Shown here one piece after another: positions 1 through 64,000 of a DNA stretch of 64,000 nt. The number at the start of each line of letters is the position of its first letter. Position 1 is the first letter of the stretch. The translations under genes and the position numbers were made by a program. Below the pieces are notes generated by a model, which was given only the letters and a program-made list of their open reading frames with translations, did not search any database and was not told where the DNA came from. Where the stretch lies: assembly GCA_051362555.1 (NCBI GenBank), contig CM120644.1, positions 12,236,567-12,300,566 on the forward strand. The letters run 5' to 3'. The DNA is from Lingula anatina (Eukaryota > Animalia > Brachiopoda).

Positions 1-592
1 CTATGTTAAGCAGTGTAAGTAAAACCTGAAAAGGCCATTAAATTTACGAAAATGTTTTTTAATAAATCCAAAATACAGACTTGTTTTAAAATAAAAGTAG
101 TTCATGTGAGAGAGGGAAAGGAAGAGACACTATGACAAAGATGCCCCACCATGTCTGAGATATTCAAGATATTGATCAACCAATGTGATTGTCTCATACA
201 TTTCATGTCACAATTAAGTCTTCAAATTGTGTATTTCAGAAACCTAAACGTAAAGCATTTTGGAGTTTTCACTCATCCTAGTGGATACATGAATTTTATC
301 ATTTATATGTTTAGATCTTTTAAAATACGAAAGGCATTGAGTGCATTTTAAACAGCAAATAATAAAATAATTAAATAATTAAAATTTGTTTTCCTGAAAA
401 TTTAAACAAATTTTCCTTTATCAGTAAGGTATACCCTCTCATCTGTTCAGATAATAAACATCCATTTACTTTATTTTCTGAGTTTTAAATTGTTGTAAAA
501 GTGTTGAAATATCAAAGCATTTTTTTTTTGCTTTATAAAGATCTAATGCTCATTTTGTGCCTTTAAAGATCTTAAAACCTCTTCTTTTGTAG

Positions 593-1534
593 GCTTCATA
601 CCAAACACAGAATTTTTGAGGAACAACGGCACATTCATACGTGGCTTTTGTAGATACATTATTGGTGGGCTCATGCGACCGTTTTTAAAGATCACGCGGA
701 CGGTGGAAGAGGGAGGACAGGCCATTGTACAGCTAGCTGTGGATGAGAAACTGGCAGGTATGGATATATTCAAAAATATTTTTTAAAAAATGAATGTATA
801 ATGTTCTCCAAAGACATGTTGTAATAGGTGTACATGCAGGAGTGTACTGAATCTGGGAAACTTGAAAAGTGAGCTTTTTATGTCTCCTTGATCTAAGTTG
901 AAGTAAGAATTAGGATATGTCCGCATTAGTAATGTAACAGACACAAGTGTGATGTTTGAAATTTGGCCGGTGATGGCCGCTTTTATTGGAAGTCGCATTA
1001 ATAAAAAGAAATAAAGCGTATTACTGATAAACATTGATAATGTTGATAGATGATATAAACTTAGTGTGCGCCAGAAGTATCAACATTTAAATTATAATTC
1101 CAGACAAATAGTGCACACATTTCAAATTGTGGGGTTGCAAAGAGGCCAACCGTCTTTTTTTTTGTCAGAAAGTATATCTTTTTGAGTAATTGAAAATGAT
1201 AAACTTTGAAAAGAAAAAGCTAAATTATAGGTCCTGGAGGAAAATTCTAGTGGAATGAGTGAAGCGTTTGAAAATAAATTCAATGACGACTGAAAGAGTT
1301 CACCCAAATTTATCAAATAAAGATAGAAAATGAAGTTAATCTCACAATAAAAAAAATGGTATCACAGTTCTGGTAAAGGTTGGCTGGATACTTTCAGGCC
1401 AGACGGGGAAGTTCTTCAGAGACTTTGTAGAGGATAAAGTATCTGTGGAAGCCACGAAGGAGCAAGATCAACAACGTCTGTGGCAGATCAGTGAGAAAAT
1501 GGTTGGATTGGAATCATATCAGGGCATGGATTAA
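593..1534 (+). CDS. Partial SDR (retinol dehydrogenase 12/13-like) gene; last two coding exons 593-757 and 1398-1534, 5' part lies upstream of the window
   Basis: ttttgtag|GC..G|gtatgg exon (165 nt, phase 1-1) encodes GFIPNTEFLRNNGTFIRGFCRYIIGGLMRPFLKITRTVEEGGQAIVQLAVDEKLAG. tttcag|GC exon encodes GQTGKFFRDFVEDKVSVEATKEQDQQRLWQISEKMVGLESYQGMD* (TAA 1532-1534). Both align with exons 5-6 of the - strand SDR, with the same exon-5 length and phase. Not in the ORF track. Confidence 0.88.
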
Positions 1535-4500
1535 TGGCAGGGACTAATTGGTTTTAGTGTTTTATTAATAAATTAGAAATATAGATATAAATCTCTTGCA
1601 GTTTTTGAAATGAAGATATTGTTAGTAATATTTGAAAAATAGATGGTGCAGACTTTCAGAAGTTCTTAGTTCTGAAAAGTAAGTCATCTTTCATGTCAGA
1701 AATTGTACTTTTTATAAGTAAATATAAAAGAAACACCTTTCAAACACCTCGGGTGTAACATTTAAAAGTAATCTATGAAGAAGCAATCATCTGAGCTTGT
1801 ATAACATAAAAATGATTTCATTTGGAGAATGACTCTGTCTGATATTTGTTACAACTAAGAATTTTGCTTCGTTCTCAGACGTGATCGATTAAAAAAACCT
1901 GTTAATTATTGATACATTGCCAAAATTTACCTGAAGTGTTTCACATATGTAGCCATGTTAAGTGTCTAACTGTTAATACGTTATGTATATGTTATTGTTA
2001 TATTAAACCATGTCTTGGGCCAGTGAGCATACAGTATTTTATATTTTAAAGTTCCTCGTATTACTGCGATTTCCCCATTTGTGAATGCTATGGCATACTA
2101 TTTCTCCCCTCGACACCCTAAAGGGTACAAGAAGGATGAAAAAAAAATGGCATGCTTCTTTTCAGCATGCCGTATTTATGCATTGCATATAGTCCTTGTA
2201 TTGTTATTAATAAATAATAATAATGTTTATTAGTTTAAGCACAATTTTTACTAAGGCTATGACCAAACAAATACATATGTAAGTAATGTAATGAAGTAGG
2301 TGATGTAAAATATTTGGTGTATATACCTGACCACAACTGAAAATAAAATATGGCCAGTTGTTTAGGAATTGTAATCGAAATTACATTTTTATGAAAACTG
2401 AAATAAAACAGTTTGTTCTCAAAGCACTGATGTGTTCGTATATGTCATAATAAATAAGATACAATATTAATTTTAGTTTTAAAAAGATTTTATTTGTGTT
2501 AGATTTTACAGCAAAACAATACTTACATACAACATACTTTTCCCCATGAAATTTATTACCATACATCCTTGTATCTACCACTATTTACAAATGAAAAAAA
2601 AATTGTCAGAGACCTACTTGATTGATAAGTAATCCAACAACCTGTAACCTAAATAATTTGTTTTACACCGTTTTCTTCCTATCTTTATCAGATAAATATG
2701 AAACACATAAATTTATTTTATGTCTTGTTTTTCACATTCCTTTGGTAAATGAGTCTAATATTGAATGCATGAACTTCTGAAAAAGTCAAAATGGTCCCCT
2801 CATGGATATTCAAAAAAGGGCCTTCTTGCTGCCATCTATGTTTGTGCAGGCAAGATGCCCTGCATAAGCATGTTGTCTGATTATTCATCCACCTGATCAA
2901 GTGCACTTTTGACATAGTTAATGATTTTCCCCCTTATCAGTATAATAGCTGATTGTCGTTACTGCTAGTAGAATATTGTAAGTAACACCGGGTTAAGATG
3001 CATTAAATTAATAATGATAATTTTAACTACCAGATAATATTGTATTTTGGAGAGTGCTGAAAAATATGTCAGAGTAATCTTCAAAAATTTGGGTGTGGAA
3101 TTGAATTTTGATTACAAATTTATGAGAAAATATCATTTTAAAAGAGATAATTAAAGATTAATGTTGTAAGTCATTAACTTGAAGAAAACTTACCATTATG
3201 TTTTAAAATTAAACATAATAATCTGCAAGCAATAATGGTGTTCTGAGAGCCCTGTACAATAATAAAATGATATAATTAAACTATGTCTTTACTTAATTAT
3301 ACTGTTAGAATTCAATAATTCATCAAATGATTCTCAAGTCAGTTTTAACACCAATATGGAAGATGAAAATTCATTATTCAAAGATTAAGCACCTCAATAT
3401 CTTAGTCAGCGGTGGGATTAAAAAAAAGCATTCCCTTACACTAAAATTTTGATCATGCACTGAAAGTACTTTTGAAAAAATGATTTCATAACATAAGATA
3501 TGCTTAATATTTTTGTTGTAGTTCTTTTTCCCCCATGCATTAATTGTAGACAGATCAGAAAACTTCAAGGCCTCATTAACATAAACTGTCATAAGCCTCA
3601 GTCAAAAAATTGTTTTAAATCAATAATTCACGCCTTAAACTACAGCATCTAAAACACAGCACGTCAGAAACACTGTCTGGAAGCCTTCGATGAAAATCCT
3701 CATATTATGCAAGCTGAGATTCTTCTATATCCTAGCAAAAAAAGCAGGTGTCATTCTCATCCAAAAAGAGAAGTGACATTATAAGTACATAATCCATCTC
3801 TGAAATACCATCACAACAAAAATGTACAAAATAGAGAAACTACATATGCAAAATATCCTTTAGAAAACTACTCTAGAAAAAAAATCCACTTGTTGCTAAA
3901 AATATGCCTTAACAATATACTAAAGTTAAACACACTGCAAAGAAAAATACGCCCAATTTTGTTGTGTAAACTTTCATGTCAAATCAGATCAAATTGGGCG
4001 CATTTCCAAATGAAACAATTGTACTTGATAGAACGATCCTTCTCCACAAGGACTTGCCTCCTCAAGCAGCACATGGAAGTAAATCACCGACTAGCTGCTC
4101 AAAGAGGCACATCATTTAGTTAATCTTATTGCATTTAGTGGGAGTACCCATAGTTGGATGGATCTACCTAGTCCAATAGTGTCAGCCTGAAAGTCGACCA
4201 TTACGTGCTATAATATGGCATTTTTAGGTAGCAGCTGTGCCTGTCCTTCAAAAAATTGTGCAACTGAGCAAATGTGTTTTTATATCAATACGTATACAAA
4301 AGACTTGGTGATCTCTTTACCCCCTCACACTGTCATTCACGTCACCACTGTATATTGTGTTACTTCCCTTCATTTCTATTCCCCATAGTAGGGAAGCAAT
4401 GGTGCAGGGAGGTAAAGGGATCTAAAAGACCAGGGGGTAGGCAGGCTAATTTTGCCCAAGAAATATCCTGGATATTATAGAATTAATAATAAAAATGTTA

Positions 4501-5496
4501 CAAAATTTAAATATTGTTTGACAATGTCAAATACTGTTACATCTTGTTATAAACTGGAAACGTTAATAGTTTTTTTTGTGTAGTACTATCATTCATAATG
4601 CCATTATGACATACAAAAAAATAATAATATTATAACAACTTACATTTTTTTTTCTGTGCACATATACAAAACAGCAACTTCAGTTATGGCATTTGTTTGT
4701 AGCACAGTCAAAAAGTTCAAATAAACTACTCACTGTATTAGAGTTTATAAATAAATTGGGGGGGGGGGGCGAGGAAGGGGGGGGTTAGAAACAGTAAAAC
4801 GAACCAATCTCTACCACGGCCCTTGCTCAGCATAAGGAGTTTGGTGAGGTGTCTACTGAAAAGTTCTCTCTATGCCATTGCCATGGACAAAGGCGAGAAC
4901 CAATATTTTGAACCCCAGGCTGCCAAATAATAACCATGCCCCTATATTAATCAAACAAGTCTGGAAATTCTGGCTCTTGAGTGTGACAGAAATGGGTCAC
5001 CGTGACCTTATTTCTCAACATTCCATTGGATGGAATGTCGTCTATAAAGGATTTTTCCTTAAGAGAAGTTCTTATCATTCAGTTTTACATATGAAAGAGC
5101 ACTAAAAATCAACTGAGAAAGTTTTTTCACATTATTTTACAAAACTGAGGCATATTAATATTCTAGTGAAAAAAAATTCTGCAAGAAATCTTACTACATG
5201 ATTCTACAAAAGCTGAACCCCTACACAACCACCAATACTCTTTTCAAACACTGTCAACATGTCAGCTCCAGCAAACTACAAAACCAAACATACACCTCAT
5301 TACACACAGGTTAAAAACCCCCAGCCATGTACAGCAAAATAAACAACACTTTGAGCCCTCCCCTCTCAAAGCTAGACAAATCCACTTTGAGATCTCCCCT
5401 TCTGCAGAAGGGTACACTTGGCATTTTACACAAGTCATTTTGATTGCATTGTTGAGACGTTGCCATAGAAATACTTGTTTCAGTTTTGGATACTTT

Positions 5497-8400
5497 CTAC
5501 TCCCCCTTGCTCTCTGCAGTGCTGTCCAACTTGGACGCCTCAGTTGTAGTGTCTCCACATCCCGATTCCGCAAAACTGCTTTCTGGGGGTACAGAGGAAT
5601 CATCGACAGTGGTGGAAAGTTCTGCCGTAGTGTCAGTGGTGGTATCCCCACCCTGTGACAGCTCAACTGGTGTCTCCTCGACCTTCTCCGGTTCAGCTGC
5701 AGCCCCTGCATTGTCGCCTTTCTTCTCACCTTCGGCAGAAGCGGCCTCTGCTGGTTTCTCATCACCTGCTGCTGGTTTGGCTGCAGCATCACTGGCACCT
5801 GTTCACATATAAATACACATGGTTTTGTCTTGAAATTATTTTTGGTGACCATGTTAGATTTCACGGCCATGTTTGAATTTTAATGAATTCCCCCCATATC
5901 TATATTTGCTTAGAATTGTATTTCCCACAATTGTGCCAAATTTTATGCTTGTAGGTAAATTTTTTTCACCAAATTGTTGGACTATGTACAGAATCTGAAT
6001 CTATATCTATTCATCTTGAGTGCACTTTAGAATATTAATTCTGGTAAAAAAAACTATACTGGCGTTTATTAAATAACAAAAGTATGGAGTTATAAAAATG
6101 AAGTCAGATAGTCTGATTGTTTCTTGCACCAACAAAAAATACCAATGTTATCTTAAGCACTATCAAATATCAATGTTATCTTAAACACTTGTCAACACTG
6201 CAACTCTTCTCTTTGCCACCCAGTCAACACACCAGGGCACTGCTGCTCTATTCAAGATGTTGACAAATCCACTCTCAGAGATGAAAACTTTTTTCCCTTT
6301 TTTTTTTTTTTTTTTTTTTTTTGCAATTCTGGACTGTGTTTTCAAAATGGCCCAACTCAACAACAGGAAAAAAAAAAGCACCCTTCTATACCCACCTTCT
6401 TCCTTCTTTTCCTCTTTCTTTACAGGTTCAGGGGGTGGGGGTGGGGCCTCTGCCTCTGGGGGCTCTATGGGGTCATACCCCTCCAGTTTGACCAGTCCTG
6501 CACTCATATTCCACAGCTTTTTCTGCACCTCCTCATCCAGGGACTCCGCAGAGGACTGGTGCTCTGTGGTTTCGAGGAAGTATTTTCCTGTCACGCCTGG
6601 AATTAAATAACAGTTATCAACAGCAGTTATCAATGGTCACCTGCAGAAGCTTATTTCTGACATCATCATTCTGTTAGCAGATTCCTGGAAGGGGGGTGGG
6701 GTGGGGTGGGGACACATTCACATTAATTTATATTGTAAATTCATATTGTTTAGTGTACTGAACATAGTTGGATTTAAGGCTTAAAATAAATAGTGTTATT
6801 ATTAATATTTATAACTTAAACCACAAATTTCAAATGATTTAGCAGGTTTTCTGGTACTGTATTTGCTTTTATATTTCAACTATCTTTTGCAATTAAATTT
6901 AAAAAAAATTAGTAAATAACTGAACAAACAAAAATAGGTTAAAATAAAATAAAGAAAGGAGAGACTGTAGTTTAGCCTACTTCACTATTATAAATCCCCT
7001 GACTGCAGTACCTTTCAACTCCTCATTAGTTGCTGCATTGACCACAGCCTGGGCAGCCTGACCAATAGTTCTGGTGGTGTGAGTAAAACGTAGAGCTCGG
7101 TGAAGAACCCACTTCATAAAGAACCGCTGGACCATGTTCTCGTTGCGTAGGAAGTTAGTGGTGGGGACATTGGCAGCTGGAATATGAAAAAAAGTCCCAA
7201 GTTCAACAGGTCACACAAAGATTGAAACTATACATTAAAAGAAAACAACTACTTTGCTTGCAAGGTGCTGGCCTAATAAATTTAATGAGAACCTTGAGCT
7301 ATGGCTCTGAGGAAAGTTTAAACAGTCACATATTTGTCATCTACATTTCACACACGCACATACACATCATGTATGTACATCAAGCAATAACTGCAAATAG
7401 ATTTATCATGCTTAAAAAAGTGACAGATAGAGCAAACAGTATATATTTTTCCTAAATCATTTCTACTTTCTACTCACCAAGGCAGACTGCATTACCTATA
7501 ACATTGGGCACTTTTAGTCAATTAGCAAACTTGTACTCACCAGGACAGACTGCATTAGCTGTAACCCCAGTCCCCTCCAGTTGCTTTGCCAGTTCATAAG
7601 CAAACATGACATTGGCCAGTTTGGAGTCCTTGTAAGCCTGCATGGAGTTATAGGTGCCGTACTTAGTGAGCATAAAGTTGTCCATGTCTAAAGGCACCAA
7701 GGCTGGAAAATGGTGAAGTCAGAACATGTGTAACTGATGAAATGTTTATGCTGAAAATGATAATTATAATGTTCTAATGAAGAAAAGAGAAAATGTTACT
7801 GAATTTCTACTGACATATAATAAAAAAAGCAATTATATCAAACTTTTGAATGAGCGATTATCATTGTTATAGTCAGCACATTAAAATTTTTTAGCTCTTA
7901 TCACAATTTTTTTAAACAATTAACTCCTTGACAAAAACAAAAAGCGTTCAAAAGTTGATTTACGTGGATTTCTCTTGCGTGCAACGTCCATGTTATGGGC
8001 TTCTGATGTCACCATGACAACACGAGCATCTCCGCTCTCAGCACCCGCTTTCTTGAGGTCGTCCAGCAGCAGATTGGTCAGCAGGAAATGACCTATTAGT
8101 CAAGACAAACAATTAAACAGAACAATGTGTTACAACTGCTACTGTGAAAACTTTAATAAAGGAAACAATTTACAAAAAGTATTAATATACTTCCCACAGT
8201 GTATGACATTCAGAAGAACCAGGATTTTATCTGTTGTCATATTTAGGTTTGTACTTTCATTAAAAACTGACTTTTCTCCACAAACCTGGACCCACTGATT
8301 AGAAATTATCCCTATTTCATTTAGTACAGAAATAAACAAATGAAACAAATAAATATAATGAAAACGATATAATCTGACGCTACTATACCGAGATGATTTG

Positions 8401-11400
8401 TTCCCATGGTTAACTCAAACTTGTCCGCTGTTTCTTTCCTCACACGGTCGCTCGCGGCTGCACAGACACCTGCGTTACAAACAAGGACATGAAGTTTCTT
8501 CTTGGTGGCATGGAAATCTTCCACAAACTTCCTGATTGACTCCATGCTTGACAAGTTTAACTGGAACGATAATGATATTTTTTCTTTACCATATCAATCA
8601 AGAACTAGAGGATCAGAGAGGCGATACCGCCTCCGAATATTGTACCACCAGCTGGAGCAAGCGCATTCGTATAGACCCCCACATACACAAAATAAGGGAC
8701 ACAGCCACCAGTTTTGTGCTTGACAAGCTGTAAAAATGCAATCAACAAGAATTTTTAAACTATTGCAAAAAATATATATGGTACAATCAAATTTAAGTTC
8801 TTCGTAAGGTAGGTCAAGGGTCAATTTCAAGGTCACAGTAAATTGCCAGTATATGACTTCCTATTCAAGTTCAAGAGTAACTATGGACCTATCTCTGTCA
8901 AGTTTGAAGTTAAAAGAGAAAGAAATTAGCAGAGTTCAGTTCATGATAAAAAGTAGGTCAAAGGTCAATTTCAAGGTCACATTTAGATTGCCAGTATATG
9001 ACTTTCTATTCAAGTTCAATAGTAACTATGGACCTATCTCTGCCAGTTTTGGAGATAAAAGGGAAGCAAAATTTGCAAAGTTCAGTTTATGGTGAAAAGT
9101 AGGACAAAGGTCAATTTTAATGTCACATTTATAATGCCAGTATATGACTTCCTATTCAAGTTCAATAGTAACTATGGACCTATCTCTGCCAGTTTTGGAG
9201 ATAAAAGGAAAGCAAAATATGCAAAATTCAGTTCATGGTGTAAAGTAGGTCAAAGGTCAATTTTAAGGTCACATTTAGATTGCCAGTATATGACTTCCTA
9301 TTCAAGTTCAATAGTAACTATGGACCTATCTCTGCCAGTTTTGGAGATAAAAGGAAAGCAAAATTTGCAAAGTTCAGTTCATGGTGAAAAGTAGGTCAAA
9401 GGTCAATTTCAAGGTCACATTTAGATTGCCAGTATATGACTTCCTATTCAAGTTCAATAGTAACTATGGACCTATCTCTGCCAGTTTTGGAGATAAAAGG
9501 GAAGCAAAATTCAGTTCATGGTGTAAAGTAGGTCAAAGGTCAATTTTAAGGTCACATTTAGATTGCCAGTATATGACTTCCTTTCCAAGTTCAATAGTAA
9601 CTATGGACCTATCTCTGCCAGTTTTGGAGATAAAAGGAAAGCAAAATTTGCAAAGTTCAGTTCATGGTGAAAAGTAGGCCAAAGGTCAATTTCAAGGTCA
9701 CATTTAGATTGCCAGTATATGACTTCCTATTCAAGTTCAATAGTAACTATGGACCTATCTCTGCCAGTTTTGGAGATAAAAGGAAAGCAAAATTTGCAAA
9801 ATTCAGTTCATGGTGTAAAGTAGGTCAAAGGTCAATTTTAAGGTCACATTTAGATTGCCAGTATATGACTTCCTATTCAAGTTCAATAGTAACTATGGAC
9901 CTATCTCTGCCAGTTTTGGAGATAAAAGGGAAGCAAATTTTGCAAAGTTCAGTTTATGGTGAAAAGTAGGTCAAAGGTCAATTTTAAGGTCACATTTAGA
10001 TTGCCAGTATATGACTTCCTATTCAAGTTCAATAGTAACTATGGACCTATCTCTGCCAGTTTTGGAGATAAAAGGGAAGAAAAATTTGCAAAGTTCAGTT
10101 CATGGTGAAAAGTAGGTCAAAGGTCACTTTCAAGGTCATAGTAAGATTGCCAGTATATGACTTCCTATTCAACTTCAATAGTAACTATGGACCTATCTCT
10201 GCCAGTTTTGGAGATATAAGGGACTAAATGTTATAATTTTGGAGTTACCATAATGTGCCTTACATTTCGTACAGAAAAAATTAATTAAAATAAAGAAAAT
10301 GTCATTTTGGTCAAAATTCTTGAAATAGGAGGTGCTCTGAAGTTTCAGAAGTTCAAATTTGATGAAATAATGTCATTTTTGAACACAAGTTGTCTGCTTT
10401 GCCAAGCCTTATGTTTTATTTTTCCAGAGTTCAAAATTTATTATCCATTACCGTACTGCACATTTTGCTTTTACCACCAATATGTACTTTTTGATACAGC
10501 GTAACTCGAAAACCGTATGGAATACAAAAAAACCGAGACCACCTCCAGTGTTGGGCTTTACATGCTCTACAAAATGCAAAAAAGAATGGGTCTCTAGCAT
10601 TAACGGTTCCCGAATTAGAGACAGTTTTCAGTTTCGGTATCTTATGGCCGCTACTCCCGTGAAAATGCACCGATTGACCCCAAATTCATGGAGATGAAAG
10701 ATGACCTGAAGGGTAACACCTTCCAATAATATTATTGGTTAAGTCTGTGTGGTGTCTGAATAACAGGGCAAAAAAAATTTTTTTCGTAAAAAATTTCATT
10801 TTTTTGAAAATTTTGGCCCATTTGACCTTGGAGTAAAGGTCAAAGGTCAAATCCAAGGGTATATTTGAAATCTACACATATGACTTTTGGAAAGCCGTCT
10901 ATAGAAATTTTTCCCATAACTCCTTCCGTAGGGTAGATAATTAGCATTTAATTTTGCCATTTTTAGACAAGGGTGCATTGCAATGAGTGCCACACCCAGA
11001 CCCCAATACCGACAAAGCCCAAATTTTACGTGGAACGAGTTGAGATTATAGGTGACCTAAATCCATGAGATGGGTACGGGGGCCCTTACCGTCTAGGAGG
11101 AGAAGCGGTAACGGTAGCCGTCCGGCGGAGCCAACGGAGCCGGCGGAACGATCCGGACGGGACCGAAACCATGTGTACCGCCAGCGCTAACGCTGGTGGT
11201 ACAATAAAGGTGTTTGAAAAGTTCCATCAGACATCAATAGCTCTTTTATCACACACTTAGTGAAACCCTTCTCACTCTTATGAACTTTTCCGGTTGCCTT
11301 GTAGTACTGCAGCTGCTGCACATGGGGGGTGGGGGGTGGGGTGGGGGGGTGGGGGGGGGGCTTAAAGTACTCTTGAAAATTGACATAATGTCACCTGTGT

Positions 11401-11988
11401 CACTTTGAGACTGATGAAGATGGCCAATGACATGTCATAATATTTTATTATATTGATAAGGTTTTCACTATGTTTGCCACAAAAGAGCTAGTGCTCACAA
11501 CAATATAGGTCATTAAATATTGTCTGAAAATGGAATCTGCTTAAACTAGATATAATTACTCAAAACATTAAAAAGAAAATATGAAAACAATAAATAAAAA
11601 TTCTGTTTAAGAATGCAGTTATGAAACATTTTGCAATAAACTCAAATATAATTCCAAAGACCTACTTAACACCAAACTCAAAGCACCATCATCATAAACT
11701 AAATTTCTAGCAAAACCAATTAACTTGACTCTCTTCCAAATGCTTTATTGACCTTACAAGAACACAAGTCAAATAAGACTGGAAAAGTTCAATTCTACGT
11801 AGAAAAGCTCGTAGAAAAAAATCAATTATCAGTGCTTGTAACACCATTGCAACCTTATATCACGTTATCTATCAAGGTGTAATTAGTCCAGTGGTTTTTT
11901 AGTCAAGTTTAATATATTTTGCCCAAGGCACAAATATGCTGATATGTTAGGTATGTATGTGCAGGTGTGTGTGCATGCATGCATGCGC

Positions 11989-12027
<39 letters not shown>

Positions 12028-13389
12028 TGAGTGCATACACTTGTCTCCAAAGGTGATTTAAAATGTCCTTTTATCAAATGTAAAAACGGATACAGGATTT
12101 TTTATACTAATTTGCAACTCTCAAAGAGCATCCATCTCTCAAGTGATTTGTCAGTGTTAATTCTAGCATAGTGTATCCACTGACATTTCCTTAATTATCC
12201 ACAAAAATAATACAAAAATGGGGGAATATATATCAAGCTGAGAAACATGCTCTTTTCTCTGCCCTTCAGTAGCCAGCTTTCCAAACCATAACTCCCAGTG
12301 TTTCATTAATGCCTGTCACATCGCATTTCAAGCAATAGCAGTAAAACAAAGGTCAGCTCGATAAAAAAATTGTAGTATGGCCGCATTTCTATCTGTTCGA
12401 AGATGAGACAGCTTTACTCAATATATGCTACTTCTGCAGACTGTGCGATTGGGCTTGCTGAACATGAGAAGTTTCTTGAAAAAAAATCCTTACATTCAGA
12501 AACCAAAGCTAATCCTAGAAACCTCGCTCAAAAATCTTTTTTTTTCCAACAAGTACTTGAGCCTGATCCAGACAGCTGATTACTCAAAGGAATAAAACTC
12601 AGATTGGCAATCCTAATTGACTGACTTGACTGATTGGATCAGGCAGAAGACATATTTTAAAATGGATTAATGGATTACAAGCTTCCAGTAAGGAATACCA
12701 GAGGAAGCTGGGAATAACAGATTTTTTTCCATTGTCAGAAATATCATACAAATCTGGGTTAAAAAATTTCTGAGCATATACTGATATATATATATTGAGA
12801 AAATTCTTAATTGGCTGGGGGTTCAGGACACCTGAAATCTCATCAAAACTGAATATAAAACCTCAGTTTTGTGATTTCCTGAAAAAAAGACATTCCTGTA
12901 ATATGCAGTAGTTGTCTGTCTCCTGTCAGTTTAAATGTGACACATCAAGACTGTGTTGCCACTTTGTGGTTCTATACAGAGATTTCTGTGGACAAGAAAT
13001 ATTGTGGGGTGTCAAGACTGAATGAAGATTTTTCTTTCCTTACAGAGGACTTTGTGTTTTAGGTGTGTGGTTCTTGAGCACCCTCCTCAACCATGCTTCA
13101 CAAACATGAATCTCTCACTGTCATAAATCTCTCCCACTCTCTCATTTCTTTAACTTAATAGAGCATATAACCTCTCTCTCTCACACACACACACACATAC
13201 ACACGCTACCTGCATAAACGTTGCCAGCGCATGTGGGTTCTCGCTCTGGATCTTCTGCACAGCATCGTTGCCTTTCGTCTCGTCTCTGCATGCCAAGATC
13301 ACGTTGTTGCCACCCTCACACAGGTACCGTGCAACTTCGTAGCCAATGCCACTGTTGGCGCCTGTCACTATGATAACCCTCCCTGTCAT
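5497..13389 (-). CDS. Classical SDR, retinol dehydrogenase 12/13/WWOX-like, 436 aa; coding exons 13389-13210, 8560-8389, 8092-7964, 7702-7541, 7176-7012, 6596-6396, 5798-5497
   Basis: TGANSGIG Rossmann motif, [18 protein letters not shown], catalytic YKDSK (YxxxK), VTGKYF..LW C-terminal motif. All introns are GT-AG with consistent phases; total 1311 nt = 437 codons including TAG. Confidence 0.93.
8603..11208 (+). mobile_element. Non-autonomous Helentron/HINE (DINE-1/pearl-like) element with internal satellite array, in an SDR intron
   Basis: Starts AACTAGAG with a short hairpin (gaggcg-atac-cgcctc). Subterminal ATTGTACCACCAGC at 8639 is the reverse complement of GCTGGTGGTACAAT near 11192. 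3' GC-rich low-complexity tract, then hairpin TGTACCGCCAGCG-ctaa-CGCTGGTGGTACA (11174-11203) and ATAAA. No transposase ORF. Confidence 0.7.
8806..10222. repeat. Tandem array, ~10 copies of a 146-bp unit
   Basis: AAGTAGGTCAAAGGTCAA recurs at ~8951, 9097, 9243, 9389, 9526, 9672, 9818, 9964, 10110; one unit has a 9-bp deletion. Confidence 0.95.
11991..12023. repeat. (GT)n microsatellite
   Basis: Visible GT run. Confidence 0.9.
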
Positions 13390-16004
13390 GCTGGTTTCTT
13401 AGTCTGAAATTAGAAGAAGAACCAAATGTCAAGCTAAAACATGGAAAAAAATACATTCCAAAATAAACAGCTACAGTAGAAAATAACATTTCTCTGAAAG
13501 AATATGTGATGCCAGTATGCTTCTCCCTCCAAATCCCCCACCACAACCATCCACCCCAACTCTCTCATAGGTTCCACCAACCTAAATAACAGTATACAAC
13601 TATATACCAGTATAACCCTCTCTCTTCTCTAGAGCTCTCTCAGCTTCAAATCTCCACCACTTGAAATCAAGCCCACACATATAATCCCCACTCAGTACAG
13701 GCCATCACATGCCTGCAGTAAAACACATAATAATCGCTGTAATAAAACCTATTCATAATAGCACCAAAGCAAATTATATTCCCACCAGAGGTAAAGCCTC
13801 AAATCACTGTTATTACACCTGTATATGGGACAATACAATCAAGATAGTACTACATAACTGCAATAATGACTATGTATAACTACACCTGTGCTCTGAGGGG
13901 AGAATCATTAAGCTCCTATTCAGTGAATAAAACGTGTACGGTAATTACTTGAAAATTTTGAATGCCTCACTCGTTTCAGTGTTTTCCTCTTTAAAGATTT
14001 AACATTTCAGTTACTCACATACTGTTTTTGTCCTTGAAGAAAACATTCATGTTGCCATTACAAATTTTTATTTTATTCTATATCATTTTTGTTTGGTTTA
14101 AAAGCAAATACTGGTTCAAACAGTGCACTAGAAAGACTCAGATCTGGTTAGGTTGATGTTATCTTTAAATAAATGGGAGGACCTCATTTAATATAAAATC
14201 TTTAAAATCACCTGTATATTCATATAGATTCATGCATACCGAAATCCACTCATCTTTCACTAGTGGTTATAATTTTTTGCCAGAGGTCTTAGATAACTTA
14301 CTTTGAAAAAAAATGCATAGGTTCTACTGAACTTGAATAGGAATTTTGATCATCTCGTCATGAATCTTGTTATTAAAAGAAATGAAACTCTGAAAATGAA
14401 CCAGCTTAGATTCTGGTTTTTATAATTCACAAAATAGATAAAAAGAGAGAGCTATGATTTACTAATCACAAAAAGAAATGAACGAAATCATGATTACATA
14501 ATAATGAGAGACCAAATCATTGACTACAAATTCAAGGCCATGAAAATATACCAAAATCACCTAATATCAACAAATATTATACAACGGAAAGACACTAAAT
14601 TTCTAAATTAATCCCATGAAAATTAATGAGGCTAGAATAAAGCCTCACAATCACAACCTACATCTAGTTTCTGGCAAGGATGCCCCTCCCCCTAATTAAG
14701 TAGTTAACCAAAATATCTATCTCTAATCCAATTCTGATTTTCATGATTAGTTATTAGAAGAAGCTCTATCAGCAAACAAATCCTGTTGCTTTGACCCTGA
14801 GAACTGCACATTAGTCCGTAATCCACCCAGTTTAATTTGAATGCAGTCCTTGTTAATATAAATATATATAATAAATCAAATCTTATGTTTTTCAGTGTTA
14901 GCAATTTCACTGAAAACCTTCAGTAATAGCTACACTGAAGCTTATGTTTTAAATTTCAAGTAACAACTGTAGCCTATCAGCCTTCCCTAAAATGTTTACT
15001 TACTAATGATATGAGCTGTTCGGAAGAGGACCACAATTTGTACAATAATTCCCTTCAAGATACTCCGGTCTCCTGGTGCTACAATACATTGAACTTAACA
15101 TCTCTACCACCAGGACGCTTTGGGCTACATTAATTTCCTAGATATTGACAAGTTTAATCTTCAATTTCCGGGAAATGCGCATTCGTTCACATCAATGATA
15201 ACTTACATACTTGAAGGCAATACTACACAACTTGCTATGAAAATATGAAAATACTTTAGATGTATGCAGGAATTTCCATTACAATCTGCACAAATTAAAT
15301 CCTCTGCAATAACCATTTGTAGGCAAACTTGGTGTCGAAAATTCAGCTGAAATATTACTGATCAACCTTAAAGAAGGTATCTCTGAAGGAATTCATACAA
15401 TTAAATCCAAGGGATGGAAACAAAGCTAATTAATAACAAGGCAGCAAAGCTGTCAAATGTACAGACAAAAAACAGAAAATAAAGATGCAAAAAAGGTCAT
15501 TTTGTCAATTTTGATGCAATAATAAATAATGCTTATAATAGCACTGTCAGTCAACACTGAATTTTAATCTTGCACAACAGGTAACATGGTCAATAACAGG
15601 AGCGGACCCAGAGATATTTTCTGACAGTATTACAAAGTATCTTTGTTGATCCATCCTCCATTTTGATGGTGTTCCAACAGAAAAAAATAGATACCAGTCA
15701 ATATAAACTTAATAACCTGACTGTCTTCCGGAAGACCCAGAAGATGGTCTCAATCCACCCCTTCAATAAGATTACAGTTTCAGGACCATGAGAGTTCAAA
15801 TTCACATTATGAAAGTCTCAATATTTGAAAAATGATGACAGTGCATAAAATAATATTACATAATGTTTAAAGACATAAAAAACAATACAACTGCTTATGT
15901 AGAAATACAGAAAATGTGCAGAGCCCCAGGCAGATGACAGCCTGCCTGGGGCTAAAAGTCACAAATGCAAGTGTTTGAGAAAAAATTATAAAGGAAAACA
16001 ACAA

Positions 16005-16226
16005 AACTAGAAAAGCACTTTGAGAGTGCAGACCTCTGCACCTCTGATAATTGATTGATTATTGATCCGGACCACCACCAAAAATTAATCATTGTCCTCT
16101 TTGGCCCACTTCCGACAGTTCCTGAAAATTTCTGCAAAATCAGTCCATAACTTTTTGTGTTATGTGGATGACAGACAAACAGGGGTGAAAATTTAACCTC
16201 CTTGGCAGAGCTTGAGGTAAATATAA
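16005..16226 (+). mobile_element. Small HINE-like element nested in the larger element (also at ~59595-59836)
   Basis: AACTAGAAAAGCACTTTGAGAGTGCAGACCTCTGC...GACAGACAAAC...AACCTCCTTGGCAGAG..GAGGTAA. The second copy keeps CTCTGCCAAGG, complementary to the 3' CCTTGGCAGAG. Confidence 0.6.
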
Positions 16227-16266
16227 TTCCAATGAAGCTGCTATTCAAACTTTTAATCTTCCAGTT

Positions 16267-16268
<2 letters not shown>

Positions 16269-16346
<78 letters not shown>
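16269..16346. repeat. (AT)n microsatellite inside the element (shorter version at 59879-59933)
   Basis: Visible AT run. Confidence 0.95.
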
Positions 16347-16349
<3 letters not shown>

Positions 16350-18299
16350 AAACTTATTTGCAATATTAAACAAAATTTACCTGCATAATTATCACTGCTT
16401 CCTTATTATTAATCTAGCAGAGAGCTTTACCTTTGGGAGTTAACAGGGAAATATCAACAAGTGTGCTTTACGTAATCTCATTTAATGGCCTATTAAAGCA
16501 AATGACTTTATAACTCTGAAATTAATCTAGTGATACCCAAGGGTAATTTACAGACTGACCCACTCAAAGGTCTTCAGGCCCATAAGTCACACCTTAAGAA
16601 AAGCACAAAACCATAATGCCCAAAATAGGAGACTACCAATCCTGATGCAATAATACATTATGTTTAACTGCACAGTCAACATCAACTTATGCACAACAGG
16701 TAACACAGACGAAAGTAAAAGCATAAGGCTTCAGGCCCATCAGAGTTCAAGTTTATACTTAGAAAGTGCCAGAATGAGAAAAATGAAAATTTCACAAAAA
16801 ATGCATAAATACAATAAACATGATAATCCAATAGAGCTGGTTTTCTCATGAGCTGAAGGCCAATCCTAAAAATCGTACTTGTAAGTTTAAAATTATAATA
16901 AGTAGCACAGTTTTCTTTTCATAATGTTTGCAGTAGCAGTGCAAAAAGATTGTCAATTTTGATGTAACATTACATAATAAATTAGAGAATAATTATCACC
17001 AATTTTTGTTTATTGACTATAAATAGGATGGACATGTAGAAAATATGATTACCATTTGGCTTCATGTCCATGGGAGCTCTGAGTCCCACAATGAATATGC
17101 CAAAAAAGATAATGAATATAACACTAAAATGTATAACTTCCAGAAAAAGAAGCCAATTAGACTGCTTTTCTAACTCAGGCTGCATTTTAGTCCTGTGTTT
17201 CTTTTTTGAAAGTTTGACAGTCATAAGTAACACGGTTTTTCCATAATGGTCATCAAGGCAGCAGCACCAAAAATTGTGTTTTCTTCTATTTTGATGCAAC
17301 ATTACATAATGCTTAACAGCATAATGACCATCAATTTTTAATTATAAAATATTAGTATCACGGATATTCAGGAAATGTGACAAGCAAAGGTCTTCAGGAT
17401 CATGGAACTTCAAAAGTCACACCTTGAAAATGCCAATAAGTGAAAAATTAAATTTTCACAAAAAACTGTTTAATTGCCAGAAAATTTTACCAAACAGACT
17501 GCATTGCCTACTGGAGCTGTATTTTAGTCCCATGTATCTTTCCTGTAAGTTTGAGAACAGTAAGTGACATGATTTTCCTTAAATGGTCATCATGGGAGCA
17601 GTGCCCAAAATAGGGGTTTCTTCAAATTTTCATGCAATATTACATAATGTTTTACAGCATAATGACCATCAATTTTTAATTATAAAATATTAGTATCATG
17701 GTTATTCAGAAAATGTGACTAGCAAAAGCCTTCAGGCCCATGGAACTTCAAAGTCACATATTGAAAATGCCAAAATGTAAACAATACAGCACTGTTCTGA
17801 AATGGGTTTATTTCCATTTTTAACACTTTTTAAACATAAAACAAAATAAACAGTTTACTGCCATTTTTATATGACCAATGAAGAAAATTGATGAGATGGG
17901 AAAAGTATCAATAGAACAGTTTTAAATGCCCAACTTCCTCCATTCTGAGATTCTGAACATAGTGGATGAATGCATCTGACAAACTGCAATGATATGAGTT
18001 TATTTCCATTTTTGACACTTTATTACACAATACATGATAACAAGTTTACCATCATTTTTACAAAATCAACTAACAATGTTGTAAAGATGCAGGAAATGCC
18101 AAACAAACACATTTACGTATCTTATTAGTTCAATAATGAGACTGTTAACATGCCTAAGAAATGAATGTGAGGAAATGTGAAAAAACAGCATTACCTTTTA
18201 AAATAATGGACTGATTATGCTGATTTTCAAACTCAACCTGCGTTTTAGTAAGATTGGCCCCTCCTGTGAGTATAATGACAATTGGCCAATCTGTTTTTC

Positions 18300-19125
18300 T
18301 TATATTGTGTTATCAGTGTTGCATATATACTGAAAAAAGTGAAAAAAAACAGCATAAATTCCCTATAAGTGACCCGATCGTGGTGATTTTCGAACTTGAC
18401 CTGCGTATTATGAATATTTATCAGTTCTGTAAGTTTCAAGCCAAAGGGTAAAACAGCTCTTCATTTATTGTGTTATCAGTGTTGCAAAAATGCTGAAAAA
18501 AAGTGAAAAAATAGCCTAAATTCACTAAAAATGACCCAATCATGCTGTTTTTCGAACTTGACCTGCGTATTATGAATATTCATCAGTTCTGTAGGTTTCA
18601 AGCCAAAAGGTCAAATGGTTTTCCATTTATGGTGTTATCGGTGCTGCATATATGCTGAAAAAAAGAGAAAAAATAGCCTAAATTCACTAAAAATGACCCA
18701 ATCATGCTGATTTTCGAACTTGACCTGCGTATTATGTATATTCATCAGTTCTGTAAGTTTCAAGCCAAAAGGTAAAATGGTTTTCCACTTATCGTGTTAT
18801 CGGTGCTGTATATATGCTGAAAAAAGTGAAAAAACAGCATAAATTCCCTATAAGTGACCCGATCATGCTGATTTTCGAACTCGACCTGCGTATTATGAAT
18901 ATTCATCAGTACTGTAAGTTTCAAGCCAAAAGGTACAATGGTTTTCCACTTATCGTGTTATCGGTGCTGCATATATGTTGAAAAAAGTGAAAAAAACAGC
19001 ATAAATTCCCTAAGAGTGACCCGATCATGCTGATTTTCGAACTTGACCTGCGTATTATGAATATTCATCAGTTCTGCAAGTTTCAAATCAAAAGGCAAAA
19101 TGGTTTTCCACTTATCGTGTTATCG
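18300..19125. repeat. Tandem array, 5 copies of a ~162-bp unit
   Basis: GAACT(T/C)GACCTGCGTATT at 18392, 18554, 18716, 18877, 19039. Confidence 0.95.
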
Positions 19126-19313
19126 GTAAAAGTGCACGGCGACGGCGACGGCGACAGCGACGGCGACGACGGCGACGACAGACGCAGATGATGGCTATAT
19201 GTACAGACACATCTGTGTCTGTACATAAAAACCATTCACTCATATGTCTCACTAAAATGAGTTATTTATCATCATTATCACTATGAAAATATTCTTTCTG
19301 TCCCATTTTTCCT

Positions 19314-19352
<39 letters not shown>

Positions 19353-20789
19353 CATCCTCATTCTCTCTCTCTCATCCTCATTCTCTCTCTCTCTCATACA
19401 TCCTCATTCTTTGGCAGTTATCTAACCACTTTAATTCACTTAGAATGGAAGTACAAAATACATGATAAGTGAAGCTTTGCTTTACATAGGACACAATGCT
19501 ACAAACACTGGCTAAAACTGTGTTGTAACTTGTATATGGAGGCTGATACTATAAGACTGGGTAGTGTGGCAAGTTGTATTTTAGGCTTTATTTTTTCTGG
19601 ATGTTGTCAGTCAATGATCCCTGGTTATGCCTTGTCACTATTTTGGAAGTCTAAAGTTAACTCCTTTAAAGTGAAAATTGTGAGTGAACACCACACAGTA
19701 CTTAAACATAAACCTTTCAAAGGGCTTTTTCTCCTAAAACTATCAAAATGCATAGATCAAATTCAATCCAACTCTGATGGGACTCTCGCTGAATGCAATC
19801 AGTTTAACATATCAATACGCCTCCTCTTGTTTGCCACGTACTACTATGATCACCCACTTTTCTGTATTCGACTCAAAGCCAGTAGAAAGCATGTTAATTC
19901 GTTAACTGATTGCATAGTAACTGTACTACTTTTATTCACTATTCACGTGCTCTGACAGATGGTCAGCTTCACTCTGCAATCAGTTTCTGGTGGAATTGTC
20001 TGAAGGGACAAATTGACCAGCTAAATGGAAAATCCATTTTTCATTGAGTTTGTGTAATGTGCAGTACAGCAATGATATCTTACTGACTGGTAGTGTATGG
20101 TATTTACTCTATAAGCTCAAACATCAAGAATTTACATTAAAATGTTTAAAAGGTAATGTAATATAAAATGATGATTAAGAAGTTCCGAATGGTTGGCATT
20201 GTATCAGTAAGTCCATTGCTGTGTCTTAAAAGGACACATCTAGAAACAGCAAACGATTAGAAGATGTGAGGCATCTGAAAATTTGAAATAATTACCGTAA
20301 AATCTTTTCCCTACTTCACAGAGCAGACTTGAAGCACTCCGATATCAATACCACAATCTAAAGCATCAATTCCTCATTGCCCGGAATTCCTTTCAAGAAA
20401 TCTCAGTGAAAAAGCTTCGGCTTAGTGTCAGAATACAAAAGATTTATATTGATTTTTTTCCTTCTGCTCTACATGATGCATACTTTTCCGTTTGCGAGAT
20501 GAAAAATTAGCACAGCAGTGTTCAGGCTGACACAAACATCCTTCATCTCCCACTACCCCCCCCCCCCCCCCCTTTGACCCCCCTTGCAGATATAAGTCAA
20601 GTTTGTGACTGAAATGCACCCACAGGTGACCAATTAATTTTGTCAGGAATTCAAATGTCTCATATGATAAGTACCAATACATATTAAACCATGGAAAGCA
20701 TGCAGAGACTCAACTCCGTGACTGAGAGGTGGCCTTGGGACAGATAAAGCACACAAATTAAAAGTAGATCAGACACAGCTATATTACTG

Positions 20790-20791
<2 letters not shown>

Positions 20792-20877
<86 letters not shown>
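20792..20877. repeat. (TA)n microsatellite
   Basis: Visible TA run. Confidence 0.95.
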
Positions 20878-20882
<5 letters not shown>

Positions 20883-21375
20883 CAACAAGTCCTGTCTCAA
20901 GTTGGACTTCGTACAGTCCACCTCCACTGACTGGCCCTATTCCCACAGACACCATCCGTCTACGTGGAACAATCTAACTCAGCAGAAACTCTCGCTGACT
21001 GCAATCAGCTTAACTGAATGACACGCCCAGAAAGGTTGGTAATTATTCGAATATGTTGCAAACAGACTTACAATGGCTGAAAAAGGGGGTTGATTTGGCT
21101 TGTTTAAGTCTAATTTAACCCATTTGGAGAAAAAGTAGTGACTTAGCTAAGCACAATGAAAATTGATAGCACTATTCTTACCTTAGCGACTCAGCTGAAA
21201 TGATATGGCTGAAGATAGAACCTACCATGTAATTATGCTATAAAAGGGGATATCCTCCCTGTCACATGTGCTCCACAAGTTTGTTTCCTGCTGGTTAGTT
21301 AATTTGCCAGGTCCATTTCCATTCAGATGACTCTCTTACATAATAGCCTGCCTAATTAGTTGTCATTTACTCATA

Positions 21376-21920
21376 GAGCGCATTCTCAACAAATTAAGCC
21401 AGGCTTTACAAAGCCGGTGACCTAAAAATGGCGGACGTACATAAAAGAAAAACCGCCTAATCTTTTAATAGTCTCTCCGCCTCCCCACACGTCGTCCCTG
21501 CGGGGTACAGTAATTAAACTGCGTCTCCGTTCGCCATGCGGAAGCTACCTGAGAAATATTAAGTGCACATGCTCATCAGTTAAACTCGTGGTGAAGAAAG
21601 CATGGCGGCTGAAGGCGATCGAAGGAAAAAAGCTCTTCTGTTCTATTATCTTTGAAAACAGAGACAAAAAAGGAATAATTTGGCCCGTAGAGCAGCAATG
21701 AATCGACTATCTACGGAGATAATATCACCAGAGATATTCACGGAAATATTAATGTTCAGAGCCGAGATTTAATTACTGTACCCACAGGGACGACGTGTGG
21801 GGAGGCGTGTGAGAGGCTGAGAGACTATTAAAAGATTAGGCGGTTTTTCTTTCATGTACGTCCGCCATTTTTAGGTCACCGGCTTTGTAAAGCCTGGCTT
21901 AATTCGTTGAGAATGCGCTC
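21376..21920. mobile_element. 545-bp MITE with ~140-bp terminal inverted repeats, probably PIF/Harbinger
   Basis: GAGCGCATTCTCAAC...GTTGAGAATGCGCTC; arms pair nearly perfectly for >100 bp; 3-bp direct repeat ATA on both sides. Superfamily inferred from the 3-bp TSD. Confidence 0.85.
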
Positions 21921-21977
21921 ATAGCTTACCAGTACAGTTGAAATTGCTAAGGTAGCAATCAGATATACACATTGTAT

Positions 21978-22148
21978 TAGTTGGGCTGGTCCAACCCTAC
22001 AGGGGCTCTCGCTAATTGCAATCAGTTTGACTGAATGACATGTCTCCTGAGGTAGCAAAGAAGTAATTAACTTAAACATGTAGACAAGTAAGCTGATTCC
22101 ACTGATTGCAATTAGCAAGAATCCCCCTCAGAGTTGGACTCAACTAGC
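21978..22148. mobile_element. Short palindromic MITE family (relatives near 19760-19925, 20965-21050, 29708-29849, 33346-33485)
   Basis: Shared AG(C/T)TGGG..GTCCAAC..CAGGG..TC(G/T)GCT..ATCAG...CTGATTGC..TAGC.AGAATCCCC..GTTGG..TGAC..AGCTAG pattern with imperfect terminal inversions. Confidence 0.6.
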
Positions 22149-22204
22149 ATGATGCGTCTATCTGAATGCTTCCTAAGATTTAAAGCTCACTGTGAAAAGG
22201 TCTT

Positions 22205-22425
22205 TAAGATCCCATTCCCAGAGATTAGATCGATCTACTTTAGATCGACCTAACTCCCTGGGGGTTCACGCTAAATAGCTGTCAGCCGAGTGGGCACGAA
22301 AGTTAATAACCCCCTTACAACTTGTAGTAGGCGGGACGGACATTTAAGCCAGATTATCTGACAGTAATCTAGTGAGACTCCCTGCGGGGATAGATCGATC
22401 TAAAAGCTCTGGGAATACGCCCTAA
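22205..22425 (+). mobile_element. ~220-bp MITE, copy 1 of 3
   Basis: TIR-like ATTCCCAGAGATTAGATCGATC ... GATCGATCTAAAAGCTCTGGGAAT; same internal sequence at 23421-23648 (inverted) and 28941-29155. Confidence 0.8.
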
Positions 22426-23420
22426 AGCTTACATGCTTACATTGAAAGACTTGGCAAAACATAGCAGGAACATTACTAGATGTTTTGATAACATCAAATA
22501 TTATGATCTCTGTTTTGGTGCCAAAAAAAAAAAGCTGTCTTTTAAACTTTGAACAACATAAACTTGCATTATAATTCCTCTACCTAGCATTCTATTTGTG
22601 AATAATCAATGGTGTACTTCCAAGGCAAAAAACATTCATTTTTTTTATATCTTTTATGAAATTAATATAATTTTCATCATTTAACAGTTTAAGGCAATTC
22701 AGAATTTTATATGCTTACTAGTATGTGAGCCTAGGGCACAATTTGAATATCATACTGTATTTATAATCAAGTCAGGCAAGTATAAATGTACATGTTATCC
22801 TTATACACCCTTTTCAGAAATCTTATTCACTTGAAATAAAGACTTCCCAGTTTTGCTATACTTTCTTTTCACTAGTCTGATTTAGTTACTTACTTATCAA
22901 TATCTGATAACCCTTTAGCAATTTATCTTTCCTTATGCTATGACCTTACATTGAAAGAACTACATAAAAATAATACTGGGTTTCAAAATGCTCACATATT
23001 TTAATTAAGCATGCCTTTAAGCAGTTAAATAAATGCAAATACCTACAAATTTTAAGATAATCATAATCTACTTAAAGAACATGTTACTGTTAAGTTATTT
23101 AAAATCAACATGCTCTTTGAAGTATTTTTTTTTACATCTCTCTCACTCTCTCAACACTAAAACATAACCTCTGTAAGTACATTTAAAGATAAAGTGACTT
23201 GGTAAAAAAACTAGTCTTTTGCTAATCCTTTAGTCAACTTTCACGTAAATCTATTATTCATTTATCTATTTGATTCTACTTTTTTCTATTTGACTTCTCC
23301 CTCTGTAACCCATCTGTTTCCCAAGTAATGACACAACAGTAGTAAGTCAATACAAAATGAATGTTTTATATGCTGAGATGTGGTGTGATAAACCTTGCTA
23401 AATCACTGGTTTCATTTCCC

Positions 23421-23648
23421 TTAAGACTGCATTCCCACAGATTTTAGATAGATCTATCCCTGTGGGGAGTCTCACTAGATTGCTGTCAGCGTAGCCAGCT
23501 TACTAGTAATTGTCTGTCCTGCCTACTAAAAGCTGTAAGTGGGTAATTAACTTCCGTGCGCGCTCGGCTGACAGCAATTTAGCATGAACCCCCAGGGAGT
23601 TAGGTTGATCCAGAAGGATCGATCTAAATCTGTGGGAATGCAGTCTAA
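23421..23648 (-). mobile_element. ~220-bp MITE, copy 2 (inverted)
   Basis: AGACTGCATTCCCACAGATTT...AAATCTGTGGGAATGCAGTCT; internal sequence is the reverse complement of 22205-22425. Confidence 0.8.
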
Positions 23649-25199
23649 GACTCTTCAGCACACTGTAACACACTCAAGTTGACCCAGGGCTTGACCCAAT
23701 TAGTAAACTACATGCTACTTTTTCTACAGAATAGATTTGGTCTTTATTGCTTTAAACAAACAACTTGGATGACTATTTGTTTTCTTAACACACTGTCAGC
23801 ATTACTTCCACCAAACACTTCAACTAAGGTAATAATGTTTCAAGTGTTTTGTAAGTGAAACCTTTTCCTTTTGCCCTCAGACATGAGCTTGGGTTTAAAA
23901 AAAAAAATGTCTCTGAACATTTACTATGGGACCAAACACTTACAACGTAGTCTTTAGAGATTTAGCTGCCAAAATTGATTTTCTTAGGGCAAAAAGGGAT
24001 TTCTCCTACTGAGGGACCATTACTCAAACTGTCTCTGCACTTGGATTGAATGTTTTATGCCATTACTAATTGAATGATTTGTTAAAGAGAGTGAATATAA
24101 TAGTTTTGAACGACAGGCCAGTCGATTCAGCAGAAACTATCGATATCAGGTACTTTAATTTGGAGGGTTTTATGGTTTTAAGGGCCTGAATTGGGAAAGA
24201 TCTGTGCTCTGAAACAATTTCTTTTAACCATGCTCACTCTGGTTAAGACCTATTCTCACTTCCACAGCTTAATGAAAACAATCCATATGTTTTTTATTTC
24301 AATGGGCATAAAAAGATTTAAAGGCATCCTTGGAAAATGATCAAATATTTCAAGATTCTAAGGCTTCTACAAAAGCTTGGCTCTCTGACAAGTAATTCAA
24401 TGTACAATATATCAAATATAATTATAACTTTTCAACAAAAATCCAAATATCATATCCAAATTTTCACACCAAAACAGCTAGCTAAACTCTCTTTTATGCA
24501 TAAAAAGACTACATCCTCCAAGAAAAGGAAGATAAAAACCAGTTTTAATTTTTTTTGCCATGACACTTAAATATAAAGCAAAATTCTGTTCCAGCTGTGA
24601 AATAAGACTTACTACAACCTATGAACAACTGTGTAATGTGGAGTATTGAACTTTATTGTTCACAACAGCATACCCAACACTTGAAACTATTCACATTCCA
24701 GTTTGGAATGTGGACATTTCTTAACTTTTCCACGCCTGTCACTGGGAAAACTGTAATCGTCCCCCGACATTGTCTTAATATTCTTTTGTTGTATTTTTCA
24801 TACTTTCACAACAACGTAATCGTCGGATCTGAGAGAAAATATTATTTGTAGTAAGTTCCGATTTTTATTTGAATTATAATAAATTCTGATTTCAACACCC
24901 TCACAAAAATTAAATTCTGTCGAAGTAAAATTCGTGACATGACAGTCGGACAGGTAAAAAAGATACGCTAATTTTATTTGTACAAAACGTAAAAAAAACA
25001 GTGTCTTTTTAGCGTAACCCTTCCCTTATGCCTGGTTGTCAAGATTGGGATCTTGAAGACTAAATCAGAGCACCCCACCCTCCTACACTGAGTGAAGACT
25101 GCACTCACTTCCAAACACCGGGACTCCACCAGATAGATTCATATGCAATGCATGATATTTCTGACACCAATTATCAACTGTGAAAGGTTAAATAAACAA

Positions 25200-25548
25200 G
25201 GCATACCTTGTATTTCGCTGCAAACGCAAAGTCCAATGCTGTAATGGTCTATGTTTGCAAATTTGCCGCTAAATCCGAGCGAACAAACAAAAAGCACCAC
25301 ATCCGGTACACATGCGCAACAAGCCAGGTGCGCTGAAAGTAGTTTTCCATTTAGATAAATGCGCGTTTCGTTTCGACTGAACTGAACGGCTTTTAAGTTT
25401 TTGCACCGAATTTCATTGATGTGGCATAATTGGTCGTTCACATGCCTTCTTGATTATATCAAAACTAATTGTAACAAATATACATATGGACTATATTTCT
25501 AAGCGGTGCAGACGGTGTGTTCCAAGGCACTTCCGTCAACAAAGCAAC
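25200..25548. promoter_or_regulatory. Candidate bidirectional promoter for UNG (+) and the SDR (-)
   Basis: Locally CpG-rich segment directly before the UNG ATG; ETS-like CACTTCCG at ~25528; - strand donor CAAG|GTATGC at 25206 could end a non-coding first exon of the SDR. Inference only. Confidence 0.4.
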
Positions 25549-28338
25549 ATGCCACCAAAACGTAAAAACGTGCCAAGCAAGAAAGATGAGAGTGAATCTG
25601 CAAAAGCCAAAAAGAAAATGAAAATATCAGGTGAAGTTATAAGTGTACACGTGTGTGAAAGATTGTGGATATAGAACATTAAAAAAAAACAAGTAAACTG
25701 CTTTTGCAAGGAGGGAAAAGATTCAGTGGATTCACTACCAGTAAAACTAACTAGTATGTGCTGTAGCATACAGAACATGCAACTACATGTATACTGGTAC
25801 AAATGCACATGTACAGTAGTACTGTATAACAGTGGCATTGCACACTCTCGGTTGTCACCTAGGACATACCACCTTCTGGTAATACTCAAAATTAATTCCA
25901 GGTTTAATCATCACTTCCATTTTATTATTATAAATAATTGTTTATCATTTTACTGTTTAAAATTATTATTCTTACAGTATGTGAGCAAGTGACTCAGCGA
26001 GTGGAGCAAACCTAACATACGGTGTTATGATAAAATCATCATTAATGCTTTATTTATATCTGTACTATGTAATTGTGTTGCTATCTATCTATTTATTTAT
26101 CTACTTATTTATTTGATGTAGTTAGATGTAAAGCCCATGATCTGATGATTGTACCTTATATGTGAAGGTGTTTATCAATAAAGAATTGTATGGATCATTG
26201 TTCCTAGGTTGAAAGGTAACTGAATAGCAAAACCTCATTACATAACTTCAGAATACCACATAAGTCTACAGTAATGCATAAACCCAGAAAACATTTTTAC
26301 AAGACTACAGGACATAATAAAGTCATGTAAATGTATAGCATGAAAATTCATGCGTTAGCACTCCAATTGATGATTCTGATATGTACTGTCTGTGCTAACA
26401 TGAATTTTCGTGCTAGAAAATGTATAGATAAAAAATAACAGTTTAAAATAGACAACTACTCAAAGATACATGGAATTAACATGAGTATTAAAGAAAGGAG
26501 GCTAAATACCACTTTAAACAATAATAAAAATTATCTTTTTATAAATATAATGTAGATTCCAAGAAAGGCGCCAAAGTTAAAACCAGTGAACCACCTCCCC
26601 ACAAGGACGAGAGTACGAAAATTACATCATCCAATCTTGATCTCTTACACTACTTGACTGAAGAATCATGGAGATCCCTCTTGAAAGAAGAGTTCAGCAA
26701 GGATTACTTCAAAAATCTGACTGCCCAGCTGAGTAGAGATTATGCAGCAGAAAAGGAAATCTTTCCACCAAGAGAACTCATCTTTAATGCACTGAATTCT
26801 ACTCCAGTAGATAAGGTGTGCCATAGTTTACTTTCTCAGCTTCTTTTTTAATCCCCTCTTCTTCATCCCTTGATCCTACTATCTCTCCCTCTGTTCTATT
26901 AAAAAGATTCTCTTTTCATGCACTAATGCATGGTTAGAATTCTATTGAGACAATTAGTTTTCTCTTTTTCCCCCTCTCTCTCTTTCTTTTCTCTCTCTCC
27001 TCTCTCTCCCCCCCCCCCCCCTCTCTCTCTCTCTCTTTATTCATGTAATCATACATTTCTTTGAAACAATATTTTACTATTTCAATATATTGCAGGTAAA
27101 AATCGTTATTCTTGGACAGGATCCATACCATGATAATGGACAGGTAAGCAATATGTCTGGGAAATGAGCTTCACCTTGGTTGAAAAATATTTTGCTACAT
27201 TTAAAATCAGAAGAGGAAAATTTTTGTCAGCTGTGTCTACAAAGGTAATCATGGGTGGCATCATTTAAGCACTTAAAGCACTCTTTATTTCAATCTCAAG
27301 AAATTATAGGATACTGATACAGTGTGTTTGATATAGACATTGTCAGCTTGACAATGACTTTTCTCATTATCATAAAAGTAGAGGGGTAAAATTTTATTTA
27401 CTATATTTTGTGACTGATGACTATTAAATGGCAAGAACATGCCTTATACAGCGGTCACAGAGAGATTGTTTTTCATGACATATTGATTCTTAGATATTTT
27501 TCTGGCTATTCATCAGCTGTGCACATTTCTGTACCATGTTCAGCTAAACATTTTGCACAACAATGACAACATCATTATTCTGATACCTGGTAGAGAGTAT
27601 GAATATATGCCTTCCATGTAGAAATGACAGAATTTATGTCATACACAAAGGCATATAGTTTTTGCAGATGGTAAGGGATTTCAGTTAAAATTCCAAAAGA
27701 TGGCCAGGAAAAACATAAATCAGTTGAAGGTGTACAGCGAGCTTTAAGGACAAACCATTCCAAATGTGTTTCATTTTCTGCGAGTGATTACCCCCATGTG
27801 CCAAAATTAAGCCGGCCTATACATTGTAATGAAAATGATATGTCTTAGTATCAACTTGTCTCTCTCTGTCTTTCTTTATCTTTCTTTTTGCAGGCCATGG
27901 GTATGGCATTTTCTGTCCCTCGTGACTTTCAGCCTGTCCCTCCATCTCTGAAGAATATGTACAAAGAGCTGGCTGTAGATATCCCAGGATTCCAAATTCC
28001 ATCCCATGGATCTCTGGAGACGTGGGAGCAGCGAGGGGTGTTGCTGCTAAATGCAACACTAACTGTGGAGTAAGATGAGGATTTCAGAGTTTGGCGATTG
28101 AGTTTTAAATTTGACCAAGTTTATCATCAATATTTTTCACTTAATGCATTTTATTTACTGACTGATTCCAAAACACGATAAATGAATAGAAAAATAAATT
28201 TCCCTTTTTCTCCTCAAGCATTTGGACCCACCAGTGTTGTAATTTTTTAAAAATTTTATTTGGAAGAGCCCATCAGCCTATATCCCACTCCTGATGGATG
28301 GCAAATGTTCGTTCACCTGCTCTATCATCACTCATATC

Positions 28339-28376
<38 letters not shown>

Positions 28377-28667
28377 TTTTCCAGGGCCCATCAGCCAAAC
28401 TCCCACTCCAAATATGGATGGCAGAAGTTCACTGACTCAGTCATCACTCACATCAGCCAGGATTGCCGCGGGGTGGTGTTTATCCTGTGGGGAGGTTTTG
28501 CACAGAAAAAGGAGAAATTAATCGATGACAGCAAGCACTGTGTTATAAAAGCAGCCCACCCCTCTCCTCTCAGCTTTAATAAATTCTTTGGCTGCAAATG
28601 TTTTTCTAAGGCTAATGATGCTCTTGTTAAAATGGGCCGTGATCCTGTGAATTGGAGTATTGTTTGA
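25549..28667 (+). CDS. UNG: Uracil-DNA glycosylase (family 1), 282 aa; exons 25549-25630, 26556-26815, 27096-27143, 27894-28069, 28385-28667
   Basis: Motifs [35 protein letters not shown]; basic NLS-like start MPPKRK. GT-AG introns with matching phases; 849 nt. Confidence 0.95.
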
Positions 28668-28940
28668 ACTGCTAGACAAAGGGTACAGTTTAGCACATGT
28701 ATTTGTGCAAAATAAGTACATGCACATGTTAGTTTGTGGTTGTGCATGTGCGCATGTAGGTGTTTGTGGTTTGTGGCCAGGAATTTAAAAGAGCAGCTCA
28801 TTTTCTTTAAAATTTGACTTTTTTCCGTCAGACCTACATGTGCATCAGGACAGGTCACATTTTGACTGCAAGTGGGCCTTTTCTCAGCCAAGTTTGGTTC
28901 TTCTGTCTACAGGCCTTATATGAAAGGAAGAGATTTACAC

Positions 28941-29155
28941 CCCATTTCCATAGATTAGATCGACCTACTTTAGATCGACCTAAATCCCTGGGGGTTCACG
29001 CTAAATAGCTGTCAGCTGGGCGGACACGAAAGTTAATTACCCCCTTACAGCTTGTAGTAGGCGGGATGGACATTTAAGTTGGATTATCTGAAAGTAATCT
29101 AGTGAGACTCCCCGCGGGGATAGATCGATCTAAAATCTATGGGAATAGAGCCTTA
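28941..29155 (+). mobile_element. ~220-bp MITE, copy 3, just downstream of the UNG stop
   Basis: Near-identical to 22205-22425. Confidence 0.8.
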
Positions 29156-30564
29156 GAGTAGGAGTGAAAAAGTGCCAATCTAAATTGTCATGTGTATTGT
29201 GTAAAGAAAATACACAAGTCCTGCAGTTATATATATATATATATATGAATGACTTAAAGATGCATACAAAGTCAATTTTTTGTCACAAAAACCAACCAAA
29301 TGCCAGCATATAGTTTCAAGTAGTATAACTAAGAGAATTACGAAAAGGCATTGTTTAATTTTACCCAAAAATGATGTTTGAACGGATTTTTCTGCTGGCA
29401 TTCTAAGCTGTATGTCAATGGGGCAGGAAAGTAGGTCACGAAAGTAGGTTAAATTTACAACCAAAAATTTAAAGAAAGGAGCAGTCTAAAGGTCTTTTAT
29501 GGCTGATCGAGTGATTTATCCACTTTATCCCTTGGCATGTCAAATTTATTTGAGTCATATAAGAATCTAATAGAAGTGGTTTACATGTGTTACTGGGAAT
29601 CCACGCTCCACCAATGCTCGGTTCGTATGTACCTTTAATGTGTTACAATATCTGTGCTGCTAAGCTATTAATAAACTATGGGCACATTCATATTCACAAA
29701 CCACACAAGCTGGGTCAGTCCAACTCTGCAGGGATTCTTGCTTATCAGCGCACAGTGGTTAATTTCCCCTCTAGCTGCTTGTCAGACAATTAAACTGGTT
29801 GCACTTTAGCCAGAATCCCCCCCTGTAGTGTTGGGTTGACCAAGCTAGTACATGTACACGTATGATATGTGAATCTGAGTGCAGTCTATGGTACACTGTT
29901 ATCAAGATCAAAATGTATTGTTACAAACTTAGTTTTAACCAACAGGATGTGATACTGTACTGTGATACTATACTGTTGAATGTGTATCAGTGAATGAGAT
30001 TGTAAAATATACTAACAGGACCACCTCGGATTGCAATTATCTAAAATGTATATGTATTAAGGTTGTCAATGTATGATGTTATTTGCCTTCCTCTGCTTCT
30101 TCATCCTTCAATTTTCCCACAGGGTATATTTATATCATTAGACATACCATATTGTTGTGACTTTTACAAATAGCATGTGAGGCATATATGTTTTTTGAAA
30201 AATATTATATAATATAATGGGTAAAATGGGGAGTTAAAAATTTTATTTAGGATATACAATGACTTTCATTTTGTAATTGATATTCATACAGTCCTTACCC
30301 GGAGCTTAAGATATGATGCAGGTCATCTTGTTAATTAAGGAACCTCTATTATTAGCCATCTTAGAGACAGGTAATTTGGTTTCTAATTCTTACTTGTGAA
30401 AAAGATATGAAGAGTATAATAATATTTGATAATATTAGATATTGTGCATATGTGATCAGTCAGCTAAGTTTTTTTTCATCAGTATCTGTAATTGCTGTTT
30501 GAATAGTATCCATAAATTGATCAAGTTGTGTAAAATGAGTTTTAAATATATTGTTGTTATATTG

Positions 30565-30603
<39 letters not shown>

Positions 30604-30778
30604 TACCAAGATCATGTGTATTACACGAAGAAAATTGTTATTTATGCTCATTAACTCAATGTTTTAAATTACTTCATATTGTTTATATGAATGTTTACTA
30701 CAAAAACATTTTCAGTAACATTTGTTTGCAATTGCAAATTTTTCTTTAATATGGAAATAAACCAAATTTGTCAAGTAG

Positions 30779-30938
30779 ACGCCCCGTATCTCGAAAGCAT
30801 CGCGCATTGCGACCGTGCGCAAGCCTCTCGATTCCATAACTCGCCCATACTCGCCCCTACTCGCCCCTTATAATACATTGTAGCCTCTATGTCATATCGC
30901 TATTCGAATACGCGATGCTTTCGAGATACGGGGCCCTG
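30779..30938. mobile_element. Palindromic MITE, same family as 39225-39376
   Basis: GCCCCGTATCTCGAAAGCATCGCG ... CGCGATGCTTTCGAGATACGGGGC. Confidence 0.75.
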
Positions 30939-31221
30939 GAAGTTTTGAAGGCACAGTTTTCGAAGACGTTAACTCATCAAAACATATTTTTATCTCGCTT
31001 TTACCATTATATCTCACTGAAAGCAAATCGGTTAAAAATTCTGCATAAAACTAATAGAAAATGTGTTGCCTGTGATCAATCTTTATTTTTCTTTTTGGAT
31101 ATAATTGCATTTTTCACATTCATGTAATTGCGCACCGTATTTAGAATATACACGTGTCTTATCCTCTAGCAGAAGACCGTTGCCTTAGGATGACAAACCG
31201 GCGGGTGGTGCTGATTTTGGC

Positions 31222-32177
31222 TCAATCCTCGGGGAGTAAAAGACCTGGGAAATTTAAATGGATAATGTACAGACATTGTTGAACATGCACGCGCGTCGCA
31301 TTTAAAGATAAAGATGTGTTTCCTCCTTTTAAAATTTTTGATTTTGATATTTAGTATAATATTAGTAGATGAGGTGATAACAAGATATAAACAGGGAAAG
31401 AGAGCGAGAGACGGATCAAGAGAAAAAGACCGAGAGAATTCAAGAGAGAGAGAGAGAGAGGGAATGGAAATGGAGTAAGGTACCATACCGGTTGGTGCTT
31501 CCCAGTTACAACCAACTGGGCCGTTTTCTGACGGCCCTTCAGCAGAATGGCATTTGCAGGAAAATGTTGCACTGTTTTCCCAGGTTATTATCTTGCCTTG
31601 ACGTCTATGGTCGATATACAAGCACACCTGTAAACATCAAGACACACACATTTGAAATGACTCATTTACACGCAACATGTCAAAATTCATTGCCTTGGTT
31701 AATTCAAGACATTTCTGACTTTCAGTTAAAACTGAAGATCATTTATTTATACATGCATTTATTTATTAATACAATTATTCATTCAATTGTTTGTTTGTTT
31801 GTTTATCTATTTATACAATACCAGAGAGAGAGAGAGAGAGCATCTACCTGAGCCATATCCTGACACCTGCCAATTCGATCCACTCTGTGTCCATGGAAAC
31901 CACCCTCTGGCAACCACTCGCATCCAGGAGGGCCATTTTCTCCTGGACCTTCCGACGAAAAGCAACGACAGGCTGAGGTGTAGCCAATATGGTCAATTGT
32001 CAAGGTAGTCCCAGTGACATTAATGTAACGACAGATATCTTCAGTGCTGTCACACATTCGTCCCGGTCTGCCCCTGTGTCCCTTGTGACCACCGTGGTGA
32101 CCGCCACCTCTGCGTGCAGACGCCAGTTCCCCGCCAAAAATTAGGCAGAAACAGACTAGGAACAAAACGCGCGACAT
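31222..32177 (-). CDS. Small secreted Cys-rich protein A, ~163 aa; exons 32177-31848, 31627-31489, 31244-31222
   Basis: Signal-peptide-like MSRVLFLVCFCLIFGGELASA, Gly/His/Arg-rich segment, two modules C-x6-C-x20/21-CxC-x13-C-x-W. GT-AG introns are conserved with paralogue B. TATA-like TATATAAA on the - strand near 32260. Confidence 0.8.
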
Positions 32178-32744
32178 GTCGATCGGCTGTTGACTGTTTC
32201 CGTGAATAGAATCGGCGTGAAGGATTTGGTTGAAAAAATGTAGCCTTCGTGGATGATTTTATATACTCGAAGCGTATTTCCTGCTAGGGAGGTCGTCACG
32301 TTTTTACATAAAGTCTATTTAGAATAATGTAATGTGCAATTAGGGATATAAATTAATAGTTAATTTCAGTGTTAGGATAATGGATTAAAAGGAAATTACT
32401 TTTTGTTCGTAATAAAGAGTGGCCTTGGTTGGATAATACATTAATACAGAAAGTTTTCACCTCAACCCTTGGTCTTGCATATATGTTTAATTTTCTTAGA
32501 AATAATGGCAACAAAAAACCTGACTTCAGGTCTCTTAAATATGGCTACCTCAACAGAATTCAGAACAAAGCAGGCAAAAATAAATGACAGACACGCAGAA
32601 TTTTAGAAAAAATTTGCTATACTGTAGTTCCCTATCATCTGTGATATTTCTAGGGCTTTTTTTTGCGTTTTAATCTCGGATGTAGCGGGGATAAAAACGT
32701 TGTTTACTGCACTATAAATAACAGGGTGGTCACATGTGCAGGCT

Positions 32745-34442
32745 CTTTTCAGCCCCTTGTTTAATTGATAATTGATTGCAATAGCAATACAGATGTAATT
32801 TATGACTTCCCAAATCGTCATAATATTATAGGATAATTCTCAATGCCGGAATACTGTGATTATCATGATTGTATTTATTCCATTAAGAAAAAAAGTACTT
32901 ACTCGATATGTCAGGCTCACTATTAGTCAAATGACGAGAAAATTCCATATTATGCCTGACTTGGTCTCCAAACTGGTATTTTAAGCATAGGAATGATAAG
33001 TCGATTATCTTTATCTCTAACATGTCTTGTGTCTCAAGGTTTTCACATCAGTGAGAGTTTGATAATTGAAAATATTAGATGAAATGTTTACTATGAGCGT
33101 TTGAAAATGTTCCAAAGTCATATAATCTATGCCTATATATCCTGCAGAGTTCCTTATCCTTCCCAGTTCAAGACTAAAATATTCCAAATGGATTATTCTG
33201 ACAGGATACCGGTACCCTCCGACAGGGTCCCTCTGCAGAAAATTGACAAAAACTCTTTTATTTTATTTTGTAAGAATTGGTCGGATACCTGTTATTCTTG
33301 TGGCTATTAATAAACTATAGGCACATTCAGATTCACACATCACACAAGCTGGGTCAGTCCAACTCTGCAGGGATTTTTGCTAATCAGGACACGATTAATT
33401 TTCCCCTGAGGCGTGTCAGACAGTTAAGCTGATTGCACTTTAGCCAGAATCCACCCCTCTGCAACGTTGGATTGACCCAGCTAGTACATGTATGATGTGT
33501 GTATATATCTTTCCAGCCCCTTGAATGAAATTTGACATTAAATGATAATTCTTAATGCCGGAGTACTGTGGTTATCATGATAATATTTATTCCATACAGA
33601 AGAAAAAAGTACTTACTCGAAATGTCAGGATTACTATTAGGCTGTAGTAGTCGAATTTCGAGAAAATTCCATATTATGCTTGACTTGGTATTTTAAGCAT
33701 AGGAATGATAACCCGATTGTCTTTTATCTCTAACATGTCTTGTGTCTCAAGGTTTTCACATCGGTGAGAGTTGAAAATTTTAAAATATTAGATGAAAGGT
33801 ATACTGTGAGCGTTTGAAATAATGAATTAAAAGAATTAAAAGAGACAGATCGTTCAAAATATTTGTGGGAATGGTCCCTTATCCTCTAGCAGAAGACCGT
33901 TGCCTGATGAAGATAAACCGGCGGGTGGTGCTGATTTTGGATCAATCCCCGGGATTTAAAAGACCTGGGAAATGTAAATTGGTAAAGCACAGACATCGTT
34001 GAACATGCATGCGCGTCTCATTCAAAGATAAAGATTTCACATTTTAACAATTTTAATATTTAGTATAATATTAGTAGATGACTTGATAACAGAAGATATA
34101 AACAGAGAAAGAGATCGAGAGACAGATCAAGAGAAAGAGATCAATAGAGAGAGAGAGAGAGAGAAAATGGAAACTGGAGTAAGGACCATACCAGTGGTGC
34201 TTCCCAGTTACATCCAACTGGGCCGTCTTCTGACGGTCCTTCAGCAGAATGGCATTTGCAGGAAAATGTCGCACTGTTTTTCCAGGTTATTATGGTGCCT
34301 TCACGCCTGGGGTCGATAAACAAGCATACCTGTAAACACAAACATTTGAGGCGACTCATTTACAGGCAAAGTGTCAAAAAACATAGCCTTGGTCAATTCA
34401 TAGCATTTCTGACTTCAATTAAAAAAAAAACTGTAGATCATT

Positions 34443-34485
<43 letters not shown>

Positions 34486-37180
34486 TACAATTATACATTG
34501 GGTTGTTTCTTTGTTTATCTATTTATACAATACCAATGCGACTTTAAGCATTAGTATACTAGTAAGTTGCATTGGTGGATATAGGGGTTGGTGGTGGCCG
34601 GGGGGGGGGGTACTGCCCTCCTCCCTTCGATTTCCGAAAAAAGTTACACCAATGGTTCCCTTTTGAAATTAGAATTTTGACTAGCTGAATCATAATAGTT
34701 CTAAACCGTTTCAAATGGCACCGTTCGCCCTCTAAAATACCCAAAAAATTGGGGGCCTTTAAGCAGGCCCCAAACCCTGCACTAAGGGGGGAGGGGGTCG
34801 GCTTCGTATCCGCAGACCCCTCCTTCAAATAATCCTTGATTGTGTGTTGCCATTGATTACATTAAAATTTAACATTAAAAACCAGTATGAAATGTGGGAA
34901 CAAACCATCGGTGGTCTTTTCTCTGGACACATCGACTCTATACCACAGGTGCTGGAGAGAGAAAGAGAGAGGGAGAGAGAGAGAGAGAGAGCATCTACCT
35001 GATCCATATCGCGACACCTCCCAACTTGATCCGCGTGTCCATGGGCACCACCCTCTGGCTCCCAGTCGCATCCAGGTGGGCTATCTTCTCCGGGACCTTC
35101 CGACGAAAAGCAGCGGCACTTTTCGGTGAAGGTAATATGGTCAATTGTTATGACAAGCCCAGTGACATTAAAGTAACGACAGATATCTGAAATGCTGTCA
35201 CACATGCGTCCCGGTCTGTCATCTATGCGTGCAGACCCCAGTTCCCCGCCAAAAATGAGGCAAATTAAACAGACTAGGAGTATAACGCGCGACATGTCGA
35301 TCGGTTGTTGACTGTTTCCGTGAATGGAGTCAGTGTGAAGAATTTTTCTGAAAAATGTAGCTTTCTTCTCTGCTTTTATTTAATTTCAGCGAATTTCATG
35401 CCAGGGCAGTTACGTTTTTTACATGATGTCTATTTAGAATTGTGAAATGGGCAATAAGGGATATAAATTTATAGTTAATGTCAGTGTTAGGATAATTGCT
35501 TAAAAGGAAATTACTTTTTGTTTGTATTGTTGTAAACTTACAATTTCACAAATTTCAGGTAATTATTTAAGAGTAATATGATAGGGAGTTATTGAGTGTA
35601 AGATAAGATTCCTCTAAAAGAGTCAACAATTGCAGAAATTGTTTTCATGGTTGGAAAAGATGGAACATGTCAAAGTCATATAATTCGATCTGATTGGTTT
35701 ATTTCTCAATAGACTTGCAAGTTTCTGACACTTGTAAAACACATACAAACTTAGGTTGTATATGGTCCAAGCAGGAGTAATTCAAATAATATTCTTAATA
35801 TTTTAAATCGAAAACAAGTCTCTTGGAGATTGCCTAATAAGGAAATGTTGAATGGAGGAATGCAACATGAGAATGGAAAATTCCTTGTAATCAAGCAAAG
35901 ACAATGGAAAGAAAACAAGTAAATGCATGCTCAGTACAGAAAAATAGAGTATAAATACTTGTAAATTTGTAGAGAGTTGGTGAATAAATGTTTGAACGCA
36001 CTAGATTGTCGTTATTGTCACTATAAAATGAATAAAGAGTGACCTTGGTTGGATAATACAAGCATACAAAAAGGTCTCGCCTCAACCCTTGGTCTTGCAC
36101 ATGTTTAGTTTTCTTAGAAATAATAACACCAAAAAACTTGATTTCAAGTGTCTTTAATATATCTTCCTCAATAGAGTTTAGAACAAAGCAATATGCTGGG
36201 TCGTTGGCAAATGTAAATGACAGGCACGCGGAATTTTTGAATAATTTTTTTCGGTGTTAGGATAATTGCATAAAGGAAATAACTTTTTGTTCGTAATGTT
36301 TTAAAGTTAATGGCTTACACTTTCATTAATTTCAGGTAATTATGTAAGAGGAAACAAATGAGTAAAATGATAGGGTGTTATTGAGTGTAAGTTAAAATTT
36401 CTCCAAGAGTCAACAAGTGTAGAAATTGTTTTCGTTTTAGGAAAAAATGGAGCACTCAGAATTTTTGAAAAAAAAAAATTTTTATAGTTCCCTATCATCT
36501 GTAAAAATATGAAGTACATGGGTAAGCGTAAACATATATTAAAATACACGTTTCTTATCCTCTTATATTTCCCAATTCAGACCCTACAACGATAAAAGTC
36601 GTTTTGTATTGGCGGATTCACTGACTGACCATGCTTTTCGAACTAAATTATATATATTTAATCGGAAATTATAGAAAACATCGAATGCACACGCAGGGAC
36701 GGGTCAAGCAAATATTCTTGAGCAGGAAACATTGTAATTTTTTTCCAGGTGATTTCTTTGCGTGTTAATCTCGGTTTGGATACCTTTAAACTGCATTTGC
36801 CAGGATTGAAACGTTGAGTACTGCACTATGAATTACAAGAGGGTGGTAGTAGGATCTTTCCAGCCCCTTGAATGAAATTTGACATTAAATGATTTCTTAA
36901 TGCCGGAGTACTGTGATTTATTCCATACAGAAGAAAAAAGTACTTACTCGAAATGTTAGGATTACTATTAGGCTGTAGCAGTCGAATTTCGAGAAAATTC
37001 CATATTATGCTTGACTTGTTCTCCAAATTGGTATTTTAAGCATAGGAATGATAGCTCGATTATCTTTTATCTCTAACATGTCTTGTGTATCAAGGTTTTC
37101 ACGTCGGTGAGAGTTGAAAAATTGAAAATATTAGATGAAAGGTATACTGTGAACGTTTGAAATAATGAATTAAAAGAATT
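32745..37180. repeat. Mosaic local duplications around the secreted-protein pair (a ~330-bp block at ~32745-33105, ~33510-33840, ~36858-37180; promoter-side blocks duplicated at ~32330-32640 and ~35440-36500)
   Basis: Shared strings such as AATGCCGGA.TACTGTG, GAGAAAATTCCATATTATGC and TCTCTAACATGTCTTGTGT.TCAAGGTTTTCAC. Confidence 0.8.
33956..35295 (-). CDS. Small secreted Cys-rich protein B, ~147 aa, tandem paralogue of A; exons 35295-34999, 34329-34192, 33964-33956
   Basis: MSRVILLVCLICLIFGGELGSA signal-like N-terminus, the same 10 mature Cys and the same splice sites. Exon 2 is 1 nt shorter than in A, so the last exon reads VF*. Confidence 0.75.
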
Positions 37181-37335
37181 CACCTTGTTTTCCTCAAACT
37201 CAAACGTTTACGTTATATTTACGTTATATAATGAGAAAAGGATTGAAAAGTGAAAAACACTCACAAAGGACAAAAACTGGATAGTCATTTAATTGCATGT
37301 TGTTTCTTATATGTAGGCCTACATCGTGGTCATTG

Positions 37336-37478
37336 TCTACCGTCTACCAGGGCCGCAGTTATTATTGTGGACATTTTTTGCTGAGGCGACATCAGACCAA
37401 AAATGACTGTCTATTTATCCAAGGACATATCTTTGAATATCTGTCAAAAATCAATCTGTAGCCCTGGTAGAGGGTAGT
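37336..37478. mobile_element. Small inverted-repeat element (MITE-like)
   Basis: CTACCGTCTACCAGGGCCGCAG ... CTGTAGCCCTGGTAGAGGGTAG. Confidence 0.6.
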
Positions 37479-39224
37479 CATTGTCCATACAACTCAGCTA
37501 CTGCGGTCGCACTGCTTAAATACGTACCTATATTAACAAAACCCGCAATCTTAAAGCTATTCTGCATTTAACAGAAGTTAGCGTACCTGGCATTATAAAA
37601 AATCGACATGGAAAAACAAGTGGAACAAAAGGTTCCGCTATAGTTTTACCCGCAAGTTTGTTCACTTGATTTAAAAGGCGCGGACTACCTGGGGGACATT
37701 TTTTAAAGTTTCACCCGGCAGCTTGTTTACTAGGTTTTATATAGATGCACACTAAGAGAGAGACTACCCGTTTCCAGACTATGTAGCGGTAAAAAGAGGT
37801 GCCTTGAGCATTGTAAGTTTTCAATTCTTTTCCTTCTTTTACCACGAGAGACGATAGCGTCATACTACATTATCATGATAAACCTCAGATGGAAGTAACA
37901 TTGGATAAAAAGCGCGGAATATACTGTAATTGCCTGGCGCTTAATTCATCAAATCATTATTTTGCTTATGAACTTTTGCCATTGAATCATCTGCACTAGA
38001 ATCTCTGATGTTTTTAGTTTGAACGAAGTTAAACGAATATATATTTACTAAGATTGTGTTCATATGGAAAGACAGTCGCCATATTTACACCCCTTTTACA
38101 CTATGCAGGAGTTTGGGTGTAGACCCGGAGCACGTTTAATATATCATCGAGCGGAAGGGCACCGATCTCTCGTGGATGAAGATAGGGCACTCACTACTAC
38201 TGAATCGTGTCTTTAACAGCGAAAGCAGATTGTAATATGTATAAATATTGTTCAAAACTGCCCTCCTTTCTAACAAAAGTTATACGCAATGGAGTCCATT
38301 GCCATTATTCCTGTCTTTCCCATAACTACACGTAGATTTATCAACCCTTGCCAGCAGTGCAGAGCTGGAGGACGTGGGTGCGACCCGTGCGGAGACATAC
38401 CGCCATTCATTATGAAAAAAAATCGAAGCGGTAGAGTTATTCTCACTACTAGACTCGAGGCAAAGCAAGAATGCACCACTACCCCTGTATGTATGTGTCC
38501 TCAAAGCCCCCGCATTTGACTGTGAACTTAGGTAAAAATCAATAACACAACAAAAGAAAAAAGCTCAACAAAAGCTCAGCGTTAGTTTAACCTGATACCT
38601 TGTTTACCAGATTTGTATGACGAGCAGCAGGGAAGACGGGAAATGTGGGACCATGTAACTGTCTAGAAGATGTCTTGAGCATTGTAAGGTAAAAATGCAT
38701 TATGCCATTTTTATTGTTTCATGGGAGGGCGTTAGATTACTATAATGTTCAGGTCCAAGTAAAATGATGAACAATTTTGAAGTTCACTCTTTTTAAGGGA
38801 CAAAGATATTGATCTAATTTCTGATCGTTACTGAATTTTGTTATTATCATGGAGCCCTCATCAACAATATCAGTCTGGTTGGGGAGTTGGAGATTTGTTT
38901 GATTTTTTCTCGGCGCATGAATTATTCTGCATTTGTAGCATTAACATCGCAGAATTTTCCTCAATATTCTATGTATTATATGGGCGTGTAGAAGTTTGGA
39001 TTAAGAAAGATTTGGGCGTTGTTAGGTAAATAAAATAAACATATTCTTTTATATTTTACATATATTTAGTATTTGCGTATAAGTGCACATGGAATCAATG
39101 CAAGGCAACAGTTTTAGAGGAGACAGTCACCTGTGTCGTTATTTGTTGAACCAAGTTTTGCTTATGAACACTTGCCATCGATGTTTACCCTAGTACAGTG
39201 TACCTCTGCTGTCATTGTAGTTAC

Positions 39225-39376
39225 CTGGGCTCCGTATCTCGAAAGGTTCGCTATGTTGCGCATGTGCGCAAGTGTCTCGATTCCATAACCGATTCTATTT
39301 CGAGATACGTTGCCATGGAATCGAGACACTTGCGCACGTGTGCAACATAGCGAACCTTTCGAGATACGGAGCCCAG
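39225..39376. mobile_element. Near-perfect 152-bp palindromic MITE (Harbinger-like ends)
   Basis: CTGGGCTCCGTATCTCGAAAGGTTCGCTATGTTGC ... GCAACATAGCGAACCTTTCGAGATACGGAGCCCAG; ~60-bp arms. Confidence 0.85.
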
Positions 39377-40407
39377 ATCTCCGTGTATTCAGCATTCATC
39401 GATTGTAATGTAGATATCAAATATAACGATCAATATGCTGTGATCGTGTCCTAAAAAATGAACACCCACCATTGTTCCCCCCCATGCTGCGCTGTGCGGA
39501 GGTCAAAGGGCACATCATCAAGGTTTAGAGTCGACTCTTTATCGAAATAGGAAGAAACGGTGTCTTAAAGTGTATATATAGTGTCTTAATGTGTATATAT
39601 AGTGATATGTTATTTTTCTTCAGAAATGCCATTTCTATCATTAAAACTATCATAAAGTAATCAATTCACGCTGCTTAATGTTCAGATCCGATAAATAGAT
39701 TTGCAGATATAATAGTTGTATTGTCAGCAGGCTATCCTCCCCTATCAATGTCATGCAAACCTTTAGAAGGTGTTTTATTGTAAAAGAATCAACGCTATTT
39801 GGTTAAAATGAAATATTTAATAAAAATGTTTACAAAACTAAAGAATGGAGGGCTCGTGTGTTATTAGCGCAGGTGTATATAGAAATAATATATTTCTTCC
39901 TTTTTGTCTATCGGTACATTTGAAAACACCCGAGCAACAATTCTTTTCTCTAAAAATGTTTTTTTTTGCAGACAAATGTTCATTTTTGGCCATTTGTTTC
40001 AAGTCGAGAATGTCAGAGACTTCGAAAAAAGCAGATTTTTTTGTAAATTTTTGAACTGGCTGGAATGGATCATAAATTATACTTATTACAATGAGAAATG
40101 TTTTTTAAAATTATCCTTTGAAAGTAAAATCTAAACCAACTTTGGGAGAGCATAGCTCTTAAAGTGTTTTTTTTTTTTGTTCACATATGTCATGTATACA
40201 GAGATTTTAGAGGACATGAAAAAGGGGAAAAAACAACAACGATTCAATGTAATCTTTCTGAGGGAACGCAATAATTACATGTATTACATTTGAATGAAAA
40301 CTTTGCAAGAGAACGCAATACTTTTTTACGTTTGAAAGCAATCTTTGTCAAGGAACGCAATAATTTTTACTTTCGGATAACAGTAAACATTATCATGTTT
40401 TGCAGAT

Positions 40408-41060
40408 GCTCCAAGGCTACCAATGCAAGTCCACGTGCATCATGCAGATACAGGACCTTAGTTGGGTTATTGGCTTTTGATAAGGTACATTTCTTCTCTA
40501 CTGTTCTTCTATCTCGCTATGTTAAATTCATAATGCCAACGGCATGCACATGCGCTTTAGTAGTTTTGCAACCAACGTTAGGGAACTGAAATTTTGTTTT
40601 TAAAGCTTAAGACCTTTGGAATGAAATTGTCGACATAACTACTTGGTAATTTTCAGCAGGACTGGAGAGTCTCACTCACCTGATTATTTGGTAAATGTCT
40701 TACCTAATTTTCATACATAATGAATTTTTAGCAAGAGAAATGGCATTTTGCATGTGCTTTAAATAAAGTGTGATCTCTCTCTCTTTTTGATAATTTCTGT
40801 ATTTCTCTATTTTCTAATTAATTTAGGAATGCGAGTCTTGGATGCAGATCCAACTCCTGCTGGTTCTTTAATCAAAACTTAAGTGAATTTAATTTTTTTT
40901 TTCACAAAAATGCTCTGAGCAGTTGAAACAGCTATTCGCTGTATACTAGTACATCAGAGAAATGGAATGAGGAAATACATGTACAGGGGTGGCAAAATTA
41001 AGCAATAAAATTTTCTGCAAAATTATGTGGTTTAATTTCAGGTATCCCAATATAATCAAT
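40408..41060 (+). other. Probable non-coding 5' exons of the ROCO gene (~40408-40483, ~40657-40690, 40827-40882, then acceptor at 41042)
   Basis: Pyrimidine-rich AG acceptors paired with GT donors (tttgcag|..ag|gtacat; tttcag|..g|gtaaat; tttag|..aa|gtgaat; tttcag|). The last small exon has a stop in frame with ATG 41061 and contains upstream ATGs. Confidence 0.4.
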
Positions 41061-44000
41061 ATGTCAGCAAACAAAGATTCACCAGAATGGAAAAAGCTTG
41101 AATTGTTGCAAAAGCTGGACAAAAATCCAATATACGCTGGGTCAGATGCAGAAGAAGCAAAGGGGTGGACAAGGCTCAATCTTCAAAGAATTGGAAGAAG
41201 AATTCCACAGAGTATACGTCGATGTATTAAACTTAGAATACTTGATATATCTGGTAATGGAAACCTAGGCCATGCAACATGGGATGCAATACACGCACTA
41301 ACAGGTCTAGAGGAGTTGAATGCATCAGCATGTGGAGTCAATGTGATCTCAATGAAATTCGATCAGCTGGCAAACCTAATTAAATTAGATCTTTCAAAAA
41401 ACAACTTGAAAGAATTCCCATCGTCAATATTTGAACTGAAGTCATTGGAAAAGCTTAACCTGGGCTATAACAACATCGCCACAGTTCCTCCACAGGCAAA
41501 GCAACTGAAACATCTTAAAAGCCTTGACCTGTCCCGAAACGAGCTGGAAGACTTCCCAGCACCAATATATGAGCTGGAGACACTAGAAGAGGTTAATGTG
41601 AGCTTTAACAACATTGCGGCAATTCTGCCACAGGTGGAAAAAATGAAGAATCTGAAGGTGCTAAAGCTGTTCAAGAACAACCTGAAAGAATTCCCAATGC
41701 CGGTGTGTGCACTTAAGACACTAGAAGAAGTTGACCTGAGCTTTTCCAACATCAGAACAACCCCATCAAAGGTAAAGCAATTAAAAAATCTGAAGATTTT
41801 GAAACTCTCTAACAACAATCTGGATGAATTCCCAATACCAGCATGCGAACTGGAGGCACTAGAAGAGGTTGACCTGGACAACAACAACATCACCACAATT
41901 CCGCCACAGGTTAAACAACTGAAGAATCTTAAGGTACTAAAGCTGTTAAAGAACAGACTGCGAGAATTCCCAAAACCAGTATGTGAGCTGGATACACTAG
42001 AAGAGGTCGACATGAGCCATAACAACATAACAACAGTGCAACCAGAGGTAAAACAGTTGAAAAAGCTGAAGAAGCTAAGGCTGAAAGACAACGACCTGAA
42101 AGAATTTCCAATAGCAGTATGTGAATTGGAGGCACTAGAAGAGGTCGGAATGAGCGATAATAAGATCACCACAGTTCCAACAGAGGTGATTCAACTGAAG
42201 AATTTGAAGTCTCTAAATCTGCAGAAGAACAAATTGGACCAATTTCCAATTTCAGTATGTCAGCTTATGACACTAGAAGAGGTTATCTTATCCAATAACA
42301 AGATCCCCACTGTTCCATGGTTGGTAAAACAACTGAAGAACCTGAAGATACTAAGGCTACAGTTCAACAAACTGAATGAATTTCCGGAACCGATATGTGG
42401 GATGGATTCTCTGGAGGAGGTCAACCTGGGCAACAACAGGATCTCCATTGTTCCATGGTGGGTAAAACAACTGAGGAACCTGAAGATACTAAGGCTACAT
42501 TGCAACAAACTGAATGAATTTCCGGGACCGATATGTGGGATGGAGTCTCTGGAGGAGGTTAACTTGTCCAATAACCAGATCCTGACAATTCCACTAGAAG
42601 CAAAACAACTTAAAAATCTGAAGGAACTAAGGTTGCGCAACAACAATTTGGTAAATATTCCTTTATCGTTGTGTGAGCTGAAGACACTAGAAGAGATTTA
42701 CCTGGACAATAACAAGATCAGTGCAGTCCCTCCACAAATAGAACAACTGAAAAAACTCAGGATACTAGGGCTGTGTAAGAACAATATAGATGAATTTCCA
42801 AAGCCTGTATGTGAACTGGAAACACTAGAAGTAGTTGACCTGGAAGGTAACAGCATCACCACAATTCCGCCAGAGGTTCGACAACTGAAGAATCTTAAGG
42901 TACTTAAGCTGAAAAACAACAGGCTACGAGAATTCCCAAAACCAGTATGTGAGCTGGATACACTAGAAGAGATTGACATGAGCCATAACAACATAACAAC
43001 ATTGCGACCAGAGGTAAAACAGTTGAAAAAGCTGAAGAAACTAAGACTGAACCACAACCATCTGAACGAATTTCCTGTTACACTATGTGAGCTGGAACCA
43101 CTAGAAGAGGTTTACTTGGACCATAACAACATAACAACAGTGCGACCTGAGGTAAAACAGCTGAAAAAGCTGAAGAAACTAAGACTGAGCCACAACAACC
43201 TGAAAGAATTTCCAGCTACACTATATAAACTGGAACCACTAGAAGAGGTTGACTTGGACCATAACAACATCACTATGGTTTCTTCAGAGGTTAAAAATCT
43301 ACAGAACCTTAAGATATTACGGATGTGCAACAACGGGCTGGATAAATTCCCTGTACCATTATGTAAGCTGGAGACACTAGAAGAGGCTTACTTGGACCAT
43401 AACAACATCACCACAGTCCCATCACAGGTAAAGCAACTGAAGAATTTGAGAAAAATATGGATGCGCAGCAACAATCTGGTCGAATTCCCAGTAACATTAT
43501 GTGAGCTGGAGAAAATTAAAGGAGTTTTCTTGGACAATAACAAGATCACCGCTCTCCCAGCTCTGACAACACTCAGCAGAATACGAAGTTTAAGTCTTAA
43601 GTCTAACAGTATTACTAAGATTTCAGAGGAAATAGGCAAAATGATGCAGCACTTAGAATCTCTTAACTTAGAAAACAACAAGTTGGAAAAATTACCTGAA
43701 GGGATGCGATTCCTATCATCTCTAAATGAGTTTTGCCTGGGGGGTAACACACTGATTCAGCCACCGGAAGAAGTAGTCAAAGAAGGCAGAGAGGCAGTGT
43801 TCCGATATCTTGAAGATCTGGCACAAACCAGAGCAGAGAAAGCATCAAGACTTCAGGTTCAGGTGCTAGGAGAAACTTGTGTAGGAAAAACAAGTCTGGT
43901 GGGAACACTCACAACGGGAGAGCCCTACTTGACCCTTGAAGCAGACAGAACGCATGTCCTGCAGCAAAAATCATGGGTGCCACAGGAGGATATCTTCTTG

Positions 44001-47000
44001 AATATCAATGACTTCGGTGGTCATTCAGTCTACAAAGTTGCACACAACTTTTTCTTGACCAAAAATGCATTATCTTTGGTTGTTTTTGATATCTGTTTGA
44101 ACATACCTGAGAAGTACCATCGTGATATAGGAACTTGGATTGAAAACATTTATTACAGATCACCAGAATCAAGAATTTTACTAGTAGGAACTCACGCAGA
44201 CTTCCTTAGTGTTAAAGAAATACAGACAAAGAAGGAAGATATCAAGGGAGCGTGGAAAGCACAATTAGAAAAGAGACAATCCAGATTGAAAGCAGCCTGT
44301 GACACGTTGCGTAAAAAAATGAGAAAACAGAAAGAGCTTACAGAGGCGTATCGTACTAAATTAGATCACATAAGAAAATCAATGAAAAACCCACCACAGG
44401 TTTGTGAAGACATATTTGTCACAAGTTCCAAATCACAATATGGAATTGAGAACCTTAAAAATGAATTGATCCGAATAGCAAAGCAAAAGGCCATCATATT
44501 ACCAGGATCATGGTTGAAAATAGTAGAGAACATCGAAAAAGCTAAACACAGTGGGACAGAATCTGTTTTGTCCATGGATTCCATTGGAGAAATAAACGAA
44601 GAACACGAACCTCCCCCTAAAGTTGCCAGAATTGCAGAGGCATCAACCAGCAAAGAACGAGACAAATCAGAGAGTCAGAGGATGGAAGATGTAATTTCGT
44701 TTCTGCATGATACTGGCGTGGTTTTGTGGTTCAAAGCCAATCCTTTGCTGCGACAGGTCATTTTTCACAAACAGGATGTGCTCATAAACCTCTTGAAGGC
44801 AGTCCTCCGCCATGATCTTGCATCCATCCTCGTATATGATACTAAACCCTTCAGTGAGAGATTTAGCGGACCGGGGTTTGAATCTGCAAAACAGGATGCG
44901 CTGAAACGAGGTATTTTGAGCACAACATTGCTTGAATGTTTGTGGGAGAAGTATGACCTAGGGACACCAGGATTTTTAGCAATGCAGAAATTACTGAAGG
45001 ACTTCGAGGTGTGCTATGTGGTTAAAGGCGAGGAAGAAGATATGATTCATTTTCCGTGGATCTTGGAAGAAGGTCGCCCAAAAGATCTTTCCTCCAAATG
45101 GCAGACTACACCCCTTCCCCGAGATGCATTGCAAATTTCCACCGAGGTCCATTTTGCCGGCCCCTGCCCAATAGGGCTGTATGAAACGGCTGCTGTACAT
45201 CTCCATGAACACTTGAAAAACTTCAAATCAACACGTATAGACTGGAAGGATGGTTTCTATGCCCAGCTTGGTGTTTATCTCCGAATGACACTTGAAAGGG
45301 AATGTGTAGGAAACCCAGCCAATGGAATACTAAGGCTTTCCATGCGGGGGGACAATCTTCACCAACTCAAAGAGTCTTACCTTAAGTTATTCAAGGACTT
45401 AACACAGTTGATAGAAAGAGAATGCCCTGGTGCAACTCGAGTTGAATATGTGGTGTGTCCACATTGTTTACATAATGAGGAAACATCTCCATCACTTTTT
45501 GAAATACCAGAGCGATTTCTTAATGTTTCACTGGAAGATAGGGCATGTTATCACCCTTGCCCAGAGGAAGATCCAAGTTTCATGGCCTCGGCGGATTTCT
45601 ATTATCCTGTGACGGAGGGTACGTTAATATTACAGTCAGTTATAAGCGGTAGTAATGTTATCCAAAATGTATGAAATTGACACATTATCAGTTGGCAGAA
45701 AACTTTGGAACTGAACATTCTACATTGTTTATTTTTAAAATAGTTTATTTAATATAACATGCTATTATTTTGGTAGGTGTCATGACCGATCTCCACAGTA
45801 CAACCCTGAGGATACATGGCGTACAAATGTATAAAGACATCAGTGGTCCATCCCGGCCCCTCCAGGAGATAATGAATCGACTTGTGAAAGAAAAGATACT
45901 CACAGAACAAGACCGGAGATCCATCCTAGATCCAGATGGAACAATCAATCTTTTCAGCATCCTTAAAGGAAAGAGGGACTCTGCGTTCTACATCTTCTGT
46001 GGAGCCTTACATGACAGTGGGAAACATGAAACTGCGAGTCTTCTGATGTAGGTTGACGTCTTGTTCCTACCAGCTATACTGAGTTTTAATGTGTTTATCA
46101 AGTTAGATATTTCCTGGGTTATTTTTCCATTTTTTTTTTTATTTACAGGCAATTGGTTCACATTTAATTATACCGGATTGGTTACTGACGTATCTTGTAA
46201 ATATAATTCAATCCATTATATGCCACCAGAAGACTCCCCCAGAAATGTTTGCTTGAAAGCAGTAACCAATTTCCAATTATTTCATATTTCACTAAAACTG
46301 CTTTCTTTATGTCAAATTTCTTTTATTTTGAATACATATTATGAACTTTATTGTAGGTTATCGGATTTTGCAGTGGGCCTTGGGGAAGATGGTCTCAGAG
46401 AAGCGCTGACAACTTTGTTGCACGAGAGTGTACTAACACAGGAGGAGGTGAACTCTGTGCTTTATAAATCAAGGCAACAGCTTTCTCGTAAGGTGGGAGT
46501 TCTTCTTCAAAAATTGAGTGACAAAGTTCGCTTTTTACGGGGTGAGCCCTTTTCTAATTTTAAGAAAGTTGTATATGAGATTGAAAGGAAACAGCGACTG
46601 GAAAAGATGTACCCTTCAAACTCACCTGAGCGTAATAAGCTGGAATTGCTTCAAAAGCTCGACAGAGACCCAAAATATGCTGATCCAGATTCGGAAGAAA
46701 AAGAGATATGGAAAAGCCTAAATCTACAAAGAATTGGAACCAGAATACCACAGAGTATATCTCGCTGTGTCAACATTGAAAGACTTGATATATCCGGTAA
46801 TGGAACCCTAGACAAGGCAACATGGGAGGCCATACACACACCAAGAGTTCTAGAAGAGTTAAAAGCATCTGAGTGTGGAGTAAATGCAGCCTCTTTAAAA
46901 ATCGATCATCTGACAAGCCTAAAAAAATTAGAACTGTCCAAGAACCACTTGAATGAATTACCATTATCAATATTTACGCTTGAAAGACTGATAGAGCTTG

Positions 47001-50000
47001 ACCTTAGCCATAACAACATCACCACCATTCCACCAGAGGTGCAACGACTAAAGAATCTGAAGAAATTAAACATGTCCCACAACAGTTTGGAAGAAATCCA
47101 GACTCCAGTATGTGAGCTGGAGACATTAGAAGAGCTCAACCTGAGTCATAACAAAATTGCCACAGTTCCACCAGAGATAAAACAACTGAGGAGTTTGAAA
47201 GAAATTAACCTATCCAACAACAAGCTGAACGAATTCCCGATCACTTTATTTGAGCTGGAAACACTAAAATCTGTTTGGATGGATCATAACTACATAACCA
47301 AATTCCCGGTCTTGACAAAAACCAGCAAAATAGGCTTTCTTAGTCTAAATTCTAACAATATTATTGATGTTTCTGAGAAAATAGCTGATATGATGATGAA
47401 CCTCGTCACTCTTGACTTAGGAAACAACAAATTGAAGAGATTGCCCGTGCAAATGCATCTCCTGTCATCTCTACGTGAACTTCACCTGACAGGCAACAAA
47501 TTAATTCAGCCGCCACAAGATGTAGCAAACGAGGGCAAGGAGCCGGTGTTCCGGTATCTTGTAGATCTAGCAAAAAGTTCAGCACAGGAAGCATCGATGC
47601 TCCAGGTCCAAGTGCTAGGAGAAACTTGTGCAGGGAAGACAAGTCTGGTGGGAACACTCACAAGGGGAGAAAGCTGCTTGACCCCCGAAGAAAACAGAAC
47701 ACATGTCCTGCAGCAACAATCATGGATGCCACAACAGGATGTTATCTTGAATATCAATGACTTTGGTGGTCATCCAGTCTACAAAACTGCATACATTTTC
47801 TTTTTGACCAAAGAATCCTTGTCCTTGGTTGTATTCAATATCTGCTTAGACATAGTAAAGGAGTACCATAGTGTTATAGGAACATGGATTGACAAAATCT
47901 ATTACCGATCACCAGAATCAAGAATTTTACTAGTAGGAACTCATGCAGACCTCGTTACTGTTGAAAAGATACAGACAAAGAAGGAAGATATCATGAGAGC
48001 ATGGAAAGTACAACTGAAAAAGAGACAATCCAGCTTGAAAGCAGCCTATGACAACTTGGATGAAAAAGTGAGAAAGCAGAAAGTTCTTACAGATGTGTAT
48101 CGTACTAAGTTGGATCACATAAGAAAATCAATGAAAAATCCACCAAAGGTTTGTGAAGACATATTTGTCACAAGTTCGAAATCAATATATGGAATCGAAG
48201 ACCTAAAAAATGAATTAATCCGAATAGCAAAGCAAAAGGTCATCATATTACCAGGATCATGGTTGACAATTGTAGAGAACATTGAAAAAGCTAAACACAG
48301 TGGAACAGAATCTGTATTGCTCATGGATTCCATTGGAGAAATGAGCAAAGATCACGAACCTCCCCCTAAAGTCGCCAGAATTGAAGAGGCATCAACCAGC
48401 AAAGAACAAGACAAAGCAGAGTGTCAGAGGATAGAAGATGTCATTTCGTTTCTGCATGAAACTGGTATGGTTTTGTGGTTCAGAGTAAACCCTTTGCTGC
48501 GACAGTTCATCTTTCACAAGCCAGATGTGGTTATAAACATATTAAAGGCCGTCCTCCGTCGTGACCTTAAATCCGTCCTAGTATATGATACTCAACCCTT
48601 CTGTGCCAGGTTCAACAGACAGAAGTTTGAATCTGCAAAACAGGATGTGCTGAAACGAGGTATTTTGAGCACAACATTACTTGAATGTTTGTGGGAGAAG
48701 TATGACTTAGGGACACCAGGCTTTTGTGCAGTGCAGGAGTTACTGGAGCACTTTGAGGTGTGCCATGTTGTCAAAGGTGAGAAAGAAGACAAATTTCATT
48801 TCCCCTGGATCTTGGAAGAAGGTCGCCCAAAAGATCTTTCTTCCAAATGGCAGACGAGACCACTTCCCCGAGACGCACTTCAAATTTCCACTGAAGTTCA
48901 TTTTGCTGGTCCCTGCCCAACTGGACTGTATGAAATGGCTGCTGTCCATTTTCATGGATATTTGGGAAACTTCAAATCAACACGTAGAGATTGGAAAGAT
49001 GGTTTCTATGTCCAGCTTGGTGATTGCCTCAGAATGACACTTGAAAGGGAATGTGTGGGAAACGGAATACTAAAGCTTACTATGCAGGGGGATGATCTTA
49101 ACCAACTCAAAGAGTCTTGCCTTAAGGTATTCAAGGACTTGGCACGATTGATAGAAAGAGAAAGTCCTGGTGCCACTCGAGATGAGTACGTGGTGTGTCC
49201 GCACTGTGTTCATGAAGAAAAAACACCTCCACCTCTTTTTGAAATACCAGAGCAATTTCTCAATGTTCCATTGGAAAATCAGGCATGCTATCACCCTTGT
49301 CCAGAGGAAGAGCCAAGTTTTATGGCCTCAGCAGATTACTATTACCCAGTAACTGAGGGTAAGTTTATATCACTATTAGTTATGGAGTAGTATGTTAATT
49401 GTGCTGGAATTACACAAGATGGGTTAAGTTGTCAAGTTTGAGTGTGAAAGAAAACGGTCAAATTATATCTTTTATTACACATAGCACATTTGTTCACTTG
49501 ATATCAGTGGGACATGAGCTTGTATCTTGGTTACTGTTCCATATAGGTAACATGACCGATCTCCACCGTACGGCCCTAAGGATACATGGTGTGCAATTGT
49601 TGAAAAACATCAGCGGTCGATTTAGGCATCTCTGCGAGATATTGAGTCGCCTTGTGAGAGCTGGGATATTCACAGAGGAAGACCGGAGATCCATCCTAGA
49701 GCCAGATGGAACAATCAATCTTTTCAGCATTCTTAAAAGAAAGAGGGACTCGGCGTTCTACATCTTCTGTGGAGCTATACATGACAGTGGGAACCACGAA
49801 ACTGCCAGCCTCCTCAGGTATATATATATTTTTTCCAAGTTTTGTTAGTTTCGTATTAAACACTATCACCTAAATAGGTAACAGCGCCTTTTTAGTATTA
49901 ACGTTGCATTTGTTGGGTTGTTAAATAAATGTCATTGCGTCTGTCACATACCATTATCAGTTTGATTGTTTTAGTATCTTGAAAATATCCCACACTCTGT

Positions 50001-52324
50001 TGCTTTCTAGCAGACTTGGAAAATAACCTAGGTAAGAAAATTGACTGAAAGCAGCAACTGATTTCTAATTACAACACAATGCACTGAAATACATACATTT
50101 TGCAACCCAATCTAGATTACCAGATTTGGCAGTGGACCTTGGAGAAGATGGTCTTAAAGCAGTGCTGACAACTTTAATGTCTGAGGGTGTCCTAACACAG
50201 AAGGAGGTGAAGGCCGTGCTTCATGAATCACAGCGACAGGTGTCTCGCAGGATGGAAGTTCTTCTTCAAAAGTTAAGCGACAAAGTACCCTATTTATGTC
50301 ATGACCCCTTTTCAAAGTTCAAGAAAGCTGTGTATGAGATTGAAAGGGAAAGGCGTTTGGGTAAGGAACTATTTTCTCTAAATTAAAGTAACATAATTTA
50401 GAGACATTTAATTAACATTATGTTTGCCTTTGTTAACAGCACTATTTTTAAAAGGCTAAATTATTTATTTTTTATCAATTTATCCTCCATGTTGGCACCA
50501 TACAGTTAAGGGTCATGTAACATCACTAGAGAATGTACACCAACATAAATAAGGGTACGCCATGCAATTGTTTTCATTTAAAATTTGCACACTTATCATT
50601 TGATGCTAAAAGTCTGGAGAAGGGTTTTGAATGAATTACGGTATTATCATGGAGAATATTGGTGCTGTAAATGTTACCCGAATTGAGCTACGAAATACGG
50701 AATGAGATACGAATAAAGGGAACCGGAGAAGATCAGCATTGGTCAGAATTGTGCCGGAAGTGACGTGCAGTGGTGTTAGAAACGAAGCTGAGTGGTCATT
50801 TTAACATAGAGGTGAACGGCAGTGAAGACGGGTTGTCGGAGGAAAAAGAAGTTTTCTAAACAACATGGTAAGATAACACTTTTTCTTTACGCATTTTGGG
50901 CAGAGAAAACTTGTAGAAATAATAAATGCATGATATGAAAACGTGACACGGAACTTGAAGGTGCAAAATCGTGCTTAATTTGCGGTCAACTTGTTTAGAA
51001 ATAAATGCTGCGTCGACCGCCAGCGCGACAAAAAGGGTAAAGGGGAAATAATTCCCGGGAGTCTATAAATCGTTGTCATGTGGAAATTTGGCATTAATAT
51101 AATCCGATATGTCCATATCTAAGTATTTTTGGGTGTTTTATGGTATGGGCTGCAATTACAACGATGTTTTAGAGGTCTTGAAGGACCTTGTGAAAACCAG
51201 GAAGTAGTTCGTAACTAACAAGTGGAATGTACCGATCTCCGACTGCTGTGCACAGCTGTATCTTTTTTTTAATATATTGACGAATTTTTAGATCTTTATA
51301 TGTCCATCTGGCATGAAATTCCACACACATGATCACACTGATATACCTTTTACACTGGGGAAGGCGCTAATCAGTGACAAATGCCAAGACAAAGGTGACA
51401 TTCTGACAGCCTCTTATCTGAGTTAAAAATCACTGACAAAAGAGACTGGCAATCAATTTCCTCAGGCTGGCAATCATTAGCCTATAGAAATTGGTCATGT
51501 TACATGTTATCTACCTGTGAGAATCGTTTTACCAACTGAGTATTGCATAATAATGTCAATTATTAGTACTTTGAGCTAGTCTTAATTACCTGTCAGCTCA
51601 CCTGAATTCTCTTTTTGTCTTTTTGGGAAGATCTTGTCAGTGAAATGTTTTATTTGTCCTGTGACAAAAATTCGTCAATATATTGAAAAAAAGATACAGC
51701 TGTGCACAGCAGTCGGAGATCGGTACATTTCACTTGTTAGTTACGAACTACTTCCTTGTTTTCACAAGGTCCTTCAAGACCTCTAAAACTTCGTTCTAAT
51801 TGCAGCTCATACACCCCAAAGATACTTAGATATGGACATATCGGATTATATTAATGCCAAATTTCCACATGGCAACGATTTACAGCCTCCCGGGAATTAT
51901 TTTCCATTTACACTCTTTGTCGCAATGGCGGTCGATGCAGCATTCATTTTAAAACAAGTTGACCGCCAATTAAGCACGATTTTGCACCTTCAAGTTCCGT
52001 GTCACGTTTTCATATCATGCATTTATTATTTCTACAAGTTTTCTCTGCCCAAAATGCGTAAAGAAAAAGTGTTATCTTACCATGTTGTTTAGAAAACTTC
52101 TTTTTCCTCCGACAACCCGTCTTCACTGCCGTTCACCTCTATGTTAAAATGACCACTCAGCTTCGTTTCTAACACCACTGCACGTCACTTCCGGCACAAT
52201 TCTGACCAATGCTGATCTTCTCCGGTTCCCTTTATTGTTTCCCCTTTTCTGTATTTTAGGATCAATCGTGAGTTTGAACACAGAGGTGCTTTACAGCAGA
52301 GAGCAGAGACAAGAAACCACGTGA
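41061..52324 (+). CDS. Tandem double ROCO protein (MFHAS1/MASL1-like units), ~2803 aa: 38 LRR-ROC-COR-CARD-CARD-12 LRR-ROC-COR-CARD-CARD; exons 41061-45618, 45777-46047, 46357-49358, 49547-49817, 50116-50360, 52260-52324
   Basis: Each unit has 23-aa LRRs, a P-loop GETC(V/A)GKTS, G2 Thr (RTHV), G3 DFGG, G4 THAD and a COR region ending CPHC..CYHPC. CARD-like exons follow (LRIHG..IL.RLV...ILT.ED...L..IL..KRDSAFYIFC.A(L/I)). Intron phases 1,2,1,2,1 all match; the first CARD exon is 271 nt in both units; total 8412 nt. The last exon is the least certain. Confidence 0.85.
50712..52236. mobile_element. 1.5-kb foldback non-autonomous DNA transposon with ~575-bp inverted arms (50712-51289 and 51666-52236)
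   Basis: AATAAAGGGAACCGGAGAAGATCAGCATTGG ... CCAATGCTGATCTTCTCCGGTTCCCTTTATT. Arms pair throughout, almost perfectly in the outer ~270 bp; ~376-bp spacer; possible TA TSD; AGGG/CCCT ends reminiscent of Kolobok. Confidence 0.9.
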
Positions 52325-54147
52325 TAAACAAATGTGAACAGATGCCATTAACGGTGCACTAAGGGACAAAGATAAACTTCAACTGGTCCCAATTAGGTCC
52401 TCAGATTACAAATCAAAATGTTATTCAAAACAGTTTTGACCAACTACGTACTAAATGTGGCTCCAACCAAGAAGAAAATGAATAGTTTGTAATGCTGTGG
52501 ATATTTGGTGATGTAAAAACCTAGACCAAATGTTTACAACTTTGCCAATGCAACTGTGTGAACAATGACTGTACAGAGTAACACTGGGGCAATTGCGTTT
52601 TCTTTGAGATCTTTTGGCATCTGGTAATAGCATATCAACATCCAGGAATGTACATGTACATTTTGTAAGTGCTCTCATTGGACGGATTATAGAAACTTTG
52701 AGCATGTTTATACAAATGTGGCTTTTCCAGCATTTGATATTTGGCGATTTCTGCTATTACTATGAAGTATTTAGTATATTGGATATTTTGTGCATAAACA
52801 GTTCACTTTCCTTCTAATTTTCAGTATTTTATTATTATTATTATTATATCAAAATTTGAATTTGTGCTATTTGATACATAAACAGCGTATATGCCCCAGG
52901 TAGCTACCAATTTTTTTTAGATTCTGGTGGAAAAGGTTATAGTCATGTAGCTTTAAGGTTACGTGTCAATTGGAATTGCCATTATAACAAGGTCAAATTT
53001 TGCAACTCAAATATTTTGGGAGATATAATATAAATATCTATTTATAGTTTGATCTTATAACAGCCAATGGTTAATACCCAGTACATGTAGTGGATTTTGT
53101 ACAGAAAAAGATTCCTTTGCTTAGTAAGTATTACTCAGCTAACAAAATAATGCTATAAGAACATTGAGGGCACGTTAGGTTTATGTTACCTTAACGTCAT
53201 AAATAATGTTTCCCAGGAAAGTTATGTCAATCATTTTAGAATGTTTATTGGGAAACTATGAATTTTGCATGTCTTTATGTCACATAACTTTTGGGAATTT
53301 TCAATTATAGCTATAGTCATGAATAATCTTATAGATGTATGCTGAAATATAGCAAATACCCTATTAGTATTTGTATGCTAATTTGTTGACAAGTATTAGG
53401 TTCCAATGCTTTTAAATATAATGAATATTTAATGGTATGTATAGTCGAAAGTAATCTCATAAAGATTTGTGTGTTTAAAATATATAGAAGAATATTCTGG
53501 GAGAGCCATGTTACTGCATAAGTAGTTGTCATGTTAGTGAGCAGTCGAGTGAAACCGCCGTTAGAGAGTAGATGTTGACACCAAGTTTAGTAGAGTAAAT
53601 AAAGAGCGAATGAACGGCACGGGTTGGTTTGAAAGGCTTAAAACTTTTAAGTATGGACAGCGTTAACAATATACCAATGTATTTCATAGTATTCGCGGAG
53701 AATACGGTATTTCATAGTATCAAACTTTCGGAGACAGTACATATGGTACCAAGTACGAAGAAGAACAAAACCTTTTACAACATCTTCAAAGGATTATGTT
53801 TATTCTCTACAGCATTGCATTACATTTACACAGTAACATTAAGATAATATTTTAATATATTTTTAAAAAGATGTAAAAATAGGTCCTTATGGACCTGTAG
53901 ATCACCAGTTTATTTGTCTATTTGGAGATATATAATACTCATATCTTGATAAGTTGTGGGTGGACCCTTACATGGATAGTATCAGATGATTGTGATGTAC
54001 TATTCAACGTACTTGAAATAAACCACTTTCTTAAATGTTAATTTCTAAGTAATCTAAAACATATTCCTTCATTCATACACTCAGATATTTTGAAGGCCGT
54101 TGTGTTGTAGAAAGGCGTTTAATATTACAATTATCATTAAAAGAGCT

Positions 54148-54587
54148 CTAAGAGTTACGCTGTATTTTTAAAGTAGCAGCCTGTAATAAGCATGCTTTGT
54201 TGCAGTTTCTCCCTGTAATAGAGGCAAACTTCATGGCTTTACGCTTGTCGCTGTTGCTGACACAGCTGGAGTAATAGCCTGTTAAATGCCATCTCGTACA
54301 GTCCCAATACCACCACCCACCACCGCCTGAAATACATGTAGTAAGCAACATGTTGTATCATTTATCTTTTTTCAGTCATCTCAACAGTGGCCCATTTTTT
54401 TTCCAAATTAAGCAATATGAAGCACGTTAAATTACAGATTTACATTAACTTTGTGGCTAACCAAATAACTGCGGAAGGGCATTTAAAATCCATAAGTAAT
54501 AAAAATAAATAATCTGGTATAAAAAAAAAGGAAAAAAAGAAACAATAGACTACATGTAATTGACGTGAGACTTGATACACTTGGTAC

Positions 54588-54618
<31 letters not shown>

Positions 54619-57600
54619 AAAAATCATCGTGGTTAGTATTAACTAGAAATACTACTTAAGCTAATGTAAGTATTACTTCAGCTAATTGTGCAATGGAATC
54701 ATACCGTGCAGCTCACTACAATCCAGTGACTCTCCTACTTCATTATCATAAGTTCCAAATTTCCAGTTTACATTTTCTGTTAGATAACTATTGCTAGATG
54801 TGTTGTACGAGTCGACACTAATAGCAGCAACCTTATATTTCTGGCTTTCATCTTGGATGCGAAACAGGTTCCATCTGACGTAGTAGGTGTTTCCATCACA
54901 AGACAGCATGTCAATCTGCATTGAGTAATCCCCTTGATTGGTTAATGCGTAGAGAGCATCGTTTCCAAGCCAAAACTGCTCACGTGGGTCACCAAACCCA
55001 ACTTTATATGCATTCCAATTTCTGTGGAAAGACATGGTGCTGTTGTATCGACTCATCACAACAATCCATCCGTCGTCGCAATAAACTTCTTTTTGACCAA
55101 AGCCATCTATATCAATGGACGCTAAACCTGAACCCTCTGGAAAGGCACGATAATTTCGTTCAAAAGGGCGTTTAAAGTTACATTTGAACTGAACATCGGT
55201 GGAGCGGGGATTCGCATATAAACCACTTCTACTCGTTTCTTATATGACTCAAATAAGGTCGACATACCAAGGTATAAATTGAATGAATCACTCAATCAGC
55301 CATAAAATAGCTTTAGACTGCTCCTTTCTTTAAATTCTTGGTCAGAAATCTAACCTACTTATGTGACCCACTTACTGTCCCATGTATATACAGCAAACAA
55401 AGCTAGCAGAAAAATCCATAATTTTACAGGTAATATTAAAAGTGCCTTTTGGTAATTCTCTTAGTTATACTATTCGAAACTACACACACTGGACAATAGA
55501 AGTGTCACCCCTACTGAACCAATACTTTGGGGGAGATAAATGACTGTGGAATGATAAGCTCCTGGTATCATTTTACTAACATCAAATTTCACAAAAAAAC
55601 CAACAATACAATTCCATGGTACAGCGGTTTTATACTCATTAGTCACATTATAAGTAGACCAGGCATTATAACTTTGATTACTCTGATTCAGGGGGTGACA
55701 CTTCTATTGCCCAGTGTGTGTATATGCTGGCATTTGGTTGGTTTTTGAGGCAAATAAATTGACTTCATATGCATCTTTAAACTCTCTATCCTTACTTTAC
55801 TTACAGCTTTTACACTCTACCATTTATGGTGTGTTCAAAAATAAAAAAAAAAAAACGAATTCAAATTTATCACGACCATACAGCCCCTGGTACCTACCAA
55901 GATCATTGCAATCCTTTTCCACCTGCAAAATAATGTATTTTTAAATACATTCAATTCAGGTTGAGACTTTATTTAGCAAAGGAAAATTCTGTAATTTTCA
56001 TCACTTTCCCTTTATCACCAAGCTACTTCGTATTAAAACCCATTGACTAAATTACGATCTTTAAAACCATTTTTTAGTTCACAAAGATGGAGACTGGTGA
56101 ATGTCGCTCGTTGCCATACAGTGTACAAACAGGAATTCACAATTCAAAACTTATTCCGATATACGTGTAGATCGCAATTTTCTCAACAGTATGATACATG
56201 TATACCCCGGCAAATAAGGCAAAATTCTTAAAATTCCCAGGATAAAAAAAAGTTATTTTACAATATAAAATTCTTACAAACATCTTGAAGAAAAGTCTGC
56301 GTTCTGTATATCTAGCAATTGAATAACTCGGTTTTATGCCTCGCAATAATACAAGTGCGTAAGGAATACTGCAACACATGTATCTACTCTAAAGATTTGA
56401 CATTTTCAAAAGAAAGGCATTGTTTTCCGTTAGGGATGGGTATCTGTCTTTGAAACTGCTGCACAGGTTTACCTACCTGTTATACGTAAAGTACGCACCG
56501 CCTTCATATTGTAATAGTGTGACACGATCGAGTGCCTTTCGGTAATTCAGCTCACAGTCCCCTATAAATATAATGGACGGAAGCTATAGCCGATGCCTAT
56601 TTGTATCCCATGTAGGTTTTCCGAATATCGAGATTTTGGTTTTGGTTTACGTGTACATTGATTTAAAGCTACTGACAATTTGATTCTGCAAGTCATGCGT
56701 GGCCCAAAGGAGATTCATGTATTTGTAGTACGCGGAGGAACAAACGCTATGAGGTAGGTGACATTGCTGATGCTAATTGTGTGTAAATTTGGTGACATTT
56801 GGTAGGGTCTTTTCGATTTAATGGACATTTTTTACCTCTTGGGAAATCACATTGGAACATCAACATAGAGAGGGGGGTACATGTTATATTGATAAATCGT
56901 TTTAAAATGGATATAGTAAACGGTATTTTGTATTTCCGCACCATAATTCAAGTACGATATGATATCTGTACATGTATAACAAACACTGTTAATAACAGTT
57001 ATACATATACGAGGTGACCATTTGTAAATAAAAGCACTTGGAACTGGAGGTGGAACAACCTTTTTAACGAATGGTGTGCCGGGTATTTATGCATGACCCG
57101 GTGACATATCAGACGAAGAGCCAGAGTAAATTGCAAGTGCATTTATCAAATAAATGAAGTATAAAGTCTGAAAAAATCGCCGGGTCATGTACATAATATA
57201 CCTTGTCTCCTGCATTGTTTTGCATTAATTTAGTTAAATTAAATTAGTTTAAGACTTAAAATCAATAAAATCACAAATCTACAAATATTACAAACATTTT
57301 TTAGACTCCGAAATTTTACGGCAATACGAAAATTAACGTGCAGTTTTTGATTTTTTTATTCCAGTTTCACTTTTTTACTTTTTACGCTGGTTTGTACAGT
57401 GAAGCCTGGGAACTGAAAATTAATGTTGTATGCGTTTGATATATATGATCAAGCTAATGAACAGCAGCAGCTGATGTAACAATATTAAATGTATTCCCAT
57501 TATACAACAGTTAACATTGATTTCACAATGTTCAATGGGTTCCCATAATACAACAGCAACGGTTGTCACAATAGTGAATATATTCCCATTATATGACAGT

Positions 57601-57950
57601 ACAATGTAACTACAGTATTAATGTCACAATGTCCAATGCCTTTCGATTATATAACAGCAACAGTTTATTTGAGAAAACTAAACACCTTACCTTGTTTACT
57701 ACATTGTAGGTGCATTTTCGTAGTAATTACAAGATACACATGTTTCCAAGTTTGCACATTTTACAACACAGCCGATAGCGCTTCCCGCCGTCACCGTCTT
57801 CCAGACAGAGAATGGTAAGATGAAGTCTTTTGTGGCGGCAAAATGTGTGTAATGAACATTGCTTTGTACCTGATGTATTACTAGTGCAAGTCGCAAGAAA
57901 ACTATAAATTTTTCCAGATAACTCTTTGGCACGTAGAATCCCATGTTCAT
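54148..57950 (-). CDS. Secreted PAN/apple-like + fibrinogen-related domain (FReD) protein, apparent frameshift in exon 1; exons 57950-57691, 55922-55898, 55136-54705, 54326-54148
   Basis: FReD motifs KDC..SG..VYCD.GWIV..R..SFHRNWNAYKVGFGD..FWLGNDALY.LT..FGTYDN..C..GGWWY..C..L.G. Exon 1 has a hydrophobic N-terminus and C-x3-C-x5-C-x2-CNY. Exons 2-4 are phase-consistent; exon 1 needs +1 nt near 57715. Confidence 0.8.
55170..55275 (-). repeat. Dispersed repeat end, inverted copy of ~29535-29638
   Basis: TTATTTGAGTCATATAAGAA..TAGAAGTGGTTTA.ATG..CGCTCCACC.ATG.TC.GTTC..ATGTA.CTTTAA is shared. Confidence 0.6.
55483..55720. mobile_element. 238-bp Tc1/mariner-type MITE in a FReD intron
   Basis: TA|CACACACTGGACAATAGAAGTGTCACCCC ... 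GGGGTGACACTTCTATTGCCCAGTGTGTG|TA: 29-bp TIR with one mismatch, TA TSD. Confidence 0.9.
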
Positions 57951-59035
57951 GTTTCGGAGGCCTGCTGCTGATTACCATTTGCTTCTTAATTAATTTATTG
58001 TAAAACAGGTGCCCTCCGGTGACGTCATCACGCAGAGCTGTGTCCTTGCTTTACCAATGTAACCCGTGCTTTCAGGATCTAATAATATTTGCATTATACG
58101 CGATGAGTATTTTAAAAGTTGGATTTCTCCTTTGGCCGATGCAGATTTGCTATTAACATGTTATCTTCTCGATTTCAGTCTCTGTCACGGAGACAATGAG
58201 TTTGGTGGCGTCAGTGCACGGCACTGCTAAGTTTTGACCTTCAGTAGAAGTTTTGATCACAATCGATATATTTGTCAGGCGGTTGAATGATTGACAAAGA
58301 CACATTTTGGTTCTCAATCAGCCTTACTTTCTTGAGATGCATAAACTCTGGTATACTTATGTAGTGTTTCATTGTCTCAGCGCGTCTAGTTTGTGTATGA
58401 AAGTGTCTTTTGAATGTGTGGAGTGTGCCTTGAGTCTCTCTTTGAATAGCGGTGTTATAACCCTATTTATACTGTATAGAGAGTCTTTCTATTCCAAATA
58501 GAGACTATGGGTTCTACATACTAGTAAATCTAATAATACAACCACAACATTGAAATATAAACCGCTTTGATATTCTCTTCTGAACATTAAACATTGGTTC
58601 TCGTTAGAAAAACTATGTGTCTGGCTAAGTTATAAATTACAAACTCGAAACATATGTAATAAATGAAGATTTAAAGAAAATAAATGTATATACTGTATAA
58701 ACTGACCAAGAGACAGCTGGTTTAAAATACCTGCTGAAGGTAACAGTGGTGGGCAATCCTGAATGACACGATAATTTAATAAAGACTACTTTTAGTAATA
58801 CCGAAAGGAGACACGTTAATAAGCAATCTTTGACAAGAACTCGTTAAAGCTAAGTACATGTTGTTTTGCAGTATTTACGATCTCTAAAATTGTTTAGTTC
58901 ACGAAGATGAAAACTACATGGTGAAAATCACTTGTTGCCGTACAAACAGGAATTCAGAATACAAAACTAATTTCATTATAGACTGCAATTTTGCCAAAAG
59001 GTTGATATACCCTAGCGATTAAGCCAAAAATAATA

Positions 59036-59876
59036 AACAAGGCAGCAAAGCTGTCAAATGTACAGACAAAAAACAGAAAATAAAGATGCAAAAAAGGTCA
59101 TTTTGTCAATTTTGATGCAATAATAAATAATGCTTATAATAGCACTGTCAGTCAACACTGAATTTTAATCTTGTACAACGGGTAACATGGTCAATAACAG
59201 GAGCAGACCCAGAGATATTTTCTGACAGTATTCCAAAGTATCTATGTTGATCCATCCTCCATTTTGATGGTCTTCCAACAGAAAAAAATAGATACCAGTC
59301 AATATTAACTTAATAACCTGACTGTCTTCCGGAAGACCCAGAAGATGGTCTCAATCCACCCCTTCAATAAGATTACAGTTTCAGGACCATGAGAGTTCAA
59401 ATTCACATTATGAAAGTCTCAATATTTGAAAAATGATGACAGTGCATAAAATAATATTACATAATGTTTAAAGACATAAAAAACAATACAACTGCTTATG
59501 TAGAAATACAGAAAATGTGCAGAGCCCCAGGCAGATGAGAGTTAAAAGTCACAAATGCAAGTGTTTGAGAAAAAATTATAAAGGAAAACAACAAAACTAG
59601 AAAAGCACTTTGAGAGTGCAGACCTCTGCCAAGGCAGCAATTGTTGATTATTATTGATAATTGATTGATTATTGATCCAGACCACCACCAAAAATTAATC
59701 ATTGTCCTCTTTGGCCCACTTCCGACAGTTCCTGAAAATTTCTGCAAAATTGGTCCATAACTTTTTGTGTTATGTGGATGACAGACAAACAGGGGTGAAA
59801 ATATAACCCCCTTGGCAGAGCTTGAGGTAAATATAATTCCAATGAAGATGCTATTCAAACTTTTAATCTTCCAGTT

Positions 59877-59936
<60 letters not shown>

Positions 59937-62563
59937 CTTATTTGCAATATTAAACAAAATTTACCTGCATAATTATCACTGCTTCCTTATTATTAATCTA
60001 GCAGAGAGCTTTACCTTTGGGAGTTTACAGGGAAATATCAACAAGTGTGCTTTACGTAATCTCATTTAATGGCCTATTAAAGCAAATGACTTTATAACTC
60101 TGAAATTAATCTAGTGATACCCAAGGGTAATTTACAGACTGACCCACTCAAAGGTCTTCAGGCCCATAAGTCACACCTTAAGAAAAGCACAAAACCATAA
60201 TGCCCAAAATAGGAGACTACCAATCCTGAAGCAATAATACATTATGTTTAACTGCACAGTCAACATCAACTTATGCACAACAGGTAACACAGACGAAAGT
60301 AAAAGCATAATGCTCCAGGCCCATCAGAGTTCAAGTTTATACTTAGAAAGTGCCAGAATGAGAAAAATGAAAATTTCACAAAAAAATGCATAAATACAAT
60401 AAACATGATAATCCAATAGAGCTGGTTTTCTCATGAGCTGAAGGCCAATCCTAAAAATCGTACTTGTAAGTTTAAAATTATAATAAGTAGCACAGTTTTC
60501 TTTTCATAATGTTTGCAGTAGCAGTGCAAAAAGATTGTTGTCAATTTTGATGTAACATTACATAATAAATTAGAGAATAATTATCACCAATTTTTGTTTA
60601 TTGACTATAAATAGGATGGACATGTAGAAAATATGATTACCATTTGGCTTCATGTCCATGGGATCTCCGAGTCCCACAATGAATATGCCAAAAAGATAAT
60701 GAATATTACACTAAAATGTATAACTTCCAGAAAAAGAAGCCAATTAGACTGCTTTTCTAACTCAGGCTGCATTTTAGTCCTGTGTTTCTTTTTTGAAAGT
60801 TTGACAGTCATAAGTAACACGGTTTTCCCATAATGGTCATCAAGGCAGCAGCACCAAAAATTGTGTTTTCTTCTATTTTGATGCAACATTACATAATGCT
60901 TAACAGCATACTGACCATCGATTTTTAATAATAAAATATAAGTGTCATGGATTTTCACAAAATGTGACTAGCATGGGTCTTCAAGCCCGTGGAGGTTCTA
61001 AGTCACACCTTGGAAATGCCAATATGTGAAAAATTAAATTTTCACAAAAAACTGTTTAATTGCCAGAAAAATTTACCAAACAGACTGCATTGCCTACTGA
61101 AGCTGTATTTTAGTCCCATGTTTCTTTCCTGTAATTTTGAGAACAGTAAGTGACATGATTTTCCTTAAATGGTCATCATGGGAGCACTGCCCAAAATAGG
61201 GGTTTCTTCAAATTTTGATGCAATATTACATAATGTTTTATAGCATAATGACCATCAATTTTTAATTATAAAATATTAGTATCATGGTTACTCAGAAAAT
61301 GTAACTAGCAAAAGCCTTCAGGCCCATGGAACGTCAAAGTCACATATTGAAAATGCCAAAATGTAAACAAGACAGCACTGTTGTGAAATGGGTTTATTTC
61401 CATTTTTAACACTTTTTTAACATAAAACAAAATAAACAGTTTACTGCCATTTTTATATGACCAATGAAGAAAATTGATGAGATGGGAAAAGTATCAATAC
61501 AACAGTGTTAAATGTCCAACTTCCTCCATTCTGAGATTCTGAACATAGTGGATGATTGAATCTGACAAACTGCAATGATATGAGTTTATTTCCATTTTTG
61601 ACACTTGATTACACAATACATGATAACAAGTTTACCATCATTTTTACAAAATCAACTAACAATTTGTAAAGATGCAGGAAATGTCAAACAAACACTTTTA
61701 CGTATCTTATTAGTTCAATAATGAGACTGTTAACATGCCTAAGAATTGAATGTGAGGAAATGTGAAAAAACAGCATAACTTCTAAAATAATGGACTGATT
61801 ATGCTGATTTTCAAACTCAACCTGCGTTTTAGTAAGATTGGCCCCTCCTGTGAGTATAATGACAATTGGCCAATCTGTTTTTCTTATATTGTGTTATCAG
61901 TGTTGCATATATACTGAAAAAAGTGAAAAAACAGCATAAATTCCCTATATGTGACCCGATCGTGCTGATTTTCGAACTTGACCTGCGTATTATGAATATT
62001 TATCAGTTCTGTAAGTTTCAAGCCAAAAGGTAAAATGGTTTTCCACTTATCGTGTTATCGGTGCTGCATATATGCTGAAAAAATAGAAAAAATAGCCTAA
62101 ATTCACTAAAAATGACCCAATCACGCTGATTTTCGAACTTGACCTGCGTATTAAGTATATTCATCAGTTCTGTAAGTTTCAAGCCAAAAAGTAAAATGGT
62201 TTTCCACTTATGGTGTTATCGGTGCTGCACATATGCTGAAAAAAGTGAAAAAACAGCATAAATTCCCTATAAGTGACCCGATCATGCTGATTTTCGAACT
62301 TGACCTGCGTATTATGAATATTCATCAGTTCTGAAAGTTTCAAGTCAAAAGGTAAAATGGTTTTCCACTTATCGTGTTATCGGTGCTGCATATATGCTGA
62401 AAAAAGTGAAAAAACAGCATAAATTCCCTAAAAGTGACCCGATCATGCTGATTTTCGAACTTGACCTGCGTATTATGAATATTCATCAGTTCTGCAAGTT
62501 TCAAGTCAAAAGGTAAAATGGTTTTCCACTTATCGTGTTATCGGTAAAAGTGCACGGTGACGG

Positions 62564-62594
<31 letters not shown>

Positions 62595-62646
62595 AGACGC
62601 AGATGATGGCTATATGTACAGACACATCTGTGTCTGTACATAAAAA
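59036..62646 (+). mobile_element. ~3.6-kb Helentron/HINE-like element, copy 2
   Basis: Same termini and near-identical sequence to 15435-19230; 4 rather than 5 copies of the ~161-bp unit (61974, 62135, 62296, 62457). Confidence 0.85.
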
Positions 62647-62964
62647 TGAATAGAGTGATTTTTAAAAAAAATGTTTATAAGTTTAAAGTTAACTCGCATC
62701 AATTTTAGTTCAGAAATGGGATGTTTTTGTTTTTAACAGATGGAAAAGACATTTTCTACCAGCCTTCCAAGTTCCAAATTTTGATTGGCGGATAGTGCGT
62801 CAGCTAATACACAGAGGCATGCGTCTATTGGAATAGGGCGAAAGAAAGGGTTTATTGAACAGATTTGTACAGATCATGGGTAAGACAAAACAGATTTTGT
62901 GTATACTGGTAGCATCTTCACGAATCCAAGAAACTAACAAGCAGTTTTCTTCTATTTTGGCCAA

Positions 62965-64000
62965 ACAGGGAAGAATTATTTTCTTCATTATAGTGATCGA
63001 TAGGTGTGTTTGGTCATTTGTAGTGAGTGTAAAGTGCTGGAAGAGTGGTTGTGTCATTATTAAGGAAGAAATAGAGCAAAAACTCTCTCCACCCCCCTCT
63101 CTCCAAATCCTGTTCTCAGGTGTGCTCTTTGGCCATCTTTAAAGCTGAAATTGGGGGCTTTTATGAAGTGATCTGGGCGCGTATCCAATTTTTTTATAAA
63201 TGACAGGTGTGGTAGATTTATTTTTGACAAATTTTGGAAAAATCGGAGACGGGTCGATCCTGGGTGATTTTGAGTGATTTTTATGAGGTCCGGATATGGC
63301 AGTTTTCTTCAATTTTGACAAGATAGGGAGGAAAAAAATTTTTCTTTCTTGTAGTGATCAGGAGGTGTGTTTGGTCATTTGTAGTGAGTGTAAAGTGCTG
63401 GAAGAGTTATTGTGTTATTAGTAAGGTAGAAATAGAGCAAAAACTCTCTCCACCCACCCCCCTTCTCTCCAAATCCTGTTCACAGGTGTGCTCTTTGGCC
63501 ATCTTTAAAGATGAAATGGGGGGGGGGGGGCTTTAATGAAGTGATTCGGGCAAGTTTCCAATTTTTCTATGAATGTCAGGTGTGGTAGATTTATTTTTGA
63601 CAAATTTTGGAAAAATCGGAGACGGGTCTATCCAGGGTGATTTTGAGTGATTTTTATGAGGTCCGGATATGGCAGTTTTCTTCAATTTTGACAAGATAGG
63701 GAGGAAAAAAATTTTTCTTTCTTGTAGTGATCAGGAGGTGTGTTTGGTCATTTGTAGTGAGTGTAAAGTGCTAAAAGAGTGGTTGTGTCATTATTAAGGA
63801 AGAAATAGAGCAAAAACTCCCTTCATCCCCCCCTCTCTCCAAATTCTGTTCTCAGGTGTGCTCTTTGGTCATCTTTAAAGCTGAATTTGGGGGCTTGAAT
63901 GAAGTGATCTGGGTGCGTTTCCAATTTTTTTATGAACGACAGGAGTGGTAGATTGATTTTTGACACATTTTGGAAAAATCGAAGACGGGTCGATCCTGGG
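62965..64000. repeat. Tandem array of ~360-373-bp units, running off the window end
   Basis: GGTGTGTTTGGTCATTTGTAGTGAGTGTAAAGTGCT at ~63003, 63364, 63737. Confidence 0.9.

What the first reader, a model, noticed from the sequence alone, without database searches (positions are those of the whole stretch)
41061..52324. Two complete ROCO receptors fused into one ~2800-aa chain (LRR-ROC-COR-2xCARD twice)
Seen: the 1561-aa and 1109-aa ORFs join through phase-matched introns (45619-45776, 46048-46356). The second CARD-like domain of unit 1 runs with no stop or intron into the N-terminus of unit 2 (..EIERKQRLEK-MYPSNSPERNKLELLQKLD, paralogous to MSANKDSPEWKKLELLQKLD). Both ROC domains keep G1-G4 motifs. 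Established: characterised ROCO proteins (LRRK1/2, DAPK1, MFHAS1, bacterial Roco) carry one ROC-COR and several dimerise via COR; CARDs mediate death/immune signalling. Inference: a covalent pseudo-heterodimeric GTPase sensor with two different LRR arms and four CARDs, possibly an NLR-like 'paired receptor in one chain'. I know of no described example, but cannot search.
Basis: partly seen in the sequence, partly recalled or inferred. Interest (0 to 1): 0.9.

Follow-up and report, generated by a model that had tools for sequence, protein, structure and literature searches.

The report
Double ROCO receptor in one chain
A brachiopod (lamp shell) gene holds two complete copies of a LRRK2-type GTPase receptor, each with its own cell-death adaptor domains, in one unbroken reading frame, so it likely makes a single tethered pair of immune-type sensors, although no transcript across the joint has been seen yet.

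Summary
Six GT-AG exons give a stop-free 2803-aa frame: LRR(~35)-ROC-COR-CARD-CARD, then LRR(~9)-ROC-COR-CARD-CARD. Both ROC domains keep G1-G5. The gene belongs to the expanded ROCO family of Lingula anatina. It is not an assembly chimera at the joint: DNA contigs from two studies bridge it, one sample in two gap-free versions. Two RefSeq Lingula models (LOC106170298, LOC106170294) are different sequences with the same open joint, and in one the unit-2 start Met is Thr. All fused units form one clade, so one duplication-fusion arose and then diversified by recombination; dN/dS between the units is 0.25-0.50. Not shown: a transcript across intron 2 or the joint. Expression was very low in 6 RNA runs and depth dips at the joint; in-frame skipping could also give a single-unit 1712-aa protein. 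Best reading: a likely cytosolic immune/death sensor whose two GTPase switches are tethered; their pairing is inferred only. Two Roc-COR modules also occur in one amphioxus model, so the doubling is rare, not unique. No description found in 8 paper searches. New variant of a known kind; interest 0.6.

The parts
41061..45618 (+). Coding exon 1: unit-1 helical cap, about 35 LRRs, ROC1, COR1 (aa 1-1519). A splice acceptor lies 19 nt upstream of the ATG (AG at 41040-41041), so an unplaced upstream exon is likely
41367..43757 (+). LRR arm 1: 32 repeats in strict 23-aa register, alternating basic and acidic, plus three irregular ones
43848..44492 (+). ROC1 GTPase domain; G1 at 43869, G3 at 44010, G4 at 44190, G5 at 44418
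   Evidence: Pfam Roc 46.1 bits, cut-off 27
44493..45617 (+). COR1 (COR-A, COR-B, cysteine-rich tail)
   Evidence: Pfam COR-A E 4e-8, COR-B E 1e-4, both below cut-off
45619..45776 (+). Intron 1, GT-AG, phase 1; also the point where identity to LOC106170298 drops from about 100% to 80-92%
   Evidence: splice position seen in 14 paralog-like RNA reads
45777..46047 (+). Exon 2: CARDa of unit 1
   Evidence: Pfam CARD E 7.7e-5; six-helix model pLDDT 89.8; Apaf-1 CARD Z 13.4, rmsd 1.5 over 83 residues
46048..46356 (+). Intron 2, GT-AG, phase 2; in-frame TAG at 46049-46051 if retained; a second strong acceptor before 46149 would give a stop after five codons
   Evidence: no RNA depth at 46121-46342 in 2 of 2 runs
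46357..49358 (+). Exon 3, the fusion exon: CARDb of unit 1 (46357-46606), joint at ATG 46607, unit-2 cap, about 9 LRRs, ROC2 (47597-48241), COR2 (48242-49357)
   Evidence: DNA contigs bridge the joint
46595..46625 (+). The joint: the place where unit 2 has its last splice donor reads AA instead of GT in unit 1, and the unit-2 start follows two codons later
49547..49817 (+). Exon 4: CARDa of unit 2 (after intron 3, 49359-49546, phase 1)
50116..50360 (+). Exon 5: CARDb of unit 2 (after intron 4, 49818-50115, phase 2)
   Evidence: Pfam CARD 24.0 bits, cut-off 23.9
50712..52236 (.). Foldback-type repeat inside intron 5 (50361-52259): inverted arms of about 570 nt, 96% complementary
52260..52324 (+). 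Predicted last exon, 21 codons and TGA; a like tail ends LOC106170298. Read-through of exon 5 would instead end the chain at 2790 aa

Best explanation
This brachiopod gene holds two complete LRR-ROC-COR-CARD-CARD units in one open frame, made by a likely tandem duplication in which the first copy lost its last splice donor and stop, and it likely makes one 2803-aa cytosolic immune or death sensor whose two GTPase switches are predicted to pair within the chain. Proposed working: in the GDP or empty state the tether would hold the two ROC-COR modules together through COR-B, as in the CtRoco and LRRK2 dimers, keeping the receptor off; a ligand at either LRR arm would favour GTP loading and opening; the two CARD pairs would then recruit a CARD-bearing caspase or adaptor. 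Shown: frame, domains, motifs, family, conserved open joint. Inferred: translation as one chain (about 0.75), immune/death role (about 0.7), pairing inside the chain (about 0.4).
For: Stop-free 2803 aa over six GT-AG exons. Joint bridged by contigs of two samples from two studies: X2 46335-47178 with 4 differences; X5 46394-46672 in two versions with 0 and 23 differences, no gaps; one of the two may be the window's source. Two RefSeq Lingula models carry the same joint, same length, 11 to 26 differences in 103 aa; in XP_013405562.1 the joint Met is Thr and the next Met is 33 residues on. All units of fused genes form one clade apart from seven single-unit paralogs (ROC and COR 100/100). dN/dS between units 0.25-0.50 in 7 of 7 segments, every bootstrap interval below 1, CARDb 0.46. 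RNA depth 1-3 on the internal CARDb at 86% likeness, where this gene's own terminal CARDb is at most 81% alike over 100 nt. Model of exon 3 matches LRRK1, CtRoco and LRRK2 (E 1e-30 to 1e-25). CARDa is most like the Apaf-1 CARD. LRR surface positions 10-11 vary most, pN at or above pS (pairs not independent). CtRoco is a COR-B dimer when empty and opens on GTP; LRRK2 uses a like interface (PMC11052575, sections 3 and 6).
Against: No read joint across intron 2 and no proof of a read across 46607 in 6 of 9 listed RNA runs, each read only to 6-30%. Depth dips in the joint bin: X18 about 1.0 against 3.4 and 4.2 beside it, X19 0.04 against 1.2 and 1.0; clipping of diverged paralog reads could explain it, separate transcripts could too. 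At 95% likeness only scattered reads lie on the coding exons, depth at most 0.5. In-frame skipping gives a 1712-aa single-unit protein by two routes; intron 2 offers two early stops. This copy keeps an ATG at the joint. Pairwise dN/dS cannot say which unit was constrained. The RefSeq models are predictions, both cut short at the N-terminus, and their RNA support was not visible. CARDb1 is weak in Pfam (E 0.09) and poorly modelled (pLDDT 50-80). No ligand, GTPase activity or partner was tested.
Confidence: 0.45

Rival explanations
1. The chain is real, but the two units work as beads on a string: each dimerises with other molecules or not at all, and the fusion only secures co-expression, avidity and four CARDs per molecule.
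For: The fusion evidence is the same as for the best reading. The joint is only about five residues between two helices in the model, so two CARDs must span the whole distance from COR1 to the start of LRR arm 2, which may not allow pairing. Unit 2 swaps ROC-COR types between copies (55-69% to the other second units), which a fixed heterodimer interface might not tolerate.
Against: Tethering raises local concentration, and the solved ROCO dimers use COR-B (PMC11052575). In this copy the two COR domains are 81% identical, close enough for a pseudo-symmetric interface.
Confidence: 0.3
2. The locus mostly yields single-unit proteins: exon skipping (1-2-5-6 or 1-4-5-6, 1712 aa), termination in intron 2, or a separate start for unit 2; the double chain is minor or absent.
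For: Phases allow skipping; TAG inside the intron-2 donor and a strong inner acceptor; RNA dip at the joint; ATG kept at the joint here and in XP_013405557.1.
Against: Exon 3 is open for 1000 codons under purifying selection and can only be entered through CARDb1 or an inner start; one paralog lacks the Met; no AATAAA or ATTAAA in introns 1 or 2; no RNA depth in intron 2. A neutral 83-codon CARDb would stay open with probability 0.2 at 0.05 and 0.05 at 0.1 changes per site under my assumed indel rate: modest support only.
Confidence: 0.2
3. The 2803-aa model is an assembly chimera of paralogs or haplotypes, or a decaying duplicate.
For: The copy is a mosaic of the two RefSeq models plus a third ROC-COR type. 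No listed contig piece spans 47543-47633, the second switch point (91 pieces were not shown). Very low expression.
Against: The joint and the intron-1 switch are bridged by contigs with 0-4 differences; a chimera of double-unit paralogs would still be double; no stop or frameshift in 8.4 kb of coding sequence; motifs intact.
Confidence: 0.05

Closest known systems
Lingula anatina single-unit LRR-Roc-COR-CARD(-CARD) proteins, named 'MFHAS1 homolog' in RefSeq (e.g. XP_013416217.1)
   Same: Same domain order per unit, about 50% identity over ROC-COR, same cysteine-rich COR tail and tandem CARD-like end.
   Different: One unit per chain; the fused genes form their own clade.
Lingula LOC106170298 (XP_013405562.1) and LOC106170294 (XP_013405557.1), uncharacterised RefSeq models
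   Same: Same double architecture and open joint; unit-1 LRR-ROC-COR differs from LOC106170298 at 3 of 1325 residues.
   Different: Different second units (ROC 63-69%, COR 55-62% to this one); both models lack their N-terminus; no description found.
Group-1 ROCO proteins: human MFHAS1/MASL1 and Chlorobium CtRoco (PMC6337361 passages; PMC11052575 sections 3, 6)
   Same: LRR-Roc-COR core without kinase; fold matches 6HLU.
   Different: One Roc-COR per chain, no CARD pair; the dimer is non-covalent.
Trichoplax ROCO family (PMC4104024 passages) and brown-algal ROCO immune candidates (PMC11378527, PMC3341825 passages)
   Same: Lineage-specific expansion; Roc-COR joined to CARD or death domains; three Trichoplax models have an extra Ras-like domain before ROC.
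   Different: The passages read mention no second Roc-COR unit; algal LRRs are one exon each, here they lie in one exon.
Branchiostoma belcheri XP_019630255.1 (P0033)
   Same: Two Roc and two COR-A domains in one predicted chain.
   Different: The second Roc-COR is a distant subtype with no LRR arm of its own, and the chain ends in a GT4 glycosyltransferase; not a whole-unit duplication; a gene prediction only.
NLRs with doubled switch, e.g. wheat WTN1 with tandem NB-ARC (bioRxiv 10.1101/2024.08.30.610185, passages); AP-GTPase counter-invader systems (PMC8195603 section 15)
   Same: Sensor repeat, nucleotide switch and effector logic; two switch domains in one chain.
   Different: STAND ATPase rather than Roc GTPase; WTN1 doubles the switch only.

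Membership tests
ROCO GTPases | Roc domain | tested here: met
   Pfam PF08477 46.1 and 39.7 bits, cut-off 27; best solved relatives by sequence are LRRK2 ROC domains, E 3e-13.
ROCO GTPases | COR directly after Roc | tested here: met
   COR-A E 4e-8 and 6e-7, COR-B E 1e-4 and 4e-4, all under the curated cut-offs; the unit-2 model aligns over LRR-Roc-COR with LRRK1, CtRoco, LRRK2.
ROCO GTPases | Intact G1-G5 motifs | tested here: met
   All five motifs found twice, aligned to LRRK2.
ROCO GTPases | GTP binding and hydrolysis; nucleotide-dependent COR-B dimer | not testable with these tools
   Needs purified protein.
Group-1 ROCO (MFHAS1-like) | N-terminal LRR, no kinase | tested here: met
   LRR hits and no kinase hit in 5 of 5 exon products scanned; the 21-codon last exon was not scanned.
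Group-1 ROCO (MFHAS1-like) | Orthology with vertebrate MFHAS1 | not tested
   Names come from RefSeq labels of paralogs; no tree with vertebrate MFHAS1 was built.
CARD (death-fold) | Six-helix CARD fold, CARDa | tested here: met
   CARDa1 model has six helices, pLDDT 89.8; Apaf-1 CARD TM 0.84, Z 13.4, rmsd 1.5 over 83. CARDa2 is 77% identical and was not folded.
CARD (death-fold) | Six-helix CARD fold, CARDb | tested here: inconclusive
   Pfam 24.0 bits (cut-off 23.9) for CARDb2, E 0.09 for CARDb1, about half of the profile; CARDb1 modelled at pLDDT 50-80 as three long helices.
NLR / paired NLR | NACHT or NB-ARC STAND ATPase | tested here: not met
   The switch is a Roc GTPase; no NACHT or NB-ARC hit. 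It may work like an NLR; it is not one.

The most novel reading that the evidence does not exclude
Lingula has evolved a covalent ROCO pseudo-heterodimer: a paired immune receptor in one chain, in which a long and a short LRR arm gate a tethered two-GTPase switch that exposes Apaf-1-like CARD pairs to build a caspase-activating platform, with recombination between tandem copies swapping arms, switches and CARDs. It would be a natural single-chain version of the LRRK2-type dimer.
Probability: 0.3. Interest if true: 0.82.

Novelty: new variant of a known kind. Interest (0 to 1): 0.6.

Why it matters
Whether ROCO GTPases such as LRRK2 are switched by dimerisation or by coming apart is a long debate. 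A natural chain with two intact, different ROC-COR modules would let each active site be disabled separately in a defined pair, which homodimers do not allow. It would also add to the case that animals use ROCO GTPases as NLR-like receptors wired to apoptosome-type CARDs. Limits: it is so far one lineage's duplication, seen in gene models, in an animal with few laboratory tools.

Tried and rejected
No whole genome is held for this window, so copy number and neighbours could not be read. COR1 with COR2 in complex prediction gave no answer (score 0.00 twice, alignments not used, controls not folded): no evidence either way. A third unit upstream: tblastn found no ROCO match in the window outside 41000-52324. 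The N-terminus comparison was out of frame and is discarded; one search gives the value. Rfam found nothing in the window. Foldseek gave no CARD match at E 0.001 or better (best 0.02). Word-based searches of long proteins are weak (1 of 2897 and 9 of 2872 candidates). Paper search for 'two Roc-COR', 'two RocCOR', 'two ROCO domains' found no occurrence among the 25 listed of 84 papers, most of them unrelated. Gerdol et al. 2018 on Lingula immunity (PMID 29278680) is not held and may cover these genes; the source-data files of PMC8195603 were not opened. Earlier scan notes: nothing by sequence, place or the eight-word query; 8 of 107 ROCO notes shown, none with two Roc-COR. P0133 and P0142 looked like double COR but are split single domains.
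Full report
Observation. Exons 41061-45618, 45777-46047, 46357-49358, 49547-49817, 50116-50360 and 52260-52324 all have GT-AG ends and matching phases, and give 2803 codons without a stop. Pfam places LRR, Roc, COR-A and COR-B in both large exons and CARD in the four small domains; Roc passes its cut-off twice, COR and three of the four CARDs score below theirs. G1-G5 occur twice. The units are 77% identical in ROC, 81% in COR, 77% and 62% in the two CARDs; the LRR arms hold about 35 and about 9 repeats. At the joint, the position of unit 2's last donor reads AA instead of GT, and the unit-2 start follows two codons later. That looks like a tandem duplication that lost the tail of copy 1 and the promoter of copy 2 (inference).

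Origin and family. The nearest named proteins are all from Lingula anatina. Neither is this sequence. Unit-1 LRR-ROC-COR differs from LOC106170298 at 3 of 1325 residues, identity falls to 80-92% right after intron 1, the unit-2 cap and LRRs match LOC106170294 at 96-97%, and the unit-2 ROC-COR is closer to this gene's own unit 1 than to either second unit. Trees per segment put all units of fused genes in one clade apart from seven single-unit paralogs (ROC and COR 100/100), with first units together and this unit 2 unresolved. So one fusion arose and recombination has shuffled parts since. The joint has the same length and no stop in 3 of 3 versions, which differ at 11, 24 and 26 of 103 residues. 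In LOC106170298 the Met at the joint is Thr and the next Met is 33 residues later, so that second unit has no start of its own at this place.

Is it an artefact? I laid 2 of 10 DNA holders. X2 has one contig over 46335-47178 with 4 differences; X5 has two over 46394-46672 with 0 and 23 differences and no gaps. They come from two studies, and one may be the window's source. Intron 1 and its flanks are bridged too. No listed piece covers 47543-47633, and 91 pieces were not shown. dN/dS between the units is 0.25-0.50 in 7 of 7 segments at dS 0.3-0.7, with every bootstrap interval below 1; a pairwise value cannot assign the constraint to one unit. A neutral simulation makes an open internal CARDb unlikely only at higher divergence (0.2 at 0.05 changes per site, 0.05 at 0.1, 0.003 at 0.2, with an indel rate I assumed).

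Is it transcribed as one chain? Not shown. At 95% likeness, four runs gave only scattered sense reads on the coding exons, nearly all in X17, depth at most 0.5 on both large exons, and no joints in the gene. At 86% likeness, X18 and X19 gave 139 and 106 reads, mostly from relatives. Fourteen reads splice at the intron-1 position but carry letters of another copy. Intron 2 has no depth at 46121-46342. The internal CARDb has depth 1-3, which this gene's own terminal CARDb cannot supply (at most 81% over 100 nt), though other copies might. Depth dips in the joint bin (X18 about 1.0 against 3.4 and 4.2; X19 0.04 against 1.2 and 1.0). Clipping of diverged reads could cause this, since LOC106170298 differs at 8 of 15 residues there, but separate transcripts could as well. 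Escape routes exist: a TAG inside the intron-2 donor, an inner acceptor that stops after five codons, and two in-frame skips that give a 1712-aa single-unit protein. I put translation of the double chain, at least as one isoform, at about 0.75.

Structure. The exon-3 model (pLDDT 86, pTM 0.78) matches LRRK1, CtRoco and LRRK2 over LRR-Roc-COR. The joint is a loop of about five residues between helices, and CARDb1 is poorly modelled. CARDa1 alone folds as six helices and ranks the Apaf-1 CARD first in two searches (TM 0.84, E 0.02; Z 13.4, rmsd 1.5 over 83); helical bundles can reach such Z by arrangement alone, but nearly all top rows are death-fold domains. In LRR arm 1 the framework is fixed and positions 10-11 after the strand vary most (pN 0.63 and 0.50 against pS 0.41 and 0.46), a hint of a diversifying binding face.

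Mechanism. From papers: CtRoco is a dimer when empty, opens on GTP, and shares its COR-B interface with LRRK2 dimers (PMC11052575, abstract and sections 3 and 6). LRR-Roc-COR proteins with variable effectors are predicted counter-invader receptors (PMC8195603, section 15), and algal and placozoan expansions are read as immune candidates (PMC11378527, PMC3341825, PMC4104024; passages). My inference: the tether favours a closed pair of the two ROC-COR modules; ligand at either arm favours GTP and opening; the CARD pairs then recruit a caspase or adaptor. CARD-CARD recruitment of caspase-9 by Apaf-1 is established knowledge; its use here is untested. The main rival keeps the chain but not the pairing; geometry could not be checked.

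How rare? A ROC-COR profile found 3944 representatives at E 0.001 or better, of which the best 150 were returned. Among 168 stored proteins, two Roc and two COR occur in LOC106170298 and in one amphioxus model, XP_019630255.1, whose second module is a distant subtype without its own LRR arm; LOC106170294 has one Roc and two COR. The survey covers near relatives only. Eight paper searches showed no description of a double ROCO; 'Lingula anatina' with 'ROCO' gave one paper, whose passages do not treat it. PMC6337361 and PMC6321704 were read as passages without a mention. The Lingula immunity paper of Gerdol et al. 2018 could not be read. A doubled switch is known in the wheat NLR WTN1 (passages).

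Verdict. A real, conserved, apparently undescribed whole-unit doubling of a ROCO receptor in Lingula: a new variant of a known kind. The DNA case is strong, the transcript is not yet seen, and the tethered-dimer mechanism is an inference. Interest 0.6.

Noticed in passing
window 50712-52236: Foldback-type element in intron 5 with arms of about 570 nt at 96%. RNA reads laid on it show many A>G and T>C differences (X11 19 and 30 places), which would fit A-to-I editing of double-stranded RNA, but loose ends show that the reads come from other copies and no matched DNA was compared.
   Followed up: partly
window 15428-18965 and 59028-62545: A 3.5-kb direct repeat, 95% identical, 43.6 kb apart, with a 161-162-nt tandem array, flanks the gene; it could mediate copy-number change of the locus.
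   Followed up: no
window 28251-28664 (+): Exon-sized match to the uracil-DNA glycosylase superfamily, E 3e-5.
   Followed up: no
window 54685-55239 (-): Fibrinogen C-terminal domain exon, E 6e-26: a fibrinogen-related gene 2.4 kb downstream on the other strand; such proteins are often invertebrate immune lectins (own knowledge).
   Followed up: no
window 31158-37180: Several blocks duplicated at about 80% identity without a Pfam match; also tandem arrays at 8809-10223 (146 nt) and 62979-64000 (373 nt).
   Followed up: no
P0033 (XP_019630255.1, Branchiostoma belcheri): 3062-aa model with LRR-Roc-COR, a second Roc-COR of another subtype and a C-terminal GT4 glycosyltransferase; a second, independent double-switch candidate.
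   Followed up: partly
P0001 and P0002, second units: COR-A carries a 70-75-residue insertion made of repeats of a low-complexity linker, absent from this window's units.
   Followed up: no
P0003-P0009, P0013-P0020, P0161-P0163: At least 18 single-unit Lingula ROCO models, most named MFHAS1-like, while PMC4104024 states that only deuterostomes have MFHAS1; orthology was not tested.
   Followed up: no

What the first reader, a model, noticed from the sequence alone, without database searches (positions are those of the whole stretch)
46580..46660. Fusion scar: the join sits exactly where a splice donor is missing
Seen: in unit 2 the second CARD exon ends CGTTTGG|GTAAGG (donor at 50361). The homologous position in unit 1 reads CGACTGG-AAAAG-ATG, so there is no GT and the unit-2 ATG (46607) follows at once. 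Inference: after tandem duplication, the last intron/exon of gene 1, the spacer and the 5' UTR of gene 2 were lost, either by deletion or by precise intron loss from a read-through transcript, fixing the fusion.
Basis: partly seen in the sequence, partly recalled or inferred. Interest (0 to 1): 0.7.

Follow-up and report, generated by a model that had tools for sequence, protein, structure and literature searches.

The report
Old fusion scar in doubled GTPase
In a brachiopod (Lingula) gene, two copies of a signalling-GTPase unit run into one reading frame across a 20-base join where a splice site is missing; the join likely arose long ago by an ordinary DNA rearrangement and would give a rare protein with two GTPase engines, but no RNA read crossing it was found.

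Summary
The donor GT at 50361 has its homologous place at 46602, which reads AA, and the frame runs from CARD2 into a second LRR-ROC-COR unit (predicted 2803-aa protein, [LRR-ROC-COR-CARD-CARD]x2). The join is real: a contig from another run bridges it without gaps, and two Lingula anatina RefSeq models (LOC106170294, LOC106170298) carry it. It is derived: single-unit relatives have CARD only after ROC.

The join is a 20-nt linker (46602-46621), not an exact abutment. Its first 17 nt align 12/15 with the start of a paralog's intron (p 0.002-0.012), so it is likely an exonised intron stub with a dead donor. ATG 46607 is one codon off unit 1's start and is Thr in LOC106170298, so it is not shown to be a relic start. 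A precise intron-loss join would give a stop. Internal duplication versus deletion between tandem paralogs cannot be separated.

Against: no RNA read bridged the join in two runs, at a depth where 0.6-2.7 were expected. A predicted amphioxus protein also has two ROC-COR modules. Ordinary mechanism, uncommon architecture. Interest 0.35.

The parts
46602..46621 (+). 20-nt linker at the join; 46602-46603 (AA) is the place of the lost GT donor; 46602-46618 likely exonised intron stub
46607..46609 (+).
41042..45618 (+). Unit 1 exon: acceptor AG ends 41041, ATG 41061, N-cap, about 32 LRR motif matches, ROC (G1 43869, G3 44010, G4 44187), COR-A, COR-B; phase-1 donor at 45619
45777..46047 (+). CARD-like exon 1 of unit 1
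   Evidence: Pfam CARD E 7.7e-5, below cut-off; spliced RNA reads
46357..49358 (+). Composite exon: CARD-like 2 of unit 1 (to 46601), linker, unit 2 N-cap, about 9 LRR motif matches, ROC (G1 47618, G3 47759, G4 47936), COR
49547..49817 (+). CARD-like exon 1 of unit 2
50116..50360 (+). CARD-like exon 2 of unit 2, intact phase-1 donor GT at 50361
52260..52323 (+). Predicted last coding exon, in frame, homologous to the C-terminal tail of P0121
   Evidence: no RNA laid here
38694..40404 (+). RNA joint (3 reads, run X19) linking upstream exons, likely 5' UTR of this gene
   Evidence: link to the coding exon not shown

Best explanation
The window holds two diverged LRR-ROC-COR-CARD-CARD units in one open frame, joined by a 20-nt linker where unit 1's last splice donor is missing; the join likely arose from one old genomic rearrangement and would be read through into a single 2803-aa ROCO protein with two GTPase modules. 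Inferred steps: (1) an internal tandem duplication, or a deletion between two head-to-tail paralogs, broke about 17 nt into the intron after CARD2 and rejoined at codon 7 of an LRR unit; (2) the stranded phase-1 donor, which would have spliced the second LRR-ROC-COR out in frame to the next CARD exon or the last exon, was lost (Gly GGT to Asp or Glu; Asp in P0121 would need a single G-to-A change if its codon is GAT), turning the stub into a linker; (3) the fused gene was then duplicated again and recombined with its paralogs. Shown: the open frame, both breakpoints, the missing GT, the same join in two RefSeq models and one other run, intact G motifs and purifying selection in both units.
For: Breakpoints mapped at 46601 and 46622. 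Linker 46602-46618 aligns 12/15, with one 2-nt gap, to the intron start of a paralog's terminal CARD2 exon: p 0.004, 0.002-0.012 over four other gap costs, 0.010 after dropping the five generic donor bases, and 1 of 194 generic GTRAG 18-mers scores as high. X9 contig 14 spans 46149-47291 with 51 differences and 0 gaps. P0001 and P0121 carry the join in frame. Five fused units form one clade, 100/99, apart from 12 single-unit Lingula ROCOs. Of 187 ROC+COR proteins among 267 fetched, 15 have a CARD-like domain; it follows the first ROC in 15 of 15 and precedes it only in P0001, a 5'-truncated two-unit model. Unit 1 v unit 2 dN/dS 0.17-0.46 in 7 of 7 segments, dS 0.29-0.53; both intron pairs still align at 62-66%. 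Unit 2 ROC-COR folds at pLDDT 89 and matches LRRK1, LRRK2 and C. tepidum Roco. RNA: intron bins empty and unit-1-type splices seen.
Against: No RNA read covers the 60-nt bin centred on the join in X18 or X19 (class depths 0.32, 0.97, 0, 0.42); 0.6-2.7 such reads were expected at depths 1-4.5. In 4 of 4 RNA runs nothing at 92% identity lay on 47706-50237. The stub match is 1 of 3 comparisons, chosen after seeing the loose end; it fails against the window's own unit 2 intron (p 0.49) and needs a gap. The bases at 46602-46608 also resemble unit 1's start region by eye, so the left few bases could come from either side. X10 showed no bridging contig among the pieces listed (8 listed for two runs, 11 not shown). 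P0121's codon was not seen. RefSeq models are predictions.
Confidence: 0.55

Rival explanations
1. Same genomic rearrangement and read-through, but the break fell at the exon end itself; the linker is filler DNA or comes from the 5' end of unit 2's ancestor, so no donor had to be killed afterwards.
For: Linker matches neither the window's unit 2 intron (p 0.49) nor unit 1's 5' end (p 0.24); N-termini of single-unit relatives vary freely before the N-cap helix, so unit 2's ancestral 5' end is unknown.
Against: Match to the paralog intron start survives controls (p 0.002-0.012).
Confidence: 0.24
2. The DNA join is real but the two units are mostly expressed separately: unit 2 from a promoter near the CARD exons using ATG 46607, unit 1 ending through another donor.
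For: No bridging RNA read; in X18 depth drops from about 3 to about 1 at the join and rises to 7 beyond 46750. GT sites at 46493 and 46542 score like the gene's real donors under a rough recalled consensus.
Against: The Met is Thr in P0121, whose next Met lies 33 residues further, beyond the conserved N-cap helix; no stop, no last exon and no usable GT near the join (46609 scores -4.2); frame kept across joins about 20% diverged; no loose end or joint at 46602 among those listed.
Confidence: 0.13
3. Precise intron loss from a read-through transcript.
For: The break on the left falls within a few bases of the exon end.
Against: A test join of 46601 to the unit-1-type acceptor exon stops after 3 codons (assumes unit 2's ancestor used the same acceptor); 20 nt lie between; the two neighbouring introns are kept.
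Confidence: 0.04
4. CARD-LRR-ROC-COR in one exon is the ancestral state.
For: P0001 alone looks like this.
Against: P0001 begins inside a unit-1 COR domain; all other CARD-bearing relatives have CARD after ROC; fused units nest among single-unit genes.
Confidence: 0.03
5. Assembly artefact joining two paralogs.
For: The window protein is a mosaic of P0121-like, P0001-like and a third type, so a haplotype switch elsewhere in the gene is not excluded.
Against: At the join itself: gap-free contig from X9 and two RefSeq models with diverged versions.
Confidence: 0.01

Closest known systems
Lingula anatina RefSeq models LOC106170298 (XP_013405562.1, P0121, 2682 aa) and LOC106170294 (XP_013405557.1, P0001, 1559 aa)
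   Same: Same two-unit layout and same join; P0121 is 99.6% identical over 1328 aa of unit 1, P0001 94-98% over the join and unit 2 LRR. Both on one 519,751-bp contig.
   Different: Named 'uncharacterized'. Window's unit 2 ROC-COR-CARD is a third type (53-86% to both). P0121's join has Asp and Thr where the window has Glu and Met.
Lingula MFHAS1-like single-unit ROCOs (P0002-P0005, P0122-P0129)
   Same: LRR-ROC-COR followed by one or two CARD-like domains, same N-cap helix near the start.
   Different: One unit only; 31-50% identical over ROC-COR.
Branchiostoma belcheri LOC109474394 (XP_019630255.1, P0145, 3062 aa, predicted)
   Same: Two ROC and two COR hits in one chain, each ROC with G1 and G3 motifs.
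   Different: LRR-ROC-COR-ROC-COR then a GT4 domain; second module very divergent; no whole-unit repeat, no Pfam CARD.
C. tepidum Roco, LRRK1, LRRK2
   Same: ROC-COR fold; described as dimers through COR with a nucleotide-dependent monomer-dimer cycle (PMC6337361, passages and section 6 read).
   Different: One ROC-COR per chain; LRRKs add a kinase.
Partial (internal) and chimeric gene duplicates, as reviewed in PMC3449122 (passages read)
   Same: Duplications that ignore gene borders, fuse neighbours and recruit intronic sequence as coding.
   Different: Here both halves are near-complete copies of one gene type.

Membership tests
ROCO proteins | ROC domain followed by COR | tested here: met
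   Pfam Roc above cut-off in both units; COR-A and COR-B hits below cut-off but significant; unit 2 model matches LRRK and Roco structures
ROCO proteins | Intact G1-G4 motifs in each ROC | tested here: met
   G5-like stretch read by eye (the regex missed it)
ROCO proteins | GTP binding, hydrolysis and COR-mediated dimerisation | not testable with these tools
   No biochemistry; the complex prediction never ran
MFHAS1/MASL1-like ROCOs | LRR-ROC-COR without kinase | tested here: met
   nearest relatives carry this source name
MFHAS1/MASL1-like ROCOs | Orthology to vertebrate MFHAS1 | not tested
   No vertebrate row in the trees; 24-25% identity
CARD domains | Pfam CARD score at the gathering cut-off and six-helix death fold | tested here: inconclusive
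   4 of 4 exons hit CARD at 17.2-23.4 bits, all under 23.9; whole P0001 scores 55.6; model pLDDT 51 and no fold match at E 0.001; PDB sequence hits to CARD8 only at E 0.9
Precise (RNA-mediated) intron loss | Exact exon-exon abutment that keeps the frame | tested here: not met
   20-nt linker; test join stops after 3 codons
Internal or chimeric gene duplicate | Two homologous halves including introns, with one set of 5' and 3' flanks | tested here: met
Internal or chimeric gene duplicate | Single-unit state in relatives | tested here: met
Internal or chimeric gene duplicate | Outgroup gene that tells one-step internal duplication from fusion of two neighbours | not testable with these tools
   No genome held; no unfused member of the fused clade found

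The most novel reading that the evidence does not exclude
A naturally pre-dimerised ROCO: two diverged, intact ROC-COR modules in one chain pair with each other through COR, replacing the usual monomer-dimer cycle by an intramolecular, asymmetric switch with two different LRR sensors (about 32 and 9 repeats) and four CARDs, and the gene keeps swapping modules with its paralogs.
Probability: 0.2. Interest if true: 0.7.

Novelty: new variant of a known kind. Interest (0 to 1): 0.35.

Why it matters
The scar itself is a clear but ordinary record of how a gene doubles: a break just inside an intron, loss of the donor, a short stub turned into a linker. The product matters more. How dimerisation drives the ROCO GTPase cycle (LRRK2 included) is still debated (PMC6337361), and a natural chain with two intact ROC-COR modules would let one module be mutated alone. 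That use depends on the fused transcript, which is not yet shown. Two ROC hits per chain occurred in 2 of 189 ROC-bearing proteins examined.

Tried and rejected
No whole genome is held, so paralogs could be seen only as proteins and contig ends. No RNA holder was listed by the run index; 5 of 9 raw RNA runs and 2 of 10 DNA runs were laid. Search for short proteins with the join region: 0 of 716 candidates. Search for longer proteins: 1 of 3467. AlphaFold model of the join region was low-confidence (pLDDT 51) and its fold search gave nothing at E 0.001; not used. Alignment A1 was misaligned and dropped. A COR1-COR2 complex prediction never ran, so there is no verdict. A recent conversion tract between the window's units was not found (longest identical run 37, p 0.18), though segment trees conflict (segments chosen). 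Linker origin from unit 1's 5' end (p 0.24) or from the window's unit 2 intron (p 0.49) not supported. Donor weights are a rough recalled consensus. Earlier scan notes: none. Paper searches found no description of a two-unit ROCO or of this Lingula gene (listings only; passages read for PMC11378527, PMC4104024, PMC6337361, PMC8195603; PMC3449122 from one search). The library lacks most subscription papers; a 2018 survey of Lingula immune genes (recalled, not seen) may cover the family. No supplements were read.

Full report
What is there. The window holds two long frames, 40971-45674 and 46052-49390, each with LRR, Roc, COR-A and COR-B hits, and four CARD-like exons. Six exons with GT-AG ends join into one 2803-aa frame, LRR-ROC-COR-CARD-CARD twice. 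The two units align at 79% over 2.9 kb, introns included (62-66%). The organism is Lingula anatina or a very close form: unit 1 is 99.6% identical over 1328 aa to RefSeq P0121. The predicted last exon at 52260 matches P0121's tail.

The observation. Unit 2's CARD2 exon ends at 50360 before a GT. The same place in unit 1 is 46602 and reads AA, with ATG at 46607. Identity to the CARD2b exon holds to 46601 (34/42) and identity to unit 1's N-terminus starts at 46622 (30/39); the 20 nt between match neither in register (6/20, 5/20). Paralog contigs in runs X9 and X10 show a GT at exactly the homologous place.

Is it real? Yes, in DNA. One X9 contig covers 46149-47291 with 51 differences and no gap (1 of 2 DNA runs laid, X10 showed no bridge among the listed pieces). 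P0001 (LOC106170294) has the same join peptide, and P0121 (LOC106170298) a diverged one; both lie on one contig. CARD2 and the N-cap differ by about 20% between P0121 and the window, so the join predates that split.

Is it derived? Yes. Among 267 fetched proteins (best 120 of 772, best 150 of 1144, and P0121), 187 have ROC and COR and 15 of these a CARD-like domain. It follows the first ROC in all 15, and precedes it only in P0001, which starts inside a unit-1 COR. The five fused units form one clade (100/99) apart from 12 single-unit Lingula genes (midpoint root; with four amphioxus rows the same clade appears).

How the join formed. The first 17 nt of the linker align 12 of 15, with one 2-nt gap, to the intron that follows a paralog's terminal CARD2 exon (p 0.004). 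This survives other gap costs (0.002-0.012), removal of the five generic donor bases (0.010), and comparison with 194 generic donors, of which 1 scored as high. It is one of three comparisons, was noticed after the fact, and fails against the window's own unit 2 intron (p 0.49). I read it as a likely intron stub. A stranded donor there would be phase 1, like the next CARD1 acceptor and the last exon, and would have spliced the second LRR-ROC-COR out; its loss makes read-through the default (inference). The residue is Glu in the window and P0001 and Asp in P0121; Asp would be one transition from the donor codon if it is GAT, which I could not see. The ATG is not evidence of gene 2's start: it is one codon off unit 1's ATG and is Thr in P0121. 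A precise exon-exon join gives a stop after three codons. Internal duplication and deletion between neighbours leave the same structure and are not separated here.

Selection and mosaic. Both units keep G1-G4, dN/dS is 0.17-0.46 in all seven segments, and unit 2's ROC-COR folds confidently and matches LRRK and Roco structures. The window's protein follows P0121 to residue 1500, P0001 over 1700-2000 (94-98%), and a third type after that, nearer its own unit 1 over 2200-2450. Segment trees conflict (p-AU 0.017 and 0.032; segments chosen post hoc). This points to recombination among paralogous units; an assembly haplotype switch away from the join is not excluded.

Expression. In X18 and X19 the intron bins are empty and unit-1-type splices appear: 5 reads at 45620-45781, and 3 reads whose loose end before 46358 is a CARD1 exon end (typing of reads is my reading of the letters). 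A further 9 reads at 45619-45781 look like the RefSeq unit 2 type. No read covers the bin 46572-46631, so none bridges the join with 31 nt on each side; 0.6-2.7 were expected for depths 1-4.5, P(0) 0.07-0.55, fewer if paralog reads are removed. Nothing at 92% lay on 47706-50237 in four runs. The fused mRNA is therefore predicted, not shown.

Comparison with what is known. LRR-ROC-COR is an old, widespread layout, and CARD-bearing ROCOs are reported from Trichoplax (PMC11378527, PMC4104024, passages). ROCO proteins dimerise through COR and cycle with nucleotide (PMC6337361, passages and section 6). Duplications that cross gene borders and recruit intron sequence are common (PMC3449122, passages). 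Seven searches found no paper on a two-unit ROCO, but RefSeq already models it, and a predicted amphioxus protein has two ROC-COR modules (P0145). An immune-sensor role is inferred from the domains and from those reviews; it was not tested.

Verdict. The two-engine ROCO it would produce is an uncommon variant worth a transcript check. Interest 0.35.

Noticed in passing
window 50712-52236: About 1.5-kb element with 578-bp terminal inverted repeats at 95% inside the last intron; its right arm ends about 24 nt before the last-exon acceptor.
   Followed up: partly
window 15428-19231 and 59028-62646: Direct repeat at 91-95%, 43.6 kb apart, flanking the ROCO gene and holding a 161-bp satellite; could mediate copy-number change of the gene.
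   Followed up: no
window 47700-50360: Unit 2 ROC-COR-CARD is a third lineage, unlike both RefSeq unit 2 copies and partly nearer unit 1; no RNA read at 92% lay on it.
   Followed up: partly
P0145 (Branchiostoma belcheri LOC109474394): Predicted protein with two ROC-COR modules and a C-terminal GT4 domain.
   Followed up: partly
window 39225-39376: 152-bp palindromic element covered by many RNA reads that run off into unrelated sequence: a multicopy repeat.
   Followed up: no
window 31803-32258 and 34825-35379, minus strand: Paralogous short frames with a signal-peptide-like start and several Cys; no Pfam hit for the one scanned.
   Followed up: no
window 54682-55239, minus strand: Fibrinogen C-terminal domain exon.
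   Followed up: no
window 8809-10223 and 63002-64000: Tandem arrays of 146 bp (about 10 copies) and about 361 bp.
   Followed up: no
P0002-P0005, P0122-P0129, P0268-P0270: Lingula has an expanded family of at least 15 further MFHAS1-like LRR-ROC-COR models, many ending in CARD.
   Followed up: partly
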